Below are positions 1-64,000 of a stretch of DNA of 64,000 nucleotides, one piece after another. The stretch comes from Christensenellaceae bacterium. GTDB taxonomy: Bacteria > Bacillota > Clostridia > Christensenellales > UBA1750. A program made the position numbers and the translations under genes. The notes under the pieces were generated by a model. The model did not search any database. It was given only the letters and a program-made list of their open reading frames with translations, and was not told the DNA's origin. Each line of letters starts with the position of its first letter. Positions within the stretch are counted from its first letter, which is position 1. The stretch covers positions 1,888 through 65,887 of the forward strand of contig JAITGM010000026.1 in NCBI GenBank assembly GCA_031280685.1. The letters run 5' to 3'.

Positions 1-75
1 CATTTCGGACGCGACGACCTCGACCTGCCGTGGGAGCGGCTTGATATGGTGCAACGATTGCGGGATGAGCTGTAG
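1..75 (+). CDS. 3' end of an unidentified CDS entering from upstream of the window
   Basis: Open frame from base 1 (HFGRDDLDLPWERLDMVQRLRDEL) ending at TAG 73-75. Too short to classify. Confidence 0.3.
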   Translation, partial: HFGRDDLDLPWERLDMVQRLRDEL

Positions 76-152
76 TTTCGAATTGCCAGTAAACAAAAAA
101 ACAGGACGCATGGCATCCCGGCATGGTCTATGGCAAAATCATGCGGTCTGAT

Positions 153-467
153 TTATTTTCTGCCTCGCATCTCCTTAATCACACCCGCTATGCTGGCGAG
201 GGCTTCATCATCCAATGTTTTCAGGTCTGCGATGATGCTTTCCAGTTTGGCGGGGTTGGGATTTCCTGCATCATAGAACTCCTGCGGCGTGATACCGAGA
301 TATTCGCAAATATAGAAAAACGCCTGCATGGATGGCAACGTCTTTTTGTTTTCGATTCGGTTGATGTAGGAACTGTTTTGTCCAATGGACAGGGACATAT
401 CCCTCGCGGTCACGCCCTTTTGCGTGCGCAGCAGTGCAATGCGTTCTTGCGTAAATTCTTCGTACAT
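153..467 (-). CDS. XRE-family helix-turn-helix transcriptional regulator (104 aa)
   Basis: Only the C-terminal 104 codons of the 153..1331 ORF look real: MYEEFTQERIALLRTQKGVTARDMSLSIGQNSSYINRIENKK is a Cro/CI-type HTH. ATG at 465-467 is preceded by GGGAGGTG. Confidence 0.85.
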   Translation of the reverse strand: MYEEFTQERIALLRTQKGVTARDMSLSIGQNSSYINRIENKKTLPSMQAFFYICEYLGITPQEFYDAGNPNPAKLESIIADLKTLDDEALASIAGVIKEMRGRK

Positions 468-546
468 AGGCGGTACTTCACCTCCCTCTTGGAACATTAT
501 ATGTCGCACCGCTACGCATAATGGGATATGGAATGACGTGTTTGCG

Positions 547-575
547 TTGACTTGAGATATTGTATATCTTATAAT
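547..575 (+). promoter_or_regulatory. Sigma-70-type promoter, TTGACT-17 nt-TATAAT, facing the SLOG/topB genes
   Basis: TTGACT 547-552, 17-nt spacer, TATAAT 570-575. It lies in the divergent intergenic region between the XRE gene and the SLOG gene. Confidence 0.6.
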
Positions 576-617
576 CGAGAAAATAGGATTTATGAAACCA
601 TCGAAAGGAGCAATAGT

Positions 618-1121
618 GTGAGTGACACGACAAAAACAGCGGACACGCTTAAGGCAAAGACCTGCTGTGCAGCGGGCCATCACAACATTCCGGATTGTGA
701 TATTGAATATGTCAACGAGCAATTGCGCCGGGAGATCGGCAAAGCCATAGAGGACGGATACCAGTGCTTCCTGACCAATTTTGAGGATGGCGTCTGCCAG
801 CTTTTCGCGCGGGCGGTTGTGGAGAAGCAACACGAAAATGATACCATCCGGCTGGAGGCGGTCTTGCCCTACCATAGCCGCCACGATGAACTGATGGGCG
901 ATGAAGCGTGCAAGCCACTGCTGCTTTCCTGCGCGGATATCACATTCAGCGGCGAAAAGCCAACGGCACGCTCCGCTATCGAAAACCGGCGCGAACAGTT
1001 GCGGCGTTCCTCGCGCATGATTCTCGTATATGACGGGCGCGAGGGCGGCAGCACGTTCGAGGCGATCCGCATGGGCCATGACCAGAGAACACACATCCGG
1101 GAGATCCCGCTGGGGCTGTAG
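618..1121 (+). CDS. SLOG-fold DUF1273 (YpsA-like) protein
   Basis: GTG 618 lies 7 nt after AAAGGAG. TCCAAGHHNIP resembles the DUF1273 N-terminal motif (CCFTGHR type). Position upstream of topB is typical of clostridial conjugative elements. The alternative start is ATG 552. Confidence 0.6.
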   Translation: MSDTTKTADTLKAKTCCAAGHHNIPDCDIEYVNEQLRREIGKAIEDGYQCFLTNFEDGVCQLFARAVVEKQHENDTIRLEAVLPYHSRHDELMGDEACKPLLLSCADITFSGEKPTARSAIENRREQLRRSSRMILVYDGREGGSTFEAIRMGHDQRTHIREIPLGL

Positions 1122-1202
1122 GCAACAAACACATATAGTGAAAGAACGCGAAGGCGCACCGACGCCCTCGCGTTTTTTCATGCAATAAAGGAGGAGAATG
1201 TT

Positions 1203-3323
1203 TTGAGTAAATTGGTCATTTGTGAGAAACCGAGCGTTTCCCGCGCGCTGGCGGGCGTATTGGGCGCGACCGAGCGGCACGACGGATACTTTGAGGGTGG
1301 CGGGTATCTCGTATCCTGGTGCTATGGGCATCTGGTGGAACTGGCGCGCCCCGCCGCATACGGCGACCAGTACAAACGCTGGGCGTATGACACGCTGCCC
1401 ATTCTGCCTGATGAATGGCAGTACACGGCATCCAAGGATAAGAAAAGGCAGCTTGACACCCTACGTTCGTTGATGAAGCGGACTGATGTGGAGAGTGTCA
1501 TCAACGCCTGCGATGCCGGGCGCGAGGGCGAACTCATCTTCCGGCTGGTGTACGAATACTGCGGCTGCAAAAAGGCTGTACAGCGGCTTTGGATTTCCAG
1601 TATGGAGGATGCCGCCATTCGCGCCGGGTTTGATAATCTTGCGGATGGCACCGATTACGACAACCTCTATCATGCCGCCCTCTGCCGCACACAGGCCGAT
1701 TGGGTGATGGGCATCAACGGCACCAGGCTTTTTTCGATCCTGTACGGGACCACCCTCAACGTGGGGCGTGTCCAATCGCCCACGCTGGCGATGATCGTTT
1801 CTCGCGAGGCTGCCGCGCAGGGTTTCACGCCGGAGCCGTTCTACACCCCTGTTCTTGACGCGGGCGGGTTCACCGCCGCCGCGGAAAGGCGGAAAACGCC
1901 GGATGAAGCCGAGGGTGTTCGCGCTGCCTGCGACGGCATGGATGCATCCGTTCTGTCAGTAGAGTCAAAAGAAAAGACCGAGGCCCCGCCCAAGCTGTAC
2001 GACCTGACCACGCTTCAACGGGATGCCAACCGCTTGCTCGGCTATACCGCCCAGCAGACGCTCGATTACGCGCAGTCGTTGTATGAGAAAAAGCTAGCGA
2101 CCTACCCCCGCACGGATTCCCGCTACCTGACCGGCGATATGGCCGAGGGCCTGCCCGAACTCGTCAACCTCACCGTCATGCGGCTGCCCTTTGCGAAGGT
2201 ACCGGTTCCCGTCAATCCCGACCTGGTGGTGAATGACGCGAAGGTATCTGATCACCATGCCCTGCTGCCCACCAATACGGTGCGCGGCTTTGACCTGGAC
2301 ACGCTTCCCACCGGGGAGAGGAACATCCTTGTCATGCTGATCGTGCGCTTGGCCTGCGCCGTGGGAGAGGCGCACACCTTCGAGGCTGTCACGGCCATAC
2401 TGGAATGTGCTGGCCACCAGTTCACCGCGAAGGGCAAGTCGGTTGCGCAGGACGGCTGGAAGATGCTGGACGCCGCGTTCCGCGTCTGGCTGAAAAAAGG
2501 CGGATCGGTTGATGCCGCAGAGGATGATGCCGAGGACGACAAGGCTCTGCCGGAACTGCCCGAAGGCCAGGTGTTTTCTTCGGTTGAGGCATCCGTCCGT
2601 GAGGGCAAGACCAGCCCGCCCAAACGGTATACCGAAGACCTGTTGCTGGCCGCTATGGAGACGGCTGGAGTAGATGACATGCCCGAAGACGCCGAACGAA
2701 AAGGCTTGGGCACGCCCGCCACCCGCGCGGGCATCATTGAGAAGCTGGTAAGGACGGGTTTCGTGGAGCGCAAAAAGAAACTGCTCATCCCCACGGATAA
2801 GGGTACAAACCTCATCTCCGTACTGCCGGATGAAATCAAGTCGTCGCTGCTGACCGCCGATTGGGAGCAGAAACTCAAAGCGGTGGAGCACGGGGAGCTT
2901 GCCGGTTCCGCGTTCATGGAGGGCATCGCCGGGCTCGTACAGGGGCTTGTGGCGGCCCACACCGTGCCGCTGCCGCAGTATGCGTCGCTGTTCGCCGAGC
3001 GGCCTAAAGGCGATGTGGTGGGCAAATGCCCGCGCTGTGGCGCGGATGTGACCGAGAGCGCGAAGGGCTTTTTCTGCTCCAGCCGCGCCTGCAAATTCGC
3101 CCTGTGGAAGGACTCTCGGTTCTGGCAGACGAAGGAGAAAAAACTGGACAAAAAGATTGCCGCCGCGCTCCTTTCCGAGGGGCGCGTTTTCTTTTCTGAT
3201 TTGAAGAGCGGGCGCACCGGCAAGACCTATGCCGCCGCTGTTGTGCTTGGGGAGGACGATGGCGGCAGGGTGCAATTCAAACTGGATTTTGAACACAAAA
3301 ATATCGGGAGGAAAGCAGCATGA
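1203..3323 (+). CDS. topB: DNA topoisomerase III (type IA)
   Basis: Toprim N-terminus (LVICEKPSVSRALAGVLG), active-site Tyr motif ATYPRTDSRYLT, and C-terminal zinc ribbon (GKCPRCGADVTE...CSSRACKF). TTG start follows AGGAGG. Confidence 0.92.
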   Translation: MSKLVICEKPSVSRALAGVLGATERHDGYFEGGGYLVSWCYGHLVELARPAAYGDQYKRWAYDTLPILPDEWQYTASKDKKRQLDTLRSLMKRTDVESVINACDAGREGELIFRLVYEYCGCKKAVQRLWISSMEDAAIRAGFDNLADGTDYDNLYHAALCRTQADWVMGINGTRLFSILYGTTLNVGRVQSPTLAMIVSREAAAQGFTPEPFYTPVLDAGGFTAAAERRKTPDEAEGVRAACDGMDASVLSVESKEKTEAPPKLYDLTTLQRDANRLLGYTAQQTLDYAQSLYEKKLATYPRTDSRYLTGDMAEGLPELVNLTVMRLPFAKVPVPVNPDLVVNDAKVSDHHALLPTNTVRGFDLDTLPTGERNILVMLIVRLACAVGEAHTFEAVTAILECAGHQFTAKGKSVAQDGWKMLDAAFRVWLKKGGSVDAAEDDAEDDKALPELPEGQVFSSVEASVREGKTSPPKRYTEDLLLAAMETAGVDDMPEDAERKGLGTPATRAGIIEKLVRTGFVERKKKLLIPTDKGTNLISVLPDEIKSSLLTADWEQKLKAVEHGELAGSAFMEGIAGLVQGLVAAHTVPLPQYASLFAERPKGDVVGKCPRCGADVTESAKGFFCSSRACKFALWKDSRFWQTKEKKLDKKIAAALLSEGRVFFSDLKSGRTGKTYAAAVVLGEDDGGRVQFKLDFEHKNIGRKAA

Positions 3324-4657
3324 ATGAAAAAATGCCGTCAAGAGAGGCCGTTGCACGGCTCCGGGAACAGTACCCGGAAGGGGCGCGGGTGGAACTCGTA
3401 TCTATGAATGATCCATACTCTGCGCTTCGGCCCGGCGACAAGGGCCGGGTATCCCTGGTGGACGACACCGGCACCATTTTCGTGAATTGGGACAACGGTT
3501 CGGAGCTTGGCATCGTGTATGGCGTGGACAGTGTGAAGCTGTTGGAACACGAAAGGAATTATGAAACCGGCGCCGATTTCTGGCGCGACACCGCCGCGAA
3601 GTACAGTTTGGAGGAAGCTGTCGGCATCTGCGGCCGCTACCTCTCCATGCAGCTAAAAACGGACAGCGGCGAGGAGCGGCAGTTCTGCCGCGAGCTTTTC
3701 GTCGCCATGATGGAAGACACCCTGGGGCGCGTCGATCCTGATAAACTTATTTACCCGCTCGCGTTCGAGGACGCGGACAGGCGCAACGAGGTTTCCCTCT
3801 ATCAGGAGAACAGGGACCGCAACGCATATTGCGCCCAGGCCATTGACACAGAAATCAGCGCATCCTATTACGAGACCTACCATTACAATCTGGAACTCGC
3901 GGCAATGGCGGTGATACAGGAGTACGGTTTTGCCCGTGTCAATGCTGTACTGGCGCACAATTTACAGCAGCATGAATACGATGGCCGCTACTCCCGCGAT
4001 AACAAAGAATGGGCGGCAGGCTTAGACCTGCCGGAGGGGGCGTTCGATTACGCATACATGAAAGCGCATCCCATACTGCTGGAGGATTTCACCAAGCATG
4101 CTCGCAAACTGTATGAGGAATTGGGCGCCGAGCGGTTTGCGCTGCCCGGCCGCGAGGAAAGCGGAGAGGCCGTCCAGGGGTACCAGGTCATCCGTTCAAT
4201 CAGCTTTGACAACCGACGCGGGTTCGCCATCGGGCACAACCCGGACGCGGTAGAGCCGTTTGTGACGTGGCAGTTCACGGTGGATAACGGGGCGCGTGAT
4301 TTCTATTGGGGCAAGTACAGCAGTGATATTTCCGGCGCGGCTGATTACTACACCGCCCGCACCCTCTCGTATTTGAAGGACGAAAATGTGAAGGAGGTTG
4401 AAAATCCCCTCGCCGCCATGGAGATGTCCACCGAGCAAAACTACAACATGATAGACGGCCTGCGCAACAATATGGCGTCCCCAAAGGCCGACCTGACCGA
4501 TGGGCAGACGCACGATGAGGTTGCGGAGCTCGCCCCCGAAACCTTGCCTGATGAAAAGCAATCAGTGCTGGAGCAGATACGGGAAGCTCGGAAGAACCCC
4601 GCGCCGCCCTCGCCCAAAGCGGAACTGGATAGAAGCGCGCCGGAACTGGAACTGTGA
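3320..4657 (+). CDS. DUF4314/DUF3849-type conjugative-element protein (YodL-like)
   Basis: N-terminus EGARVELVSMNDPYSALRPGDKGRVSLVDDTGTIFVNWDNGSELGIVYGVD matches the DUF4314 pattern. The start overlaps the topB stop (ATGA). Confidence 0.6.
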   Translation: MNEKMPSREAVARLREQYPEGARVELVSMNDPYSALRPGDKGRVSLVDDTGTIFVNWDNGSELGIVYGVDSVKLLEHERNYETGADFWRDTAAKYSLEEAVGICGRYLSMQLKTDSGEERQFCRELFVAMMEDTLGRVDPDKLIYPLAFEDADRRNEVSLYQENRDRNAYCAQAIDTEISASYYETYHYNLELAAMAVIQEYGFARVNAVLAHNLQQHEYDGRYSRDNKEWAAGLDLPEGAFDYAYMKAHPILLEDFTKHARKLYEELGAERFALPGREESGEAVQGYQVIRSISFDNRRGFAIGHNPDAVEPFVTWQFTVDNGARDFYWGKYSSDISGAADYYTARTLSYLKDENVKEVENPLAAMEMSTEQNYNMIDGLRNNMASPKADLTDGQTHDEVAELAPETLPDEKQSVLEQIREARKNPAPPSPKAELDRSAPELEL

Positions 4658-5004
4658 GAGGTGAAAAAAAGAGCCGGCAGCGTCCTATCCAACTTGCGCT
4701 TTGGGCCAACGAGGAGGAGGCTGCGCTGATCCGTGAACGAATGAAGGCTTCGGGCATCCGCAACTTTTCCGCTTTCGCCCGTAAGATGCTGATCGATGGT
4801 TACCATATCAACCTCGACCTGTCTGATGTGCGGGAGATGGTGGTACTCCTGCGCCGTTGCTCCACTAATGTCAACCAGATTGCCAAGCGCGCCAACGAGA
4901 CGCGCAACATCTATGCCGAAGACCTTGCGGACCTGCGCCGCCAGTATGATTCACTGTGGGTGCAGACAAATAAAATCCTTACGGGGCTTGCGAAAATAAA
5001 GTAA
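4654..5004 (+). CDS. mobC: MobC-family relaxosome accessory protein
   Basis: LRRCSTNVNQIAKRAN matches the MobC motif (xGxNxNQIAxxxN). GTG start overlaps the preceding stop. It lies upstream of the relaxase. Confidence 0.8.
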   Translation: MRGEKKSRQRPIQLALWANEEEAALIRERMKASGIRNFSAFARKMLIDGYHINLDLSDVREMVVLLRRCSTNVNQIAKRANETRNIYAEDLADLRRQYDSLWVQTNKILTGLAKIK

Positions 5005-5076
5005 CACAAAGACGCCAAAGGGCCTTGTAATCAAGGCACACAAGAGTTAACATCACAACAACAAGGAGGTGCTTTC

Positions 5077-5352
5077 ATGGCAAAGGATAAAGTCAAAAAA
5101 TATGCTGTCTGTTCCGATTGCGGCAGGGAGATGTCGCCGGGGACCGGCTGCGGTTGCTCACACATTTCGATCAACGGAAAAACATACGAGCGGATTCGGG
5201 CTGGCGATGACCGGGACTTCGACCAGAACATGGAGCCCGGCGATGTGTGCCATGATTGCAACGCAGGTCTTGGCCAGTATCATCACAGTGGTTGCGATGC
5301 CGAGCGTTGCCCGGCCTGCGCAGGACAGCTTCTATCCTGCGATTGCGAATAA
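5077..5352 (+). CDS. Small cysteine-rich protein (Cys-rich VLP-like), 91 aa
   Basis: AAGGAGGTG RBS. Multiple CxxC/CxC pairs (CSDCG, GCGC, CHDC, CPAC, CDC). This position next to the relaxase is typical of Firmicutes mobilisable elements. Confidence 0.65.
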   Translation: MAKDKVKKYAVCSDCGREMSPGTGCGCSHISINGKTYERIRAGDDRDFDQNMEPGDVCHDCNAGLGQYHHSGCDAERCPACAGQLLSCDCE

Positions 5353-5380
5353 CCGCCATCGATACAGAGGAGGTGCGGAC

Positions 5381-5671
5381 ATGAGAATACTATTGAAAAT
5401 ACTGGCGGCGCCCATCATGCTTCTGCTGACGATCATCGTTGCGTTCTGCACGTTCATCATTTCAGTGACAGGGGTTATCTTCTGGATTCTGTCGGTGCTT
5501 GTGTTCGTGGGCGCGGCGCTGCTGTTCTTCTCGCAGCAGATGGCGGGCGGGATCGCGTTCCTGGTGATCGCGTTCATGGTCAGCCCCTATGGGCTTCCGG
5601 CTCTCGCCGCATGGCTCATTGGCATGCTGGACAACGCAAAATATTCCCTGCGGGAGTTTTTGATGAATTAG
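5381..5671 (+). CDS. Small integral membrane protein (about 3 TM segments)
   Basis: ATG 5381 follows AGAGGAGGTG. Hydrophobic sequence MRILLKILAAPIMLLLTIIVAFCTFIISVTGVIFWILSVLVFVGAALLFF. Confidence 0.65.
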   Translation: MRILLKILAAPIMLLLTIIVAFCTFIISVTGVIFWILSVLVFVGAALLFFSQQMAGGIAFLVIAFMVSPYGLPALAAWLIGMLDNAKYSLREFLMN

Positions 5672-5694
5672 TGGTTGGTCGCTTGCACACAGAG

Positions 5695-5719
5695 GGACTC
5701 CATCGCCGTGATGGAGTCC
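5695..5719 (+). repeat. Perfect 10-bp inverted repeat (GGACTCCATC-5 nt-GATGGAGTCC) just upstream of the relaxase gene; terminator or oriT candidate
   Basis: Arms at 5695-5704 and 5710-5719, followed by a T-rich tract. It lies 35 nt before the relaxase start. Confidence 0.5.
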
Positions 5720-5753
5720 AATTCTTTTCTCTGGCGATGAGGAGGTGAAGCCA

Positions 5754-7181
5754 GTGGCGACCACTCACATCACGCCCATACACACCGGCAAGGGGCGCAG
5801 CGTGGCGAAGGCGCTCCGCGATGTGGCCGACTACATGAAGAACCCGCTCAAAACAGAAGACGGCGAACTGATTTCTTCATTTGAATGCGCGCCGGAAAGT
5901 GCCGACACTGAATTCCTATTAACAAAGAGCCGGTACGCATCTCTCACCGGGCGGGATCAGGGTGGGCATGATGTCATCGCCTATCACACCCGCCAGAGTT
6001 TTCTGCCCGGCGAGATCACGCCGGAGGAAGCAAACGCAATCGGGTACGAACTGGCGATGCGCTTCACAAAGGGCCGCTACGCTTTTCTTGTTTGCACTCA
6101 TACGGACAGGTCGCATATCCATAACCATGTGGTTTGGAACTCCACCAGCCTTGACAGCCGGCGGAAGTTTCGGAACTTCATCGGCTCGGCCTTCGCGCTG
6201 CGCCGGGTGAGCGACCACCTCTGTGTAGAGCATGGCTATTCAATCATACAAAACCCGAAGCCCAGCCGGGGTAAAAACTACGCCCGGCACATGTTCCCCG
6301 ATGGCAAACCGCCGTCACATAAGGACGAGCTTCGTGCTGCCATCGACGCCGCGCTCGATAAAAGCCCCGCGACCTTTGATGACTTCATTGCGCTCATGCG
6401 CGCGGCGGGATACACGATAAACACCGCGCGGAAGCACACGACTTTTTTCGCGCCTGGGTGGAAGCAGCCTGCGCGGATGAATACCCTTCGCGGGGATCAC
6501 ACCGAGCAAGCCGTTCGGGAACGCATCGCGGGGACCCGCATTGTTTCTTCTGGCGGTAGAAGTTCGGAGGCCGTGATAGCTGCGCGCCGTCCCAGTCTGC
6601 TCATAGATATCCAGTCCATCATTGCGCAGCGCAAGGGCGCCGGGTATGAACGCTGGGCGAAGATTTTTAATCTCAAACAGGCCGCACAAACGCTCATCTA
6701 TCTTCAGGAGCATGGGCTTGACAGCTACGATGCCCTGCGTGAAAAAACAGCGGCGGCCACCGCCCGCCACAATGAAATATCTGAAAAGGTGAAGAGCCTG
6801 GAGGCCGAACTAAAAGCCAACGGCGAACTGCAAAAGCATATCGTCAACTATTCCAAGACGTGGGATACCTATGCCGCCTACCGTAAGTCCGGCCGCTCGG
6901 ATGCATTCCGGGCACAGCATGAGACTGATATTCTTTTGCATGAGGCCGCCAAGAACGCCTTTGACGATTTGGGGTATGGCAGGCATAACAAGCTGCCCAC
7001 CGTGAAAACATTGCGCGCGGCGTATGCTCCCGCCCTGGAGGAAAAGAAAAAAGCCAACGCCGAGTATCGTCAGGCGAAGGCTGAAATGCGTGAGCTTCTG
7101 TTGGTGAAGGAGAACGTGGACCGGTTGCTTGGAACGGCAGTGCGCGTTCAGGAGCGCGAACAAGAACGGTCCGACCTGTAA
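5754..7181 (+). CDS. Relaxase/mobilisation nuclease (MobA/VirD2 family)
   Basis: Histidine triad HTDRSHIHNHVVW. N-terminus VATTHITPIH. GTG 5754 lies 6 nt after GAGGAGGTG (the ORF track starts at 5745). C-terminus is coiled-coil-like. Confidence 0.9.
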   Translation: MATTHITPIHTGKGRSVAKALRDVADYMKNPLKTEDGELISSFECAPESADTEFLLTKSRYASLTGRDQGGHDVIAYHTRQSFLPGEITPEEANAIGYELAMRFTKGRYAFLVCTHTDRSHIHNHVVWNSTSLDSRRKFRNFIGSAFALRRVSDHLCVEHGYSIIQNPKPSRGKNYARHMFPDGKPPSHKDELRAAIDAALDKSPATFDDFIALMRAAGYTINTARKHTTFFAPGWKQPARMNTLRGDHTEQAVRERIAGTRIVSSGGRSSEAVIAARRPSLLIDIQSIIAQRKGAGYERWAKIFNLKQAAQTLIYLQEHGLDSYDALREKTAAATARHNEISEKVKSLEAELKANGELQKHIVNYSKTWDTYAAYRKSGRSDAFRAQHETDILLHEAAKNAFDDLGYGRHNKLPTVKTLRAAYAPALEEKKKANAEYRQAKAEMRELLLVKENVDRLLGTAVRVQEREQERSDL

Positions 7182-7280
7182 CCCTGGGTACGAAAAAATA
7201 GCGGCCCGCAAGGGCTGCGCAGCCGTCCCCGCAACGCGGGGGCGATCCACGGGGTATGGGGCAGGCGCCCCATCAAGCGT

Positions 7281-7300
7281 GCTGGTGGTTAACCACCAGC
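7281..7300. repeat. 20-bp perfect palindrome GCTGGTGGTTAACCACCAGC at the relaxase/cargo junction
   Basis: Read directly; 7281-7290 is the reverse complement of 7291-7300. GC-rich hairpins lie just before it (for example CCCCGCAACGCGGGG). Confidence 0.7.
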
Positions 7301-7490
7301 CTTGCTTGCCAACCGTGGAATACTCCCGTAGAGAATCAAATATTTTTGACTCCATTTCGCTGAAAATTACAATATCATGGTGAATATTGATAGATTGGCC
7401 ATGAGGCTACTGGTAAAATGAAAGCAACATAAGGTTGTGCCCCCGTTGCGTTTAGAAAAACATTCCAAAAATTCAGAGAGGAGAATCGTC

Positions 7491-9218
7491 ATGCGCAAGC
7501 CTTTTACCCTGCTCAGTCGCGGACTGTTTGAGAAGCCCTTTATGGATTCCAAGGCCAAAACACGCACCGTCTCTCGCAAGGAGTTGATCTTGGGCCACCT
7601 GATTGGTCCGTTGGGTCTGATCTTCGTGGTCAACACCATTGCTGCGTTGGTAGAAAAATTCTTCACCCAACAGGTAGGTGCAATCTACGGCACCGGCAAT
7701 ATTGCTATGGTGCAGGCCATGGGCGGCCGATACGAAGTGGTCATGACCGTGGCCAAGCTGCTGGCAGTAGGGTTGGGCCTTGTCAACGGTTGGCTTATCC
7801 AGCATACCCAGTCTCGCCAAGGCCGTATGCGCCCATGGCATTTAATATTCGGCTTTGTCAGCATTATCATTGGCGGCCTTATCTTTCTGTTCCCCGGAGG
7901 GGGCGGTCTGGGTGAGAATTACTGGTTTTATTTCTTTGCTCTTATCATTTGCTACCACACGGTGGGCTCGGTCTACTTTTATTTGTTCAGGGATACCATT
8001 GTCTCCCTGATTTCCCGCAGCCCGAGCGAGAAGTACCGCTTGAAGTTCACCAGGCAGGTGTGCTGGACTCTTATCTCCGGCATGATCATCGGTATGGTTA
8101 TAAATATGGTCGTTTTGCCCCTGTGGCTTGAAAAGGACATCACCGGCTATCCAATCCTCATGATTGGCCTGTCAATTGTCGCCATCCCCTTGCTTCTGCT
8201 GGAATACTTTTATACTCGAGAACGTATCACCGAGGATGTGGCCTACGAGGTTGGCATCGAAAATGAAAACCGCATCCCGCTGAAACAACAGATTCGCGCC
8301 CTGGTTACAAACAAGTACTTCATGATTATTATGATCCTGATGACCGTGGGCGGTATTGTGGACAACTTCAAGGGCGGTAACGTCCAGTACTTCTACATCA
8401 AGTTCATGCTGGATGGCGCCAATAATCCTTTCATGTACACGCTCTATCAGGTGGTCACCGGGATACCATTGGGCCTGGGCGCCATTGCCATTTATCCCAT
8501 TGCCAAGAAGTTCGGCATCAGGAATGTCACCTGGTGTGGGTATCTACTTGTGCTATTGGGCTCGGTGCTTGGCTGGATGATGCCCAGTAACGTGCCGGTG
8601 GCAATGGCCGCAGGCTTTATGCGTCAGTTGGGCATGCTGCCCAACAACTATATCTGGGGTACGCTTCTCCTCTTCTCGTATGACAGCGTAGAGCACAAAT
8701 CCCACGTCCGATTGGAGGGTCTGCTGGGTGTGGCCATCATCGTAGCCATCCAAAACGCCATATACGCTCCCTTTGCCGGCGGGTATGAATCCGCCATTTT
8801 GAGATTGGGCTTTGTGGATATGGAAGGTATAATCCCTGGCGGCAGCATTATCAGCTTTATGACGCTCGCCTTCTATCTGTTCGATATCATCCTGGCAGTG
8901 GCATTTCTTGTTCTGCTGCCGATGCTCGACATTGAGAAGAAAATGCCGGTTATCAGCGCCGAGCTCATCGAGCGCAAGAAGCAGGCCGCTTTAGCCCGGG
9001 GTGAGGAGTGGATTTCGCCCGAGGAACATGAACGCCGCGAGGCCGAGGAGGCGGAGGCCATGAAGGAAGCAGATCGCATTGCCGACCTGAAGGAGCGCTG
9101 CAACAAGAAGGGACTCAACTTCGATGCCGAGAACCGCAAGTACTTGGAGGCAGAGGCCGAAAAGAAAGCCAAGGCTGCCGAGAAAACTGCAAAGAAGGCC
9201 GCCAAGACTCGGAAGTAA
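7491..9218 (+). CDS. Glycoside-pentoside-hexuronide (GPH)/MFS-type sugar transporter with a long charged C-terminal tail
   Basis: ATG 7491 follows GAGAGGAG. There are about 12 hydrophobic segments. The last ~95 aa are Lys/Glu/Ala-rich (EEAEAMKEADRIADLKE...KKAKAAEKTAKKAAKTRK). Confidence 0.75.
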   Translation: MRKPFTLLSRGLFEKPFMDSKAKTRTVSRKELILGHLIGPLGLIFVVNTIAALVEKFFTQQVGAIYGTGNIAMVQAMGGRYEVVMTVAKLLAVGLGLVNGWLIQHTQSRQGRMRPWHLIFGFVSIIIGGLIFLFPGGGGLGENYWFYFFALIICYHTVGSVYFYLFRDTIVSLISRSPSEKYRLKFTRQVCWTLISGMIIGMVINMVVLPLWLEKDITGYPILMIGLSIVAIPLLLLEYFYTRERITEDVAYEVGIENENRIPLKQQIRALVTNKYFMIIMILMTVGGIVDNFKGGNVQYFYIKFMLDGANNPFMYTLYQVVTGIPLGLGAIAIYPIAKKFGIRNVTWCGYLLVLLGSVLGWMMPSNVPVAMAAGFMRQLGMLPNNYIWGTLLLFSYDSVEHKSHVRLEGLLGVAIIVAIQNAIYAPFAGGYESAILRLGFVDMEGIIPGGSIISFMTLAFYLFDIILAVAFLVLLPMLDIEKKMPVISAELIERKKQAALARGEEWISPEEHERREAEEAEAMKEADRIADLKERCNKKGLNFDAENRKYLEAEAEKKAKAAEKTAKKAAKTRK

Positions 9219-9229
9219 TTATAAAATAG

Positions 9230-9273
9230 GCACTGCCTTCTGCGAACCATGAGCCCACGGAAGGCAGTGCTTT
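9230..9273. terminator. Hairpin between the convergent transporter and AraC genes (11-bp perfect stem)
   Basis: GCACTGCCTTC 9230-9240 pairs with GAAGGCAGTGC 9260-9270, followed by TTT. Confidence 0.6.
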
Positions 9274-9295
9274 GGTCATTGTACGTCATCCATAC

Positions 9296-10483
9296 TCAGA
9301 GACTCCGGTGCTTCCTTCGATATTGAGTGGGGGTGACACCAAACTGTTTTTTGAAGACATTTTGAAAGTAGGATTGGCTGGAGAAACACAGATAAGCGCT
9401 AATCTCGGCCAACGTACGGTCGCTGTGACGGAGAAGACTTCGTGCTTTTTCGAGCTTGCACTGCGTGATGTAAGCGCCCACACTTGTTCCCAGCTCCTGC
9501 CGGAAGTGGCTGGCCAAATAAGATTCGCTGCGACCGATATGCCGGGCCACATCCTCCACCCCTATTGGTTCGTTGGTGTGGGCACGGATATAATTGACGC
9601 CGGCATACACATCGGCCGATAGTTCCTCCGGCAGCTTAGACTCTCCCGTGATCCGGCAAAAGTCCTTGAGCATGGAGAACATCAGCGCATAGACCGCATC
9701 AATGTTCTGTAGTTGCTCGCATTCCCGAATATACATATTGATGAGCTGATAGACCTTCTCCACATCGCCTCCGCCGGGAATTGCGCCCAACATACCAGCC
9801 TTTGTCACGGTGACAATGAACAGGTTCTTGGCTTGCCGAAGGGGAGTAGTGGCATAGGTTCCGAATACCATGGGAAATCGGGCAGATTTCAACTGCTTTT
9901 CAAGTGACGGCAAATCGCCTAATTTAATTAGCTGAAACAGTATGCTTTCCCCGCGATATGTGTTTTGCTCCGGATTGTCCGCCAATGGGTCTTGTCGGGC
10001 CATAGTTTTGCCTAGTAGCACGTTTATGTCGTACAAACTACTGGCATATAATTGATCCAAATCCGCGGGTTTTCCGTTAACGCACATATGAATCAAGCTC
10101 AGATTCCACGCAAAGCGGGAATGTGTGATTCTGGGGATTGAGTGAAGAAACTCCCGAATGTCATCCCAGCGCCCCGTGGGAAGCGCGGTATCCGCAATAT
10201 ACGCCCGCACCACCTGTTCGGTTACGGGTGTATCGAACATAGGACCTAAAATAATGCTCAAGGTGGTTCCCTCCACCTGTACCCGGCCATACTCAATATC
10301 CGCACTGTGGCGGCAAAAAGCGGGATTCCCGCTCCATGGCACCAAGTCGGTATCCAATATACCGGAGGGCTCCAGGGTGAGAAGCTCTCCGCCGGAGGAG
10401 TAAATCGCTTTTCTACCGTCAAGCAGTGTAACCGGAATGCTGGTTGCGACACAATAGGCTTTGCAAAACTCAATGTAATCCAT
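9296..10483 (-). CDS. AraC-family transcriptional regulator
   Basis: C-terminal double HTH (IGVEDVARHIGRSESYLASHFRQELGTSVGAYITQCKLEKARSLL...FSSQSYFQNVFKKQFGVTPTQYRR). Divergent from the GH operon. Confidence 0.85.
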   Translation of the reverse strand: MDYIEFCKAYCVATSIPVTLLDGRKAIYSSGGELLTLEPSGILDTDLVPWSGNPAFCRHSADIEYGRVQVEGTTLSIILGPMFDTPVTEQVVRAYIADTALPTGRWDDIREFLHSIPRITHSRFAWNLSLIHMCVNGKPADLDQLYASSLYDINVLLGKTMARQDPLADNPEQNTYRGESILFQLIKLGDLPSLEKQLKSARFPMVFGTYATTPLRQAKNLFIVTVTKAGMLGAIPGGGDVEKVYQLINMYIRECEQLQNIDAVYALMFSMLKDFCRITGESKLPEELSADVYAGVNYIRAHTNEPIGVEDVARHIGRSESYLASHFRQELGTSVGAYITQCKLEKARSLLRHSDRTLAEISAYLCFSSQSYFQNVFKKQFGVTPTQYRRKHRSL

Positions 10484-10576
10484 GGTTATGCCTCCTTATT
10501 ACGGGTTATAACAGATTTCACGGTTTTTTGCAATCGATAATTACAACCACAAGCCGAATTTTACAATAATGAGAAG

Positions 10577-12859
10577 GTGAACAACTTGAATGTTTGGAAA
10601 TCAAATTGGATTTGGTTTCAGGACAGAACAATCGTGCGAGGGCGCACCTGTCTTGCTCTTTTTCGCAGGCGCTTTCTCGTGGACACGCTTCCGCAGCGCC
10701 TTATCCTGCGAATTTCCGCCGATTCCCGATACAAGCTGTATGTGAACAATACATTTGTCGAATATGGCCCAGCCAAGGGCGATGATCAGGTTTGGTTTTA
10801 TGATGAAATTGACATCGCCCCCTGGCTTCGGGAAGGAGAAAACGTGTTGGCGGTAGAGGTTCTCCACTACGGGGTACTCACTCCCGCAAACCACAGTATT
10901 TTTCACTCGGATACCCCCGGTCTCTATGTGGGAGATGTAGGCGGACACGGTTTTAATGAGGGTTGGAAGTGCCGAATGGATGATGGCTTCCGTCAGATAC
11001 CTGAAGGGGATGGCTTCGCCCCACTCCAAGTTTTGGAAGATCGCGATGGTTTCGGGGACCTTGCATGGAAGAACCCCGGCTATGACGACAGCGGATGGGA
11101 AACCGCGGCGGCATACCCATTTGATGCAGTATCCAGAAATATCAGTCCCGGGAATTTGTTCCCTCGACCGATTCCGACTATGCTCAAAATACCCCAACTG
11201 TTCCTGGGAGTCATGGGGGAACGCTGCTCCGCAGTCAAGGAGGATTGGAACGCCTTATGCTACGGTGAGGGCAGGGTGGAAATCCCTGCTCACAGCAATA
11301 TTTGGGTCGAGTTGGATGCCGGAGAACTGACCACCGGCTTTTTGAGTCTTCGGCTCACCGGAGGACAGGGTGCAGAAGTCAAGCTGCTCACAAGTGAGGG
11401 ATATGTTTTGGAGCCGCCGAGCGAGCAACACTGGTTCCCTGTAAAGGGCGACCGCACAGACTGGGTTCATGGCCTCCTCTGCGGCTTTACCGACACATTC
11501 CGGCCATCCGGAGGCGGCACGCCGGAGCTCCCGCAGGAATTTGCGCCGTTTTGGTGGCGTACCTTCCGTTTTGTGCGGCTGGATATTTGCACGGGAGATG
11601 AACCGCTGACCGTTTGCGGTTTTAACTATCTGGAAACCGGCTATCCACTGGATGTGCAAACAGAGGTCACTACCTCTGACAGAAGCTTGACGGATATTTG
11701 GGACATCTCCCTGCGCTCTCTGAGGCGGTGTATGCAGGAAACTTATACGGACTGCCCATTTTACGAACAGCTGCAATACATTATGGATACCCGGAGTCAG
11801 ATATTATATACCTATGCCATATCCGCTGATGACCGGCTTGCACGGGAAACCATTGAGATGTTTTCACACGCGAGGCGATACGACGGCCTCCCCAATTGCA
11901 GCTACCCCAACACAGGGCCAAACATCATTCCCGGCTTTTCCATTTACTATATCCTAATGCTGCATGACCATATGATGTACTTCGGGGACAAGAGTTTCCT
12001 GCGAAAATACTTGGGGACTGTAGACGGGATTTTGGATTACTTTGACCGACATCTTGAGGAAAATGGCATAGTTGGGAAGCTGGGTACGGTAAACAAGGGC
12101 GACTACTGGTCCTTCATTGACTGGAGCCCTGCCTGGCAAAAGACGGACGGGATGCCCTCCGCCGGGCTGAAAGGGCCCATCACGATGGAAAGTCTGCTCT
12201 ATGTGCTGGGGCTGCAAAGGGCCTCTGAGCTTTGCGACTATCTTGGACGACACGATACCGCTCGTGAATACCGCGAACGTGCAGCAGCGTTGCAGAAGGC
12301 TGTTAATATCCATTGCCTCGACAGCGAGGGCATTTATCTGGACGGCCCCGGTGTTTTGGAGTATAGCGTACACGCACAGATATTTGCAATCCTCACCGGG
12401 ACAGTATCGGCAGGAGCAGGAAAACCGCTTTTGGTTGCCGCTCTAGATAACCCTGCAAAATTTGCTCAGTGCTCTGTTGCCATGTACTTCTACCTGTTTC
12501 GGGCACTGGAAAAGGTTGGCCTTTATGAACGCACAGGCGGGTTGTGGGAACCGTGGCGAAAAATGTTGCGAAATCACCTCACCACCTGTGTTGAAAATGA
12601 CACAGACCAGCGCAGTGACTGCCACGCCTGGGGTGCGCTGGCTCTCTATGAGTTGCCAGCCGTCACACTGGGTGTCCGCCCGGCAGCGCCGGGATATGAA
12701 AAGATTGCCGTCAAGCCTATCCCCGGCTGTTTGGACTATGCCGAGGGAACGGTCATCACGCCAAAGGGAACGCTCAGCGTTTCATGGCAAAAACAACCTG
12801 ACGGAACGATAAAATGTAACTGGACCGCTCCGGCAGGAATCGAAATCATTCACGATTAG
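10577..12859 (+). CDS. GH78-like (alpha-L-rhamnosidase-type) glycoside hydrolase
   Basis: N-terminus WIWF...RRRF...LRISADSRYKLYVNNTFVEYGP...NVLAVEVLHYG resembles the bacterial rhamnosidase N-domain. The C-terminal part looks like a six-hairpin fold. The family call is from memory only. Confidence 0.6.
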   Translation: MNNLNVWKSNWIWFQDRTIVRGRTCLALFRRRFLVDTLPQRLILRISADSRYKLYVNNTFVEYGPAKGDDQVWFYDEIDIAPWLREGENVLAVEVLHYGVLTPANHSIFHSDTPGLYVGDVGGHGFNEGWKCRMDDGFRQIPEGDGFAPLQVLEDRDGFGDLAWKNPGYDDSGWETAAAYPFDAVSRNISPGNLFPRPIPTMLKIPQLFLGVMGERCSAVKEDWNALCYGEGRVEIPAHSNIWVELDAGELTTGFLSLRLTGGQGAEVKLLTSEGYVLEPPSEQHWFPVKGDRTDWVHGLLCGFTDTFRPSGGGTPELPQEFAPFWWRTFRFVRLDICTGDEPLTVCGFNYLETGYPLDVQTEVTTSDRSLTDIWDISLRSLRRCMQETYTDCPFYEQLQYIMDTRSQILYTYAISADDRLARETIEMFSHARRYDGLPNCSYPNTGPNIIPGFSIYYILMLHDHMMYFGDKSFLRKYLGTVDGILDYFDRHLEENGIVGKLGTVNKGDYWSFIDWSPAWQKTDGMPSAGLKGPITMESLLYVLGLQRASELCDYLGRHDTAREYRERAAALQKAVNIHCLDSEGIYLDGPGVLEYSVHAQIFAILTGTVSAGAGKPLLVAALDNPAKFAQCSVAMYFYLFRALEKVGLYERTGGLWEPWRKMLRNHLTTCVENDTDQRSDCHAWGALALYELPAVTLGVRPAAPGYEKIAVKPIPGCLDYAEGTVITPKGTLSVSWQKQPDGTIKCNWTAPAGIEIIHD

Positions 12860-12871
12860 GAGGATATCAGC

Positions 12872-15307
12872 ATGAAACAACACATCCGTATCCACAAAGC
12901 CGAGCCCAATATGGGAGCTTTGGATTTCTCGCATCTACTGGACGCCCCCGCCGGTAAGCACGGTTTTGTCCGGGCATCCAAGGGCCACTTTTACTTTGAG
13001 GACGGCACGCGCGCCCGGTTTTTCGGTTTTAACATTGCCGCTCGTTCCAATTGTCCCGACCATGAGACTGCCGAGAAAATGGCGGATAGGTTTGCAAGCA
13101 TGGGTGTGAATATCATCCGTCTCCACGCCGCTGATGCGGCCCCGGGCGATGCACCCTGTTCCTGGACTGCCCGGAAGGACGCGCCTCTGCTCGACTACGA
13201 CAGCGGCAACACCCGAAGCTTCAACCCCGAGGGGCTGGATCGCTTCGACTATTTCTTTGCAAAGCTTAAAGAAAAGGGCATTTACCTCCACATCGACCTA
13301 CTGGTGGCGAGGGAATTTCTGCCCGGAGACGATTTGGACTATCCCGGCGGATTTCCCGCCACGGCAAAGTGCTATCCGGTGCTAAACGAAGGACTGACCA
13401 AGCGGGCGCAAGAATACGCAAAAGTCTTGCTAACCCATGTGAATCCCTATACCGGCCTTGCTATCGTGGATGATCCTGCGGTCATTACCGTCCAGCTTTC
13501 CAATGAGGAATCCGCCATTAAAGGCACAGATGATACAAACTGGAATCCTGAACTGCAGCCCTACCGGGATGAGCGGCAGAAGCGTTTTAATGAGTATCTG
13601 CTCGCCAAGTATCACACTCGTGAGAAGCTGGCGGCGGCATGGACATTTGAGAACATCTGCGCCCTCAAAGAGGACGAAGACCCGGCTGCCGGGACTGTGG
13701 GGGTGGTGCAAGGCAGCTTTGTCCAGCCAACCAATGAGCCTATGGGTCAGTGGGATGCCGATATAGGCCCCGCCCGGTATGCCGACTATATGGAATTCGG
13801 CATCCTGATGAATAGAAAATTTTACCAGAGGATGCGGGACTACGTGATTTCCCTTGGTGTCAGGGTTCCTGTGGTCTGCTCCAATCTACTTGGCGGCGCC
13901 GCCGATGTTTATGGCCACTCGGACGGCGACATCATGGAGAACAACTGCTATTTTAACCACCCCATCCCGCCCTTCCGGGATGACAACACCTACACCCTTG
14001 CCGGGCCAATGGAGTATGTCTCCGCAAATCCCCTCACGATGCAGCAAGGGATTGGCGCGCTGGGCAACACGTTGCTTTCCCTTGGCTCGGTGGCCGTTAT
14101 AGAGGGCAAGCCTTTCATGCTTTCCGAATGGAACGAGTATGGGGAACACCCCTTTCATTCCACTGCCACTGTCCACACTGTTGCCTACGCCTGCCTCAAC
14201 GACTGGGACGGCCTTATCCTATACAACCACCACACCTCGGAAAGCTGGGACGATCAACCCGCCGATGAAATTCTGAATGTATTCGACTGTTACAATGACC
14301 CCGCCGTTATCTGTCAGTGGGGCTTCATGGCCACCATGTTCCTGGGGGGACTGATTGCGCCCGCCAAGAATCGCGCCGATGTTGTATTCACACAGAACGA
14401 TCTGCGGACGCTGCCTAATTTCCACACCATGCCCAACTGCTTCCTTCCCTACATCACACAAATGCGCAATGTATTTTTGGATGGCGGGAATGCCTATCAG
14501 GGAGATGCCGATGTAGCCATCAATGCAGGCTTCCTCAACGGCGGCGACTTGCGGGACGCCAAACACGCCGTCTACTATGCCTGGAGTCCCTTCCGGGATG
14601 CCTGGCGGCAGTCCATGGATACCCGGCGGCTGGCTTTGGCGGCGGAAGGCACAAAGGAAGTAGAACCTGGGGTTCATCTTGGAGAGCAGACGCTGGTGCT
14701 TGACAATATTACCGAAGCATCTCAGATGGGCGACTACCGCAAGGTTGCCGCTATCTTCGATAAAGCGTTTAAGGAATGGGGCTTATTGAGCGAGGACACC
14801 GGCTATGTGGACGGCAAGCTCATCTCGGACACGAAGGAATTGTGCTTTGACCCCGACCATTCCCGCTTTTCCATCCGCACCCCCTACTGCGGCTATTTCT
14901 CCGGCGCACCGGAGAAAAATATCGTTCTTTCCGATACCATAACCGCTCAGGTGAACAACGAGCGCATCTCCATCTCCCTGATTCCCGTAGGTCAGAAGGA
15001 ACTTAGCGGCGCAAAGGAATACCTGCTGAGCGCCATGAGCGACACCGGCATGGACGAGACCACCATGTCCCCCGGCCCGGAGGTCATACCCGGATTTGCC
15101 TTTACAATAGTCCACTTTGCCGGCAAGCTCTACGCCGATACGCTGGAGGGGGCTATCACGGTAAAGGCCACTACCGCCAAGCTGGAAGCGATGGACCCGG
15201 TGGGCAATGTCCTCGCGACGCTCGAAGGACAGAAGAGCAATCAGGGCATCCGTTTCGAGCTGGACGGCACGATTCCGGCAGTCCAGTTCCGGCTAATCAC
15301 CGAGTAA
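12872..15307 (+). CDS. Large clan-A (TIM-barrel, GH5-like) glycoside hydrolase, 811 aa
   Basis: FFGFNIAA...MGVNIIRLH, VQLSNEESA (NE acid/base-like) and MLSEWNEYG (nucleophile-like) motifs. It lies within the GH operon. Confidence 0.5.
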   Translation: MKQHIRIHKAEPNMGALDFSHLLDAPAGKHGFVRASKGHFYFEDGTRARFFGFNIAARSNCPDHETAEKMADRFASMGVNIIRLHAADAAPGDAPCSWTARKDAPLLDYDSGNTRSFNPEGLDRFDYFFAKLKEKGIYLHIDLLVAREFLPGDDLDYPGGFPATAKCYPVLNEGLTKRAQEYAKVLLTHVNPYTGLAIVDDPAVITVQLSNEESAIKGTDDTNWNPELQPYRDERQKRFNEYLLAKYHTREKLAAAWTFENICALKEDEDPAAGTVGVVQGSFVQPTNEPMGQWDADIGPARYADYMEFGILMNRKFYQRMRDYVISLGVRVPVVCSNLLGGAADVYGHSDGDIMENNCYFNHPIPPFRDDNTYTLAGPMEYVSANPLTMQQGIGALGNTLLSLGSVAVIEGKPFMLSEWNEYGEHPFHSTATVHTVAYACLNDWDGLILYNHHTSESWDDQPADEILNVFDCYNDPAVICQWGFMATMFLGGLIAPAKNRADVVFTQNDLRTLPNFHTMPNCFLPYITQMRNVFLDGGNAYQGDADVAINAGFLNGGDLRDAKHAVYYAWSPFRDAWRQSMDTRRLALAAEGTKEVEPGVHLGEQTLVLDNITEASQMGDYRKVAAIFDKAFKEWGLLSEDTGYVDGKLISDTKELCFDPDHSRFSIRTPYCGYFSGAPEKNIVLSDTITAQVNNERISISLIPVGQKELSGAKEYLLSAMSDTGMDETTMSPGPEVIPGFAFTIVHFAGKLYADTLEGAITVKATTAKLEAMDPVGNVLATLEGQKSNQGIRFELDGTIPAVQFRLITE

Positions 15308-15327
15308 TGTGGAAGGAGGATAAAGCC

Positions 15328-16659
15328 ATGAGCTTTCCGAAAAATTTTCTCTGGGGGGCCGCCAGCGCCGCCTATCAAATAGAAGGGGCCTCGAGCGATG
15401 ACGGAAAAAGCCCCAGTATCTGGGATGCCCTGAGCGAAGGCCGCGTGAAGCACTTTGAAAACGGCAATGTGGCCTGTGACCACTACCACCGCTACAAAGA
15501 GGACGTGGCCCTGATGAAGCAAATTGGGCTGAAGTCCTATCGTTTTTCCGTCGCCTGGAGCCGCATTATTCCCGAACCGGGCAAGGTGAACTCCAAGGGA
15601 CTGGCGTTCTACTCCAATCTGGTGGACGAGCTGCTTGCCGCCGGAATCACCCCCCTGTGTACCATCTACCACTGGGACCTCCCCATGTGGGCCCATGAAA
15701 AAGGAGGCTGGTTGTGGGAGGGAATCTCCGACGCCTTTGCCGAATACACCCGGGCGCTGGCAGAGGGGCTAGGTGACAAGATCACCCACTGGATGACCAT
15801 CAACGAGCCCTCTGTTTTTGGCGATTTGGGCTACCACCAGGGCACGCACGCCCCCTTCTGCCCCTGCGATGAAAACGCGCCGGAGTACCTTTGGCGGATA
15901 TGCACGGTGACGAAGAATATTCTGTTGGCCCACGGCAAGGCGGTGAAGGCTCTGCGAGAGCATTGCGCCAGGGCCCCGCAAGTCGGTCTGGCCCTCACGG
16001 GAACCATCTTCACGCCGTGGGAAGAGACGGCGGAAGGGATCGCCCAGGCCAAGGCAAGCACGTTCAACCCGGCCTTGAATCTTCACAATGTCCACTGGTG
16101 GATGGACCCCGCAATGGGCATGGAGCCCCAGCAAGAGCTTGCCAAATATCTTACGGAAGTGGACAAAAAAATCATCGCGCAGCCACTGGATTTTATGGGC
16201 TTTAACTGCTATCTCTCGGATAACTTCAACGACCATGGAAGCAAACCCAATCCTCATGTCTATCCCGGCCTGCCCCGAACTCTGATGGGCTGGGCCATCA
16301 CCCCCACGGTGCTCTACTGGGCAATGACCTTCTTCCATGAGCGTTGGGGCTTGCCCATGATGATTACCGAAAACGGCATGGCTAATATTGACTTTGTCAT
16401 GTCGGACGGCGCCGTCCACGACCCGCAGCGCATTGAATATTTGAAGGGGTACCTCCATGGCGTCAAGCGGGCGGTGGACGACGGTATTCCGGTGTGGGGC
16501 TACCAGTACTGGTCTATCCTGGACAACTTTGAGTGGGCGGAGGGTTACGACAAGCGCTTCGGGCTTATCTATGTGGACTATCCCACACAGAAACGGGTTT
16601 TGAAGGACTCCGCCCTTTGGTATTCCCATGTCATCGCAACAAATGGCGAGGAGCTGTAA
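15328..16659 (+). CDS. GH1 beta-glucosidase
   Basis: FLWGAASAAYQIEG, acid/base TINEP and nucleophile ITENG motifs. ATG 15328 follows GGAAGGAGG. Confidence 0.9.
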   Translation: MSFPKNFLWGAASAAYQIEGASSDDGKSPSIWDALSEGRVKHFENGNVACDHYHRYKEDVALMKQIGLKSYRFSVAWSRIIPEPGKVNSKGLAFYSNLVDELLAAGITPLCTIYHWDLPMWAHEKGGWLWEGISDAFAEYTRALAEGLGDKITHWMTINEPSVFGDLGYHQGTHAPFCPCDENAPEYLWRICTVTKNILLAHGKAVKALREHCARAPQVGLALTGTIFTPWEETAEGIAQAKASTFNPALNLHNVHWWMDPAMGMEPQQELAKYLTEVDKKIIAQPLDFMGFNCYLSDNFNDHGSKPNPHVYPGLPRTLMGWAITPTVLYWAMTFFHERWGLPMMITENGMANIDFVMSDGAVHDPQRIEYLKGYLHGVKRAVDDGIPVWGYQYWSILDNFEWAEGYDKRFGLIYVDYPTQKRVLKDSALWYSHVIATNGEEL

Positions 16660-16672
16660 GGAGGTTGGGTCT

Positions 16673-19087
16673 ATGTCACAAGCATATATAAACACGGCCC
16701 TGCCGCCGGAAAAGCGGGCCTCGGCCCTGCTGGAGGAGCTGTCCTTAGAGGAAAAACTTGCCCAGATCGTGGGGCTTGCCACATGGGATGCCCAGGCGCT
16801 GGACTTTGTCTACATCCGCGAAAACACCCCTTATGGCGTGGGCGAAGTGTCCACGCTGGAGGTGCGCCGCTTTGAGACGCTGGAGGATGTGGCCCAATGG
16901 CAACGGGACGTCCAAACCATCGTGATGGAAAATTCTCCCCACCACATCCCCGCCATCTTCCATATGGAGGGGATGTGCGGTGCGTTCATTCAGGATGCCA
17001 CCAGTTTCCCGGCCGGCATTGCCCGCGGGGCGTCTTTTGACCCCGAACTGGAGGAGGCAATCGGCAGTGCGGTCAGCCGTCAGGAGGCCGCCTGCGGTTT
17101 TACCCGAGTTTTGGCTCCAGTTTTAGATGTAGCCCGCGACCCCCGGATGGGGCGGCAAGGGGAATGCTATGGGGAGGACCCGGCGCTGGTGTCCGCTATG
17201 GGCACGGCGCTTACAAGGGGGCTGCAAAGCGCGGAAACGGCGGGCCGCAAAACCGATGCCACTGCCAAGCACTTTGTGGCGTTCCACACCGGGCAAGGGG
17301 GAATTCACGGTGCACACAGCGAGGTACCCACCCGCGTGCTGGAAGAGGTATTCGCAAAGCCCTTCCAGGCTGCCATCACCGAAGCGGACTTAACAGGCGT
17401 GATGCCCTGCTACTGCAATATCAACGGGGAGCCGACCTCGGTGTCCAAAACCCTGCTTGATGAGTTGCTGCGCAAGAAAATGGGGTTTGACGGTACCGTG
17501 GTAAGCGACTACGGCGGCATAGACAATGCCCACGGCGCCCAACATCTCTACGAAACGCCTGCGGATGCCGGCCTTGCCGCCCTAGAGGCGGGGATGGATG
17601 TGGAGTTGCCCAACCAGTCCTGCTACAACGCCGATCTGCTTGAACGCTTCCGCCTGGGCGAAGCGGATATGGCCCTGTTGGACAGGGCGGTGCTCCACGA
17701 GCTCACCGCCAAGTTCCGTATGGGGCTTTTCGAGCATCCCTTTGCTTTGGAGGGAGAACCGCTCCGGCAGGCAGCCGTTCAGCCGCGGGATAAGGAGCTG
17801 TCTCTTCGCGCGGCAAGGGAATCTCTGGTGCTGCTGAAAAACGACGGTGTTTTGCCGCTGCGAAAGGTGAAAAAGATCGCGATCATCGGCCCCCATGCCG
17901 CCTATGCCCGGAAAATGTTCGGCGGTTACACGCATCTATGTATGATGGAATCCGTCTTTGCCGTAGCCAATTCCATTGCCGGGGTAAGCGGCACCCAGCA
18001 GGCCGACCCGGAAACCATCGTCACCATCCCCGGCACCCATGTGCAGTCGGACGAAACGCCGGAATTTGACCCCATCCTCAAGCGGCAGAAGCCGGACTGC
18101 CGGAGTCTGCTCGAAGAGCTTAAGACACGGCTGCCCGATGCCGAAATCACCTATGCCTACGGCTATCCTGTCGCGGGGGCAGACGAGAGCCGCTTTGGGG
18201 AAGCCCTGGAAGCCGCCCAAAACGCGGATATCCTCATCCTCACCCTGGGCGGCAAGCACGGCACCTGCTCTATGGCCACCATGGGAGAGGGCGTGGACGC
18301 CACCAACATCAACCTGCCTGCCTGCCAGGATGCTTTTCTCCATGCGGCGGCAGAGCTGGGCAGACCCATGGTCGGCGTCCACTTTGACGGCCGCCCCATT
18401 TCCTCCGACGCCGCAGACAGGTACTTGAGCGCCATTTTAGAGTGCTGGTCTCCTTCGGAATGTGGCGCCCAGGCGGTAGTGGACGTATTACTTGGGGAAA
18501 CAAGCCCCTCAGGGAAGCTGCCGGTCACTGTGGCGTGGAATGCCGGGCAAGTGCCCCTTTACTACAATCATCCCTGGAATTCCCAGTGGCACCAGGGTGG
18601 TTCTATCGCCTTTGCCGATTATGTGGACTGCCCCCATGCCCCTCGATATTATTTTGGCCATGGCCTGTCCTATACGAAGTTCGCGTATTCTGATTTGCGT
18701 ATCTCCGCTTCGGAGATTGCCCCTGACGGTAGCGTGGAGGTCAGCTTCACCGTAGCTAACACGGGCGATGTGGCCGGGGACGAGGTGGTACAGCTTTACC
18801 TCTGTGACGAATACGCTTCCATGGCCCGGCCTGTCAAGGAATTGGCAGGCTTCCGGCGCGTAGGCCTTGCTCCCGGCGAGAGCAAGACCATCACCTTCAC
18901 CATCCAGGCCAGCCAGACGGCGTTTTTGGATGCCGATATGCGCTGGAAGGTAGAGAAGGGGCGTTTTGTGGTGGAAGTGGGAACATCCTCTGAGGATATC
19001 CGCCTCACCGGGGAGTTCCTTGTCATCGCTGATGGCTGGATGGATGGCCGCCACCGGGCATTTTATGCAAAAAGCGAGGTGAGGTAG
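16673..19087 (+). CDS. GH3 beta-glucosidase/beta-xylosidase
   Basis: GFDGTVVSDYGG nucleophile region and a C-terminal fibronectin-like domain (GDEVVQLYL...KELAGFRRV). ATG 16673 follows AAGGAGG. Confidence 0.88.
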   Translation: MSQAYINTALPPEKRASALLEELSLEEKLAQIVGLATWDAQALDFVYIRENTPYGVGEVSTLEVRRFETLEDVAQWQRDVQTIVMENSPHHIPAIFHMEGMCGAFIQDATSFPAGIARGASFDPELEEAIGSAVSRQEAACGFTRVLAPVLDVARDPRMGRQGECYGEDPALVSAMGTALTRGLQSAETAGRKTDATAKHFVAFHTGQGGIHGAHSEVPTRVLEEVFAKPFQAAITEADLTGVMPCYCNINGEPTSVSKTLLDELLRKKMGFDGTVVSDYGGIDNAHGAQHLYETPADAGLAALEAGMDVELPNQSCYNADLLERFRLGEADMALLDRAVLHELTAKFRMGLFEHPFALEGEPLRQAAVQPRDKELSLRAARESLVLLKNDGVLPLRKVKKIAIIGPHAAYARKMFGGYTHLCMMESVFAVANSIAGVSGTQQADPETIVTIPGTHVQSDETPEFDPILKRQKPDCRSLLEELKTRLPDAEITYAYGYPVAGADESRFGEALEAAQNADILILTLGGKHGTCSMATMGEGVDATNINLPACQDAFLHAAAELGRPMVGVHFDGRPISSDAADRYLSAILECWSPSECGAQAVVDVLLGETSPSGKLPVTVAWNAGQVPLYYNHPWNSQWHQGGSIAFADYVDCPHAPRYYFGHGLSYTKFAYSDLRISASEIAPDGSVEVSFTVANTGDVAGDEVVQLYLCDEYASMARPVKELAGFRRVGLAPGESKTITFTIQASQTAFLDADMRWKVEKGRFVVEVGTSSEDIRLTGEFLVIADGWMDGRHRAFYAKSEVR

Positions 19088-21388
19088 ATGGATCCGCTTT
19101 ACCGTTTTGAGCAGGAAGGCAACGCTTGCCGCATCCTGACGCCCGCTCCGCCCCGGCACTGGTACAACTACCTCTGGAATGAGGATCGTTACTGCGCGCA
19201 GGTGTCCCAGATGGGGCACGGACGCAGTTACTATCTGGATGCCGAAGCCCATATGTGTCAAATAAACCGGGACGAAGCCCGCTATGTGTTCCTGCGGGAT
19301 GATGAAATGGGTGATGCGTGGAACATTGGACAGGGGCCGCTGAACACCCCTGTGGAGGACTACGCCTGTTCCCACGCCATCGGATGCTCAACGATTTCTT
19401 CCAGGTACAAGGGCGTCGCCGCCTCCTGGCGGCTGTTTGTACCCCAGCGGGGTTTCCACGAGGTGTGGACCCTGAAAATTAAAAACGCCGGGGACATTTC
19501 TCGGCGCATCAGTGTTTTTTCTGCCGTCACCTTTCATCTGGACGGGTTCTCCTACCCCCGGTACTACGAGATGTACCGCACCATGACCACCCGGTTTGAC
19601 CCGGACTTAAACGGCGTGTTTTGCGCCTCTGCGCACCCCTTTGCTCCCCATGGACGGTACAACGGCTTTTTATCCTCCACCGAGCAGGTAGCCGCTTTTG
19701 ACGGGGAACTCTCCGCATTCTGCGGCAGCGGCAGCACATTGACTCTGCCCGATGCTTCGGCCTGCGCCCTCTTTCAGAGGCCCTCTGTGGTAGCGGAGGG
19801 AAAGGACTGCACCAATTCGGAGGGTGCCCTGTTCATTCTTGGTGGTGTTCTCCAGCACAAGCTGATGCTACATCCCGGCGAGGAAAAAGAGATACAGGTT
19901 CTCTACGGTATTGCAGAAACCGTGGAGGAGGCCAGGGCGACCACTGCCGCCTATCATGAGGCGGGACGGGCAGAGCGGGAGCTGGCGGCTGCGGAAAAGG
20001 CATACTTTGCCAAGTATCAATCACTATCAGTCGCGACCCCTGACGAAAAAGTAAATGCCATCATGAACAGTTGGGTAAAAAAACAGGTGGATTTCTGCAT
20101 CGTGGGTAAAAAGGGCGTTCGGGACAACCTGCAAATTGCCGCCGCACTACTGAGCTACCGTCCGGACAAGGCAAAAGATGAAATATTGGAATGCCTTCGC
20201 CATCAGTTCAGGGACGGTCACGCCGTCCTCACCTGGCATCCCTATGATGACACACGCTACTCCGACCAGCCTTTCTGGATCATCTGGGCGGTGTGCCGTT
20301 TGATCCGGGAGACGGGAGACTTTTTCGTTCTGAATGAGCGTATTCAGTGGCAGGATGGCGGGGAAGCGACGGTGCTGGAGCACGTAAAGGCTGCCGTCAA
20401 CCGGCTTATCGCCGACAAAGGCAGGAATGGCCTAGTCCGTATATACTTTGCAGACTGGAATGACGCGCTCAACATCACCACCGATGATGGGGCCGAATCG
20501 GTCATGCTGTCCCACCAGTTTTGCATGGCGCTTCGGGATTTGGCGGCGGTGGTGGACCGAGCGGGAGATGCGGGGTATGCCGCTCGGCTGCGTAGAGAGT
20601 TCGACATCCTGAAAACTGCTATCAACGACCACGCATGGGACGGGAAATGGTACGCCCGTGCCCTTACCGAGGACGGCCCCATTGGTGCGCAAAGCAGCAA
20701 GGGAAGCCACATCTATCTCAACGCCCAAACCTGGGCGGTTTTGGGGGATGTGGCGCCCCCGGAGCGGCTGGCCGCGGTGTTGGCTGCGGTGGACGGCATG
20801 GAGCACGACTTTGGTTTCCCCTTGAATCTGCCCCCCTATCCTGTTTACGACCCCCAGGTGGGCAGGATGTCAGGCATGCTTCCCGGCCTCTTTGAAAACG
20901 GCGGGATATACTGCCACGCCACCGGCTTCAAAGTACTGATGGACTGCAAGGCGGGCCGGGGAAACAAGGCGTATGAAACGCTCAAAAAGATTATGCCGGA
21001 CAGCGAGGAAAATCCGTCTATGCAGTCGGGGGCGGAGCCTTATGTGTTCACCAACTGCTATTCCCCCCATCCCGCCTATTACGGCAAGAGCTATCAGTCG
21101 TGGACCACAGGCACCTCGGCATGGTGCCTCATGGGGCTCTATGAGGGCATTCTGGGCATCATCGCCGACTTCAATGGCCTGCGGGTTCGTCCTTGCCTTC
21201 CATCGACATGGGAGCGTATAGAAATGACTCGCTCCTTCCGTGGAGCAGACTACCACATTACCATCCTTAACCCACATCACAAGGAGACAGGCACTTCCCA
21301 TATCACCGTTGACGGTACGGCGGTTGACGGCGATATCCTCCCGGATTTTCGGGACGGGCAGCTTCACAAGGTACAGGTGGAGTTATGA
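19088..21388 (+). CDS. GH94-like (alpha/alpha)6 glycoside phosphorylase/hydrolase
   Basis: YFADWNDALN (DWND-type catalytic motif), GGIYCHATGF and WTTGTSAW. The start abuts the GH3 stop. The family call is from memory only. Confidence 0.55.
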   Translation: MDPLYRFEQEGNACRILTPAPPRHWYNYLWNEDRYCAQVSQMGHGRSYYLDAEAHMCQINRDEARYVFLRDDEMGDAWNIGQGPLNTPVEDYACSHAIGCSTISSRYKGVAASWRLFVPQRGFHEVWTLKIKNAGDISRRISVFSAVTFHLDGFSYPRYYEMYRTMTTRFDPDLNGVFCASAHPFAPHGRYNGFLSSTEQVAAFDGELSAFCGSGSTLTLPDASACALFQRPSVVAEGKDCTNSEGALFILGGVLQHKLMLHPGEEKEIQVLYGIAETVEEARATTAAYHEAGRAERELAAAEKAYFAKYQSLSVATPDEKVNAIMNSWVKKQVDFCIVGKKGVRDNLQIAAALLSYRPDKAKDEILECLRHQFRDGHAVLTWHPYDDTRYSDQPFWIIWAVCRLIRETGDFFVLNERIQWQDGGEATVLEHVKAAVNRLIADKGRNGLVRIYFADWNDALNITTDDGAESVMLSHQFCMALRDLAAVVDRAGDAGYAARLRREFDILKTAINDHAWDGKWYARALTEDGPIGAQSSKGSHIYLNAQTWAVLGDVAPPERLAAVLAAVDGMEHDFGFPLNLPPYPVYDPQVGRMSGMLPGLFENGGIYCHATGFKVLMDCKAGRGNKAYETLKKIMPDSEENPSMQSGAEPYVFTNCYSPHPAYYGKSYQSWTTGTSAWCLMGLYEGILGIIADFNGLRVRPCLPSTWERIEMTRSFRGADYHITILNPHHKETGTSHITVDGTAVDGDILPDFRDGQLHKVQVEL

Positions 21389-22368
21389 AGAGAGAAGAAA
21401 TACTGAATAGATTGGGATTTAAAGTGCCCGATTCCAAGAAAAAAAGAGTGATTGTGCATTCGGATGTGGCGTGTGAGGCAGATGACCATTTTGCAATCGC
21501 TCATCACTTAATGACACCGTCCGAAATTATTGTTGGTATCATTGCGGGTCATTTTGAGTATTGTAACAGAACAATACCAGAATTTGCGCAGCAGCGTTTT
21601 ACAAGTACAGAAAAAAGCTTTGCTGAAGGGCGAAAAATCCTTGATATTATGGAAATTGATGACATTCCTTTGATTAGAGGTGCGAAGCAAGAAATCGCTG
21701 ATAGAGATAATTTGCCAGAATCACCCGGTGCGGATTTTATCATTGAAGAGGCCTTGAAGGATGACGAAAGGCCACTATATATTGCACTGCAAGGGTGTCT
21801 CACCGACCTTGCGATTGCTCTTATCAAAGAGCCACAAATCGCTGACAAAATGACTGCGATTTGGATTGGCGGAGGCGGCTACCCAGACGGCAAAGGCGAC
21901 TTTAACATGATGCAGGATGTACTTGCAGCGCAAATTGTGTTCGAGAGCAATATTCCTCTATGGCAGATACCGGCAAGTGTTTACTCCGGTATGAATATCA
22001 CGTTAGCAGAGCTTGTAACTAAAGTAAAACCTTGCGGTGCAATTGGAGAATATCTCGTAAATCAAATGTTGGATTTTAATGATGCAATGGGAAAAAGGAC
22101 TGGGTATGGCACATTCCCATACGGCGAAACTTGGGCTGTTGGCGATCAGCCTACTGTAAGTGTGCTATTGCAAGGTTCAGGTGTATGGCATAATGAGTAT
22201 GTAACAGTAACCGATGATATGATATATAGTAAATCATCAAGCGGACGTGAAATTCGTGTCTATGACGAAATTGACAGGCGCATGACTATGGAGGATTTTT
22301 TTGCCAAGCTTGAACTTTGTTATTGTGGCAGGAGGACTTCCGATTTTAATCGGGATAGCGGTCGTTGA
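21385..22368 (+). CDS. Nucleoside-hydrolase-like fold protein
   Basis: VIVHSDVACEADDHFAIAHHL resembles the DxDxxxDD Asp cluster of IU-nucleoside hydrolases and NH-like domains. The gene is visibly more AT-rich than its neighbours. The start overlaps the preceding stop. Confidence 0.45.
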   Translation: MKREEILNRLGFKVPDSKKKRVIVHSDVACEADDHFAIAHHLMTPSEIIVGIIAGHFEYCNRTIPEFAQQRFTSTEKSFAEGRKILDIMEIDDIPLIRGAKQEIADRDNLPESPGADFIIEEALKDDERPLYIALQGCLTDLAIALIKEPQIADKMTAIWIGGGGYPDGKGDFNMMQDVLAAQIVFESNIPLWQIPASVYSGMNITLAELVTKVKPCGAIGEYLVNQMLDFNDAMGKRTGYGTFPYGETWAVGDQPTVSVLLQGSGVWHNEYVTVTDDMIYSKSSSGREIRVYDEIDRRMTMEDFFAKLELCYCGRRTSDFNRDSGR

Positions 22369-22450
22369 TATAAGGAGTAGGCGCAATGACAAACATAGGG
22401 TGTGCAAGATGCTGGCAGTACATCGGTGAACAGAACAGGAACGAAGAATT

Positions 22451-22485
22451 AAGCGACACCACCGCCTGTTGCGGCGGTGTCGCTT
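22451..22485 (+). repeat. 15-bp stem hairpin (one mismatch) at the cargo/regulatory-module junction
   Basis: AAGCGACACCACCGC 22451-22465 pairs with GCGGCGGTGTCGCTT 22471-22485. No U-run follows. Confidence 0.5.
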
Positions 22486-22506
22486 CCACAGACAGGAGGC
22501 TACGTT

Positions 22507-23205
22507 ATGACACACATGGTTTTAGGTATTGGCTATTGCGAAAGCGAATATGGCACTGTGCGCAAGGAATGGAAAAGCCACGGCGTATATTTTCGATTCG
22601 TGAATTCTGTCGAGGAAGCGGTTCGCCGTTTTTTGAAGGAACCCTATGTGTGCATTACAATTTGCGTAGACCGTGTCGGAAATGGCCCGCTTGACTATTT
22701 GCGCAGGTTTAACGCGCCGCCCATTATCCTCATCCCATCGGGATGCAACATCGCACAGCGGGCATCTCTTTTGCAGCGCGGGGCATCCGACTATCTTAAA
22801 AATGCCACAAACCAATGGCAGGCTGCGGAGTCCAGTGGCAAAGACGCCATACAGTTTTATCTCGACAGCGCGATAAAAGCCACCGATCCCCTCACCATAA
22901 TAACGGACGGCGTTTTGTACTTCTGCCTGGAGACCCGCACAGTAGAGGTGCTTGGGCGAAAAATAGACCTGACGCCGAAGGAGTTCGAGATTCTGGCGCT
23001 GATGATCCCCCATGCGCAGCGCGTGTATACATTTGAAGTCCTGACATACTTGATTTGGGGTGAAGAATATCAGTTCGACATACACAAAAAAACGATCATA
23101 AACCACATGAGCAGCCTGCGCAGGAAACTACAGGTCACGCCGGATGTCCGCAACTACATTGTGAGCGTGAGCAAGGCAGGCTACAAGTTTGACATTATCG
23201 TATAA
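22507..23205 (+). CDS. OmpR-type winged-helix regulator with an atypical receiver domain (orphan)
   Basis: C-terminus LTPKEFEILALM...INHMSSLRRKL...VSKAGYKF is an OmpR/PhoB wHTH. The N-terminus has receiver-like PIILIPS and GASDYLK but lacks the usual N-terminal DD pair. No histidine kinase is in the window. ATG follows AGGAGG. Confidence 0.7.
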   Translation: MTHMVLGIGYCESEYGTVRKEWKSHGVYFRFVNSVEEAVRRFLKEPYVCITICVDRVGNGPLDYLRRFNAPPIILIPSGCNIAQRASLLQRGASDYLKNATNQWQAAESSGKDAIQFYLDSAIKATDPLTIITDGVLYFCLETRTVEVLGRKIDLTPKEFEILALMIPHAQRVYTFEVLTYLIWGEEYQFDIHKKTIINHMSSLRRKLQVTPDVRNYIVSVSKAGYKFDIIV

Positions 23206-23301
23206 AACAGATCAATTTCTCTTTGGATATTTCTCGGATAATCTGATGGTATTTTAATGGTGTAGGCGCAGTACACTCCCCTTATTGGTGAGGAAAGGGG
23301 A

Positions 23302-23391
23302 ATGTGCAGTCAAACCCGCTCCCCTTTTATGGGGGAACGAGTATGCGCCGAAGAAAGCATCGGCGGCTCTGCCGCCGGCAAAACGATATAG
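23302..23391 (+). CDS. Possible 29-codon leader ORF (MCSQTRSPFMGERVCAEESIGGSAAGKTI)
   Basis: ATG directly follows GAGGAAAGGGG. It lies upstream of an intrinsic terminator and of the sigma-like gene. Purely positional; no homology is claimed. Confidence 0.2.
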   Translation: MCSQTRSPFMGERVCAEESIGGSAAGKTI

Positions 23392-23499
23392 ACCAACCTC
23401 ATGCTGTAATCCGATGGTGGATTGCGGCCTTTTTTATCCCCCCATCCCCTGAAAGTTCATCCGGCGGTTCATCTGAATCTGCGGAAATAAAGTCACCAT

Positions 23500-23531
23500 G
23501 CGCGTTCGCCATTTGGCGGGCGCGCTTTTTT
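23500..23531 (+). terminator. Intrinsic terminator (11-bp stem, ATTT loop, T6)
   Basis: GCGCGTTCGCC 23500-23510 pairs with GGCGGGCGCGC 23515-23525 (two G-U pairs), followed by TTTTTT 23526-23531. Confidence 0.7.
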
Positions 23532-23643
23532 GTTGCACGCATCAGGGACAAGCCCGGCAAAGGAGGGCCGGGTTGCCGTTCACCGCCATTTCCCCAGCAG
23601 TTTTTGACGCCCATCACCAAAAAACTGACTGGAGGAAATACAA

Positions 23644-24102
23644 ATGCAGTATTGGAAGAAAACCCGCAATTACAGAAAGCATGTCGATACGGACGGCTCC
23701 GTCCGTTATGTGATCACCGTGGACGGCGAGGAGGTCGAAGTCACCGAAGCGGTGTACAAAGCGTATTCCCAGGCCGACCGCAGGGAGCGGTATGGCTACG
23801 AACGCGAGGAAGGCTTGCTCCTGTCCCTGGAACGCATGGACGAAGAGGGCGTGCATCCCACCTTTCCAACCGACAGGCGCGTGGAGTCCGCGGAGGATAC
23901 CGTCATGCGCCGGCTTCTCATCGCGGAAGCCCTGGATGCTCTTTCCTGTCTGACGCCCAGTGAACAGCGTTTGATTCAGGCTGTCGTTATGGAGGGCGTG
24001 TCAGAACAGGAGTACGCCGAGTACCTGGGTGTATCGCAGGTCGCCGTTCATCTGCGCAAGCATGGGATACTCAAAAAAATATTTCAGATTATGACTTATT
24101 AA
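23644..24102 (+). CDS. Sigma-70 region-4-only protein (Tn916 ORF7-like regulator)
   Basis: C-terminal HTH LTPSEQRLIQAVVMEGVSEQEYAEYLGVSQVAVHLRKHGILKKI. RBS is GGAGG. Its position before xis/int matches Tn916/Tn1549-type elements. Confidence 0.75.
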   Translation: MQYWKKTRNYRKHVDTDGSVRYVITVDGEEVEVTEAVYKAYSQADRRERYGYEREEGLLLSLERMDEEGVHPTFPTDRRVESAEDTVMRRLLIAEALDALSCLTPSEQRLIQAVVMEGVSEQEYAEYLGVSQVAVHLRKHGILKKIFQIMTY

Positions 24103-24605
24103 ACCCCCGATTTTTCGGGATGAGTAGTGAAGGGGAAAAACCATTCCCTTTCACGGCACCTTGACAAACACCGCCCAGCCGGGCGGTCATACCGGCAACA
24201 CCGGGTACGTTACCGCCCGGCGCCGCGCGCGAGGACCCCCACCGGCCGCACACATTCGTGTTGCCGGCCGGGAGGGGTGAGCGCCCGGTCCCCGCTCTCT
24301 TGGGGATTCAGGAAAAAGACGGCGCTGTGCGACAATGATACTTCCCCGAACCTGACTGTACGGGGGCCGCGGTAGTAGGGTTAATTCGCGGCGGAAGCAT
24401 CGCCACGGCTGAAAAAGGCCGCGGGGAGCTTTCATGGGCCAGCCTTTGGCCGTCCGGCATTGCCACAGAACAACATTACTGGTACTCACCGCAAAACTAT
24501 CCAAAAATATTTCATGGTTTTGGCGGCTGAACTACTGCGCTGCGGGGTTCGATCAGGAACCCCACAGCGTACCATTGAGCCGCTAAAGCGGAAAGGAGGG
24601 ACATA
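24103..24605. other. ~500-bp non-coding block, GC-richer than its flanks and packed with hairpins; candidate structured RNA or recombination/regulatory region
   Basis: No convincing ORF on either strand. Nested stems include CCGGGCGG...CCGCCCGG (24179-24220), CCGGCCGCACACATTCGTGTTGCCGGCCGG (24242-24271) and CTGCGGGGTTC-GATCAG-GAACCCCACAG (24540-24567). Confidence 0.4.
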
Positions 24606-26978
24606 TTGGACACTCCTGCATGTATAAACGAAATTAACACCACGCTGCCCCAGGGCACGCCCGCAAGATACCTTTCAGCGGGCACACCGCTGTTTTGCGC
24701 CTATGGCTGCGCCCTGCTGGAACGCCGGACGGCAAAAAGCTATGTATACACAGCGGTCAACCTGTCAAACGGCAGATCGGTAATACTCCGGCGCAGTCTG
24801 CGCCCACTGGATGATGGCATGTACCCCGTCATGGCCGAAAAGATACGGGCATCATCCGTTCGCGGCCCCGGGCGTAACGAGGTCGACTCCGCGCCCGGCG
24901 AGAGGATACCCCAGGCAAAACTTGCGGAAGTTCTCGCGCTCATCTTTACGGATGTTCTGCCCAGGTACGGGTATGTTGTGCGCGAAAACCAGATCGGGCT
25001 GGCGAACCACATCCTTGACGCCCTGCGCCGCCGCGCCATATCCCTCGCCGAGTCCGAGGTTGGCACCGGCAAAACCCACGCCTATCTCGCGGCGTCTGTC
25101 CTCGCCAAGCGCGGCCGGCTGAACGATTTCTGGCTGCGGGGGCATTATCCTTCCCAAAGCTACGCAGAAAGCGCGTATATGCCCATTGTGATCGCCACAT
25201 CCAGTATTGCGCTTCAGCGCGCCATCGTAAAAGAATACATCCCCGAATTATCCCGCAGCCTCATGGATCACGATATCATCCGCACACCGCTGACCTTCGC
25301 CGTGCGCAAGGGCAAAGAGCATTATCTGTGCGAAAAACGGCTGCAACAGTTCTATGACGACGCCGACGAGCGGACAAAGCACCTGCTCCACCCCCTGCTG
25401 GATGAAGATGCACCCTGCGACCTGGGCGACTCGAACGGGCTGACACAGTTCATGAAGCGCAAAATCTGTGTGCAGGGAAAGTGTAGCGTGCATTGCCCAG
25501 GCCATTCGTCCTGCCGGTACACCTGTTACCTTGCCGAGGCCAACGACCCGATGGTGGATATACAGGTTACCAATCACAACTATTACCTGGCGGATATATT
25601 TCACCGCGTGAAGGGCAAACGGCCACTTCTGCCACACTACCAGCTTGTAGTCATTGACGAGGCACACAAGTTTTTGCAAGCGGCCCGGCAGATGTACGGC
25701 CTGGAGCTCGCGGAGGCAAGCATGCTCTCGCTTGTAGAGGGCATACACAGCATTGTGAGCGGAAAATCGGACACCGGCGTCAACGTCCACAGGCTTGCGA
25801 AGAAGCTGGGGGGCCAGAACAAGCAACTTTTTCAGCGCCTGCGTGAGAATACCCCGTGCGTGGAGGATGACGAGACGGAACGCTTTGCCGCCGTTATTGA
25901 CGAACAGGCACAGCGGCATTTGAAGAACATATCGGGCATCGCGGCTGACCTTACCATCGCCATGAATAACAGTTATGTGGTACCACGCTTTATGGATCGT
26001 AAATCGCAGATACTATGGGAACTTGGACGCCTGGAGGAAACGGCCGCCGCGTTGCAGAAGCGCGACGGCCTTATTTGTTGGCTGGAGCAGTCCGATGGAG
26101 CCGCCGTCGGCGATGCAAAACTCTGTGCCATTCCCAAGAACCTGGACGAGCGGCTGCATGAGGATATCTGGAACGCCGGTATCCCCATCATACTGACGTC
26201 CGGCACCCTGTCTGCTGCCGGGGACTTCAGCCGCACAAAGCACTCGCTTGGCATTGCCCGCATGGATGAGCATCGGGTGATGGAGACCAGCAAGCCTTCG
26301 CCCTTTGATTACCGTCAAAATACGTTGCTGTATATCAGCAACGCCGTTCCTTTCCCGGACTACAAGGACAGGGCATATCTGGTGGCAGTGGCGGACGAGG
26401 TCGAACGGCTGGTTCATGCATCTCATGGATACGCCGCCATTCTGTTCACATCATACAGTGCGATGGGGATGGTGTATTCCATGCTCCGGGCACGCGGCCT
26501 GCCGTTCCCGCTGTTTCAGATGGGTCGGCGGGACACTGCCGCATTGGAAAAATTCAAGGCCAACGGCAACGGCGTCCTGTTCGCGGCGGGTGCACTGTGG
26601 GAGGGCATAGATATCCCAGGAGACGCCCTTTCCATGCTCATCATCGTCAAGCTGCCCTTCGCCGCGCCCGATCCCATTGGCGAGTATGAAAAGGCGTTGT
26701 ACGGCGGCATGGAGGCTTACAAAGCGAAGGCCCTTGTGCCTGACATGCTGGTGAAACTCAAGCAGGGTTTCGGTCGGCTGATCCGCACCGAAACTGACAC
26801 CGGCATCTGTGCCATCCTGGATTGGCGTGCCCGCAGGGGTGCGGCCTACCACAGCCGTGTGTTGGCGGCCCTGCCATCCTGCCGGATGACGGACTGCATC
26901 GTTGATGTTGAACGGTTCATAGCGGAAAAGAAGCAGCCTGGCTATTTTATACAGCACGGGCTTTCGTTTTCAGCTTGA
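24606..26978 (+). CDS. DinG/XPD (Rad3)-family ATP-dependent DNA helicase with an Fe-S cluster domain
   Basis: Walker A ESEVGTGKTHAYL and DEAH box VVIDEAHKF, with seven Cys between them (CVQGKCSVHCPGHSSCRYTC). C-terminus LFAAGALWEGIDIPG and GFGRLIRTETDTG. TTG start follows GGAAAGGAGGG. Confidence 0.85.
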   Translation: MDTPACINEINTTLPQGTPARYLSAGTPLFCAYGCALLERRTAKSYVYTAVNLSNGRSVILRRSLRPLDDGMYPVMAEKIRASSVRGPGRNEVDSAPGERIPQAKLAEVLALIFTDVLPRYGYVVRENQIGLANHILDALRRRAISLAESEVGTGKTHAYLAASVLAKRGRLNDFWLRGHYPSQSYAESAYMPIVIATSSIALQRAIVKEYIPELSRSLMDHDIIRTPLTFAVRKGKEHYLCEKRLQQFYDDADERTKHLLHPLLDEDAPCDLGDSNGLTQFMKRKICVQGKCSVHCPGHSSCRYTCYLAEANDPMVDIQVTNHNYYLADIFHRVKGKRPLLPHYQLVVIDEAHKFLQAARQMYGLELAEASMLSLVEGIHSIVSGKSDTGVNVHRLAKKLGGQNKQLFQRLRENTPCVEDDETERFAAVIDEQAQRHLKNISGIAADLTIAMNNSYVVPRFMDRKSQILWELGRLEETAAALQKRDGLICWLEQSDGAAVGDAKLCAIPKNLDERLHEDIWNAGIPIILTSGTLSAAGDFSRTKHSLGIARMDEHRVMETSKPSPFDYRQNTLLYISNAVPFPDYKDRAYLVAVADEVERLVHASHGYAAILFTSYSAMGMVYSMLRARGLPFPLFQMGRRDTAALEKFKANGNGVLFAAGALWEGIDIPGDALSMLIIVKLPFAAPDPIGEYEKALYGGMEAYKAKALVPDMLVKLKQGFGRLIRTETDTGICAILDWRARRGAAYHSRVLAALPSCRMTDCIVDVERFIAEKKQPGYFIQHGLSFSA

Positions 26979-26996
26979 GGAAGTCGGCAATGTATA

Positions 26997-27281
26997 TTGA
27001 AAAAACAGAAAGGTTGTGCAGAGATGATGAATGCGCTTAATCCTATTCATAACCACATTCCAATGGAAAACGCCCCGAAGGAAGGAGGCAGCGGTTTGGA
27101 GTATCAGGTGTTGACAAAAGATGATTTATTGAAAATCCTTCCGTTTGGAAAAACCAAACTGGACCAGCTTCTTCAGGCGGGCATCCTGCCTGTTATAAAG
27201 ATTGGGAGGGACTACATTACCAACCACCACGAGCTTGACGAGTGGTTCAAGGCCAACAGAGGGAAGGAACTCTTTTATTGA
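26997..27281 (+). CDS. xis: Excisionase-family helix-turn-helix protein (Xis-like)
   Basis: VLTKDDLLKILPFGKTKLDQLLQAGILPVIKIGRDYITNHHELDEWF resembles HTH_17/excisionase proteins. It lies immediately upstream of the integrase. The true start may be ATG 27024. Confidence 0.65.
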   Translation: MKKQKGCAEMMNALNPIHNHIPMENAPKEGGSGLEYQVLTKDDLLKILPFGKTKLDQLLQAGILPVIKIGRDYITNHHELDEWFKANRGKELFY

Positions 27282-27407
27282 CGTGAAAACACTGATATTA
27301 AGCCCTTTTTAAGCGTCGAAAGAGTGGAATGCAACGGCCAAATAGTGTATAATGGAGGCAGATAGATTGCTTCTTATACACCTGTTGTTGGTCACCGGGA
27401 AAGGTGA

Positions 27408-28628
27408 GTGATGATAGTGCATACGGAGAAATCGTATCAAACACATACAACTTCTCAAACGAGAAAATACGGCGAGGGAAGCGTATTCCTTCGCAGTGAC
27501 GGAAGGTGGGCTGCCAAGTACAAAGATGATTCTTTACCACGACCAATAACACGGTATGCCAAGACGGAGGCCGACGCCAAGCGCAAGCTGCGTGAGTTGA
27601 AGAAGGAAGTGGCCAGAGGTGTTCTTCCGACCAAGAAGGTTTTTGTGCCCGACTACATTGAGCGGTGGCTCTTTACGGTCAAGTGCAACACCATCCGGGG
27701 GACCACGCTGGACAGCTACGAGGAAGTGTTGAACATACACATCCGTCCGAAGCTGGCGCACCGGCAGATGGGCAATGTTACCTCGATGGAGCTTCAGGAA
27801 CTTCTCAACGCGACAATCGGGAAGATGGCCTACCGCAGTGCAAAATGGATCAGGGATTGTTTGAAGTTTCCTTTCGAGTATGCGGAAGCGTGCGGGGATA
27901 TTCAGCGCAATCCTATGGCCATCGTGGAACTGCCAAGCAGCGAGTTTTACATCGAGCCCAAGGATATAGAGATTCTCGAAGCGGACGAAGTCGAGGCGTT
28001 TGAAAAAATCGCCAAGGAAAAGTGCTTTGAGAAAAACTTCAGGCTGGCGCCCTTGATCGTTTTCCTACTTAAGACCGGCCTGCGCTGGGGCGAACTCATG
28101 GCATTGCCATTAGACCTGGTATCTTGGGACTTGAAACGGCTGGCCGTGGAGAAGACGCTGACGAAGGTGAAGAATCGTAACAGGAAGAGCGATGGCGAAC
28201 GGAAAGAGATGTGGGAGTTGCACCCGCCGAAAACGCCTAACAGTATACGGGACGTCCCTATGAGCCAGAGCGCGATTGAATACCTGCAACTGTTTTTAGA
28301 GGTTCGGCAGCATTTCAACCGCGCATTCGACCATACGAGTCCCTATATCTGCAAAACGCCGAGGGGCTGGGTATCCTATACTTCGTTTTACAACTGCGTA
28401 TTCCGTATGCTGGAAGAAGCCGGTATCGACAAAGACATTAGCGGGATGCATTTTACAAGGCATACATTCGCTACACGGCTGCTGCAGCTACTGATTGAAA
28501 ACGCTATCAACCCGGAGTACGCATCGAAGGTTCTTGGTCACAAGAATGTATCGACCACGCTCGACTACTACAGCCATTTATTAAAGAGAGACATGGTAAA
28601 TGGTCTAGAGTGCATGGAAGCGGTATAG
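27408..28628 (+). CDS. int: Tyrosine site-specific integrase
   Basis: Catalytic residues are visible: LRWGEL (Arg), HFTRHTFATRLL (H-x-x-R) and LGHKNVSTTLDYYSH (His, Tyr). N-terminal SAM-like domain. It is the last gene of the element. Confidence 0.92.
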   Translation: MMIVHTEKSYQTHTTSQTRKYGEGSVFLRSDGRWAAKYKDDSLPRPITRYAKTEADAKRKLRELKKEVARGVLPTKKVFVPDYIERWLFTVKCNTIRGTTLDSYEEVLNIHIRPKLAHRQMGNVTSMELQELLNATIGKMAYRSAKWIRDCLKFPFEYAEACGDIQRNPMAIVELPSSEFYIEPKDIEILEADEVEAFEKIAKEKCFEKNFRLAPLIVFLLKTGLRWGELMALPLDLVSWDLKRLAVEKTLTKVKNRNRKSDGERKEMWELHPPKTPNSIRDVPMSQSAIEYLQLFLEVRQHFNRAFDHTSPYICKTPRGWVSYTSFYNCVFRMLEEAGIDKDISGMHFTRHTFATRLLQLLIENAINPEYASKVLGHKNVSTTLDYYSHLLKRDMVNGLECMEAV

Positions 28629-28666
28629 GCTTTTCAGCCCGTTAGAAACCGTTTCAAAACGGAAGA

Positions 28667-28746
28667 AATCTGACACAAATAGGTGTAACATTGGTGTCAG
28701 ATTCATCTGGAAAGAGCGAGAACCCCCGTAAATAGGGGGTTCTCGC
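28667..28746. repeat. Two strong hairpins between the integrase stop and the composition switch (element end / attR-proximal region)
   Basis: AATCTGACAC 28667-28676 pairs with GTGTCAGATT 28694-28703. GCGAGAACCCCC 28716-28727 pairs with GGGGGTTCTCGC 28735-28746. Confidence 0.5.
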
Positions 28747-28791
28747 AAGAAAAGTGGCTGCCGTGCGGGCACGCTTTTTTGCGCAGGGGGC

Positions 28792-28838
28792 TTGACAGGC
28801 GCGGTCTATTGCGATAGTATTAGTCTATCGTGATAGAC
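28792..28838 (+). promoter_or_regulatory. Promoter TTGACA-17-TAGTAT overlapped by two GTCTAT...ATAG(A/T)AC dyads (probable BlaI-family operator)
   Basis: TTGACA 28792-28797 and TAGTAT 28815-28820. Dyads are GTCTATTGCGATAGTA 28804-28819 and GTCTATC-GT-GATAGAC 28823-28838. Confidence 0.55.
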
Positions 28839-28860
28839 CAATGAGGTAGGAGGGGTTCGC

Positions 28861-29226
28861 ATGGCGGAGGGGAAGAGGCTTTTTGAAGCGGAGTACAGGT
28901 TTGCACTGCTCGTTTGGGAAAACGAGCCGATTCATTCGCGAAAGCTGGCGGAGCTTAGCGCGCAGGCGCTGGGCTGGAAGCGCACGACGAGCTACACCGT
29001 GCTCAAGAAGCTCTGCGATAGAGGCATTTTGCGGAACGAGGGCGCGATGGTCAGTTCCATCGTGAAAAAGGAGGAAGCGCAGGGCTTTGAGAGCGCCGCC
29101 GTGGTGGAAAAGAGCTTTGGCGGCTCGCTGCCGAGCTTTATCGCGGCCTTTCTGCACACGGGGACGCTCACGCCTGAGGAAATCGACGAGATTCGCGCGA
29201 TGATCGACGCGCAGGCAAAGGGGTGA
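28861..29226 (+). CDS. BlaI/MecI/CopY-family winged-helix repressor
   Basis: EAEYRFALLVWENEPIHSRKLAELSAQALGWKRTTSYTVLKKLCDRGIL is the typical penicillinase-repressor fold pattern. RBS is GGTAGGAGGGG. Confidence 0.8.
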   Translation: MAEGKRLFEAEYRFALLVWENEPIHSRKLAELSAQALGWKRTTSYTVLKKLCDRGILRNEGAMVSSIVKKEEAQGFESAAVVEKSFGGSLPSFIAAFLHTGTLTPEEIDEIRAMIDAQAKG

Positions 29227-29258
29227 GGGGCATGGAGTAGCTGCCCGGGCTGTTCGTT

Positions 29259-30404
29259 GTGGTTTTGCGCATGAGCCTCGCCGGCAGCGGCGCCATCCTG
29301 GCGGTCTGCGCGGCGCGGCTTTGCCTGCGCCGGGCGCCGAAGGGCATTTCATACGCGCTATGGGCTGCCGTGCTGTTCAACTTGCTTTGCCCCGTTAAGC
29401 CGTCGAGCCCGATCTCCTTCGCGCCGGAGGGCGAGGTGGGAATCGGGCTGGTCGGGGAGGGGGCCGGCTTTACCGCCGCGCACATGGCATTGGCCGTGCT
29501 TTGGCTGCTTGGCGCCGCCGCCATGCTCGCCCGCGCCTTGCTTGAGGGGCATAGGCTGAAAAAGCGTCTTGGCCCGGCAGTGCGGCTAAACGATGGGGTT
29601 TACGAGGCGGAAGGGGTTTCTACTCCCTTCGTGTGGGGGCCTTTGCGGCCGAAGGTGTATCTTCCCAAGAATATGAAGCCAGAGTGGCGCCCCCTCATCC
29701 TCGCTCACGAGCGGGTTCATCTTCGCAGGCGCGACGATTTGCTCGGCATCCTCAGCTTTTTCGCCCTCGCCCTGCACTGGTTTAATCCACTTGCCTGGCT
29801 GGCCTACAGGCTGATGCTCGGCGACCGCGAGAGCGCTGCCGACGAGGCCGTTTTGCGCAATGCCGGCGCCGATATCCGAAGGGACTACGCTCTGGCGCTG
29901 CTCTGCCTTGCGGGCGAAGCGGCCATGCCAGCGCGGCCCGCGTTTGGCGGGCAAAATTTGAAGGAAAGGGTGAAGAAGGTGCTCGAATTTCAAAAACAAG
30001 GCTTGGCCGCCCGGATCGCGGCCGCGGCGTTTGCGGCCCTGCTGGGGCTGGCGCTGCTTTTTGGCTGGGCGGGGAGCAGAAGGCCGCCGGCCATGGAGAA
30101 TTCCATGCTGCGCGGCCTGGTTTGGCGCGGGGCGCAAAGCGGCATGGGTCTACCCGCGAACGCCGACGCACCCAGGCTTTTGGGCACGATTGGGATGCCG
30201 GGGCTAGAGCCCCATGAGGGGGAAGCCAGGCCAGAGGAAGCCCAGGTCATCGTCTTTGCGGAAAAGGATGAGAAATCCTTTGAGATTTACTTTGGGGAAG
30301 AGCACGTTCTGCGCGTGACGAAGGGTTTTGGCGAGGAGCAATTTGAGCTGACCGACCCGCAGGCGCTGCAAGCGCTATTGGAGGGGATGAAGGAGGGCGC
30401 GTAA
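29259..30404 (+). CDS. BlaR1-like M56 membrane metalloprotease signal transducer without a penicillin-binding sensor domain
   Basis: HExxH motif (LAHERVHLRRRDD), N-terminal TM segments, and genetic coupling to the BlaI-like gene. The C-terminal ~110 aa have no recognisable PBP motifs. Confidence 0.75.
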   Translation: MVLRMSLAGSGAILAVCAARLCLRRAPKGISYALWAAVLFNLLCPVKPSSPISFAPEGEVGIGLVGEGAGFTAAHMALAVLWLLGAAAMLARALLEGHRLKKRLGPAVRLNDGVYEAEGVSTPFVWGPLRPKVYLPKNMKPEWRPLILAHERVHLRRRDDLLGILSFFALALHWFNPLAWLAYRLMLGDRESAADEAVLRNAGADIRRDYALALLCLAGEAAMPARPAFGGQNLKERVKKVLEFQKQGLAARIAAAAFAALLGLALLFGWAGSRRPPAMENSMLRGLVWRGAQSGMGLPANADAPRLLGTIGMPGLEPHEGEARPEEAQVIVFAEKDEKSFEIYFGEEHVLRVTKGFGEEQFELTDPQALQALLEGMKEGA

Positions 30405-30628
30405 GGTGGATTCGCTTCCCCCGCGCTGAGTTTGCCCCGGCCATGGGCCATCGGGACACGCTCCAAAGGGCCGGGATGAGTTCGGGATGGAACCCGGCCC
30501 GTCCATTCCCGCTGCGCTGGACCTCAAGTTTTCGCCGCGCTATTCCGTGAACACGGGGCGGCGGCAGACGCAAAAAAATGGCCCGCCGCCCTTGCTGAAG
30601 GGAAGCGGGCTCGTTTTTTTGGCCTTTT

Positions 30629-32275
30629 TTATTGATCCATCGAGCTGCGGATCTGCGCGCGGATGATCTTGCCGGAGGTGGTTTTGGGCAGGGCGTCGAT
30701 ATAGCGCACTACGCGGGGGTATTTATAGGGCGCGGTGAGTTTCTTCACATAGTCCTGAATCTCCTTTGTGAGCGCCGGCGTGCCCTCGTGGCCGGGGGAA
30801 AGGACGATGGTGGCACAGACCACCTGGCCGCGGATTGGATCGGCTGCCGCGGTGATGGCGCACTCGAGCACGGCCGGGTGGGTGAGCAAAACCGACTCGA
30901 TTTCGAATGGGCCGATGCGGTAGCCCGAGCACTTGATGACATCATCGTTGCGGCCCACATACCAATAGAAGCCGCTTTCGTCCATCCAGGCGACATCGCC
31001 GGTGTGGTAGACCGCGGCATAGTGGCGGCTGACGCGGCCATCCGAGTAATAGCCGATGGTCAAGCCCGGCGGCAGGCCCCGGTCGAGCCCGCGGATGACG
31101 ATCTCGCCCTCCTCGCCGACGGGGCACTCGCGGCCCTCTTCATCGACGATTGCGATGTCGTAAAGGGGGGAGGGCTTGCCCATGGAGCCCGGGCAGGAAT
31201 CGAACCAGGCGAAGTTGCCTACCAACACGATGCCCTCGCTTTGGCCAAAGCCATCGTGGATGGGTAGGCCGGTGAGACGCTCGAACTCGCGGTTGACCTC
31301 GGGCGCCAGCGGTTCGCCGGCCGTGCAGCAGTGGCGGACCGACATAAAATCTTCCCGGGTGAGACCTTCGCGCATGATGAAGCGGTAAATCGTCGGCGGG
31401 ACGCAAACCGTGGTCGGTTTTTCTTGCCGAAGGACGTTGATGAGGTTCCTCGCGTTGAACTTGAGATCCTGATCATAGCCAAGGATCGCGGTGCCCGCAA
31501 TCCACTGCCCATAGAGGCAGCCCCAGCCGAACTTGGCCCAGCCAGAATCCGACGCGGTGAAGTGCAGGCCGCCATTTTCGACCTGCTGCCAGTACTTGGC
31601 CGTGACGATGTGGCCCAGGGGGTAGGTTTGGTCGTGCATGACCATCTTGGGCATGCCGGTGGTGCCGGAGGTGAAGTAGCTCAAGAGCAAATCGCTGTTT
31701 TTCAGATCAGGCGCGGCGTATTCCTCGCCCGCCGCCTCTATGCCCGTGGAATAGTCGAGCCAGCCCTCGCGGCTGCCCCTGCAAAGCGCCAGGAATTCAA
31801 GCCCCTGGCACTGCGGGAGCGCCTCCTCGATTTGCGAGAGGCTCCATTCTTCGTTGCAGGCGATGACCATGCGGATGCCGGCGATGGCCGCGCGGTAGGC
31901 GATATCCTTGGCGGTGAGCTGAATTGACGCGGGGATGAGCACCGCGCCCAGGCGGTGCAGCGCCAGCGCGGTGACCCAATACTCCCAATGGCGCTTGAGC
32001 TGCACGAGCACCATATCGCCTTTTTTGATGCCCAGATTTTGCAGGTAACTCGCCGCCTTTTTGCTCAGGGACGAGATTTCGGCAAAGCTGAACTCGCGGC
32101 GCTGGCCGTGGTCGTCAAGCCAGGCGAGGGCGCGCTTGGCAGGCTCTGCCTTGGCCCATTCATCCACGACATCGCGAGGGTAAGAGAAGCTTTCGGGCAC
32201 GAGGATCTCGAAATTCTTCTTGTAATCGTCGTAAGAATCGAAGCTTGTTTTGGCTAAGAAGCGGGAAAGCAGCAT
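30629..32275 (-). CDS. AMP-forming medium-chain acyl-CoA synthetase (MACS/ACSM-like)
   Basis: YFTSGTTGMPKMV, GYRIGPFEIES and PKTTSGKIIR adenylation motifs. ACSM-like N-terminus (FSYPRDVVDEWA). ATG 32275 lies 9 nt after AGGAGG. Confidence 0.85.
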   Translation of the reverse strand: MLLSRFLAKTSFDSYDDYKKNFEILVPESFSYPRDVVDEWAKAEPAKRALAWLDDHGQRREFSFAEISSLSKKAASYLQNLGIKKGDMVLVQLKRHWEYWVTALALHRLGAVLIPASIQLTAKDIAYRAAIAGIRMVIACNEEWSLSQIEEALPQCQGLEFLALCRGSREGWLDYSTGIEAAGEEYAAPDLKNSDLLLSYFTSGTTGMPKMVMHDQTYPLGHIVTAKYWQQVENGGLHFTASDSGWAKFGWGCLYGQWIAGTAILGYDQDLKFNARNLINVLRQEKPTTVCVPPTIYRFIMREGLTREDFMSVRHCCTAGEPLAPEVNREFERLTGLPIHDGFGQSEGIVLVGNFAWFDSCPGSMGKPSPLYDIAIVDEEGRECPVGEEGEIVIRGLDRGLPPGLTIGYYSDGRVSRHYAAVYHTGDVAWMDESGFYWYVGRNDDVIKCSGYRIGPFEIESVLLTHPAVLECAITAAADPIRGQVVCATIVLSPGHEGTPALTKEIQDYVKKLTAPYKYPRVVRYIDALPKTTSGKIIRAQIRSSMDQ

Positions 32276-32289
32276 GGGGCGAACCCTCC

Positions 32290-32638
32290 TTTGGGAATTG
32301 AGCGTTCGAAAAACGGCCTTCATCCTAAATCATTAGGACGAAGGCCGTTCGCGGTACCACCTAAATTCGCAGAAGGCAGGGCCTTCGTGCGCGCTCTGTG
32401 GGCACGGGCCGAAATCTGGCCGATGCCCCGCCCCCATAACGGCGGGCAATCCGTCGTGACCTACTCGCCTTCGCTTTGGGCCATGCCGCTCCAGGACTAC
32501 TTCTTCGGGCTCCTTCCAGGGCGCTCGCACCTCATACGCCCCTCTCTTTGGAAAGAGGAATCCGAATACTCCTTCCCTTCATCGCGTTTCTGACGATTGA
32601 ATTGCCGATAGCATACTACGCTGAAGGGGGGCTGTCAA
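32290..32638 (-). promoter_or_regulatory. T-box leader (candidate specifier GUA, Val) with its promoter, controlling the acyl-CoA synthetase
   Basis: Minus strand: TTGACA (32638-32633), 17 nt, TATGCT (32615-32610). GCGAUGA...AGUA K-turn/S-turn, AAAGAGAG bulge, GGUGCGA distal loop, GAA-GUA-G (GUA = 32500-32498). T-box core AAUUUAGGUGGUACCGCG (32367-32350). Terminator hairpin plus U5 (32349-32308). Confidence 0.8.
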
Positions 32639-32666
32639 GCCCCTCCCTGTGTGAAGTTTTGGGTTT

Positions 32667-33215
32667 TCAGCGCAGGGAGGGATCCGGGTAGGCGGCCCTG
32701 GCGCCGCCCACCAGCGGGGGGCGCGAAAAGGCTGCGTTCAGGTGCGCCCGGCCGATGGAAAGCCCGAGGCGCAGCGGCACGGCCACCCGGCGAAGATGCA
32801 TGCCGATGAGGGTATCCCCAATATCGAGCCCGGCCCTGGCCTGAATGGTTTCGGCCACCGAAGGCTCGCCCAAGTGCAGGTAGTAGGCAGTGGCCAGCGA
32901 ACCGCCGGCATGGGGCTGCGGAAGAACGCAGACCTCGGTGAGGCAAAGGCGCTCGAGCGCTTCGCGCGGGAGGACGAGCGAGCGGTTGAGGTGCTCGCAG
33001 CACTGCACGGCCAGGGCCGCCCCGAAGGGGGAAAGGCCATCCAGCAGGCCATGGAGGATCTCGGCCGCGGTTTCGGGCGAACCCGCGCTGCCGATGCGCT
33101 CGCCGATGACTTCGGAAGTCGAGCAGCCGACGACGACCAGCTCGCCGGGCTTAATATGTGCCTGTTCGCAAAGGGACTTGATGGCGAGCAGGCTCTCTTC
33201 ACGGATGCTTGGCAT
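32667..33215 (-). CDS. TIGR01440/UPF0340 (DUF436) family protein
   Basis: ELVVVGCSTSEV...IG...LAVQCCEHLNRSLV...AGGS is the family pattern. ATG 33215 follows AAGGAGGG. The N-terminal part of the 32667..33425 ORF is discarded. Confidence 0.7.
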   Translation of the reverse strand: MPSIREESLLAIKSLCEQAHIKPGELVVVGCSTSEVIGERIGSAGSPETAAEILHGLLDGLSPFGAALAVQCCEHLNRSLVLPREALERLCLTEVCVLPQPHAGGSLATAYYLHLGEPSVAETIQARAGLDIGDTLIGMHLRRVAVPLRLGLSIGRAHLNAAFSRPPLVGGARAAYPDPSLR

Positions 33216-33359
33216 AAAAACAGGCCCTCCTTCAAGGCGAAGGCGCGCGGCGGCCGCCACGGGCTTAAAAACGATGGAAAACAGTATACCATAAAAGCCG
33301 TGTTGACAGCAAAAATGAAATTGCGGTATCTTGGGTATAACAAAAAAGGGGGAAGCGCG

Positions 33360-33929
33360 ATGCTCAAGCAGGAAACCGAGCGCTCCGGCGGGGAATACGC
33401 CCTGGTGGCGCCCAGGCTTTCGCATTACCAGGCCGTAAGCGCGATGGACGAGGACTTTGCGGCCGCCGGGGAAGAACCCTACTGCGGCGCCGCCTCGCGC
33501 GTGGGGTACGCGCTGTGGGTGTGGACGGTGCGCGAGCAGGCCAGGGAAGGCGCCGCCCTGCTGGGGGGTAACCCAAATGAGATCCTCTTTCTCGTGCGCG
33601 GTGGCGAAGAGAGGATTTTAGCCTGCGGCCAGCTCCGGCCCGTTGACACCGAGGATGTGCTGACCTGGGCCGGGCACATCGGCTACAGCGTGCCGCCGAG
33701 CCTGCGGGGCAGGGGCTATGCGCAGACGATTTTGCGCCTTTTGCTCGAAGAGGCCTTTGCGCGCGGAATGGAGGAGGTTTTGCTCACCTGCGACGAAACG
33801 AACGCGGCCTCGCGCCGCGTCATCGAAAAGGCGGGCGGCGCGTTTAAAGGGCATTACCGCGCGCGTGGCTACAACAAGCGCCGCTACTGGTTCAGCAAGG
33901 GTAATACTCCCAATTTTGATGGTCGCTGA
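33360..33929 (+). CDS. GNAT-family N-acetyltransferase
   Basis: HIGYSVPPSLRGRGYAQTILRLLLEEAFARGMEEVLLTCDETNAASRRVIEKAGG is the acetyl-CoA binding core. TTGACA 33303-33308 lies upstream. Confidence 0.75.
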   Translation: MLKQETERSGGEYALVAPRLSHYQAVSAMDEDFAAAGEEPYCGAASRVGYALWVWTVREQAREGAALLGGNPNEILFLVRGGEERILACGQLRPVDTEDVLTWAGHIGYSVPPSLRGRGYAQTILRLLLEEAFARGMEEVLLTCDETNAASRRVIEKAGGAFKGHYRARGYNKRRYWFSKGNTPNFDGR

Positions 33930-34152
33930 GCCGATTTGCCCGAAAGACGCGGCGAAATTCATCGCCGGGGGTGGAATGCGGCGTGAAGCCAAGCTCCGCC
34001 AGCGCCCTGTGGATCTGCTCCAAGTGGCGGTTCATCTCTACGGCGGGGGCGAATTCCTCGTTCAGTACCGCATCTTCGAGCCGGCCGCGCAGCAAGGCTT
34101 CTTGGCGGATCAGGAAGGCAGGGCTTGTTTTTTGGGGGGATTTGCTGTGCAT
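33892..34152 (-). CDS. Small protein with a UVR-like (UvrB/UvrC motif) helix
   Basis: GAGGAG RBS lies 5 nt before the ATG. LLRGRLEDAVLNEEFAPAVEMNRHLEQIHRAL resembles a UVR domain. It overlaps the GNAT 3' end by 38 nt. Confidence 0.4.
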   Translation of the reverse strand: MHSKSPQKTSPAFLIRQEALLRGRLEDAVLNEEFAPAVEMNRHLEQIHRALAELGFTPHSTPGDEFRRVFRANRLSDHQNWEYYPC

Positions 34153-34558
34153 GGCAGCTCCTCGCTTTCTCTTTTTCCTCTTGACGAATCAGGGCTTTTA
34201 AAAGTTCTTATCATCAGCCATAGAATACTCGATTTTTCGCAATTTGTCGATATTTCGACAAAACTTCTGAAAAAGTTATGCCTTTCGCGGGATTCCTCAT
34301 TGCTTTATCTCGTAAAAGTGCGCGGCAAAGCGACGAAAAACGAATCCTGGCGGGAAGGTTGCGCTTTCGCCGCCATGTTCTATGAACGCTATATATCATT
34401 AAAGCGCTGAAGAATAAGGGGGAGGCGCGGCCGCGTGCGAACTTTTATAAGGAGAGAAGCGTGCCTGCCCGTTTGCGCGGGGTGTGGCCTTGGATCGGCC
34501 GCGATTCCTTTCCCGGCAGGGCGGCGCCTGCATTTTGCCCGAATTTATAGCGATTTTG

Positions 34559-34587
34559 CTTGACAGCGCGGCGCATCGCGGCTAAAA
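34559..34587 (+). promoter_or_regulatory. Sigma-70-type promoter TTGACA-17-TAAAAT upstream of rpmG-secE-nusG
   Basis: TTGACA 34559-34564 and TAAAAT 34582-34587. Confidence 0.65.
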
Positions 34588-34669
34588 TGATTTGGTATCG
34601 CCCTGCGCGGAGGCGCACGGCCTTTGTTTTGCATGCAAAGGCCGATCTTGAGGGAAGGAGGAGCATGCC

Positions 34670-34819
34670 ATGCGCATTAAGGTCACGCTGGCCTGCGGCG
34701 AGTGCAAGCAGCGCAACTATAACTCGATGAAGAACCGCAGGAACGATCCGGATCGCCTCGAAATGAAGAAATACTGCCGCTTCTGCAAGAAGCACACCGC
34801 CCACAGGGAAACGAGGTAG
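34670..34819 (+). CDS. rpmG: 50S ribosomal protein L33
   Basis: Not in the ORF track (49 aa): [52 protein letters not shown] is GGAAGGAGGAG. Confidence 0.92.
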
Positions 34820-34853
34820 GGCAGCGCCTTACTTTGCAAGGAAGTGAAAGAAA

Positions 34854-35114
34854 ATGTCTGAGCAAGCCGATAAGAAGGCGATCAAGGCCAAGGACGACAA
34901 GGCAAAAAAGCCTGCGGTCGCGGCGAAAAAGCCCAGGTTTGATTTGGTTAAGAAGAGCCGCGAGCTCTTTGCTGAGCTCAAGAAGGTGACCTGGCCCTCG
35001 CGCCGGGATCTGATCCGCCACTCGATCGTGGTTTCGGTCTTCGTCGTCGCGGTGACGGTGGTCGTCGCCCTATATGACCTCGTATTTTCCAGCCTCATGC
35101 GTCTGCTGATCTAG
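34854..35114 (+). CDS. secE: Preprotein translocase subunit SecE
   Basis: ELKKVTWPSRRDL followed by a single TM segment. Conserved rpmG-secE-nusG order. Confidence 0.9.
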   Translation: MSEQADKKAIKAKDDKAKKPAVAAKKPRFDLVKKSRELFAELKKVTWPSRRDLIRHSIVVSVFVVAVTVVVALYDLVFSSLMRLLI

Positions 35115-35151
35115 GGGCGCGCAAGGAAGCTCCTTAGAAAGGGGAAGAAAG

Positions 35152-35679
35152 ATGGCGGATGAGAAGGAACTGAGCTGGTATGTGGTGCATACCTACTCCG
35201 GCTACGAAAACAAGGTCATGGATTCCCTGCAGAAGATGGTCGATAACCAGAATCTGCACGATATCATCAAGGAAATCCGCGTGCCTATCGAGGAAGTCGT
35301 GGAGATCAAAAACGGCCGCAGGCATATCGTGCCGCGGAAGGTCTTCCCGGGCTACGTGCTCGTGCGAATGATCATGAACGATGAATCCTGGTATGTCGTG
35401 CGCAATACGCGCGGCGTGACGGGCTTTGTAGGCCCTGGGTCCAGGCCCATTCCCCTAACCGATGAAGAGGTCGCCAAGATGGGCGTGGACGGGCGCAAGC
35501 AGGTTCAGGTCAACATCGATGTGGGCGATCAGGTCACCATCCTGGCCGGCACTTTGGAAGGCTTCAACGGCACCGTGCAGGAAGTCGACCTGAAAGAGGG
35601 CAAGATTAAGGTAGGCGTCGTGTTCTTCGGGCGCGAAACCTCGGTGGATCTGGACTATGATCAGGTCAACCGCGCCTAG
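35152..35679 (+). CDS. nusG: Transcription termination/antitermination factor NusG
   Basis: WYVVHTYSGYENKV NGN domain and C-terminal KOW domain (GDQVTILAGTLEGFNGTVQEV). Confidence 0.95.
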   Translation: MADEKELSWYVVHTYSGYENKVMDSLQKMVDNQNLHDIIKEIRVPIEEVVEIKNGRRHIVPRKVFPGYVLVRMIMNDESWYVVRNTRGVTGFVGPGSRPIPLTDEEVAKMGVDGRKQVQVNIDVGDQVTILAGTLEGFNGTVQEVDLKEGKIKVGVVFFGRETSVDLDYDQVNRA

Positions 35680-35870
35680 ACTCCGTGGGGAAGGGGCTTC
35701 CCCAAAAGCGTTTGGAACGATGAAACCAATCCGGCCGCCCAAATTGAGTTTTGGGAGCGGCGTTTTGCGGGCAGTGGAAGGCACGAGAGCGAGGACGCGG
35801 CCCGCGTGGGAGGAACCAACACCGTTCCGCTTCACCACAAGCATAATTTTACCGGAGGTGTACCAATCAA

Positions 35871-36296
35871 ATGGCAAAAAAGGTAACGGCCATCGTGAAG
35901 CTCCAGGTTAACGCGGGCAAGGCCACCCCGCAGCCCCCTATCGGCCCAGTTTTGGGCCAGCATGGCGTGAACATCATGGGCTTTTGCAAGGAATTCAACG
36001 AGCGCACCGCCAAGCAGGTCGGCCTGGTGATCCCGGTCGTGCTCACGGTCTACCAAGACCGCTCCTTCACTTTCATCACCAAGACCCCGCCGGTGCCTAT
36101 CCTGATCAAAAAGGCCCTCGGGATTGAAAGTGCCTCCGCCCGCCCCAACCGCGACAAGGTCGGCACTCTGACGAAGGCGCAGGTGCAGGAAATCGCCCAG
36201 ACCAAGATGCCGGATTTGAACGCGGGCTCGCTTGAGTCAGCCATGAGCATGGTGCGCGGCACCGCGCGCTCCATGGGCGTAACCGTAGAGGAATAG
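35871..36296 (+). CDS. rplK: 50S ribosomal protein L11
   Basis: [43 protein letters not shown]. Confidence 0.97.
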
Positions 36297-36307
36297 GAGG
36301 AAGAGCC

Positions 36308-37018
36308 ATGAAGCACGGAAAAAAGTATAGCGACAGCGCAAAGCTCGTCGTTTCCACCAGCTATGAACCCGAAGAGGCCATGGATCTGGCCCTGCAGACC
36401 GCGAAAGCCAAATTCGACGAAACCATCGAGGTTTCGGTTCGTTTGGGCGTCGATCCCCGCCATGCGGATCAGCAGGTGCGCGGCACCGTGGTGCTGCCCA
36501 ACGGCACCGGCCGCACGGTTCGCGTGCTGGTCTTCGCCAAGGGCGACCAGGCCAAGGCCGCGGAGGACGCGGGCGCGGATTATGTGGGCGCGGAAGAGCT
36601 CGTGACCAAGATCCAGCAAGAGAATTGGTTCGATTTTGATGTCTGCGTGGCCACCCCAGATATGATGGGCATCGTTGGCCGCATCGGTCGTGTGCTGGGC
36701 CCCAAGGGGCTCATGCCCAACCCCAAATCCGGCACCGTGACCATGGATGTGGCCAGGGCCATCAACGACATCAAGTCCGGCAAGGTGGAATACCGCGTAG
36801 ACCGCACGGCTATTATCCACGTGCCGTTCGGCAAGGCTTCCTTCGGCAAGGAAAAGCTGCTCGAAAACTTCAACACCCTGATGGACGCCATTGTCCGCGC
36901 CAAGCCCGCCTCCGCGCGTGGCGTCTATGTGCGCTCGGTGGTCGTTTCTGCGTCGATGGGCCCCGGCATCAAGCTCAACCCGACCCGCTTCATCGCGGTG
37001 GCCGGCCCCGCTCGCTAG
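36308..37018 (+). CDS. rplA: 50S ribosomal protein L1
   Basis: MKHGKKY...[32 protein letters not shown]...[12 protein letters not shown]. Confidence 0.97.
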
Positions 37019-37102
37019 AGCGGCGCGTCCGCGCCCTCGCGGGTGGGACGTGATTGATCAGCCAACAAGAGAATAAATCAAGAGGAACGGCCAACAACAA
37101 TA

Positions 37103-37140
37103 GCTGCGCACTCGGTAGATAAGCGAGTTCGCGGCTTTTT
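37103..37140 (+). terminator. Probable intrinsic terminator after rplA
   Basis: GCTGCGCACTCG 37103-37114 pairs with CGAGTTCGCGGC 37124-37135 (two mismatches), followed by TTTTT 37136-37140. Confidence 0.45.
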
Positions 37141-37596
37141 GTCGCGCATTTACCAAATAGTACGCATCATTTGGCGGTGGCGCGTCATTAGCTTGTAGAT
37201 CAATGAATGACGCATTCTTATTTAAGTCGAATTGAAAACTAATCTTCTAAGGGAATCGCGCTCATGCAAAAACAAAGCTGAACAGTAGCAGGGCATAACT
37301 CGCACCGGCAATCGGGGATGCTCCAGCAGAGAAATTGGTTATAGATGTGCGCGTGACTACCCATATGGGCGGAACCTCCCCTCGATTTTTTGAGAAACGA
37401 AAAAGCGGGGAACCTTTTGCTATCCGATGATGGATAGCAAGAAGTTTCCTTGCCTTTAGCCCTAATGTTTTCTGCTTTAGTCTTTAGATACCACTCATAC
37501 TGTAATATCCGCCTTTCTTGCTCTTGAAAGTGCCCGCTAGTTTGGCCGGGGAAAGCGTAAAATCCTAACCGGTAAAACCATCGGCCCCTTGATTTC

Positions 37597-37779
37597 ATGC
37601 GGGCTTCTGGTTTTGCCGTTATTCTACCGCATGCGCACACCGAGGCCTCGCTGCTCATCTCCAGCGGGATGGACATTGAAACAGTAAAAGACAGACTTGG
37701 GCACGCGCAGGCCTGCACAACCATGAACGTCTACGGCCACGCATACAAGCAAAACGACGTGCGGCTGCTGAGATTTTAG
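37597..37779 (+). pseudogene. C-terminal remnant of a tyrosine recombinase (integrase scar)
   Basis: LPHAHTEASLLISSGMDIETVKDRLGHAQACTTMNVYGHAYKQ matches box II of phage-type integrases (HxxR region degraded, LGH...Y kept). There is no N-terminal ~300 aa. The surrounding ~0.8 kb is AT-rich. Confidence 0.65.
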
Positions 37780-37850
37780 GCGAAATGGTGATGCCGAAGC
37801 GAACGAAAAGTGAGAGATGATCCCAATTCGCAGAGATTGGCCCTGTAAAA

Positions 37851-37888
37851 CCGAAAAGCAAAACCCCAGAAACGCATTGTTTCCGGGG
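37851..37888 (-). terminator. Intrinsic terminator downstream of tRNA-Arg (usable in both directions)
   Basis: Minus strand: CCCCGGAAAC-AATGC-GTTTCTGGGG then UUUUGCUUUU. The plus strand also ends in T5. Confidence 0.65.
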
Positions 37889-37895
37889 TTTTTCG

Positions 37896-37972
37896 TGGCG
37901 CGCCCTGAGGGATTTGAACCCCCGGCCTTTTGGTCCGTAGCCAAACGCTCTATCCAGCTGAGCTAAGGGCGC
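37896..37972 (-). tRNA. tRNA-Arg (anticodon ACG), CCA encoded
   Basis: Hand-folded cloverleaf. Acceptor GCGCCCT/AGGGCGC, D arm GCTC-AGCTGGATA-GAGC, anticodon stem TTTGG/CCAAA with loop CTACGGA, T arm GGGGG-TTCAAAT-CCCTC, then G-CCA. Confidence 0.9.
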
Positions 37973-38082
37973 ACGATAAGGGCAAGAAATATAATACCCG
38001 GCCCTTGGGGGCTTGTCAAGGCTTGCGATGAAAGTGTTCTTTTTTTCCAATATGCTGGCCGCGGATGGCACGGAATTTGCTC

Positions 38083-38111
38083 TTGCAATTTCAGGGCTCG
38101 GCTGATATACT
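38083..38111 (+). promoter_or_regulatory. Sigma-70-type promoter TTGCAA-17-TATACT upstream of tRNA-Thr
   Basis: TTGCAA 38083-38088 and TATACT 38106-38111. Confidence 0.55.
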
Positions 38112-38200
38112 ACTATTCGTGCCTTGGTACCCCTCGGAATGAGCCGTTTTGCAGGATTTCATTCCATATTGGGTCGGTCTTAGGCATCGAAATGGGCAAT

Positions 38201-38276
<76 letters not shown>

Positions 38277-38284
38277 CCACGGAA

Positions 38285-38316
38285 ACCCGCACGGCATACG
38301 GCCTTGCGGGTTTTTT
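38285..38316 (+). terminator. Intrinsic terminator after tRNA-Thr
   Basis: ACCCGCA 38285-38291 pairs with TGCGGGT 38305-38311, followed by a T-run to 38316. Confidence 0.65.
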
Positions 38317-38478
38317 CGATCTTAGCGAGAAAAGTGAAAAAGCGAAAAAAGGCAAAAAAGCCTGAGCGGCGAAAGGAGGGGCCTTGGGCACTCCGGCGCA
38401 AGAATGGATTGTAAAAGCGCCGCCCCTTTGATATACTTCCTGTTAAGAAACGGCATAAACCAAAGGAGGAATGCGCGC

Positions 38479-40545
38479 GTGAACAGGGAAGAAGCGAGGG
38501 CGAAGGCCCGGGAACTGGTTTCGCGAATGAGCTTGGAAGAAATGGCCTCTCAGCTGCGCTACGACGCCCCGGCGATCGAAAGGCTCGGCATCCCGGCCTA
38601 TAATTGGTGGAACGAAGCCCTGCACGGCGTGGCGCGCGCCGGCACGGCGACGGTCTTTCCCCAAGCCATCGGCCTGGCCGCGAGTTTTGACGAAGCGCTG
38701 CTGGGCGAGATCTCCTCGGTCATCGCGGAGGAGGGGCGGGCCAAATACAACGCGGCCGTCGAGGAGGGCGACCGCGACATCTACAAGGGCCTGACCTTCT
38801 GGTCGCCCAACATCAACATCTTCCGCGATCCGCGCTGGGGCCGCGGCCACGAAACCTATGGCGAAGATCCTTTCCTGACGGCCAGGCTCGGCGTGGCCTT
38901 CGTCAAAGGGCTGCAGGGCGACGGTCCCTATTTAAAAGCGGCGGCCTGCGCCAAGCACTACGCGGTGCACTCGGGGCCGGAAGCCATCCGCCACGAGTTC
39001 GACGCCAGGCCCAGCAAGAAGGATCTGTTCGAAACCTATTTGCCCGCCTTCGAGGCGCTGGTGAAGGAGGCCAAGGTCGAGGCCGTCATGGGGGCCTACA
39101 ACCGCGTCAATGGCGCGCCCGCGAACGGCTCCAAGGAGCTGCTTGTCGAGATCCTGCGCGAAAGCTGGGGCTTTGAAGGGCATGTGGTCTCGGACTGCTG
39201 GGCTATTCGCGACTTCCACCTGCACCATCACGTCACCAGCACCGCGCCCGAAAGCGCGGCCATGGCCATTGAGGCGGGCTGCGACGTGAACTGCGGCAAT
39301 ACCTACCTGCATCTTCTGCAGGCGGTGCAGGAGGGATTGGTGACGAAGGCGCAGATCGCTACGGCCGCCGAGCGGCTCTTCACCACTCGTTTTATGCTCG
39401 GGCTTTTCGATGAGGGCTGCGAATTCAACCAAATCCCTTTCGAAGCGATCGATAGCGACGCCCACGCCGATCTGGCGCTCAAGGCGGCGCTTGAGTCCAT
39501 GGTTTTGCTCAAGAACGATGGCATCCTGCCGCTCAATCAGGCCGAAATTCGCTCCGTGGCGGTGATTGGGCCCAACGCGAACTCGGTCAAGCCCCTCGAG
39601 GGCAACTACCACGGCACATCCTCGCGCTACGTCAGCTTTTTGGATGGCATCCGCGCCGCTCTGCCAGCCGGCGTGCGGCTCTATTTTGAGCCCGGCAGCG
39701 CCTTAAAGAAGGAAAAGAGCGAATCCCTTTCGCAGAGGGAGCACGATCGCGTTTCCGAGGCCGTGGCGGCCGCTAGGCGCGCCGATTTGAGCATCCTCAT
39801 CCTGGGGCTTGATGAAACCATCGAGGGCGAGGAGGGCGACTCGGGCGACAAGCACGATCTTGAGCTCCCGGCCAGCCAAATCGCCCTTTTGCAGGCCGTC
39901 AAGGCCACGGGGAAGCCCTTCGTCACCGTTGTGGCCGCGGGCAGCAACCTGCGCGTTGAGGACGGCAATGCCATCCTCTGGGCCTGGTACCCCGGGCAGG
40001 CGGGCGGCACGGCCCTGGCCAAGCTCCTTTTTGGCCAAGTCAGCCCCAGCGGCCGCCTGCCGCTGACCTTTTACCGCTCGGCGGACGATCTGCCCGATTT
40101 TGCAGACTACTCCATGCAAAACCGGACTTATCGCTACTTCGGCGGCGAGGCGCTCTATCCCTTCGGCTATGGCCTAAGCTATACGCGCTTTGGCTATGCA
40201 AACCTAAGCTTTGATGCGGCAAAGGGTGTCGCGAGAGTCACGGTTAAAAACCTGGGCGAGCGCGCCGGCGACGAGATCGTGCAGCTCTATTTGAAGGATG
40301 AAATTTCGCCCTTCGCCCCGCGCAACCACAGCCTGCGCGCCTTTGCGCGGGTGCATCTGCTGCCAGGCGAGAGCAAGGCCGTGGAATTAAAGCTCGGGCC
40401 GGAGGCCTTCGAGCTCATCGACGATGAAGGAAGGAAGGTTCCGGGCAGCGGCAGCTACACCCTCTTCATAGGCGGCAGCCAGCCCGACCCATTAAGCCTC
40501 AGCCTGGCGGGCCAAAGCCCGTTAAGCCTAAAAATCAAGCAGTGA
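38479..40545 (+). CDS. GH3 beta-glucosidase/beta-xylosidase (chromosomal)
   Basis: NWWNEALHGV, FRDPRWGRGHETYGEDP, WGFEGHVVSDCWAI, and a C-terminal Fn3-like domain (GDEIVQLYL). GTG 38479 follows AAAGGAGG (the ORF track starts at 38404). Confidence 0.88.
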   Translation: MNREEARAKARELVSRMSLEEMASQLRYDAPAIERLGIPAYNWWNEALHGVARAGTATVFPQAIGLAASFDEALLGEISSVIAEEGRAKYNAAVEEGDRDIYKGLTFWSPNINIFRDPRWGRGHETYGEDPFLTARLGVAFVKGLQGDGPYLKAAACAKHYAVHSGPEAIRHEFDARPSKKDLFETYLPAFEALVKEAKVEAVMGAYNRVNGAPANGSKELLVEILRESWGFEGHVVSDCWAIRDFHLHHHVTSTAPESAAMAIEAGCDVNCGNTYLHLLQAVQEGLVTKAQIATAAERLFTTRFMLGLFDEGCEFNQIPFEAIDSDAHADLALKAALESMVLLKNDGILPLNQAEIRSVAVIGPNANSVKPLEGNYHGTSSRYVSFLDGIRAALPAGVRLYFEPGSALKKEKSESLSQREHDRVSEAVAAARRADLSILILGLDETIEGEEGDSGDKHDLELPASQIALLQAVKATGKPFVTVVAAGSNLRVEDGNAILWAWYPGQAGGTALAKLLFGQVSPSGRLPLTFYRSADDLPDFADYSMQNRTYRYFGGEALYPFGYGLSYTRFGYANLSFDAAKGVARVTVKNLGERAGDEIVQLYLKDEISPFAPRNHSLRAFARVHLLPGESKAVELKLGPEAFELIDDEGRKVPGSGSYTLFIGGSQPDPLSLSLAGQSPLSLKIKQ

Positions 40546-40567
40546 AACGACGAGGAGGCCCATTTTC

Positions 40568-41476
40568 ATGAGCGAAAAACCGGTGAAGAAGATCAACGGC
40601 GGCGATACCGAGAAGATCACCCGCGACTATTTTGATTCCCTGCTGCTCGAGATGCGGCATATCGACGCGGTGGAGCCCGATACCGCCCTCAAACTCTATG
40701 GCCACGAATTTAAGACCCCCATTATGCTGGCCGCGCTCTCGCATCTCGACCGCGTGCACGAAAAGGGCATGGTCGAAAGTGCCCGGGGCATGGCGGCCGC
40801 GGGCGGCGTGATGTGGTCCGGCATGGGCACGGACGAGGAGCTGGAAGAGATCTGCGCGACCGGCGCCAAGACGGTCAAGATCATCAAGCCCCATGCCAAT
40901 AACGACGAGATATTCCGCAAGATGGAGCACGCGGCGGCGCAGGGCTGCATCGCCGTGGGCATGGATATCGACCACCAATTCGGCAGCAAAAACCGCCGTG
41001 GCTACGTGCTCGAGTTCCCCATGGCGGCCAAGATGCTGGATGACATCAAGGCCTTCGTCAGGGGCACGAAGCTGCCCTTTGTGATCAAGGGCGTGCTCAG
41101 CGCCATCGACGCGCAAAAGTGCTTGGATGCGGGCGTGCGGGGCATCGTGGTTTCGCACCACCACGGCATGGTCGATTACGCCCTGCCGCCCCTGCAGATC
41201 CTCCCAAAGATCGTGCAGGTCATCCGCGGGCAGATCCCCGTCTTCGTCGATTGCGGCCTGTCGCGCGGGCTGGACGCCTTCAAGGCCCTGGCCCTGGGCG
41301 CGACCGCGGTTTCCATCGGCCGGGCGGCGATGGGCCCCTTGGGCGAAACCGGCTGGGAAGGCGTGCGCGACATCGTGAATGAGATGACGAACGAGCTGAA
41401 CTGGGCCATGGCCGTGACCTGCTCGCCCACGATCGACCGCATCGACCCCAGCGTGCTCCATCACAAGAACGGTTAG
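40568..41476 (+). CDS. FMN-dependent alpha-hydroxy-acid dehydrogenase/oxidase family protein
   Basis: TIM-barrel FMN pattern: PIMLAALS, GIVVSHHHGMVDYALP, IPVFVDCGLSRGLDAFKALALGATAVSIGR. Confidence 0.6.
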   Translation: MSEKPVKKINGGDTEKITRDYFDSLLLEMRHIDAVEPDTALKLYGHEFKTPIMLAALSHLDRVHEKGMVESARGMAAAGGVMWSGMGTDEELEEICATGAKTVKIIKPHANNDEIFRKMEHAAAQGCIAVGMDIDHQFGSKNRRGYVLEFPMAAKMLDDIKAFVRGTKLPFVIKGVLSAIDAQKCLDAGVRGIVVSHHHGMVDYALPPLQILPKIVQVIRGQIPVFVDCGLSRGLDAFKALALGATAVSIGRAAMGPLGETGWEGVRDIVNEMTNELNWAMAVTCSPTIDRIDPSVLHHKNG

Positions 41477-41479
41477 GGA

Positions 41480-42310
41480 TGGCGCCGGGCGGGTACTGCG
41501 GGAACCCCGCGAGCCCCTAGGGGAGTAGGCCGGGCCTTGTGCGCTGCTTCCAGCGTTGCTGCGCCCGTCGTTGCGGGTGTGGGGCGCGCTCGCTTCGCTC
41601 GCGCGCCGTGGGCCAGCTCCGCGCTTCGCGCGGCCTGGCGCTACGCGGCAGCGGCGGCTCCGCCGCCGGCTGGCCCATGGTCTCCGAGCCTTCGTTATGC
41701 GCTGCTCCCGCGAGTCCCACGGGGGAGGAAGCGAACCCTGCGCGCTGGCTGCTGCCCTTGCCGTCGTTGTGGGTATGGGGCGCGCTCGCTTCGCTCGCGC
41801 GCCGTGGGCCAGCTCCGCGCTTCGCGCGGCCTGGCGCTGCGTGGCAGCGGCGGCTCCGCCGCCGGCTGGCCCATGGCCTCCGAGCCTTCGTTATGCGGTG
41901 CTCCCGCGAGTCCTACGGGGGGAGGAAGCGAACCCTGCGCGCTGGCCGCTGCCCTTGCCGTCGTTGCGAGGAGCGGAGCAACGCGGCCATCCGGCAGGCA
42001 AGCAGAAATGAGGGTGACCTGCCTCAATCACGAGGGAGCACGCTGAATTGCTTCGCCGCCGCTCGCAAGGATGACCGGGCTGGCTTGGGCATGGAAGGTT
42101 GCCTGATGCGGCGACCTAGCGACAAGGATGGGGCCTGCCGGCGCCGCTCCGCGGCTTCGCGGGGAACCCTAACCTTCTCGCGCTGAAACCCGCACGCCGC
42201 TCCACGCCTCCGCGAGGACCTGCAGATCGACAGCCCTGCGCTGCCCGCCTTTCGCCGCCGCTGCGAGGAGCGGAGCGACGCGGCAAGCCGGCAGGCCGCA
42301 TGGTCGTGCG
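41480..42310. repeat. Composite GC-rich intergenic repeat element (modules D, A, tandem block, C, B, D, C)
   Basis: All frames on both strands are open (overlapping ORFs 41537..42186), which argues against coding. It shares GGGAGTAGGCCGGGCCTTGTGCGC, CGTTGCGAGGAGCGGAGCAACGCGGC and ATTGCTTCGCCGCCGCTCGCAAGGATGAC with loci at 43.9, 51.7, 55.0 and 59.2 kb. Confidence 0.8.
41556..42000. repeat. Tandem repeat, ~195-bp unit x ~2.2 copies
   Basis: Units start near 41556, 41750 and 41947. Copies 1 and 2 differ by roughly a dozen substitutions/indels (aligned by eye). Confidence 0.85.
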
Positions 42311-42419
42311 AACAAAAGGCTGTCCCCATAAAGGGGCCGCCTTTACCGTGGCAAGCCGCGCCTGCGGGGGCACGCTTAAAAAGCCTTTAAAAAACGCTTC
42401 CTTTTTGCTCTTTTTTGGC

Positions 42420-43043
42420 CTATTCGCAGTCCTTTCCGGCCCTTTTTCGCAGCCAATAGGCAAGGCCCAGCAACAGGGCCAGCAGCGCCCCCACGAACAC
42501 CGAATAGCGCTGCGCGAGATAGCTCAGCCCCTCCCAATTCAGCCCCAATACCGCCCCGAGCAGGTAGAAAAGCGAGTTGTGCAGCAGCGTGGTGAAGATG
42601 GCAGCCGGGACGACCCTGCGCCTTGGCATGCGCAGGATGCCCGCGAAGAGCAGCGTGGGCACGTTGAGCCCGAAAAGGAACTTGGCCGAGAGGATGGTCA
42701 GCGCGCCGCGCTTTTTAAGCCAGTTTTGGCTCCTTTCCTGCGCGGAAACGGGGAAAAGGCGGTGAAACAACGGCCGTGCGGTGAGCCACGAGCCGAACTT
42801 GCGCCCGATTTCGCTCACGAGCACCGAGGAGGACGCGGAGCCCAGCCAATAGGGCAATAGCAGGGTATAAAGCCCGGCCACAGGCCGGCCGCTGCTCAGG
42901 CCCGCCGCGATGAGCAGGAGGATATCCCCGGGGAAGACGGGCAGAGAGCACTGCAGGGCGCCGCAGCCGAACAGCGTTAGAGCCGCCCAAATCCAGGGCA
43001 GCTCAGCAAGCGACGCGGCGAAGGCCTGCAGGGACGACGGCAA
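42420..43043 (-). CDS. DedA/VTT-domain membrane protein
   Basis: LPVFPGDILLLIAAGL...RKFGSWL...WLKKRGALTILSAKFLFGLNVP is the typical DedA pattern. Non-ATG (TTG) start per the ORF track. Confidence 0.75.
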   Translation of the reverse strand: MPSSLQAFAASLAELPWIWAALTLFGCGALQCSLPVFPGDILLLIAAGLSSGRPVAGLYTLLLPYWLGSASSSVLVSEIGRKFGSWLTARPLFHRLFPVSAQERSQNWLKKRGALTILSAKFLFGLNVPTLLFAGILRMPRRRVVPAAIFTTLLHNSLFYLLGAVLGLNWEGLSYLAQRYSVFVGALLALLLGLAYWLRKRAGKDCE

Positions 43044-43108
43044 GCGGTGCCCCCCTTTTTAGTGGGTTAAGAGGAGTATTTCGCGCCCTCGGGAAATCAT
43101 GCGCGAGC

Positions 43109-43801
43109 CTATTTCTCCCCGAAAAAGCGAAGGAGCAGGCCCGCGGCGCGATCCGCCGCGAGCTGCACGAAGGTTTCAAATTCCATGCGGGCATTGCCCT
43201 CGGTGTCGCTGTCTGAAATCGAGCGGATCACCGCGAAGGGCAGGCCGGCCACATAGGCCGCCTGGGCAATGGCCCCGGCCTCCATTTCGGCGGCAGACGC
43301 GCCGAAAACCCTGCATAATTCCGCCTTTTTTTCGGCCGAAGCCACGAACTGATCCCCGCTGGCCACCGTGGCGACGATGGGATTTAGCTCAAGGGCTTCG
43401 CCCGCACGGGCAAGGCCTTTGAGCAGCGCTTCATCCGCATGGAAAAAGACGGTGTTCACGGTGGAAACAAAGCCGGGCGCGTCGCCCAGGGGCGTCGTGT
43501 CCACATCGTGCTGGCAAACCCGGTCGGCCAGAATTAAGTCGAGGGGGCGCAAGCCGGGCGCACAGCCGCCAGCCACGCCCACGTTGATCAGCGCATCCGG
43601 CGCAAAGCGCAGCAGCATGGTCTGCGCGCGGAGCGCGGCGTTGACCTTGCCGATGCCGCAGATGGCCAAAATCACCTCGTGCCTGCCGATCATGCCCGTG
43701 AAGTATTCAACCCCCAGGATGGTTTCGCTCCTTGCGCCCTTGAGCGCTCCGCGCAGCAGCGAAAACTCGCTGGGCATGGCGGTTAAAATGCCGTAGCGCA
43801 T
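43109..43801 (-). CDS. mtnN: 5'-methylthioadenosine/S-adenosylhomocysteine nucleosidase
   Basis: GILTAMPSE...ICGIGKVNAA...NVGVAGG...ASGDQFV...AAEMEGAAIAQ...IRSISD pattern. Confidence 0.88.
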   Translation of the reverse strand: MRYGILTAMPSEFSLLRGALKGARSETILGVEYFTGMIGRHEVILAICGIGKVNAALRAQTMLLRFAPDALINVGVAGGCAPGLRPLDLILADRVCQHDVDTTPLGDAPGFVSTVNTVFFHADEALLKGLARAGEALELNPIVATVASGDQFVASAEKKAELCRVFGASAAEMEAGAIAQAAYVAGLPFAVIRSISDSDTEGNARMEFETFVQLAADRAAGLLLRFFGEK

Positions 43802-43884
43802 GAAAATAGGCCCCCCTTTGCGTTTTGAACCCCTGCGATTGTAGCAGGTTTCGCCCGCCGAGTCAAAAAGCGGTGCGGCACGGG

Positions 43885-44035
43885 GAAGGGGCTATGCGCG
43901 AGGAAGGCTCCCCGCCGCCATTGCGAGGAGCGTAAGCGACGCGGCAATCCAGAAAGGCCTCATAGCCCGCTGAGTTGCCTCGCAAAACGACGCGGCAAGC
44001 GCAAGGGCGAAGCGGGGAAGGGTTTTCGGCCATTG
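43885..44035. repeat. Copy of the GC-rich intergenic repeat family (module C inside an outer stem)
   Basis: CATTGCGAGGAGCGTAAGCGACGCGGCAATCC 43919-43950 is flanked by GGGCTATG (43889-96) and CATAGCCC (43961-68). Confidence 0.7.
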
Positions 44036-44053
44036 CGGCATCTGCGCCCTGGG

Positions 44054-44521
44054 CTAGCCTTTTAGGCCGGCCGCCGCCACATACTGCGCCACGAGGAAGG
44101 GGTTTTGAAGATCCTCCTCGTCAAGGCCACGAAGGGCCAGGCACTCATCCCAGAGCCTTTCGCTGCCCTCGACGCAGAAATAGCCGGTCGAAAGGTCTAT
44201 GCCGAGGAAGATTTCGCCCTCGCCCTTCGCGCGCGCCGAATAAAGCGCGGCGCCGCTGCCGCTGTTTTCGATGAGGAAGCAGCGCGGCATAGGGCGTTCG
44301 CCCGGCCTTAGCCGCTTGGCGAAGACCTCGTTGCGCAGAACGTTCTCGCGCACGGCCACCGCCGCGCTTTCTTCCGCAATCGCCTGCAGCGGGTAGCGCG
44401 CTTGCAGCGCTTCAGCCAGTTCCGCGCCGGATTTTCGGTTTGACGGAAGCTTTTTATGCCATTTTAGCCAAATCGCCTTCCACCGCGCCAGGTTCTCGGG
44501 TGTGGGCGCGTTTCGCAGCAT
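44054..44521 (-). CDS. Hypothetical protein (155 aa)
   Basis: ATG 44521 follows AAGGAGAG. No family recognised. Confidence 0.5.
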   Translation of the reverse strand: MLRNAPTPENLARWKAIWLKWHKKLPSNRKSGAELAEALQARYPLQAIAEESAAVAVRENVLRNEVFAKRLRPGERPMPRCFLIENSGSGAALYSARAKGEGEIFLGIDLSTGYFCVEGSERLWDECLALRGLDEEDLQNPFLVAQYVAAAGLKG

Positions 44522-45529
44522 TTGCGTTTCTCTCCTTTGCTTCCGGGATGACTTCGACCACGATCTTGCCGCGGGCATGGCCGGCTTCGATGGCGCGAAA
44601 AGCCTCGGCGGCATGAGAGAGGGGATATATTTCATCCAGAACGGGCCGCAGCTTGCCTTTTTCGGCCAGCTCGTTCAGGAAGAGCAGATCGCTTCGCCTG
44701 GTGTTGTTCGCGCTCAATTGAACGATCCTCTTCCCGCCGCGCCCCGCGAAAAGGCCGTTCATGGCGACCTTGGCCGCGTGCCGCAGCCCGGAAAAGCCGA
44801 CCACCACGCAGACGCCGCCCGGACTCAGGGCGCGGCGGAGCGCGGAAGGGCCGCGGTTTGCCGCGATGTCTAAAATCAAATCGTATTGCCGGCCGTCCTG
44901 GCAAAAATCTTCGAGCGCGTAGTCGAAGACCCGCTCCGCGCCAAGCTCGCGGGCCTGCGCCGCCTTGCCCGCGCTGCACACGGCGCTGACCTTCGCGCCC
45001 AGCGCCCTGGCGATTTGCAGCGCGAAGCCCCCTACGCCGCCGGAAGCGCCATTGACGAGGACGCGTTGGCCGGGCCGAAGCCGCCCCAGGTCGCGCAGGC
45101 CCTGCAGCGCGGTGACAGCGGCCATGGGCAGGGCGGCGGCCTGCGCAAAGCCGAGCCCTTCCGGCATCATGGCCAGAACGCCCTCTTTCGCGCGGGCGTA
45201 TTCGGCCAGGCCGCCAGCCCCCCCCCTTTTCCGCAGGATTCCAGGCAGCCATAGACCCGGTCGCCGACGCGAAAATCCGAGGCGCCTTCGCCCAGCGCCG
45301 CGACCTCGCCCGCAATATCGGCGCCGAGGATTTGATTTTTGGGCCGCAAAAGCCCCGCGCTTGCGCGCACGGGGAAGGGCTTTGCGCGCAAGCGGTGCCA
45401 ATCATAGGCGCCCAGCGAGGCCGCGTGCACCTTTACGAGCACTTCCCCCGGTCCCGGGGCGGGCCTTGGCAGCTTGGCCAGCCGGATGCCTTCGGGTGGG
45501 CCGTAGCGCGTATAGATCGCGGCTCGCAT
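44454..45529 (-). pseudogene. Frameshifted zinc-type/MDR NAD(P)H quinone oxidoreductase
   Basis: N-terminal frame (MRAAIYTRYGPPEG...GDRVYGCLESCGKGGG) and C-terminal frame (GLAEYARAKEGVLAMMPEG...NGASGGVGGFALQIA...GHARGKIVVEV) join across a G9 run (C9 on plus, 45218-45226). G10 or G7 would restore the frame. Confidence 0.8.
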
Positions 45530-45545
45530 CGTGAGGCCGCCTGGG

Positions 45546-45791
45546 CTATTCCCGCGCGCCTTCATCGGCAATTCCCCCTTCGTCTGCCCGAAACACCTCG
45601 GTGATTTCCATGCCGAACGCGGCCGCGATGCGAAAGGCCAGCTCCAGCGAAGGGGCGTATTTTTCCGCCTCCAGCGCGATGATGGTCTGCCGCGAAACGC
45701 CGGCGCGTTCGGCCAGCTCAAGCTGCGTCATTTCCCCCGCGAAGAAGCGCAGCCTGCGAATCTGGTTGCGGATGCGCAGGGGCTTAACCAT
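45546..45791 (-). CDS. Small XRE-family HTH regulator
   Basis: MTQLELAERAGVSRQTIIALEAEKYAPSLELAFRIAAAFGMEITEVF. ATG 45791 overlaps the stop of the upstream membrane-protein gene. Confidence 0.85.
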   Translation of the reverse strand: MVKPLRIRNQIRRLRFFAGEMTQLELAERAGVSRQTIIALEAEKYAPSLELAFRIAAAFGMEITEVFRADEGGIADEGARE

Positions 45792-46260
45792 AGGACGCGC
45801 CCCTTTCTGCATAGAGGAGGATCAATACCCCTTCCGCGAGCGCGTCCAGCGCGAAGCCGCCCAGGAGGGCGTGCAGGGCTGCCGCCGGGGGCGCGCCAAG
45901 GCCCAGCAGGGCGAGCGCGGCGACCAGCCCTAGGCCCGCCAGGCCCTGGCCAACGCGCGCCGCCTTCCAGCTAAGCAGCCTTTCGCGCTCATCCTCCGTC
46001 ATCGCGGAGGAAAGCAGCCTTTTTCCCTCTTCTTCGCCCATTTTTGCCGTGAAAACCACGGCCAGGGCGATGTGGAAGGCGATTTGCGCGAGGATCTGCA
46101 GGGCGATACTGCCCCCCAGCCAAAGGAGCATGGCCAGCGCCCAGGCGCGCAGGTCGTCGCCGGCGGGCGCGGAGCCGCGCAAGGCCCAAAGAGCGTAGGC
46201 CGTGATGGAGCCAAGCCCGACGAGCAGGCTCGTCAGCGTTCGCTTCCCAAGATCGGACAT
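45784..46260 (-). CDS. Membrane protein (4 TM) co-transcribed with the XRE regulator
   Basis: Hydrophobic segments and an 8-nt overlap with the XRE gene. RBS is AAGAAGGAGG. Confidence 0.65.
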   Translation of the reverse strand: MSDLGKRTLTSLLVGLGSITAYALWALRGSAPAGDDLRAWALAMLLWLGGSIALQILAQIAFHIALAVVFTAKMGEEEGKRLLSSAMTEDERERLLSWKAARVGQGLAGLGLVAALALLGLGAPPAAALHALLGGFALDALAEGVLILLYAERGASYG

Positions 46261-46304
46261 GAAAAGGCCTCCTTCTTTTGCGCAGGGTCGATTTTGATGG
46301 ACTT

Positions 46305-46345
46305 ATTGTAATATATAAATTACTAAATGTCAATGATATATTACA
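46305..46345 (-). promoter_or_regulatory. Promoter TTGACA-17-TACAAT (minus strand) embedded in a perfect 10-bp inverted repeat (TGTAATATAT-19 nt-ATATATTACA): probable XRE operator
   Basis: -35 is the reverse complement of 46328-46333 and -10 is the reverse complement of 46305-46310. IR arms are 46307-46316 and 46336-46345. Confidence 0.6.
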
Positions 46346-46354
46346 TCGAGCGAA

Positions 46355-46387
46355 AGAAAAAGAAGGGGGCGTTTCCAGCTCCCCTTC
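46355..46387 (-). terminator. Intrinsic terminator after the aminoacylase gene
   Basis: Minus strand: GAAGGGGAGCTGGAAACGCCCCCTTC followed by TTTTTCTTT. Confidence 0.65.
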
Positions 46388-46399
46388 AACCGCCTTGCA

Positions 46400-47755
46400 T
46401 CAGGCCCGGATCGAACGCCCAAGGGTCAAATTCATGGGCTTGCCATCCTCAACGGCGAACTCCCCGCCGATTAGCACATGGCGCACGCCCTTGGCGGGTG
46501 CGTCGGGCGCGCCCTCGTCGGGGTAGCGCGCGCAGTCCTCGATGGCGCCGTAGTCGAACACTGCGATGTCCGCATCCGCGCCGACGGCGAAACTGCCCTT
46601 GCCCGGCAGGCCGAAGGTTCGGGCAGGCAGCAGCGTGGCGCGGTAGACCGCTTCTTCCAGCGGCAGGATGCCGCTCTGGCGCACCAGGCGAAAGAAGCCC
46701 GCGAAGCTGCCCGCCACCTGCGGGTGCCCCTGGCCGGGGGCGTAGGGCGCGGTATCGGACGAGGGCATGACGTATTCCCTGGTGAAGGGGGGCAAGAGCG
46801 AAGCTTCAAAGCCGGTCTTGCAGATGACGGACTCGCGGGCCTTCGTGCCACGCAGATGGCGGTAGAGCGCGTCGTCCAGCCGCTTGCCCGCGTGCTCGCC
46901 GGTTGCGACCAGGAAGTCAGAGAGCCGAAAGCCCTCGCTATAGACGTAGCTTTCGCGGAAGCATTCCGAGCTGATGCCGCTGGCCCAGTCCACATACAGC
47001 CCCGAATCCGCCCAAATATCCACGCCCTCCGCGCGGGCTTCATCCATGAGGGCCAGCGCTTCTTCTATGACGCCTTGGCCGTACTGGTAGACGAAGTGGC
47101 TGATTTGCACGCGGACCTTGAGCTGACGCGACAGCCCGATGAGCTGCCTTAAATTCTCAAGGTCGTAGTTGTCGTCCATGTAGGTGTCCACCGCGACGAC
47201 GCGGCCGTGGCGCTTGGCGATGGACGAGAGCGCCAAAACCTCGTCCCAGGAGGTGCCGGGCACATAGCCCAGCCCAAAACTCACGCCAAAAACCCCTTTT
47301 TGCATCGCCTCCGCGCAAAGGCGCTCCATTTCCTTGATTTGGGCGGGCGTCGCCGGGGCGAAGATGTCGTCGATTTGTAAATGGCGCCGCAGGGCGTTAT
47401 GGCCGAAAAGTTCGGCTTGGTTCAGGGGGAAGCCCGCGTCGATTTCGGCGTAAAAGCGGTCTAGATCCATGCGGCCGCCGCCGCAGTTGCCCGAGATGAT
47501 GCTGGTTACGCCCTGCGCCAGCGAAAGATAGGCGCAGCGGGCCGTGTTTTCGTCCGCTTCGCGATCCACGTGGGTGTGCGGGTCAATAAAACCCGGGGAA
47601 ACGACCAAGCCTTCGGCGTTCAGCACACGGCGCGCGGGGCGAGGCTCGCCGCCCAGGCCGGCGATCTTGCCGTTTTGGATATAGAGATCGGCGGAACTGC
47701 TCGTTCTGCTAGATGGATCCACGACCCTGCCGCCCCGAATCACCAAATCGACCAT
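46400..47755 (-). CDS. N-acyl-D-amino-acid deacylase (D-aminoacylase) family amidohydrolase
   Basis: DLVIRGGRVVDP...LYIQNGKIAGLG...GFIDPHTHVD metal-binding HxH motif. Amidohydrolase-fold length. ATG 47755 follows GAAGGGGG. Confidence 0.75.
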   Translation of the reverse strand: MVDLVIRGGRVVDPSSRTSSSADLYIQNGKIAGLGGEPRPARRVLNAEGLVVSPGFIDPHTHVDREADENTARCAYLSLAQGVTSIISGNCGGGRMDLDRFYAEIDAGFPLNQAELFGHNALRRHLQIDDIFAPATPAQIKEMERLCAEAMQKGVFGVSFGLGYVPGTSWDEVLALSSIAKRHGRVVAVDTYMDDNYDLENLRQLIGLSRQLKVRVQISHFVYQYGQGVIEEALALMDEARAEGVDIWADSGLYVDWASGISSECFRESYVYSEGFRLSDFLVATGEHAGKRLDDALYRHLRGTKARESVICKTGFEASLLPPFTREYVMPSSDTAPYAPGQGHPQVAGSFAGFFRLVRQSGILPLEEAVYRATLLPARTFGLPGKGSFAVGADADIAVFDYGAIEDCARYPDEGAPDAPAKGVRHVLIGGEFAVEDGKPMNLTLGRSIRA

Positions 47756-47860
47756 CCTCGTCGCCCCCTTCAAAAAGTTTAGTACTGCTAATCTAAATCC
47801 TTAGTATAAGCAAATCCGACTGGCCGTCAAGTTAAATCCTCGGGCCGCGCCTTTGGGGGC

Positions 47861-47884
47861 GAAAAAGGCGCCCGAAGGGCGCCT
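47861..47884 (-). terminator. Intrinsic terminator after the glutaredoxin-like gene
   Basis: Minus strand: AGGCGCCC-TTC-GGGCGCCT followed by TTTTT. Confidence 0.6.
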
Positions 47885-47913
47885 TGAAAGGGACTTTGGC
47901 CGGGCTTTAAGCG

Positions 47914-48171
47914 CTAAAGGGCAGCGTCGTAGACCGCCTTGATCTGCGCCTTCGTCGAGGCGCCCTCGTGCAGCTTTTCATCGCCCGCATAGAGGGTGGG
48001 CACGTAGTAATAATCGAACTTGCCGGCCGTGACCGGGTCGAGCCTCTCGTCGATCATCTTAAAGGGGATGGCGGCGTAGGCTGGGTTTTCAGCCTTTAGT
48101 TCGTCGATGAAGCGCAGGGCTTCCTTGCAATAGGGGCAGGCCTCAAACATGAACAGGGTGATGGGCTTCAT
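47914..48171 (-). CDS. Glutaredoxin/thioredoxin-fold small protein (CPYC)
   Basis: ITLFMFEACPYCKEALRFIDEL...VPTLY. Confidence 0.7.
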   Translation of the reverse strand: MKPITLFMFEACPYCKEALRFIDELKAENPAYAAIPFKMIDERLDPVTAGKFDYYYVPTLYAGDEKLHEGASTKAQIKAVYDAAL

Positions 48172-48183
48172 TGCGGATCTTCC

Positions 48184-48477
48184 TCATTTCTTTTTCTTGC
48201 GGCGCACAAGCGCCAGGCCGCCAAAGCCGCAAATCACGGCCATATAAAAGCCAATGTCGTAGCTAAGGCCTGTGTTGGCCGTTTCATACATGTGCAGGGG
48301 CGCGCCGAAGGCCTGCATGATGAGCGAAAAGGGTGCCAGCCAGCCGTGCCAAACGCCATTGAAGAAGCCTGCGGGGGAAGCCTGGCTGTAGCCGCCGATT
48401 CCGGGCAGGCAGGCGCTGAGCAGCAGCGGCAGGCAAAGCAGCAGGCTCAGGCAGCAGAAAATGCGGAGGGTTTTCAT
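48184..48477 (-). CDS. Small lipoprotein/membrane protein
   Basis: Signal peptide with lipobox LLLSAC and a C-terminal TM plus KKKK. Start taken at ATG 48477. Confidence 0.55.
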   Translation of the reverse strand: MKTLRIFCCLSLLLCLPLLLSACLPGIGGYSQASPAGFFNGVWHGWLAPFSLIMQAFGAPLHMYETANTGLSYDIGFYMAVICGFGGLALVRRKKKK

Positions 48478-48539
48478 GGTTGGCCTCGCTTTCTTCCCGT
48501 TTGCGGCGCTTTCCGCGAGGCAGCCCGCCCGCCCTTCCG

Positions 48540-49799
48540 TCATTGCTCCAGGGCAAAGCCAAAGCCGCGCAGCGTCGCGAAGTAGTCTGTGGGGGTTTCC
48601 TCCCTGCGGATGAGGGCGACGGTGCCGTTGGGTTTTAAGAGCAGCTCCTTGGAGCGGAGCTTGCCATTATAGTTATAGCCCATCGAAAAGCCGTGGGCCC
48701 CCGTGTCGTGCAGGCAGACCAGGTCGCCCTTTTCGATGGGGGGCAGGGGCCTGTCTACCGCGAACTTGTCGTTGTTCTCGCACAGCGCGCCGGTCACGTC
48801 ATAAAGCTCGGTCTGCGGCGCGTCTTCCTTGCCAAGCACCGTGATGTGGTGGTAGGCGCCATACATGGCGGGCCGCATCAGGTTGGCCGCGCAGGCATCC
48901 ACGCCGATGTAGTGCTTATAAATCCGCTTTTCGTGCACCGCCGTGGTGACCAAGGAACCAGCTGGCCCGGTGATGTAGCGCCCAAGCTCGGTGAAGATGG
49001 CGGGCCTCATGCCCGCCGGGCCAAAGGCAGCCTCGTACTTCCCGCGCACGCCGCTGCCGATGTGGGCAAGGTCGGGCTCCGCGTCATCCGGCCTGTAGGG
49101 GATGCCGATGCCGCCCGAGAGATTCACGAAGGCGATCTCGGCACCGCTCTTTTCGTGCAGATCGCGCGCCAGCGCGAAGAGCTCGCCGGCCAGGGTGGCG
49201 TAGTAGTCCTTTTCGAGCATGTTCGAGGCGAGGAAGGCATGCAGGCCGAACTTTTCGGCGCCCAGGCGGCGCAATTCCTCAACGGCTTCGAAGATTTGCG
49301 GCCTCGTCATGCCGTATTTGGCATCCCCCGGGTTGCCCATGATCGCCCCGCCGATTTTAAAATCCCCGCCCGGATTGTAGCGCAGGCAGATGGTCTTTGG
49401 AATGCCGCCGTTTTCGGCCAGGAAGGGGATATGGCTGATGTCATCGAGGTTGATGATGGCTTCGAGCCTGCTTGCGAGGCGGAACTCTTCGGCCGGGGTG
49501 TTGTTGGATGAGAACATGATCTCCTTGCCCACGGAGCCGACCGCCTTGGCCAGCATAAGCTCCGTGTAGGAGGAGCAGTCCATGCCGCAGCCTTCCTGAC
49601 GTAGTATGTCCAAAATGGCGGGGTTAGGCAGCGCTTTGACCGCGAAATATTCCTTAAAGCCCGCGTTCCACGCAAAGGCGGCCCGCAGCGCACGCACTCT
49701 TGCGCGTATGGCGGCTTCGTCATAGATGTGGAAGGGGGTGGGGAATTCCTTGATGATCTCGCGCATTTGGGCAAGGGAATAGGGCAGTTCTTTCGCCAT
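48540..49799 (-). CDS. lysA: Diaminopimelate decarboxylase (fold-type III PLP decarboxylase)
   Basis: FPTPFHIYDE, PLP-Lys context YFAVKALPN, GGGIGIPY, CENNDKFA and DTGAHGFSMGYNYNG. ATG 49799 follows GGGAGGTG. Confidence 0.7.
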   Translation of the reverse strand: MAKELPYSLAQMREIIKEFPTPFHIYDEAAIRARVRALRAAFAWNAGFKEYFAVKALPNPAILDILRQEGCGMDCSSYTELMLAKAVGSVGKEIMFSSNNTPAEEFRLASRLEAIINLDDISHIPFLAENGGIPKTICLRYNPGGDFKIGGAIMGNPGDAKYGMTRPQIFEAVEELRRLGAEKFGLHAFLASNMLEKDYYATLAGELFALARDLHEKSGAEIAFVNLSGGIGIPYRPDDAEPDLAHIGSGVRGKYEAAFGPAGMRPAIFTELGRYITGPAGSLVTTAVHEKRIYKHYIGVDACAANLMRPAMYGAYHHITVLGKEDAPQTELYDVTGALCENNDKFAVDRPLPPIEKGDLVCLHDTGAHGFSMGYNYNGKLRSKELLLKPNGTVALIRREETPTDYFATLRGFGFALEQ

Positions 49800-49924
49800 G
49801 GGGAAGGCACCTCCCAAAACGCCGGGGCGTTTTTTGTTTTCCCCATTTTACTTGGAATGCCCCCGGCGCGCAAGCGCTTTTTCGACGCATTTCATGGCGC
49901 CGCGGGGCAGGGAGTTGCTTTTAA

Positions 49925-50614
49925 CTAACCCTTAACCTCCGCGGCGGCGCCGGCTCTGGCGATGAACCAGTCAAAGATCGGCGCGTGGCCTTCCAAAAGC
50001 ATCCTTTCGGGGTGGAACTGCGTGCCCAAAACCAGGTCGCCGTGCTGTACGGCCTCCACGAGGCCGTCTTCGCTGCGGGCGATGACGCGCAAGCCTTCAG
50101 CCACGCGCGCGAGCGCCTGGTGGTGCGTGGAATTGACCACCAGCCTTTCGCGCCCGCCGAAGATCCCGCCAAGCAGCGAATCCCGCTCGACGGCGATGCC
50201 GTGGCGCAGGTAAAAGCTGCTGTGGAGCAGCCGGGTGCCTGGCAGATCGTAGATATGCTGGTGTAAATCGCCCCCAAGGGCCACGTTAAGCACCTGCAGC
50301 CCCCGGCAGATGGCCAGGATCGGCTTTTTTGCGTCAAAAAAGGCCTTGGCCAGCAAAAGCTCGGTTTCGTCGCGCTGCCTGGCGCAGAGCTTTGCCGCAG
50401 GGTGGCGCTTCTGGCCAAAAAAGCAGGGGTCGATGTCGTTTCCGCCGCAGAGCACAAGGGCGTCGAAGCGCCCGAGCAGCCCGGGCAGGTTCTCCCCGAC
50501 CACCGGGCCAAGCTCCTGCGGCCGGCCGCCCGCCTGGGTGACTGCCTGCGCGTAAAAAGGCGGGGGAGCCAAGTCCCCTTCGATGTTGGAGGCGATGGCG
50601 ACGAGAGGCTTCAT
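49925..50614 (-). CDS. Class-I glutamine amidotransferase-like, gamma-glutamyl-GABA hydrolase (peptidase C26) family
   Basis: ILAICRGLQVLNV (Cys nucleophile), STHHQA and GTQFHPE motifs. Confidence 0.8.
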   Translation of the reverse strand: MKPLVAIASNIEGDLAPPPFYAQAVTQAGGRPQELGPVVGENLPGLLGRFDALVLCGGNDIDPCFFGQKRHPAAKLCARQRDETELLLAKAFFDAKKPILAICRGLQVLNVALGGDLHQHIYDLPGTRLLHSSFYLRHGIAVERDSLLGGIFGGRERLVVNSTHHQALARVAEGLRVIARSEDGLVEAVQHGDLVLGTQFHPERMLLEGHAPIFDWFIARAGAAAEVKG

Positions 50615-50750
50615 GGCGGCACACTCCCATTTTTTGTCGGCGCTTTATTCTATGCCGCGCGGCAGGTCCGCGTCAAGCCTTGCGCTTCCGTTCCCCAGGG
50701 GCTAAAATAGGGAAGGGAATCAAAGCCCCTGGAAGGAGCCTTCATCCATC

Positions 50751-51677
50751 ATGAGTGAAATGCAGCAGGCCAGAACCTTCGAAACGATCTACCAAATCGC
50801 GCCCGAGGCCGCGGTGAAGCGCCTGCAGGGCTTCCGTGAGCGCGTGCCCGCGCAGAATATCGAGATCGGGAAAAATATCTACCCCGTTTGGAACATCGGC
50901 GAAGGCGAGCGTGCCGCGATCTTCCTGCCCAGCGGCATGGGCCATGGCGAGGTCTGGTTCCCTTACCTGACCGCCATCGCCCCGGAGATCCGCGTGGTGG
51001 CGGTTTCTTTGGCAGTGAACAAGACCATCGAAGGGTATTGCCGCGATTTGCACGCGCTTTTTGAGCGGCTGGGCTTGAAAAGGGTCGTGCTCATCGCCCA
51101 GGCGATCGGCGGGCTGATCGCGCAGAGCTATGCGCGGCTCTACCCAACCCAGGTCGAGGGCATGGCGCTGTGCATGTGCGGCGCGCCCGCAAAGGGCCTG
51201 CCCGAGGCGATTCGGCAAAAGTGGGTCGAGCGCAAAAAGCTCGCTCCCAGGCTGTTTTTTGCGCCGTTTAAGGTGATGCGCCAGCGCATGGCCTATCAAA
51301 CCTTTCATGGCATGTGCCCGCCCGAGCTTGAGGATATGCTCTCGTTCTGGCGCGCCTTCATCGCGGAAACCTACGAGTACGCCGTATATAAAAGGCAATA
51401 CATCGCCCTAAACTGCAGGGCAGTGCCCGCCATCTACGCAAAGCTGCCCTATGCCCCCGGCGATCTGGCTGGCTGGGCAGGCAAGACCCTCCTTTTAGAG
51501 GCCGAAAGCGACCAATACTACCCGGAGGAGGAAAAGGCGCTGCTCCGCGCGCTCTACCCGGATGCGCGGCGGGCCACGCTGGGCAAGGGCGGCCAGCTCG
51601 CCCTTTTGGCTGAAGAGAGAGAGGGCTGCCGCATCCTGCTGGGCTTCCTCCGCGAGATTGCGGAGCCGATTGGATGA
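50751..51677 (+). CDS. Alpha/beta-hydrolase-fold protein with a non-canonical nucleophile elbow
   Basis: Fold pattern AAIFLPSGMGHG...RVVLIAQAIGGLIAQSYARLYP. AQAIG sits where GxSxG is expected. Confidence 0.6.
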   Translation: MSEMQQARTFETIYQIAPEAAVKRLQGFRERVPAQNIEIGKNIYPVWNIGEGERAAIFLPSGMGHGEVWFPYLTAIAPEIRVVAVSLAVNKTIEGYCRDLHALFERLGLKRVVLIAQAIGGLIAQSYARLYPTQVEGMALCMCGAPAKGLPEAIRQKWVERKKLAPRLFFAPFKVMRQRMAYQTFHGMCPPELEDMLSFWRAFIAETYEYAVYKRQYIALNCRAVPAIYAKLPYAPGDLAGWAGKTLLLEAESDQYYPEEEKALLRALYPDARRATLGKGGQLALLAEEREGCRILLGFLREIAEPIG

Positions 51678-51679
51678 GA

Positions 51680-52000
51680 GGGCTTCTGCGTGGGAGTGGG
51701 CCGGGGAACCGAAATCGCCCTCCCCCGCACCCCCTTACGGGCCTGAAGGCCCTGCAGGGGGCGGGGGAGGCCAATGCCGCGCTGCGGCGCGGGGGCTGTC
51801 GCCGCAGCCTCGGGTGGCGGGGCTTTGCCTGCCTGCTCAACGCAACCAGAGGAACGCCGTACTCGACGAGTTTCCTTGTGACCCGACGGCGTTTCGCGAG
51901 GCCAAGGGGAGCTTGCGGCCTGCCCCAGGGGGAGCGCGAGGGGGTTGCCCCCTCGCTGGTGGCAAGGGAAGCCTTCCGCCGAGCCATGGCGCGCCTGCAA
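51680..52000. repeat. GC-rich hairpin-rich intergenic block, related in style (module A variant) to the repeat family
   Basis: GGGAGTGGGCCGGGG (51689-51703) resembles module A. Perfect hairpin GCGAGGGGG-TTG-CCCCCTCGC (~51937-51957). All frames are open. Confidence 0.55.
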
Positions 52001-52004
52001 GGTC

Positions 52005-52280
52005 TTGACTTTTCGCAAAATCCTGCTATGATGGACTTCAACCCCGACGACGGGAAGGAGTACCCCGTTTTTCGCGCCAAAGAGAGGCTGCCGATGGCTG
52101 AAAGGCGGCCGCGCAAGGGAAGATGGGCGGAAGGTCGTCCCCGAGGGAAAGAGGCGAAGGGTTCCCCCTGCGTAACCCCTTTCGGTTCGCGCCCGTTATA
52201 GCGCAAGAGGAGCACAAATAAAGGTGGTACCACGGCGGCGCCCGTCCTTTTTGAAGGGATGGCGCCGTCTTTCTTTTTTC
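52005..52280 (+). promoter_or_regulatory. T-box leader (specifier GUC, Val) with promoter, controlling valS
   Basis: TTGACT 52005-10, 16 nt, TATGAT 52027-32. GACGA K-turn, AGUA 52059-62, AAAGAGAG 52079-86, GGCUGAAA distal loop, GUC 52134-36 followed by G. Core AAAGGUGGUACCACGG 52220-36. Terminator ends in a T-run at ~52280. Confidence 0.88.
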
Positions 52281-52332
52281 AAGCCAGCCAGAGCAACCCC
52301 AAAAACCACGACTTTTAAGGAGGCAATGAGCC

Positions 52333-54981
52333 ATGCAAAAGGGCGGCGCGTCCGAAATGCCAAAGACCTACGACCCCGCGGCCGTAGAAGAGAGGCTCTA
52401 TCAAAAATGGGAAAACAACGGCTATTTTAAGCCGGCCGAAACCAAGCCGGAAGGCAAAAAGGCCTTTTCTATCGTGATGCCGCCGCCCAACATCACGGGG
52501 CAGCTGCACATGGGCCACGCGATGGACGGCGCCCTGCCCGACATCCTGATTCGCTACCACCGCATGCTCGGGGACGACACGCTTTGGCTGCCCGGCACCG
52601 ACCACGCCTCGATCGCCACCGAGGTCAAGATCGTGGAGCAGCTCGCCAGGGAAGGGATCGACAAGCGCGACCTGGGGCGCGAGAACTTCCTCAAGCGCGC
52701 CTGGCTCTGGCGCGACGAGTACGGCGGAAGGATCGTCGAGCAGCAGCGCAAGCTGGGCCTCTCGTGCGACTGGTCGCGCGAGCGCTTCACCATGGACGAG
52801 GGCTGTTCCAAGGCCGTGCTCGAGGTCTTCGTGCGGCTTTATCAGGACGGACTGATCTATCGTGGCGACCGTATCATTAACTGGTGCCCCGAGTGCCAGA
52901 CCGCCCTTTCCGACGCCGAGGTCGAATACGATGAAGAAGCTTCCTTCCTCTGGCATATCCGCTACCCGGCGGCGGACGGCGGCGAGGGGCTCGTCGTGGC
53001 GACGACGCGGCCCGAAACCATGCTGGGCGATACCGGCGTGGCCGTGAACCCGGATGATGAGCGCTATGCCGCGCTGATTGGCAAGAACCTTCTTTTGCCG
53101 ATCCTAAATCGCGAAATTCCCGTCGTTGCCGATGAGTACGTCGAAAGGGAGTTCGGCACCGGAGCCGTGAAGATGACACCCGCGCACGACCCGAACGATT
53201 TTGAGGTTGCGCAGCGGCACGATTTGCCCGTGCTGCGCGTGATGAACGACAACGGCACGATGAACGCCCTCTGCGGCCCCGAATTCGAGGGCCTGAGCGC
53301 CGCCGAGGCTCGCAAAAAGGTGGTTTCGCGGCTGCAAGAACTGGGCCTGCTCGTCAAGGCCGAGCCTTACGCGCACAACGTGGGCCATTGTTACCGCTGC
53401 CAGCACACGGTGGAGCCCCTGGTTTCGACGCAGTGGTTCGTGAAGATGAAGCCCCTGGCCGAGCCCGCAGTTGAGGCCCTCAAATCAGGCAAGATCCGCT
53501 TCGTGCCCGAGAGGATGACAAAGACCTACTACAACTGGATGGAAAACATCCGCGATTGGTGCATTTCGCGCCAGCTCTGGTGGGGGCACCGCATCCCCGC
53601 CTATTATTGCGCGGCCTGCGGGCACATGGAGGTATCCAAGATCGCGGTCACGAAGTGCGAACGCTGCGGCTCCGCCGAGATCAGGCAGGATGAGGACGCG
53701 CTCGATACCTGGTTTTCCTCCGCGCTCTGGCCGTTTTCGACCCTTGGCTGGCCCGATCAAAGCAGCGACCTTGCGCGCTTCTACCCCAACACCCTGATGA
53801 TCATGGGCTACGACATCCTCTTTTTCTGGGCCGCGCGCATGATCTTTTCTGGGCTGTATAACACCGGGGAGGCGCCTTTCAAAGACCTGCTCTTCCACGG
53901 CCTGGTGCGCGACGGCCAGGGCAGGAAGATGTCAAAATCCCTCGGCAACGGCATCGACCCACTCGAGATCGTCGATCGCTTCGGGGCCGATGCCCTGCGC
54001 TTTTCGCTGGTTAACAGCGTTTCCCCGGGCAACGATATGCGCTTTTCTGAAGAAAAGGCGGAAGCCGCGCGCAACTTTGCCAACAAGGTTTATAACGCCT
54101 GCCGCTTTGCGCTGATGAACCTTGAGGGCGAAATCGACGAAAAGGGCGAAAAGAGCCTGGCCGACCGCTGGATTCTGACTGCCTTCGCACGTTGCGCCAG
54201 GGCCGTGACCGAGCACCTCGACCAGCTCGACATCGCCATGGCCGCGCAGAAGCTCTATGACTATATCTGGTCCGAGCTTTGTGACTGGTACCTCGAGCTT
54301 GCCAAGGCCGCGCTCTATGGCGGGGACGAGCGCGCTGCGGCAGCCGCGCGGGGCACGCTGCGCACCGTGCTCGAGGGCACGCTCAAGCTCCTGCACCCTT
54401 TCATGCCCTTTTTGACCGACTCGATCTACGAATACCTTCCCGGTGCCGCGGAGGATTCGCTCATGATCGCCCCCTGGCCGCAGGGTTCTCAGGAATACCC
54501 CGAGGCGGCCGCCCAGATGGAGCGCATCATGGATGTCATCCGCGCGGTGCGCAACCTGCGCGCCGAAATGAACGTGCCTCCGTCCAGAAAGGCGCAAATC
54601 CACCTGGTCTTGAGCGAGCCCGGGGATGAAAAGGCCTTTCTGGGCGCCGAAAGCTATTTCGCAAGGCTCGCCTCGGCCTCTTTAATCCGGGTTGTGTCTG
54701 CCGCCGAGCTGCCCAAAAACGCGGTTTCCGCCATCTGCCCGGCCGCGCAGGCCTATCTGCCCATCGAGGAACTGGTGGATCTGGAAAAGGAAAAGGCTCG
54801 CCTGCAAAAGGAGATCGGCAACCTGCAGGGCGAGATTGTGAGGGCGGAAGGCAAGCTGCAGAACCAGGGCTTTATCGCCAAGGCGCCGCAGAGCGTGGTC
54901 GAAGGGGAAAGGGCCAAGCTGGCAACCAACCGCGCCATGCTCGAAAAGCTGCAGGACCAGCTCGCGGGGCTAGGGGCTTAG
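52333..54981 (+). CDS. valS: Valine--tRNA ligase
   Basis: PPPNITGQLHMGHA (HIGH), KMSKSLGN (KMSKS), editing domain, and C-terminal coiled coil. RBS is AAGGAGG. Confidence 0.97.
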   Translation: MQKGGASEMPKTYDPAAVEERLYQKWENNGYFKPAETKPEGKKAFSIVMPPPNITGQLHMGHAMDGALPDILIRYHRMLGDDTLWLPGTDHASIATEVKIVEQLAREGIDKRDLGRENFLKRAWLWRDEYGGRIVEQQRKLGLSCDWSRERFTMDEGCSKAVLEVFVRLYQDGLIYRGDRIINWCPECQTALSDAEVEYDEEASFLWHIRYPAADGGEGLVVATTRPETMLGDTGVAVNPDDERYAALIGKNLLLPILNREIPVVADEYVEREFGTGAVKMTPAHDPNDFEVAQRHDLPVLRVMNDNGTMNALCGPEFEGLSAAEARKKVVSRLQELGLLVKAEPYAHNVGHCYRCQHTVEPLVSTQWFVKMKPLAEPAVEALKSGKIRFVPERMTKTYYNWMENIRDWCISRQLWWGHRIPAYYCAACGHMEVSKIAVTKCERCGSAEIRQDEDALDTWFSSALWPFSTLGWPDQSSDLARFYPNTLMIMGYDILFFWAARMIFSGLYNTGEAPFKDLLFHGLVRDGQGRKMSKSLGNGIDPLEIVDRFGADALRFSLVNSVSPGNDMRFSEEKAEAARNFANKVYNACRFALMNLEGEIDEKGEKSLADRWILTAFARCARAVTEHLDQLDIAMAAQKLYDYIWSELCDWYLELAKAALYGGDERAAAAARGTLRTVLEGTLKLLHPFMPFLTDSIYEYLPGAAEDSLMIAPWPQGSQEYPEAAAQMERIMDVIRAVRNLRAEMNVPPSRKAQIHLVLSEPGDEKAFLGAESYFARLASASLIRVVSAAELPKNAVSAICPAAQAYLPIEELVDLEKEKARLQKEIGNLQGEIVRAEGKLQNQGFIAKAPQSVVEGERAKLATNRAMLEKLQDQLAGLGA

Positions 54982-54989
54982 GCGCGGCC

Positions 54990-55180
54990 CTCCGGGCCTT
55001 CGCGGGAAGGAATTGAGATTCCCCCCGCGTGCCCCCCGTGGTGTAGGCCCGGCCTTGTGCACCAGCGGTCGCATTTGCCGTCATTGCGAGGAGCGACGCG
55101 ACAACCCGGCAGGTTGTGTAAATGCGGGCGGCCGACGTAGGCCGGATTGCTTCGCTGCCGCTCGCAATGGCGAACCGAGT
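54990..55180. repeat. Copy of the GC-rich intergenic repeat family (modules D, A, C, B)
   Basis: CCTTCGCGGGAAGG..., GTGTAGGCCCGGCCTTGTGCAC (55041-62), CATTGCGAGGAGCGACGCGACAACCCGGCAGG (~55081-55112) and GGATTGCTTCGCTGCCGCTCGCAATGGCGAAC (55144-75). It starts 9 nt after the valS stop. Confidence 0.8.
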
Positions 55181-55202
55181 CGTCTTGAGCGCGCCGTGCC
55201 CC

Positions 55203-55540
55203 TTGACATTTCCCGCGCTGGCGGCTATACTTTGGCTAATTTCATAGCATCAAACCGTTGAGGCGGAGGTAAAAACGCGATACGCCGGCAAAGAGAGCGG
55301 GGGCGGCTGGGAACCCCGCGCGAAACGGCGCGTTAAATGGGCCGCCGAGGGCGCGGTCAACGGCCAAGCGGCCTAGTATTCCGTGACGCGCAGGGCCGCG
55401 TGAGCGCCCGGGGCATCCACAAGGGGTTTTCCCTTCGCTTCGGTGCCCGCTCAAGGCGGAAGAACTTCCGCGAACTAAGGTGGTACCGCGGGCAAGAACC
55501 CGTCCTTAAAGCAAGGCTTTTCGGGCGGCTTTTTTTGTTG
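55203..55540 (+). promoter_or_regulatory. T-box leader (candidate specifier UGG, Trp) with promoter, controlling iorA-iorB-aryl-acid CoA ligase
   Basis: TTGACA 55203-08, 17 nt, TATACT 55226-31. UGA/GA K-turn, GGCGG/CCGCC helix, AGGUA, AAAGAGAG 55290-97, GGCUGGGAA loop, UGG 55338-40 plus G. Core AACUAAGGUGGUACCGCGG 55473-91. Hairpin plus U7 ending ~55537. Confidence 0.8.
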
Positions 55541-55565
55541 GCAAACCAAAGAGGGAGATGAGCTT

Positions 55566-57392
55566 TTGGCTGAAATCAGGCTTTTGATGGGCAACGAGGC
55601 GATCGCGCTGGGCGCGCTGCGCGCCGGGCTGCGCTTCGCGTCCGGCTACCCGGGCACACCCTCGTCAGAGATTTTGGAAGCCCTCGCCAAAGAGGGGCGC
55701 GAGGGTGTCTACGCGGAATGGTCGGTCAACGAAAAGACGGCGCTTGAAGCCGCCGCCGGGGCCGCCATGGCCGGCGCGCGCGCGCTGGTGACGATGAAGC
55801 AGGTCGGGCTGAACGTGGCTTCGGATCCGCTGATGAGTCTCAACTACGTGGGTGTGAAGGGGGGGATGGTCATCGTCGCGGCTGACGACCCGGGCCCGCT
55901 TTCCTCGCAGACCGAGCAGGATACCCGCCATTTTGGCCAATTCGCTAAATTGCCGGTTTTTGACCCTTCCTCGCCGGAAGAGGCCTACTTAATGATTGCC
56001 GATGCCTTCGAGCTTTCGGAAAAAATCCATAGGCCGGTGCTGTTTCGCCCCACGACCAGGGTCTGCCATGGCTACGCCTCGGTTGAGCTGCTGCCCGATC
56101 TGCCCCAAAAGGCGCCCGAGGGCTTCACGAAGGACGGCGGCGCCTGGGTGATCTTCCCGCGGCTCGCCTACGAAAACCACCTGCTCATCGAGGACGGCTT
56201 GGAGGCGTTGGCCGATGAATGGTCGGCCTACCGCTTTAACGCCCTAAGCGGCGGGGGAAGGGCGAGCAAGAAGGGCATCGCGGCCGGCGGAGTGAGCTTC
56301 GCCCACGCGGCCGAGGCCCTCGAAGGCACGGCGCAATCCGGCGCTGAATGCAGGCTGCTCAAGGTCGCGACCTATCCGATTGCGGAGCGGATGGCGCTGG
56401 ATTTTCTTGCGGGGCTAAAAGAGGTGCTCGTGGCCGAGGAGCTCGACCCCGTAATCGAGCTAGAACTGCTCCGCCTTTGCGGCAAGCACGGGCTGAAGGT
56501 CAAGATCAGGGGCAAGGGCGATCAGACCATGCCGCGCGCGGGCGAAAACAGCGCGGCGGGGGTTAAAAAGGCGATTTTTGCCTTCCTGGGGCTGAAAGAA
56601 GAACCGGCCGAGGTCTTAAACGACGAAGCCCCGGTCCTGCCCGTTCGGCCTCCGGTGCTCTGCGCGGGCTGCCCCCATCGGGGCTCCTTCTTCGCGGTCA
56701 AGGAGGCTTGCAAAGGGAAAAAAGCCGTGTTTTCAGGCGACATTGGCTGCTACACCTTGGGCAACGCGGCCCCGCTGAATATGGTCGATACCTGCCTGTG
56801 CATGGGGGCCGGCCTGGCGCAGGCGCAGGGCTTGGCCAAAATCGAACCCGAAGTCGCACACTTCGCCTTCATCGGCGATTCGACTTTTTTCCACACCGGC
56901 ATGCCCGGGGTGCTCAACGCGGTCTATAACGGCGCCGACGTGATCCTTTGCGTGCTCGATAATTCCACCACCGCGATGACCGGAGGCCAGCCGCACCCAG
57001 GCACGGGGAAAACCCTGATGGGCAAGCCTGCCGCGCAGGCCGATATTTACGGGGTTTTGCAGGCCTTGGGGGTGCGGAGCATCCGGCGGGTGAACCCCTT
57101 TGATCTAAGCGCCGCCAAGGCGGCGGTGAGGGAGGCCCTTCAAGAGAGCGGCGTGCGCGCGCTCTTGTTCGAAGGCCCCTGCATCGCCCTGGCCAAGAAG
57201 AAGCCCGCCCTTTTGGTGCTGGAAGGCTGCGTCGCTTGCGGCCGCTGTGCGCGGGAGCTGGGCTGCCCCGCGATTGCCTGGGAAAAGGGCCAAAAGGCGG
57301 GAATCGACCCGCTGCTTTGCACGGGCTGCGGCCTGTGCGCGGGGCTTTGCCCGGCGGGCGCCATCGCGGAAGGGGGCCAAAACCATGCTTAA
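55566..57392 (+). CDS. iorA: Indolepyruvate:ferredoxin oxidoreductase alpha subunit
   Basis: LLMGNEAIALGALRAG...GYPGTPSSEI. TPP-binding region GDSTFFHTGMPGVLNAVYN. C-terminal 2x[4Fe-4S] ferredoxin Cys motifs (CVACGRC...C; CTGCGLCAGLC). Confidence 0.9.
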   Translation: MAEIRLLMGNEAIALGALRAGLRFASGYPGTPSSEILEALAKEGREGVYAEWSVNEKTALEAAAGAAMAGARALVTMKQVGLNVASDPLMSLNYVGVKGGMVIVAADDPGPLSSQTEQDTRHFGQFAKLPVFDPSSPEEAYLMIADAFELSEKIHRPVLFRPTTRVCHGYASVELLPDLPQKAPEGFTKDGGAWVIFPRLAYENHLLIEDGLEALADEWSAYRFNALSGGGRASKKGIAAGGVSFAHAAEALEGTAQSGAECRLLKVATYPIAERMALDFLAGLKEVLVAEELDPVIELELLRLCGKHGLKVKIRGKGDQTMPRAGENSAAGVKKAIFAFLGLKEEPAEVLNDEAPVLPVRPPVLCAGCPHRGSFFAVKEACKGKKAVFSGDIGCYTLGNAAPLNMVDTCLCMGAGLAQAQGLAKIEPEVAHFAFIGDSTFFHTGMPGVLNAVYNGADVILCVLDNSTTAMTGGQPHPGTGKTLMGKPAAQADIYGVLQALGVRSIRRVNPFDLSAAKAAVREALQESGVRALLFEGPCIALAKKKPALLVLEGCVACGRCARELGCPAIAWEKGQKAGIDPLLCTGCGLCAGLCPAGAIAEGGQNHA

Positions 57393-57981
57393 CCTCTTAA
57401 TTGCCGGCGTGGGCGGGCAGGGAACCGTGCTAGGCGCCAGGCTATTGGGCCTTGCTGCCCTTGAAAAGGGCCTGAAGCTGCGCGGCAGCGAAACCATCGG
57501 CATGGCGCAGCGCGGCGGCAGCGTGGTTAGCCACCTGCGGCTGGGCGAGGGGGCGCATTCGCCGCTGATCCCGCTTGGCCAGGCCGATTTGCTCCTGGCC
57601 TTCGAGCCGGCCGAAGCCCTGCGCGCCTTGCCCTTTTTGCGGGCCGGCGGGCATATGCTGGTCGCCGATAGGGCGGTGCAGCCCGCGGGCATGCCGCATT
57701 ATGACGTTCCCGCCGTGCTCGCCTGCCTGAAGCGCCGCCGGCCGGGCAGCTTCTTCCTGGGCGGCGACGAGGTTCTCGCGCGCGTCGGCGGTCGGGGTCT
57801 CAACGTGGCGATGCTGGGCGCGGCCGCAGCCCTGGGCCTTTTGCCCTTTGGGCTTGCGGAGCTTGAAACCGCGCTGCGCAGGCGCCTGGCGCCGCATACC
57901 ATCGAAAGCAACCTGCGCGCGCTGCATTTGGGTGCGAAGATGGCAAAGGAAGGCGGAAACAAAGATGGAAATGACCAATGA
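57385..57981 (+). CDS. iorB: Indolepyruvate:ferredoxin oxidoreductase beta subunit
   Basis: NLLIAGVGGQGTVLGARLLG...GSETIGMAQRGGSV. The ATG overlaps the iorA stop. Confidence 0.88.
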   Translation: MLNLLIAGVGGQGTVLGARLLGLAALEKGLKLRGSETIGMAQRGGSVVSHLRLGEGAHSPLIPLGQADLLLAFEPAEALRALPFLRAGGHMLVADRAVQPAGMPHYDVPAVLACLKRRRPGSFFLGGDEVLARVGGRGLNVAMLGAAAALGLLPFGLAELETALRRRLAPHTIESNLRALHLGAKMAKEGGNKDGNDQ

Positions 57982-59200
57982 GATCCTCAGCCGGGTGCAA
58001 AGCTCGGTTCGCCGCGCGAAAAACGGCGCCTTTTACCAAAAGCACTTCGCTGCCGTCGAGCCTGGCGACATAAAGAGCGAGGCCGACTTCCTTAGGCTGC
58101 CCTTCACCGGCAAGGAAGACCTGCGCGGCGCCTACCCACTGGGCCTTTGCGCCGTTCCGCAGGAAGAAATCGTGCGCGTTCACTCCTCCTCGGGCACGAC
58201 GGGCACGCCGGTGATCATTCCCTACACGCAAAAGGATGTGGACGACTGGGCCGGGATGTTCAAGCGCTGCTACGAAATGGCGGGCATCACCAAGGCCGAC
58301 CGAATCCAGATTACGCCAGGCTACGGCCTGTGGACGGCGGGCATCGGCTTCCAGCTCGGCGCCGAGCGCCTGGGCGCCATGGCCGTGCCCATGGGCCCGG
58401 GGAATACCGACAAGCAGATCCAGATGATGATCGACCTCAAATCCACGGTCCTCACCGCGACCTCTTCCTATGCCCTCCTTTTGGCTGAAGAGATCACAAA
58501 AAGGGGCCTGCACGATCGAATTCACCTCAAAAAGGGCGTGATCGGCTCGGAGCGCTGGGGCGAAAAGATGCGAAGGCGCATCGCCGGCGAGCTGGGCGTG
58601 GAGCTTTTTGACATCTATGGCCTGACCGAGATCTACGGCCCCGGCATCGGCATCAACTGCCCCCTGCAGGAGGGCATGCACCTGTGGAGCGATTACTTTT
58701 TTTACGAAATCATCAATCCGCAGACGGGCGAGCGCGTGCCCGAGGGCGAGATCGGCGAGCTGGTCATCACCACTTTCGAAAAGGAGGGCGCACCGCTGAT
58801 CCGATACCGCACCCACGACCTCACAAGGGCCATTCCGGGGCCCTGCCCCTGCGGTTCGCCCTATCCGCGCATCGCGCCGCTCATCGGCAGATCCGACGAT
58901 ATGGTCAAGGTTCGGGGCACGATCATCTACCCGAGCCGGGTCGATGAGCTGCTCTCGTCCATCGAGGGCGTGAGCAGCGAATACCAAATCATGATCGACC
59001 ACCTCAACGGCCGCGACATCCTCACGCTCTTCTTTGAAAGCGAGCTGACCGGCGGCGCCAAGCAAGCGGGCCTGGAAGCCGAGGTCGAAGCGCAGTTTAA
59101 GGCGCGAATCGGCATGACGCCGAGCGCGAAGGCGGTCAAAGTCGGCGAGCTGCCCCGGAGCGAAAAAAAGACCACCCGCATTTTCGATAATCGCTACTAG
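57965..59200 (+). CDS. Phenylacetate-CoA ligase (PaaK)-family aryl-acid CoA ligase
   Basis: LPFTGKEDLRGAYP, VHSSSGTTGTPVIIPYT, GYGLWTAGIGFQLGAERLGA, and a C-terminal ACT-like end. It overlaps the iorB 3' end. Confidence 0.85.
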   Translation: MEMTNEILSRVQSSVRRAKNGAFYQKHFAAVEPGDIKSEADFLRLPFTGKEDLRGAYPLGLCAVPQEEIVRVHSSSGTTGTPVIIPYTQKDVDDWAGMFKRCYEMAGITKADRIQITPGYGLWTAGIGFQLGAERLGAMAVPMGPGNTDKQIQMMIDLKSTVLTATSSYALLLAEEITKRGLHDRIHLKKGVIGSERWGEKMRRRIAGELGVELFDIYGLTEIYGPGIGINCPLQEGMHLWSDYFFYEIINPQTGERVPEGEIGELVITTFEKEGAPLIRYRTHDLTRAIPGPCPCGSPYPRIAPLIGRSDDMVKVRGTIIYPSRVDELLSSIEGVSSEYQIMIDHLNGRDILTLFFESELTGGAKQAGLEAEVEAQFKARIGMTPSAKAVKVGELPRSEKKTTRIFDNRY

Positions 59201-59204
59201 GCGG

Positions 59205-59350
59205 CGCGCCCCTCCGGGGCTTCGCGGGAGGGTACTGCGGCACCCTTCGCGTGCCCCCTGGGGGAGTAGGCGGGCCTTGCGCGCGGGCCGCCCCTTTTCA
59301 AGGGGGAAGCAGGCTGGATTGCTTCACCGCCGTTGGCAATGACGAACTGG
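59205..59350. repeat. Copy of the GC-rich intergenic repeat family (modules D, A, B)
   Basis: GGCTTCGCGGGAGGGTACTGCGG, GGGAGTAGGCGGGCCTTGCGCGC (59262-84) and GGATTGCTTCACCGCCGTTGGCAATGACGAAC (59316-47). It starts 5 nt after the ligase stop. Confidence 0.8.
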
Positions 59351-59438
59351 GCCGCCTTGTTGCGTTGGAGGGCCGCGCGCTTTCTCAAGGCTTGAAAAAC
59401 CCCCGCGAAGGCGCTATTCTGGGTGAGGAGATGATGGC

Positions 59439-59990
59439 ATGGATCAGCACCGCGCGGGCGAAGAAAGGAAGCTCGGCGCTCAGAGCCTGTATGAAGGCAG
59501 AATTTTGAAGCTCGAAAAGTGGCAGGTCGAGCTGCCCGGTGGGAAGATCGCCTCGCGCGAGGTCGTCTTGCACGGCGGCGCGGCGGCCATCGTCCCGGTG
59601 GACGAGCAGAGCCGCGTGGCGTTGGTGAGGCAGTATCGCTCGCCGCTTTCGCGCTTCGCGCTCGAGATTCCGGCGGGCAAGCTCGACTTCGCCGGCGAGG
59701 ATCCGCTCGATTGCGCCAAGCGCGAGTTGCGTGAGGAAACCGGTCTGATCGCTGAAGATTGGCGATTTTTGAGCGTGTTCGCGCCCGCGCCGGGCTACTC
59801 GAGCGAGCGAATCCATCTCTTTTTGGCGCGCGGACTGCACTCCGGGCCTGACGACATGGATGAGGATGAGTTCATCGAGCTGAAGTGGCTGCCGCTGACC
59901 GAACTCCTTGACCGGATGAGGCGCGGCGAAATCGAGGACGGCAAGACCCTGGCCGGGGTGCTGCTGGCGGCGCGAATTTTGGGGGCATAA
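59439..59990 (+). CDS. NUDIX hydrolase (ADP-ribose pyrophosphatase-like)
   Basis: Nudix box GKLDFAGEDPLDCAKRELREETG. Overall NudF-like layout. Confidence 0.85.
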   Translation: MDQHRAGEERKLGAQSLYEGRILKLEKWQVELPGGKIASREVVLHGGAAAIVPVDEQSRVALVRQYRSPLSRFALEIPAGKLDFAGEDPLDCAKRELREETGLIAEDWRFLSVFAPAPGYSSERIHLFLARGLHSGPDDMDEDEFIELKWLPLTELLDRMRRGEIEDGKTLAGVLLAARILGA

Positions 59991-60027
59991 AGGGCGTAAA
60001 AGCACGAAAAAGCACATCAATGGGGGA

Positions 60028-60585
60028 ATGAGCGGCATGAAACCGCGCACGGGCGGGAGCTTGGGGGAGGAACTATTCATCGCCCACTATTGCCACCCTC
60101 GGCGCACCCCGTTCAGTAGCATCACGAGGCTTCCGGAAGAGGAGGCCTTCGCGGCGGCGCGGAAGCTCGCGGAAGAAAACGATGGGACGGCCTTCGGTAG
60201 GTTCGCGGACTTTGGGAATTACTATCCGCTACGAATCAGGACGGGAAAAGTGGCTTTATGATTGGTTTGTGCGGCTTGGCGGCGAGCTTGGGAACGAGCA
60301 CCCGCTCTATTGCGTGCTGAGCGGGAGCGACTACTTAGATGGCTGGTTCGGCAGGAGGAAGGCCAGAAAAATCCCGCTTAGCGACATTGATGCAGGGCGT
60401 ATCAGCTTTACCTTCGGCGACAGCGTGGCGTGGATGAGCAAATCTGGGCGGCGCGACCCGTTTGCGCTGGAAACCCTGCCGCGCAGATCGGCGCTCGGCC
60501 GAGCCTTGGCGCCTTTTTGGCGGAAATGCAGCGCGATTGGAACTATGTAGAGGTTCGGCTCTGGGAGGATCGTTACGTTCTTTGA
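60028..60585 (+). pseudogene. Hypothetical gene interrupted by two compensating frameshifts
   Basis: Frame 1 (...FADFGNYYPLRIRT) switches to frame 2 near 60243 (EKWLYDWFVRLGGE...DPFALETLP). It returns to frame 1 near 60487 (IGARPSLGAFLAEMQRDWNYVEVRLWEDRYVL, stop 60583-85). Confidence 0.55.
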
Positions 60586-60694
60586 GCCTGATCGCTCTTT
60601 GGCGCTGGGCTATTTTGGCCGTGGGGCATAAGGGGCACAAACGCGGCTGGAACCAGGAAAAGCGAGGGAAAAGCATAAAAGGGGGGTCGGCGGG

Positions 60695-62506
60695 ATGGCG
60701 AGGCGCATCGTATTGGACGGAGGCTGGAAATTGGGCATACGGCCCTGCTTCGGCGGGGAGACGGAGGCTGAGTTGCCCGCCGCGCTGCCCCTTGATTTGC
60801 GCGAGGCGCTGGGCTTGCGCGGCGGGAAGGCCGACGAATGGGCGCTCTTGCGGGAGTTTACTCTAAAGACCATGGTCGCAAGGCCTAAGGAGCCTGAGGA
60901 GGGGCGTTCGGAGCGCTTCTTTTTGCATCTGCCCGAGGTTTATGGCCGGGGCGAGGCCTTCTTAAACGGCCACAGGTTGGGCCGGCTGGAAAGCGCTGCG
61001 GTTTTGGAGCTGACCGAGGCCCTGAGCGAGGAGGAGCGGCTGCTCGAGCTGCGTTTTGCCCCGGCGTTGGGCGCGGGCTTTGGCGCCCTGCCCAGGATTC
61101 CCCTGCCGCCGGAGATGGTGGGGAACTACTTTGCCCGCTTTTTGCGCGTGGAGGCGCGGGCGGGACTGCGGGGCGAGGTTGAGCTGCGCGCCGAGATCGA
61201 AGGCTTTGGCGAAGGGAGGGTGCGGCTGCTCTGCCGCCTGCTCCGCGGCGACGAGCTAGCGGCCAGCCGCACGTTGGAGGCCAGAATTCAGGCTAAAAGG
61301 CAGGTGCTTTCCTGCGTGCTGCGGGCCGAGAGCCCGAAGATCTGGCCGGGCGAGGAGGCCGCGGCCGCGCTGTATACCCTGCGGCTGACGCTGGAGCGCG
61401 GCGGCGCGCGCAGCGACATGGCCGAGCTGAAGCTGGGCTTCGCGCCGCGCGAGTTTCGGCCCGAGGGCTTCTTTGGCTGGATGGCGACGGGCTGCCCGGC
61501 TGGGAAGGCGCTGCGAACGCTCCGCTCGCTGGGCTTTACGGCGCTCTGCCTGGAGGAGCCAGGGGAAGGCGCGCTCCGCGAGGCCGACCGGGCCGGGCTT
61601 GAAGTGCTGGCGCTGCTAAGCGAGGGGGAAGCGGATCCGCGCGGGCTGAGCGCCCGCCTGGCAGCGCACCCAAGCGCCCTTGGGCTTGCCTTCCTGGGCC
61701 TTCGTTTTGCCGATGGCAGCCTGGCGGATGCGCGGCATGAAGCGCTGTTCGCGGCGGCCAGGGCGGCAGGGGAACAGGGCCTTTGTGCCCTGAACTTGCC
61801 GCAGAGCGGCCTGGAGCTTTTGGAATGCCCCGAGACGGGACCTGGCCTTGAACGGGCGCTATGGCTCTTCCGCAGCCTGAGCGCGGCCAGGGCACTTGGC
61901 CGCGGGTTTTTGCTGCGCGCGCCACTTGAGGCCCTCGAAGCCGAGGAGGCGGCTGCGCTGCGCGCCGCGCTCGCGCCAAACGCCCTGCAGGCCGAGCTTT
62001 TATCGAAGCGCTTTTACCCGGGGGCCCGCTTTGCCGCCAGGATCAGGCTGCTGGGGGCCGCCGAGGGCGTGCTGCAGGCGCGGGCGGAGCTCTTTCAGAC
62101 CGACGGCAGCCTGGTGGCGCAGCGGATCTTCAGCCTGTGCGCGGGGCCTGAGGAAACGAGCGCGGCGGCGCTGGAAACCCAATTGCCCTGGGGCCTTGGC
62201 GGCGCGCTGCTGCTGCGCCTGGCGCTTTATAGGGGCGAGAGCCTGCTTTGGCGCTGGGACGAGCCCATCCCCTGCGGCGAAAACGGGATGGAGGATGTTG
62301 GCAGCGCCGAAATCACCCTTGCGAGCGCCGGGGCGCGGTGCTATGCTGTGAACGCCGGGCGCGCCGTCGCCTTCGGCCTGCTGGCCGAGGATGCTTCGCT
62401 CTGCGCTCTGCTGCCCGGCGAGCGCGTGCCCGTGACGTTGGGCAAGATGGGGCGCTGGGATGGTTTCCCGGCTGCCGCGCTGGAGGAAGACGATGTTTCG
62501 GACTGA
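60695..62506 (+). CDS. Hypothetical Ala/Leu/Gly-rich protein with a GH2-N-like (sugar-binding jelly-roll) N-terminus
   Basis: FFLHLPEVYGRGEAFLNGHRLGRLE resembles the GH2 N-domain pattern. The rest is low-complexity and GC-driven. Confidence 0.45.
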   Translation: MARRIVLDGGWKLGIRPCFGGETEAELPAALPLDLREALGLRGGKADEWALLREFTLKTMVARPKEPEEGRSERFFLHLPEVYGRGEAFLNGHRLGRLESAAVLELTEALSEEERLLELRFAPALGAGFGALPRIPLPPEMVGNYFARFLRVEARAGLRGEVELRAEIEGFGEGRVRLLCRLLRGDELAASRTLEARIQAKRQVLSCVLRAESPKIWPGEEAAAALYTLRLTLERGGARSDMAELKLGFAPREFRPEGFFGWMATGCPAGKALRTLRSLGFTALCLEEPGEGALREADRAGLEVLALLSEGEADPRGLSARLAAHPSALGLAFLGLRFADGSLADARHEALFAAARAAGEQGLCALNLPQSGLELLECPETGPGLERALWLFRSLSAARALGRGFLLRAPLEALEAEEAAALRAALAPNALQAELLSKRFYPGARFAARIRLLGAAEGVLQARAELFQTDGSLVAQRIFSLCAGPEETSAAALETQLPWGLGGALLLRLALYRGESLLWRWDEPIPCGENGMEDVGSAEITLASAGARCYAVNAGRAVAFGLLAEDASLCALLPGERVPVTLGKMGRWDGFPAAALEEDDVSD

Positions 62507-63047
62507 TTACTTTTGGCCGCTTGAAACCGAGCGGCTCTTCATTCGCCGCCTGGAGCTTGGGGACGCCGGCGATATTTACGCAGTGAGCTCCAACTGCGAG
62601 GTCAGCCGCTATGTTTTGTGGGAAACCCACCGCACCCTAGCGGACTCGAAGGGCTTCATCCGGGGTATTTTGCACAAATACCGCGTGGGCGACCCGGCGA
62701 GCTGGGCCATCGCCCTGAAGGCCGACGGCCGCGTCATCGGCACGATCGGCTTTATGTGGGTCAGTCACGAAAATGCCAGTGCTGAAGTGGGTTACTCCAT
62801 CGGGGTGGAGCACTGGAACAAGGGCTATATGACGGAGGCACTGCAGGCCGTGATCGACTATGGCTTTGGCGAGATGCGGCTCAACCGCATCGAGGCCCAG
62901 CACGACGTCGAAAACCCGGCTTCGGGCCGCGTAATGCTCAAATGCGGCATGCGCGAGGAGGGAACCCTGCGCCAGAGGCTTTATAACAAGGGCAAGTTCG
63001 TCGATGTGGCCGTCTACTCGATTTTGAGGCAGGAATGGCGGCACTAA
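62493..63047 (+). CDS. GNAT-family (RimJ/RimL-like) N-acetyltransferase
   Basis: ERLFIRRLELGDAGDIY...IGTIGF...GYSIGVEHWNKGYMTEALQAVIDYGFGEMRLNRIEA...N.AS.RVMLKCGM. The ATG overlaps the preceding stop. Confidence 0.85.
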   Translation: MFRTDYFWPLETERLFIRRLELGDAGDIYAVSSNCEVSRYVLWETHRTLADSKGFIRGILHKYRVGDPASWAIALKADGRVIGTIGFMWVSHENASAEVGYSIGVEHWNKGYMTEALQAVIDYGFGEMRLNRIEAQHDVENPASGRVMLKCGMREEGTLRQRLYNKGKFVDVAVYSILRQEWRH

Positions 63048-63098
63048 GCCCAGCCGCTTTCGCTAGAAAACGCGAAGAATCCACGCTCTTTTGATTGA

Positions 63099-63911
63099 TC
63101 AGCCTCCCACGACCATGGTCGCGCCCTTTTGCAGCTCCTCGGCGGGCAGTTTATTTTCAAGGCTAGAAAACGCCGCAATCGCCTTCTTGCGGAAGTCATC
63201 CAGGCTTTCTTGGCCGATCGAGCAGTATTGCGGCCGCGGCTTACCGTCCTTATAGACGCAAAACTCCGTCATGAAGCCTAGCGCGAACTGGTTTTGGCGC
63301 TCGTGGGCGGTTTCGGCCCAATCCTCGCCGTAGACGGCCAGCCAATCATAGCGGTTTCGGTCGTTCCCGATGGAATCGCAGAGCCAGCAGACATTCAGAA
63401 AGTCGAAGCATTGCTCGCCCGCGTAATCCTCCAGGGCGATGATGTAGTAATCGTAGTGGTAATGCGGAACGGCCTGCGTCGGCTCATGGCTGATGGGCAC
63501 CATGAAGCCCGCGCGGGGGTCAAAGGGCGCCCAGGAAAGGGGAAGCTCCTCGATATGAACCTCAGGGGCGGCGGCGCTCTTGGCGTGTGCCGCGCCGATG
63601 TAGGCATATTTGATGTTCATGAGGCCTGAAACCGCCTCGTAGGCCGGCATGCGGTACTCGAAGGTGAGGAAGCGGACACGGCTGCTATCCCAAAACTCGA
63701 CGGAGGCAAAGTCCATCGAAGAGGGATTGAGCCGGGTTTCGTTGAGCGAGCGGCCCTCGAAGGCGAAGGGGACGGGAATGCTCGTGCTGGGGGGAGAGGA
63801 GACGTTGCTGGCGGGGGAGCTTGCGGGGAAAAGAGTGCTGTGGAGAGTGAAGGCGACGGCAGAGAGCGTGGCCGCGATTGTGATCATCGATCCGGCAATA
63901 ATGAGCTGCAT
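63099..63911 (-). CDS. Hypothetical membrane-anchored protein (N-terminal TM, Ser/Pro linker)
   Basis: MQLIIAGSMITIAATLSAVAF TM segment, then a PASSPASNVSSPPSTS linker. No family recognised. Confidence 0.5.
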   Translation of the reverse strand: MQLIIAGSMITIAATLSAVAFTLHSTLFPASSPASNVSSPPSTSIPVPFAFEGRSLNETRLNPSSMDFASVEFWDSSRVRFLTFEYRMPAYEAVSGLMNIKYAYIGAAHAKSAAAPEVHIEELPLSWAPFDPRAGFMVPISHEPTQAVPHYHYDYYIIALEDYAGEQCFDFLNVCWLCDSIGNDRNRYDWLAVYGEDWAETAHERQNQFALGFMTEFCVYKDGKPRPQYCSIGQESLDDFRKKAIAAFSSLENKLPAEELQKGATMVVGG

Positions 63912-64000
63912 TCTAAGCTTTTTGGTTTTTTTCTCGCCCTCTTCTGTGGTGCTTTCCTGAAGAACACTTCTTCTTTGAAGAATCGCAGCCGAAATGGCGA

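Follow-up and report, generated by a model that had tools for sequence, protein, structure and literature searches.

In the 64-kb stretch of DNA analysed here (the window), a gene for a MACS-type AMP-forming ligase is preceded by a leader that is well supported, by sequence comparison, as a class I T-box riboswitch that acts by transcription attenuation, is specific for tRNA-Val and controls the ligase. The reading towards which the evidence leans is that valine starvation induces an isobutyrate-CoA ligase feeding reductive carboxylation to valine. Isobutyrate is the most likely substrate; the enzyme would be coupled to a 2-oxoisovalerate:ferredoxin oxidoreductase (VOR), and its physiological role would be the salvage of valine.

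The T-box leader and its specifier codon

The transcription unit and the gene next to it comprise the following elements.

32610..32638, minus strand: sigma-70-type promoter, TTGACA (32638-32633), spacer of 17 nt, TATGCT (32615-32610); 10 of 12 consensus positions
32331..32591, minus strand: T-box leader RNA (RF00230), transcription-termination type, full-length; from the Rfam score and from homologous leaders found by nhmmer 5' of orthologous ligases
32488..32585, minus strand: stem I, with K-turn, helix, specifier loop, AGAGA bulge (32547-32543) and distal loop (about 32536-32524); from sequence and Rfam alignment
32498..32500, minus strand: specifier codon GUA (Val), with the S-turn GAA (32503-32501) before it and the purine G (32497) and closing helix UCCU (32496-32493) after it
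32367-32350, minus strand: T-box core AAUUUAGGUGGUACCGCG; from Rfam alignment
32334..32367, minus strand: T-box core and antiterminator AAUUUAGGUGGUACCGCGAACGGCCUUCGUCCUA; from Rfam alignment
32309..32349, minus strand: intrinsic terminator, perfect 18-bp hairpin and U5; dG -31.2 kcal/mol, z -6.7
32285..32290, minus strand: ribosome-binding site AGGAGG, 9 nt 5' of the ATG at 32275; read from sequence
30629..32275, minus strand: MACS-type AMP-forming ligase gene, 548 aa, monocistronic; from translation and Pfam PF00501 and PF13193
30572..30610, minus strand: terminator after the ligase gene, GC-rich hairpin and U7; dG -32.8 kcal/mol, z -3.1
29259-30404, opposite strand to the ligase: BlaR1-like gene, next after the ligase

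The Rfam search proposed in the first-pass annotation of this DNA matches the whole RF00230 model (model positions 1-219) at 32331-32591 on the minus strand; the score is 104.9 bits (gathering score 93, E 4.1e-22). The promoter TTGACA-17-TATGCT, the T-box core and the terminator with U5 named in that annotation are present at the positions listed. This promoter is the only promoter-like site in 30400-32800, and its TTGACA box is kept in the aligned leaders of loci L005-L007. The earlier reading of stem I holds for the K-turn (GC-GAUGAA...GGA-GC), the specifier loop (5' side AGGAGUA, 3' side GAA-GUA-G), the bulge and the distal loop (GGUGCGA), but the 4-bp helix it gave as AGGG/UCCU is GGGA/UCCU, a one-base register difference.

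Stem I is preserved by covariation, with compensatory double changes in 13 of its 15 predicted pairs (RNAalifold, 17 orthologous stem I sequences), and the loop motifs, including AGUA and GAA-GUA-G, are invariant across the same 17 sequences. In the T-box bulge, UGGU (32359-32356) has the ACCA 3' end of uncharged tRNA as its predicted partner, and GGUGGUA is invariant in all Val-type leaders. It had been argued that UGGU fits the A73 of tRNA-Val; the match agrees with A73 but cannot single out tRNA-Val, because A73 occurs in most tRNAs. None of 200 shuffled sequences was as stable as the leader terminator, and hairpins with U-runs equivalent to it are present in orthologous leaders. The leader terminator and the antiterminator have the arm UUCGUCCUA in common, the 5' arm of the one overlapping with the 3' half of the other, and the two structures are mutually exclusive.

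The architecture is as complete as in the Val-specific valS and ilvB leaders of Bacillota (RF00230), with K-turn, S-turn, AG bulge, distal loop, stems II and III, a 14-nt T-box with UGGN, and a competing antiterminator and terminator. The target sets it apart from those leaders: an acyl-CoA synthetase is controlled here, which belongs neither to the aminoacyl-tRNA synthetases nor to the classical biosynthetic genes or the transporters. Outside the two principal comparative surveys of T-boxes (Vitreschak 2008; Gutierrez-Preciado 2009), the literature searched gave no published link between a T-box and an acyl-CoA synthetase.

The specifier codon was compared across 20 ligase-linked leaders, which include those of the window and of loci L001-L008, L016, L025, L028, L068, L080, L082-L084 and L210. 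Beside the covarying closing helix, GUA stands in 19 of the 20 and the synonymous GUC in L028. The loop varies slightly, reading GUC-A in L028 (GAAGUCA), GUA-A in L003 and GAA-C-GUA-G in L008, which has an extra C before GUA. The first-pass annotation had assigned the loop to Val and had named AGU as an example of a reading that would count against it. That specifier is excluded, because the extra base of L008 (GAACGUAG) removes AGU, and a UAG register is likewise ruled out by L028, which lacks UAG yet carries a Val codon.

The genes that this loop type controls also point to valine. A pattern scan of metagenomes for the loop layout gave at least 120 loci, at least 114 of them with the closing helix in register. 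The first long ORF 3' of the GAA-GUA-G loop encodes the large subunit of acetolactate synthase (ilvB; TIGR00118, 728 bits against a cutoff of 538) in at least 66 loci, ValRS (valS; NF009687, 988 against 738) in at least 17 and the present ligase family in at least 4, counts that describe what the GAAGUAG loop defining the scan controls and not unbiased frequencies. In L025 the two kinds of target meet: the ligase gene is followed after 14 nt by valS, and both lie behind one Val T-box in one operon. As judged from the conserved GUA/GUC, the ilvB and valS loops and the L025 operon, the specifier codon fits the Val pathway, to which the ligase itself would also belong.

The ligase and its relatives

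The terminator at 30610-30572 makes the ligase gene a monocistronic unit, and no biosynthetic neighbours were found in the surrounding sequence, as had been claimed for a stand-alone gene. The earlier classification of its product as a MACS/ACSM-type AMP-forming ligase is likewise borne out. The AMP-binding (PF00501) and AMP-binding_C (PF13193) domains are both present, as are the ANL core motifs TSGTTGMPK, GFGQSE, YHTGD, GRNDDVIKCSG and PKTTSGK. Of the solved structures, 3ETC (MacsMa, the medium-chain acyl-CoA synthetase of Methanosarcina acetivorans) matches best, with E 3e-182 and 48% identity along the full length, and ACSM2A matches with E 2e-88.

MacsMa, an archaeal enzyme for branched short-chain acids, has the ANL motifs in common with the ligase. 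W251 of the ligase aligns with MacsMa Trp259, and the glycine of GFGQ is conserved, with Gly in place of Acs Trp416; together these are the features of a Macs-type acyl pocket. The chain offset of +23 for MacsMa was verified on G459, Y460 and K461 (PMC10455477). Beside the pocket, the ligase reads KFGW and MacsMa KCVW. MacsMa prefers 2-methylbutyrate, with which it completes the full two-step reaction, and adenylates C3-C8 acids (PMC10455477).

Among the NCBIfam families, MbcS (NF047394) scores highest for the ligase, at 395.5 bits against a cutoff of 850; the ligase is not an MbcS ortholog, because this score lies far below the equivalog level. To our knowledge, no T-box regulation of MbcS has been reported. 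The MbcS of S. aureus is an ATP-dependent ligase selective for external isobutyrate and 2-methylbutyrate, and it feeds fatty acid synthesis by supplying primers for branched-chain fatty acids (PMC10026030). The acetate-CoA ligase models also remain below their cutoffs (TIGR02188, 233.6 against 725; NF003313, 324.5 against 729), which leaves the 'acetyl-CoA synthetase' label on some homologs unsupported. Two observations point away from isobutyrate, namely the preference of MacsMa for a C5 acid, 2-methylbutyrate, and the distance of the MbcS model score from its cutoff.

Among 80 ortholog loci, nhmmer with a family profile found 13 homologous leaders. A narrower pattern, a strict regular expression written for the core, had matched only 3 of the 80, and its counts were discarded because the profile found 13. 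In the tree, the Val-T-box ligases form one clade, sister to a clade that holds VOR-linked genes. In 10 of the 80 species-level genomes, vorB and the genes for the beta and gamma subunits immediately precede the ortholog (vorB by NF005507, 539 bits against 399). This adjacency is a feature of the sister clade and not of the T-box clade, and is equally compatible with a shared acyl-CoA pool for lipid primers. At the T-box-clade loci, no conserved neighbour was found. One locus inside that clade, L058, yielded no T-box even with the search filters off, and has a divergent LysR-like gene upstream. The T-box that follows the ligase in L039 belongs to pheST and is unrelated to the ligase.

A paralogous clade of ligases stands behind Ile (AUC) T-boxes in five lineages. 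Its members are nearer to MacsMa than the Val-T-box clade is (54-57% identity, against 48% for the window ligase), and in two loci, L005 and L084/85, the ligase is co-transcribed with a D-2-hydroxyacid dehydrogenase. The Ile-clade ligase of L005 occupies 5572-7254 of that locus. The segment beside the Trp259 position differs systematically between the clades, reading GWAKFGWG in the Val clade and GWGKAVWG in the Ile clade. A paralog with a Leu specifier was not found, every further paralog looked up carrying AUC.

Proposed valine salvage and competing readings

In the proposed mechanism, transcription would start at the TTGACA/TATGCT promoter and stem I would offer GUA in its specifier loop to the UAC anticodon of tRNA-Val, with the AG bulge and distal loop docking the tRNA elbow. 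The free ACCA end of uncharged tRNA-Val would pair with UGGU in the T-box bulge and stabilise the antiterminator, letting RNA polymerase enter the gene. With charged tRNA-Val, the 18-bp terminator would form and transcription would stop about 35 nt 5' of the start codon. The ligase would activate isobutyrate to isobutyryl-CoA, a VOR encoded elsewhere would convert this to 2-oxoisovalerate by reductive carboxylation, and a transaminase would yield valine. Valine starvation would thus lead to its salvage from a volatile fatty acid abundant in the gut.

The proposed order of acid, acyl-CoA, 2-oxo acid and amino acid is that of the VOR-dependent reductive carboxylation route of Allison and co-workers. 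That anaerobes can form valine out of isobutyrate is established (Allison & Peel 1971, cited in PMC7356843), and the route rests on labelling studies (cited in PMC7356843). Labelling work of the 1960s-70s showed branched volatile fatty acids to be precursors of valine, isoleucine and leucine in anaerobes of the rumen and gut. No gene assignment for the acid-activating enzyme of this route, or for its control, was found in the literature examined. The 64-kb window contains no VOR gene, no ilvE and no other branched-chain amino acid gene; the VOR partner would lie outside it, and orthologs of the ligase adjoin vorB-type genes in 10 genomes. Three independent comparisons suggest an isobutyrate-CoA ligase in valine salvage: the paralogs behind Ile T-boxes, the adjacency of orthologs to vorB, and the operon of ligase and valS in L025.

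The same Val T-box and the same substrate could also serve the membrane. Isobutyryl-CoA would then serve FabH in priming iso-even branched-chain fatty acids, on the model of MbcS in S. aureus, and when valine, its normal source, is scarce, isobutyrate would be scavenged for lipids and not for valine. This is unlikely, though some evidence favours it: MbcS is the best-scoring family for the ligase and has a proven role in priming branched-chain fatty acids (PMC10026030), and the VOR adjacency of orthologs also fits two routes converging on one acyl-CoA. However, the MbcS score (395 against 850) is far below the cutoff, and T-box regulons in a comparative study consist of genes that restore tRNA charging, namely aminoacyl-tRNA synthetases, biosynthesis and transporters (PMC2494555). 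The single operon of ligase and valS in L025 points the same way, as does the co-transcription of the Ile-type paralog with a D-2-hydroxyacid dehydrogenase, a maker of 2-oxo acids and not of lipid primers.

It is also unlikely that the ligase is a short/medium-chain acyl-CoA synthetase of broad specificity, acting on all branched volatile acids or on propionate and butyrate, with the Val T-box as one of several starvation inputs. The further residues of MacsMa reported to line its acyl pocket (reportedly by Meng et al. 2010) are all conserved in the ligase, and because of this a narrower pocket is not proven by the sequence. MacsMa itself accepts acids from C3 to C8 in adenylation (PMC10455477). 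Against such breadth, each of the two T-box types, Val and Ile, goes with a paralog clade of its own, which favours divided specificities, and the two clades differ systematically beside the Trp259 position.

A catabolic role, with the ligase running in reverse or serving the degradation of valine or isobutyrate for energy, is very improbable. In some syntrophs, AMP-forming ligases are able to operate in the reverse direction, and VOR enzymes are commonly oxidative in amino acid fermenters, but a switch turned on by uncharged tRNA-Val would set off the breakdown of valine at the very time of its shortage. Induction by uncharged tRNA-Val therefore favours the anabolic direction, and the company that this Val T-box type keeps, valS and ilvB, points away from catabolism. 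The chance of a specifier other than Val (AGU for Ser, or a codon in a shifted register), or of a decayed and non-functional T-box, is slight to the point of being negligible, for although the string GAAGUAG also contains AGU and UAG, L008 lacks the former and L028 the latter, the loop type precedes ilvB and valS, and all motifs and the terminator are intact and covarying.

T-boxes as possible labels of substrate and pathway

The preferred reading, in which an uncharged tRNA induces a CoA ligase for salvage, has a parallel within the window, which holds two further T-boxes.

52038-52252, plus strand: second Val T-box, specifier GUC-G; 77.4 bits, below the GA threshold, E 3e-16
52333-54981, plus strand: valS; ValRS domains
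55249-55510, plus strand: Trp T-box, specifier UGG-G; 66.5 bits, below the Rfam threshold, E 2e-13
55566-57392, plus strand: iorA; IOR_alpha 672 against a cutoff of 651
ending at 57981, plus strand: iorB; IorB-like match below cutoff
to 59200, plus strand: PaaK-like aryl-acid CoA ligase; PaaK-like match below cutoff

The valS leader reads GAA-G-GUC-G, as the first-pass annotation said, and the Trp (UGG) T-box that it had placed 5' of iorA-iorB and the PaaK-like ligase is real. The Trp operon follows the same logic as the present unit, in that the CoA ligase for a fermentation acid is placed under a T-box for the corresponding amino acid. It differs in that oxidoreductase and ligase are co-transcribed there, whereas the ligase of the Val case stands alone.

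A wider interpretation, which could as easily fail as hold, treats T-box specifiers as natural substrate labels on paralogous MACS ligases of Clostridia from gut and rumen. Isobutyrate would be the substrate of the Val (GUA/GUC) clade and 2-methylbutyrate that of the Ile (AUC) clade, and the two would make up a hitherto unassigned regulon, controlled by tRNA charging, in which volatile fatty acids are turned back into branched-chain amino acids by reductive carboxylation, parallel to the Trp T-box-iorAB-ligase operon. In this lineage, the T-box would have taken over from the HTH-cupin regulator by which most of the family is controlled.

Few annotations are as explicit as a T-box, which names the amino acid shortage that a gene answers; in the present case it links one MACS clade with valine and a second, paralogous one with isoleucine. 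The ligase thereby becomes a candidate gene for a salvage pathway known biochemically since the 1960s. Such an assignment would improve metabolic models of cross-feeding in gut and rumen and would correct the labels 'acetyl-CoA synthetase' and generic 'AMP-binding protein'. Both clades offer concrete candidates, for isobutyrate- and 2-methylbutyrate-CoA ligases respectively, and Angelakisella massiliensis, a cultured carrier of the T-box ligase, provides an organism in which to test them.

The valine leader and its transcription unit

The T-box model of Rfam (RF00230) matches 32331-32591 (-) over its full length, scoring 104.9 bits where the gathering threshold is 93 (E 4e-22). The stem I elements named in the first-pass annotation are all present in both the sequence and the Rfam alignment, and the promoter is the sole such site in the region.

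Features of the ligase transcription unit (window positions)
32638-32610, minus: sigma-70-like promoter, TTGACA-17-TATGCT
Stem I, minus: K-turn GC-GAUGAA ... GGA-GC
Stem I, minus: 4-bp helix GGGA/UCCU
Stem I, minus: specifier loop, 5' side AGGAGUA, 3' side GAA-GUA-G
Stem I, minus: AGAGA bulge and GGUGCGA distal loop
32367-32350, minus: T-box core AAUUUAGGUGGUACCGCG
32349-32309, minus: terminator, a perfect 18-bp hairpin followed by U5 (dG -31 kcal/mol, z -6.7)
32290-32285, minus: ribosome-binding site AGGAGG
32275 (ATG) to 30629 (end), minus: ligase gene, 548 codons
30610-30572, minus: hairpin and U7 run 3' of the ligase gene

None of 200 shuffled sequences was as stable as the leader terminator, whose 5' arm doubles as the antiterminator's 3' arm and thereby makes the two structures mutually exclusive. 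The unit is monocistronic, since the ligase gene is followed by a hairpin with a U run and the next gene lies on the opposite strand. Regulation of the ligase gene can be assigned with high confidence to the ordinary T-box mechanism. A DUF436/TIGR01440 gene (32670-33218, -) abuts the T-box promoter on its 5' side in the same orientation, an adjacency retained in the two nearest relatives (L082, L083).

In solved T-box stem I structures such as that of glyQ, the S-turn GAA immediately precedes the codon, and a single purine separates the codon from the closing helix. Applied to the window leader, this layout predicts the valine codon GUA as the specifier, in agreement with the original valine assignment; the alternative then named, AGU, is excluded by the leader of locus L008 in a relative, which reads GAA-C-GUA-G. 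Orthologous ligase leaders keep GUA and the purine adjoining the helix, the other variants being GUC-A, with a synonymous valine codon (L028), and GUA-A (L003). Across 17 of these stem I sequences, compensatory double changes occur in 13 of the 15 predicted stem I pairs while the loop motifs are invariant. The leader of valS in the window (52038-52252; 77 bits, under the Rfam threshold) carries GUC-G where the ligase leader has GUA (32498-32500), so that the genome's two valine T-boxes may each respond to a different isoacceptor of tRNA-Val.

Leaders, paralogs and neighbours in relatives

Ligase relatives were scanned in one genome per GTDB species, giving 80 loci, of which 13 have a homologous T-box immediately 5' of the ligase by a leader profile search. 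The leader is also present in the two nearest relatives (77-78% protein identity), in L084/85, and on a contig whose encoded protein is identical to NCBI's Angelakisella massiliensis entry. A neighbour-joining tree with 87 members of the family groups all ligases with a valine T-box into a single clade, of which only L058, with a LysR-like gene upstream, lacks the leader. At L025 (9652-14253) one valine T-box precedes a two-gene operon of ligase and valS, separated by 14 nt. A further T-box close in sequence to the ligase leaders, at L003 (15041-15360, -), has the loop GAA-G-AUG-G (Met).

Public metagenome contigs were scanned with the pattern AGUA, 55-70 nt, GAAGUAG-N-C-NNN-GAG, 110-140 nt, GGUGGUA, which returned at least 120 loci; among the matches listed, the 4-bp closing helix is in register in 114 of 120. 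The first long ORF 3' of the leader encodes the biosynthetic acetolactate synthase large subunit in at least 66 loci (TIGR00118, 728 bits; cutoff 538), valyl-tRNA synthetase in at least 17 (NF009687, 988; cutoff 738), and the ligase family of the window in at least four.

L005 and L084/85 contain a second T-box, with specifier AUC-A (Ile), before a paralogous ligase that is co-transcribed with a D-2-hydroxyacid dehydrogenase; immediately 3' of this unit follow a valine T-box and a ligase of the valine type, in tandem (L005 5308-8229; L084 5206-8130). The same paralog lies behind an AUC T-box in L086/87, L088/89, L212 and L214. These isoleucine-labelled enzymes form a separate, deeper clade and share 54-57% identity with MacsMa, the medium-chain acyl-CoA synthetase of M. 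acetivorans, above that of the valine clade. No member with a leucine specifier was found among the paralogs looked up.

A gene for an XRE-HTH/cupin regulator takes the place of the T-box directly upstream of the ligase in the clade sister to the valine ligases and in most of the family, 52 of the 80 loci (among L009-L079). The regulator is also associated with L088, L214 and L215 and with proteins P0129, P0138 and others; L088 has it together with the isoleucine T-box, and some gene calls fuse it to the ligase. Ten of the 52 loci (L017, L027, L029, L031, L038, L042, L052, L055, L061 and L063) carry genes for a three-subunit 2-oxoacid:ferredoxin oxidoreductase just before the regulator, about -4200 to -600 from the ligase. 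Its alpha subunit passes the NCBI model for VorB, the alpha subunit of 2-oxoisovalerate:ferredoxin oxidoreductase (VOR), with 539 bits against 399. The block has a conserved order (P-loop protein, vorB-type alpha, beta and gamma subunits, HTH-cupin regulator, ligase) and is found in both Bacillota and Eggerthellaceae; the P-loop protein has no NCBIfam match.

Many ligases of the family, including P0065, P0070 and P0074 and one behind a valine T-box (L003 10001-12181), bear a fused C-terminal GNAT acetyltransferase domain, which might allow the enzyme to regulate itself through lysine acylation or to carry out an N-acyl transfer. The window and the two nearest relatives have a separate GNAT gene just upstream on the opposite strand.

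The ligase and a proposed route to valine

All ANL core motifs are present in the window ligase, as are the AMP-binding and AMP-binding_C domains. Its top solved relative is MacsMa (3ETC; E 3e-182, 48% identity), followed by 4-hydroxybutyrate-CoA ligase and human ACSM2A. MacsMa completes its two-step reaction with 2-methylbutyrate, the preferred substrate (PMC10455477). Its Trp259 is conserved in the window ligase as W251, and the segment beside this position varies systematically, reading KFGW in the valine clade, KAVW in the isoleucine clade and KCVW in MacsMa. The top NCBIfam family is MbcS, the methylbutyryl-CoA synthetase of S. aureus, which is selective for isobutyrate and 2-methylbutyrate (PMC10026030). 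The match scores 395 bits where the cutoff is 850, a wide shortfall, and the models for acetate-CoA ligase likewise stay below their thresholds; the gene is thus classed by sequence as a MACS-type ligase, orthology to MbcS or Acs being rejected.

The enzyme would convert isobutyrate to isobutyryl-CoA, from which VOR would form 2-oxoisovalerate by reductive carboxylation, and transamination would yield valine. Such an isobutyrate-to-valine route was established by labelling work (Allison & Peel 1971, as cited in PMC7356843). We infer that the window ligase serves it, because a ligase that forms AMP, is essentially irreversible and is switched on by lack of valine fits only the anabolic direction, because this T-box type keeps company with valS and ilvB, and because the isoleucine paralog is accompanied by an enzyme that produces 2-oxo acids. 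No VOR gene lies within the 64-kb window. The main rival explanation, that the ligase supplies primers for iso-branched fatty acids as MbcS does, is also compatible with the VOR neighbourhood of the relatives; a broader substrate range is possible as well.

The RNA is an ordinary T-box, from a well-known class, and the ligase belongs to a known enzyme family. The apparent novelty lies in an acyl-CoA synthetase as a T-box target, with valine- and isoleucine-labelled paralogs. A full-text search, outside which two key T-box surveys lay, found no paper linking the two, and such targets are absent from the comparative T-box study PMC2494555. Which genes underlie an old pathway, and how they are regulated, thereby becomes directly testable, in a cultured species.

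A tryptophan operon and other features of the window

The parallel with Trp and ior drawn in the first-pass annotation is borne out by an operon at 55249-59200 (+). Its leader is a T-box that has the specifier UGG-G and scores 66.5 bits, under the threshold of Rfam; behind it come iorA (TIGR03336, 672 against 651), an iorB-like gene and a gene for a PaaK-like aryl-acid CoA ligase. The operon repeats the valine-case combination of amino-acid sensor, CoA ligase and oxidoreductase, and suggests tryptophan salvage from indoleacetate via reductive carboxylation.

Elsewhere, a dinG RNA motif (RF03082, 71 bits) at 24334-24433 (+) lies upstream of a DinG-like helicase gene (24606-26978, +). Two regions bear signs of mobile elements, 1203-7181 and 27408-30404: one stretch holds genes for topoisomerase, MobA/VirD2 relaxase and DUF4314/DUF3849/DUF4316 proteins, and past the 3' end of the ligase gene come a phage-type integrase and a BlaI/BlaR1-like pair.

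Follow-up and report, generated by a model that had tools for sequence, protein, structure and literature searches.

Here we show that, in a 64,000-nucleotide stretch of DNA (the window), the leader RNA between a promoter and iorA is by its anatomy a complete class-I transcriptional T-box, and that the linkage of Trp T-boxes to ior operons is not a one-off but is widespread in Clostridia, occurring in at least 16 genomes besides this one. The ior operon adds a new member to the regulon of a known switch. We propose, with a probability of roughly 60%, that the Trp T-box gates iorA, iorB and a paaK-like gene, and that the encoded enzymes rebuild tryptophan from indole-3-acetate under tryptophan starvation. 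The position of Trp T-boxes ahead of ior operons in Clostridia suggests that Trp-starved anaerobes induce these enzymes.

Features of the leader and of the operon are summarized in Table 1. The promoter pattern TTGACA-17-TATACT is present at one site (0.1 expected in shuffles), and similarity at the DNA level to L001, the closest relative, picks up again at 55200. The covariance-model search proposed in the initial annotation aligned the leader over model positions 1-219 of 219 of RF00230 (E = 3e-12, whole window), and every part of the complete T-box described there was found in its place. The score of 66.5 bits is below the Rfam gathering score of 93 bits, i.e. the curated threshold is not reached, and the leader is therefore missed by a default Rfam scan. 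The S-turn of the leader is of a variant form, reading GGUA/AAA where AGUA/GAA would be usual.

Table 1. Coordinates of promoter, leader RNA and operon features within the window.
Feature	Position	Strand	Basis
Sigma-70-type promoter, TTGACA-17 nt-TATACT	55203..55231	+	11/12 matches
T-box leader (Stem I, Stem II, IIA/B, Stem III, antiterminator)	55249..55510	+	RF00230
Stem I, with K-turn UGA 55259-61 and GA 55347-48	55249..55350	+	covariation
Stem I closing helix, GGCGG with CCGCC	55262-55266 with 55342-55346	+	covariation
AGGUA element, Stem I	55267-55271	+	sequence read
AG bulge AAAGAGAG, Stem I	55290-55297	+	sequence read
Distal loop GGCUGGGAA, Stem I	55305-55313	+	sequence read
Specifier UGG (Trp), followed by G 55341 and closing helix 55342-46	55338..55340	+	RF00230 columns
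Conserved T-box sequence AACUAAGGUGGUACCGCGG	55473..55491	+	sequence read, RF00230 alignment
UGGU bulge, predicted to pair with the tRNA 3' NCCA end	55481-55484	+	within T-box core
Antiterminator: helix A1 UAAGG/CCUUA, 7-nt bulge, helix A2 GCGGG/CCCGU	55475..55509	+	folding
Intrinsic terminator: hairpin 55500-55528 and U7 55530-55536	55500..55536	+	folding
iorA, IOR alpha subunit, TPP-binding domains and 4Fe-4S domain	55566..57392	+	TIGR03336
iorB, IOR beta subunit	57385..57981	+	IOR_beta models, Pfam POR
PaaK-family AMP-forming aryl-acid CoA ligase	57965..59200	+	TIGR02155, Pfam

The low score and the variant S-turn would both be expected of a decayed or non-switching T-box relic, with the operon constitutive or under another regulator, but we consider such a relic highly improbable. 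Low RF00230 scores are attributable to base composition and divergence, because the valS leader of the same GC-rich genome (52038-52252, 77.4 bits) also falls below the threshold, and the variant architecture is kept in about 11 other leaders. The functional parts are all intact, the terminator and antiterminator compete, and the helices are preserved by compensatory changes, even in comparison with L001. Across related leaders, 92% of Stem I cells are paired (65% in shuffles), compensatory changes occur in 18 of the 22 Stem I pairs, and the covariation score was reached by none of 500 shuffles. The closing helix, which sets the register, has compensatory changes at all five of its pairs, and a C-G to U-A double change within it distinguishes the window from the 89%-identical L001.

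The Rfam alignment places the UGG of the ior leader in the same columns as the GUC of the valS leader, and the TBDB rule, which takes as the specifier nucleotides 2-4 of the bulge, counted from its 3' end (PMC7778990), also gives UGG when applied to the ior leader. Both specifiers read in the initial annotation, UGG here and GUC for valS, are thus those read by the covariance model, and neither AUG nor AAU, the competing triplets named there, falls in the specifier slot. While UGG is kept without exception in all 18 related Stem I sequences, AAUGGN is conserved as one block, and conservation alone therefore leaves the codon frame unfixed. A specifier in another frame, either AUG (Met) or GGN (Gly), with a different tRNA being sensed, would be compatible with this conservation, yet is extremely improbable, given that the model columns are calibrated by the valS leader, that the TBDB rule gives UGG, that AUG would overlap the S-turn GAA in the five leaders reading GAAUGGN, and that GGN would require four different Gly codons. 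Bacterial tRNA-Met carries A73 and bacterial tRNA-Gly U73, both of which misfit the observed split between UGGC and UGGU. Among 17 leaders, the variable base of UGGN is U in eight, C in nine, and A or G in none, as is expected for a G73 discriminator, and this pattern fits the predicted G73 of tRNA-Trp. An earlier caveat that UGGU favours A73 loses its weight if G73 is present as predicted, given this restriction to U and C and the same split among Trp T-boxes in TBDB, where U faces G73 of tRNA-Trp in 46% of cases (PMC7778990).

The canonical antiterminator is the minimum-energy fold of its segment (-10.2 kcal/mol), and the terminator folds at -14.4 kcal/mol; the strand CCGUCCUUA is common to both, so that the two structures are mutually exclusive, with the terminator being the stronger. 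T-boxes turn genes on while the cognate tRNA is uncharged (PMC7778990). In the proposed switch, transcription would begin at the TTGACA/TATACT promoter and, with tRNA-Trp mostly charged, the terminator hairpin and its U7 tract would form and RNA polymerase would halt before iorA. When tryptophan is scarce, uncharged tRNA-Trp would pair through its CCA anticodon with UGG in the Stem I loop, its elbow would stack on the platform that the AG bulge builds together with the distal loop, and its free 3' end (predicted G73-CCA) would pair with the UGGU bulge, with a G-U wobble at the discriminator. Binding would stabilise the weaker antiterminator and allow readthrough into iorA-iorB-paaK-like.

The three gene calls made initially, with their overlapping junctions, were upheld: iorA and iorB share 8 nt at their junction and are translationally coupled, and iorB shares its last 17 nt with the start of the ligase gene. 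With respect to the iorA start, the proposed TTG 55566 and its RBS (GAGGGAG, 55551-57) are present, whereas the gene caller of the public collection picks ATG 55587. The iorA product exceeds the TIGR03336 equivalog cutoff (672.3 versus 650.9 bits). The iorB product scores 145-152 bits with IOR_beta models, under equivalog cutoffs of 206-284, and 108.8 with Pfam POR, above 27.4; the ligase scores 378.8 bits with TIGR02155 (phenylacetate-CoA ligase PaaK), under the equivalog cutoff of 646.3, and both assignments are therefore at family level only. The ligase contains the Pfam domains AMP-binding (PF00501) and AMP-binding_C_2 (PF14535), and its nearest PDB entries are 4r1l/4rvn (phenylacetate-CoA ligase) and also 2y27. 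No aminotransferase, transporter or trp gene was found in the operon or in the window.

A survey of relatives, likewise proposed at the outset, covered 80 ior loci from other genomes. A T-box lies directly upstream of iorA in 16 of these, and the specifier is UGG in every case. These 16 loci belong to Christensenellaceae, Oscillospiraceae, Ruminococcaceae and Lachnospiraceae, with further members in Tissierella, Desulfosporosinus, Sporobacter and Solibaculum, and four of the orthologous leaders (L038, L080, L063 and L051) pass the Rfam gathering score at 93.6-108.9 bits. The iorAB-paaK loci without a T-box number 64 of the 80, and T-box control of iorAB-paaK is therefore not universal. The initial view that ior lies outside the classical T-box regulon agrees with the supplements of two T-box surveys and with the literature open to searching, in which no paper ties a T-box to ior.

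We infer that the enzymes run from indoleacetate through its CoA ester and indolepyruvate to tryptophan, because of the logic of T-box control, the presence of an AMP-forming rather than an ATP-conserving ligase, and published aryl-acid assimilation, including that of rumen cultures, which make Phe from phenylacetate (PMC7356843). The PaaK-type ligase would activate indole-3-acetate to indoleacetyl-CoA, IOR, working in the reverse direction at the expense of CO2 and reduced ferredoxin, would carboxylate this ester to indole-3-pyruvate, and a housekeeping aminotransferase would convert the latter to tryptophan. Two points of background favour the opposite, catabolic direction (tryptophan to indolepyruvate, indoleacetyl-CoA and indoleacetate, with the T-box tied to tRNA-Trp for some other reason), namely that the original description of IOR was of an enzyme of peptide fermentation and that gut-microbiome studies usually take ior as indoleacetate-producing. 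Homologous IOR subunits in Clostridia, moreover, occur in C. difficile CD2382-iorAB-butK and in IOR/VOR clusters with Pta+Ack or ADP-forming ligases, which are catabolic, SigL-dependent, and accompanied by an aminotransferase and ATP-conserving enzymes (PMC7438776, PMC13285125). Unlike the operon described here, these lack both a T-box and an AMP-forming ligase. A catabolic operon is nonetheless very unlikely, since induction by uncharged tRNA-Trp would destroy tryptophan just when it is scarce and an AMP-forming ligase would be unable to conserve thioester energy; catabolic IOR/VOR clusters instead adjoin Pta+Ack, ADP-forming ligases or a butyrate kinase (PMC13285125, PMC7438776).

The switch might also operate as described while the enzymes form a general aryl-acid module, yielding Phe, Tyr and Trp from phenylacetate, 4-hydroxyphenylacetate and indoleacetate, with Trp merely the sentinel as the scarcest aromatic amino acid. 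Pyrococcus and Methanococcus IORs take all three arylpyruvates. This breadth is general among IOR enzymes (PMC13285125), the best family and structure matches of the ligase are phenylacetate-CoA ligases, and the iorAB-paaK cluster is common without any T-box. On the other side, no Phe or Tyr specifier was found upstream of iorA among the 80 loci and UGG is read in 16 of 16, which argues that the selected function is Trp supply; we regard a general module as rather unlikely, and favour tryptophan synthesis from indole-3-acetate.

The ior leader shares its RNA family, UGG specifier and competing terminator and antiterminator with the Trp T-boxes of trpS, the trpE operon and trpXYZ/trpP, as well as their UGGY bulge with its frequent G-U wobble to G73 (PMC7778990). 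While those leaders control a synthetase, a shikimate/trp enzyme or a transporter, the genes controlled here encode a 2-oxoacid:ferredoxin oxidoreductase and a CoA ligase, and many ior leaders, including that of the window, differ from known Trp T-boxes in the variant S-turn. A Geobacter genome paper lists the same three genes, iorAB-paaK, among 'tryptophan' biosynthetic operons with a conserved 5' element, such that Trp supply and a cis-regulatory leader had already been proposed; that element, however, is about 90 nt long, is not described as a T-box, and belongs to a different phylum (PMC2700814). An anabolic IOR, with aryl acids converted to arylpyruvates and amino acids as proposed here, is reported for Methanococcus maripaludis, in which IOR (MMP0713/0714) feeds aryl acids into aromatic amino acids (Porat et al. 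2004, as relayed in PMC4162585). The Methanococcus system is archaeal, without a T-box and regulated differently, whereas here the direction is read from regulation alone.

Allison and co-workers reportedly found in the 1960s-70s that rumen anaerobes reductively carboxylate indoleacetate, phenylacetate and branched-chain acids. This work, summarised in PMC7356843, involves the same proposed chemistry in a habitat of the same type, that of gut anaerobes, but consisted of labelling with genes and regulators unassigned, for which the ior locus would give a genetic and regulatory handle. We tentatively suggest, at somewhat less than even odds, that salvage modules of a 'reverse oxoacid-oxidoreductase' type, each gated by a T-box, form a family in anaerobic Firmicutes. 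Lack of an amino acid, perceived through its uncharged tRNA, would induce acid-activating CoA ligases and ferredoxin-dependent 2-oxoacid synthases. Indole-3-acetate would be converted to Trp via the Trp T-box and iorAB-paaK, and isobutyrate to Val and 2-methylbutyrate to Ile via Val or Ile T-boxes and MbcS-like synthetases. If true, such a family would include the genes and regulators that underlie Allison's labelling results, and many gut-metagenome ior genes tallied as 'indoleacetate producers' would be indoleacetate consumers. The window also contains a second T-box, with a Val specifier, which controls an MbcS-like branched-chain acyl-CoA synthetase. This arrangement is a hint that acid salvage may be a broader theme, and relatives of the synthetase carry Val or Ile T-boxes.

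The iorA-iorB-paaK-like operon of the window is probably a Trp-starvation-induced salvage route from indoleacetate to Trp, and we place the full statement, a Trp T-box switch together with indoleacetate-to-Trp salvage, at a probability of roughly 0.6. All leader elements listed in the initial annotation, from the promoter and K-turn to the T-box core and final hairpin, are present in the sequence of 55200-55570, and the promoter was recovered as a single site by scanning (see table). Within its segment the antiterminator is the fold of lowest energy; its 3' strand doubles as the 5' arm of the terminator hairpin, and a U-run ends every orthologous leader. As in characterised T-boxes, the default state would be the terminator, with tRNA binding required to block its formation. 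In two loci fetched from other genomes (L005 and L057), iorA starts about 200-250 nt beyond the U-run of the T-box terminator. The interval has no convincing ORF and could be an extra leader element or just a long UTR.

Features of the window and of loci fetched from other genomes (handles beginning with L).
Feature	Location	Strand	Remarks
Promoter TTGACA-17-TATACT	55203-55231		11/12 matches; 0.1 expected by chance
ior leader	55249-55510	+	RF00230 model positions 1-219; 66.5 bits, E = 3e-12 for whole window
Antiterminator	55475-55509	+	CUAAGG-UGGUACC-GCGGG-CAAGAA-CCCGU-CCUUAA; -10.2 kcal/mol
Terminator hairpin	55500-55528	+	-14.4 kcal/mol, then U7
iorA	55566-57392	+	TIGR03336, 672 bits, over cutoff
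iorB	57385-57981	+	below equivalog cutoff
PaaK-family AMP-forming ligase	57965-59200	+	below equivalog cutoff
valS T-box leader	52038-52252	+	77.4 bits; UGGU bulge
Val T-box	32331-32591	-	104.9 bits; GUA specifier
Val T-box plus acyl-CoA synthetase	30629-32591	-	whole unit
Phage-type integrase	27408-28628		near Val T-box locus
dinG RNA motif RF03082	24334-24433	+	71.4 bits vs gathering score 46.9
DinG-type helicase gene	24606-26978	+	Pfam Helicase_C_2; directly 3' of dinG motif
ICE-like genes	1203-7181		topoisomerase, DUF4314/DUF3849/DUF4316, DUF5699, MobA/VirD2 relaxase
ORF, 811 aa	12872-15307	+	no Pfam match
ORF, 603 aa	60695-62506	+	no Pfam or NCBIfam match
GC-rich repeat copies	54985-55200, 59201-59360, 41486-42295		
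GC-rich repeat copies, L001	2396-3033		
Stem I directly 5' of iorA	L001, L005, L007, L008, L010, L015, L016, L023, L038, L049, L051, L055, L057, L059, L063, L080		
U-run to iorA interval	L005 1494-1730; L057 2923-3115		
UGG-specifier Stem I	L031 8639-8741		non-ior leader
Acyl-CoA synthetase relatives	L082 1213-3153; L148-L152 about 534-3072; L154/L158		

At the curated gathering score (93 bits), Rfam reports only the Val T-box in the window; the ior leader, which aligns end to end with RF00230, and the valS leader were recovered only with permissive filters. Two of the three T-boxes in the window, in sequence of roughly 62-65% GC, thus fall under the cutoff and are missed by default annotation, which implies for annotation practice that T-boxes in GC-rich Clostridia can escape in this way.

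The initial annotation had read GUC in the valS leader and, by the same rule, UGG in the ior leader. Both readings agree with the Rfam model, which aligns GAAG-GUC-G (Val, then a purine) directly 5' of the valS closing helix and, in the same columns of the ior leader, UAAA-UGG-G directly 5' of CCGCC. Since UGG occupies the columns of the valS GUC, the triplets named beforehand as speaking against Trp (AUG or AAU) are not what the covariance model places there, and the Trp assignment stands. In an RNAalifold consensus of seven ior-type Stem I sequences, aligned with MAFFT and not fitted to structure, compensatory changes occur at 18 of 22 pairs. Of the Stem I cells, 92% are paired (shuffles, 65%), and shifting the partners by one to three columns makes the pairing collapse. 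The closing helix covaries at 5/5 pairs (GGCGG/CCGCC in the window becomes GGUGG/CCACC in the closest relative, L001), and with its register eight nucleotides on the 3' side stay unpaired, N-R-A-A-U-G-G-N. A mixed MAFFT alignment of Stem I from the three window T-boxes and relatives misplaced the valS specifier loop and was dropped as a model seed.

To judge from sequence, the ior leader is very likely specific for Trp. The acceptor-pairing bulge reads UGGU in eight leaders (window, L005, L008, L038, L049, L055, L057, L063) and UGGC in nine (L001, L007, L010, L015, L016, L023, L051, L059, L080), with UGGA and UGGG absent from all 17; false first matches of the fuzzy core search in L001, L049 and L051 were set aside for the true cores. 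As C pairs and U wobbles with G, this pattern fits a G73 discriminator. AUG and GGN specifier frames were rejected, the UGGU/UGGC split being unfit for A73 (Met) or U73 (Gly). The caveat attached earlier to the UGGU bulge is removed by this pattern, in which UGGU would pair with G73 through a G-U wobble. Among Trp T-boxes in TBDB, 46% have U opposite the G73 of tRNA-Trp (PMC7778990), the same proportion as in the ior leaders, and the window RNA is an ordinary member of this class. No tRNA-Trp gene lies in the window (tRNA-Arg and tRNA-Thr only) or in the 80 ior loci surveyed.

This survey took one genome per species. IorA is 89% identical to the protein of a Christensenellaceae MAG and 68% or less to every other homologue. 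Many loci have a T-box core some 100 nt 5' of iorA, and the four surveyed leaders above the Rfam gathering score all read GAA-UGG-N. A Stem I covariance model, which replaced a hand-written parser that handled only about half of the leaders, was searched against the 80 loci and the window; seeded with UGG-bearing leaders, it is tilted towards UGG, but Val and Asn T-boxes were still recovered with their own codons (GUA in the acyl-CoA synthetase leader, GUC in the valS leader and AAC in an unrelated T-box of L013). It placed Stem I directly 5' of iorA in 16/80 loci, extending the proposed T-box/ior linkage to relatives; all 16 carriers show UGG, one base and the closing helix, and no non-UGG T-box was found at any of the 80 ior loci. 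Carriers belong to Christensenellaceae, Oscillospiraceae, Ruminococcaceae, Lachnospiraceae, Tissierella, Desulfosporosinus, Sporobacter and Solibaculum; cultured examples are Solibaculum intestinale, Sporobacter termitidis and a Desulfosporosinus sp. Monophyly of T-box-linked IorA was rejected, carriers being interleaved with non-carriers in a neighbour-joining tree, so the association is patchy, which means either an ancient origin followed by losses or repeated acquisition.

Two covarying specifier-loop architectures are present in the Stem I alignment of ior leaders: 5' AGUA with 3' GAA (L007, L038, L051, L063, L080), and 5' G(G/A)UAAAA with 3' YAAA (window, L001, L008, L010, L015, L016, L023, L055, L057, L059, and the non-ior leader of L031), which by its sequence appears to be a variant S-turn. 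Counted by S-turn, GGUA/AAA occurs in the window and about 11 relatives, and AGUA/GAA in five leaders. The L031 Stem I lies ~3 kb 3' of an iorAB pair with neither its own T-box nor paaK, and the gene under it is past the end of the locus as fetched.

Because T-boxes respond to uncharged cognate tRNA by turning genes on, the operon products should increase Trp supply. Names for iorB and the ligase are given at family level only, as both score below equivalog cutoffs. The overlapping junctions described initially are confirmed (8 nt for iorA/iorB, 17 nt for iorB/ligase), and the order iorA-iorB-paaK is near-universal across the 80 loci whether or not a T-box is present. No gene, aminotransferases and transporters included, is conserved 3' of paaK, neither of these two is co-transcribed with the operon, and no trp genes were seen within the window. 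These absences and the wide substrate range of IOR enzymes are weak points of the proposed Trp-supply role. Carboxylation of phenylacetate and branched-chain acids by rumen organisms was reportedly traced in Allison's labelling work.

Beyond T-box logic, the Trp-supply direction draws on the ligase type, published aryl-acid assimilation, a proposal for Geobacter and a parallel Val T-box. Catabolic IOR/VOR clusters adjoin Pta+Ack or ADP-forming ligases (PMC13285125), and the C. difficile ior cluster contains an aminotransferase and butyrate kinase under SigL (PMC7438776), whereas the window operon has an AMP-forming PaaK-type ligase, which would spend ATP in forming the thioester. In Methanococcus maripaludis, conversion of aryl acids to aromatic amino acids via IOR is an established route (as cited in PMC4162585), and rumen cultures carboxylate phenylacetate and branched-chain acids (PMC7356843). 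For Geobacter metallireducens, the genome paper had already placed iorAB-paaK, as a 'tryptophan' entry, in a list of biosynthetic operons that have conserved 5' elements (PMC2700814). In the window, the Val T-box is predicted to gate a monocistronic gene for an acyl-CoA synthetase that best matches MbcS, a branched-chain carboxylate-CoA ligase. Its closest metagenomic relative (L082, 58% identical, termite-gut-type metagenome) also has a GUA T-box, and in more distant relatives the T-box reads AUC (Ile) and precedes an XRE-HTH/cupin gene, after which comes the synthetase, the HTH-cupin protein being fused to the synthetase in some loci (e.g. L154). This suggests T-box-gated activation of isobutyrate or 2-methylbutyrate for Val/Ile salvage.

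The new element is the target of the switch, iorAB-paaK; the RNA itself is standard. The initial placing of ior outside the classical T-box regulon fits the searchable literature, where no pairing of a T-box with indolepyruvate, ferredoxin oxidoreductase or phenylacetate-CoA ligase was found and T-box and iorA are co-mentioned only at unrelated places in text, as well as the supplements of Wels et al. 2008 and TBDB, where ior and ligase genes are unmentioned. Single TBDB/RegPrecise records may hold such leaders, and with earlier mention possible there or in Vitreschak et al. 2008, priority is uncertain. Annotations, and counts in microbiome studies, usually treat IOR as a catabolic producer of indoleacetate, a common fermentation product, host-active metabolite, AhR ligand and plant auxin. 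A Trp-starvation switch on iorAB-paaK in several Clostridia families would be regulatory evidence for the reverse direction; the operon would turn indole-3-acetate into Trp, altering cross-feeding and auxotrophy prediction in gut, rumen and termite communities. It would also give a testable genetic handle on reductive-carboxylation pathways so far known from labelling experiments alone, and add to the T-box regulon a target outside synthetases, classical biosynthesis and transport.

Among other features of the window, the 811-aa ORF lies within a glycoside-hydrolase cluster (GH1, GH3, GH94, rhamnosidase). A GC-rich intergenic repeat family with core GGATTGCTTCNNYGCCGYTNGCAATG (3 matches in the window, 0 expected) looks REP- or MITE-like, and its copies flank the T-box-ior operon on both sides in direct orientation. 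Synteny of valS and ior is kept in L001, where at least four copies, ~175 nt apart and in opposite orientation, fill the valS-ior spacer, and DNA similarity restarts exactly at the promoter (55200).
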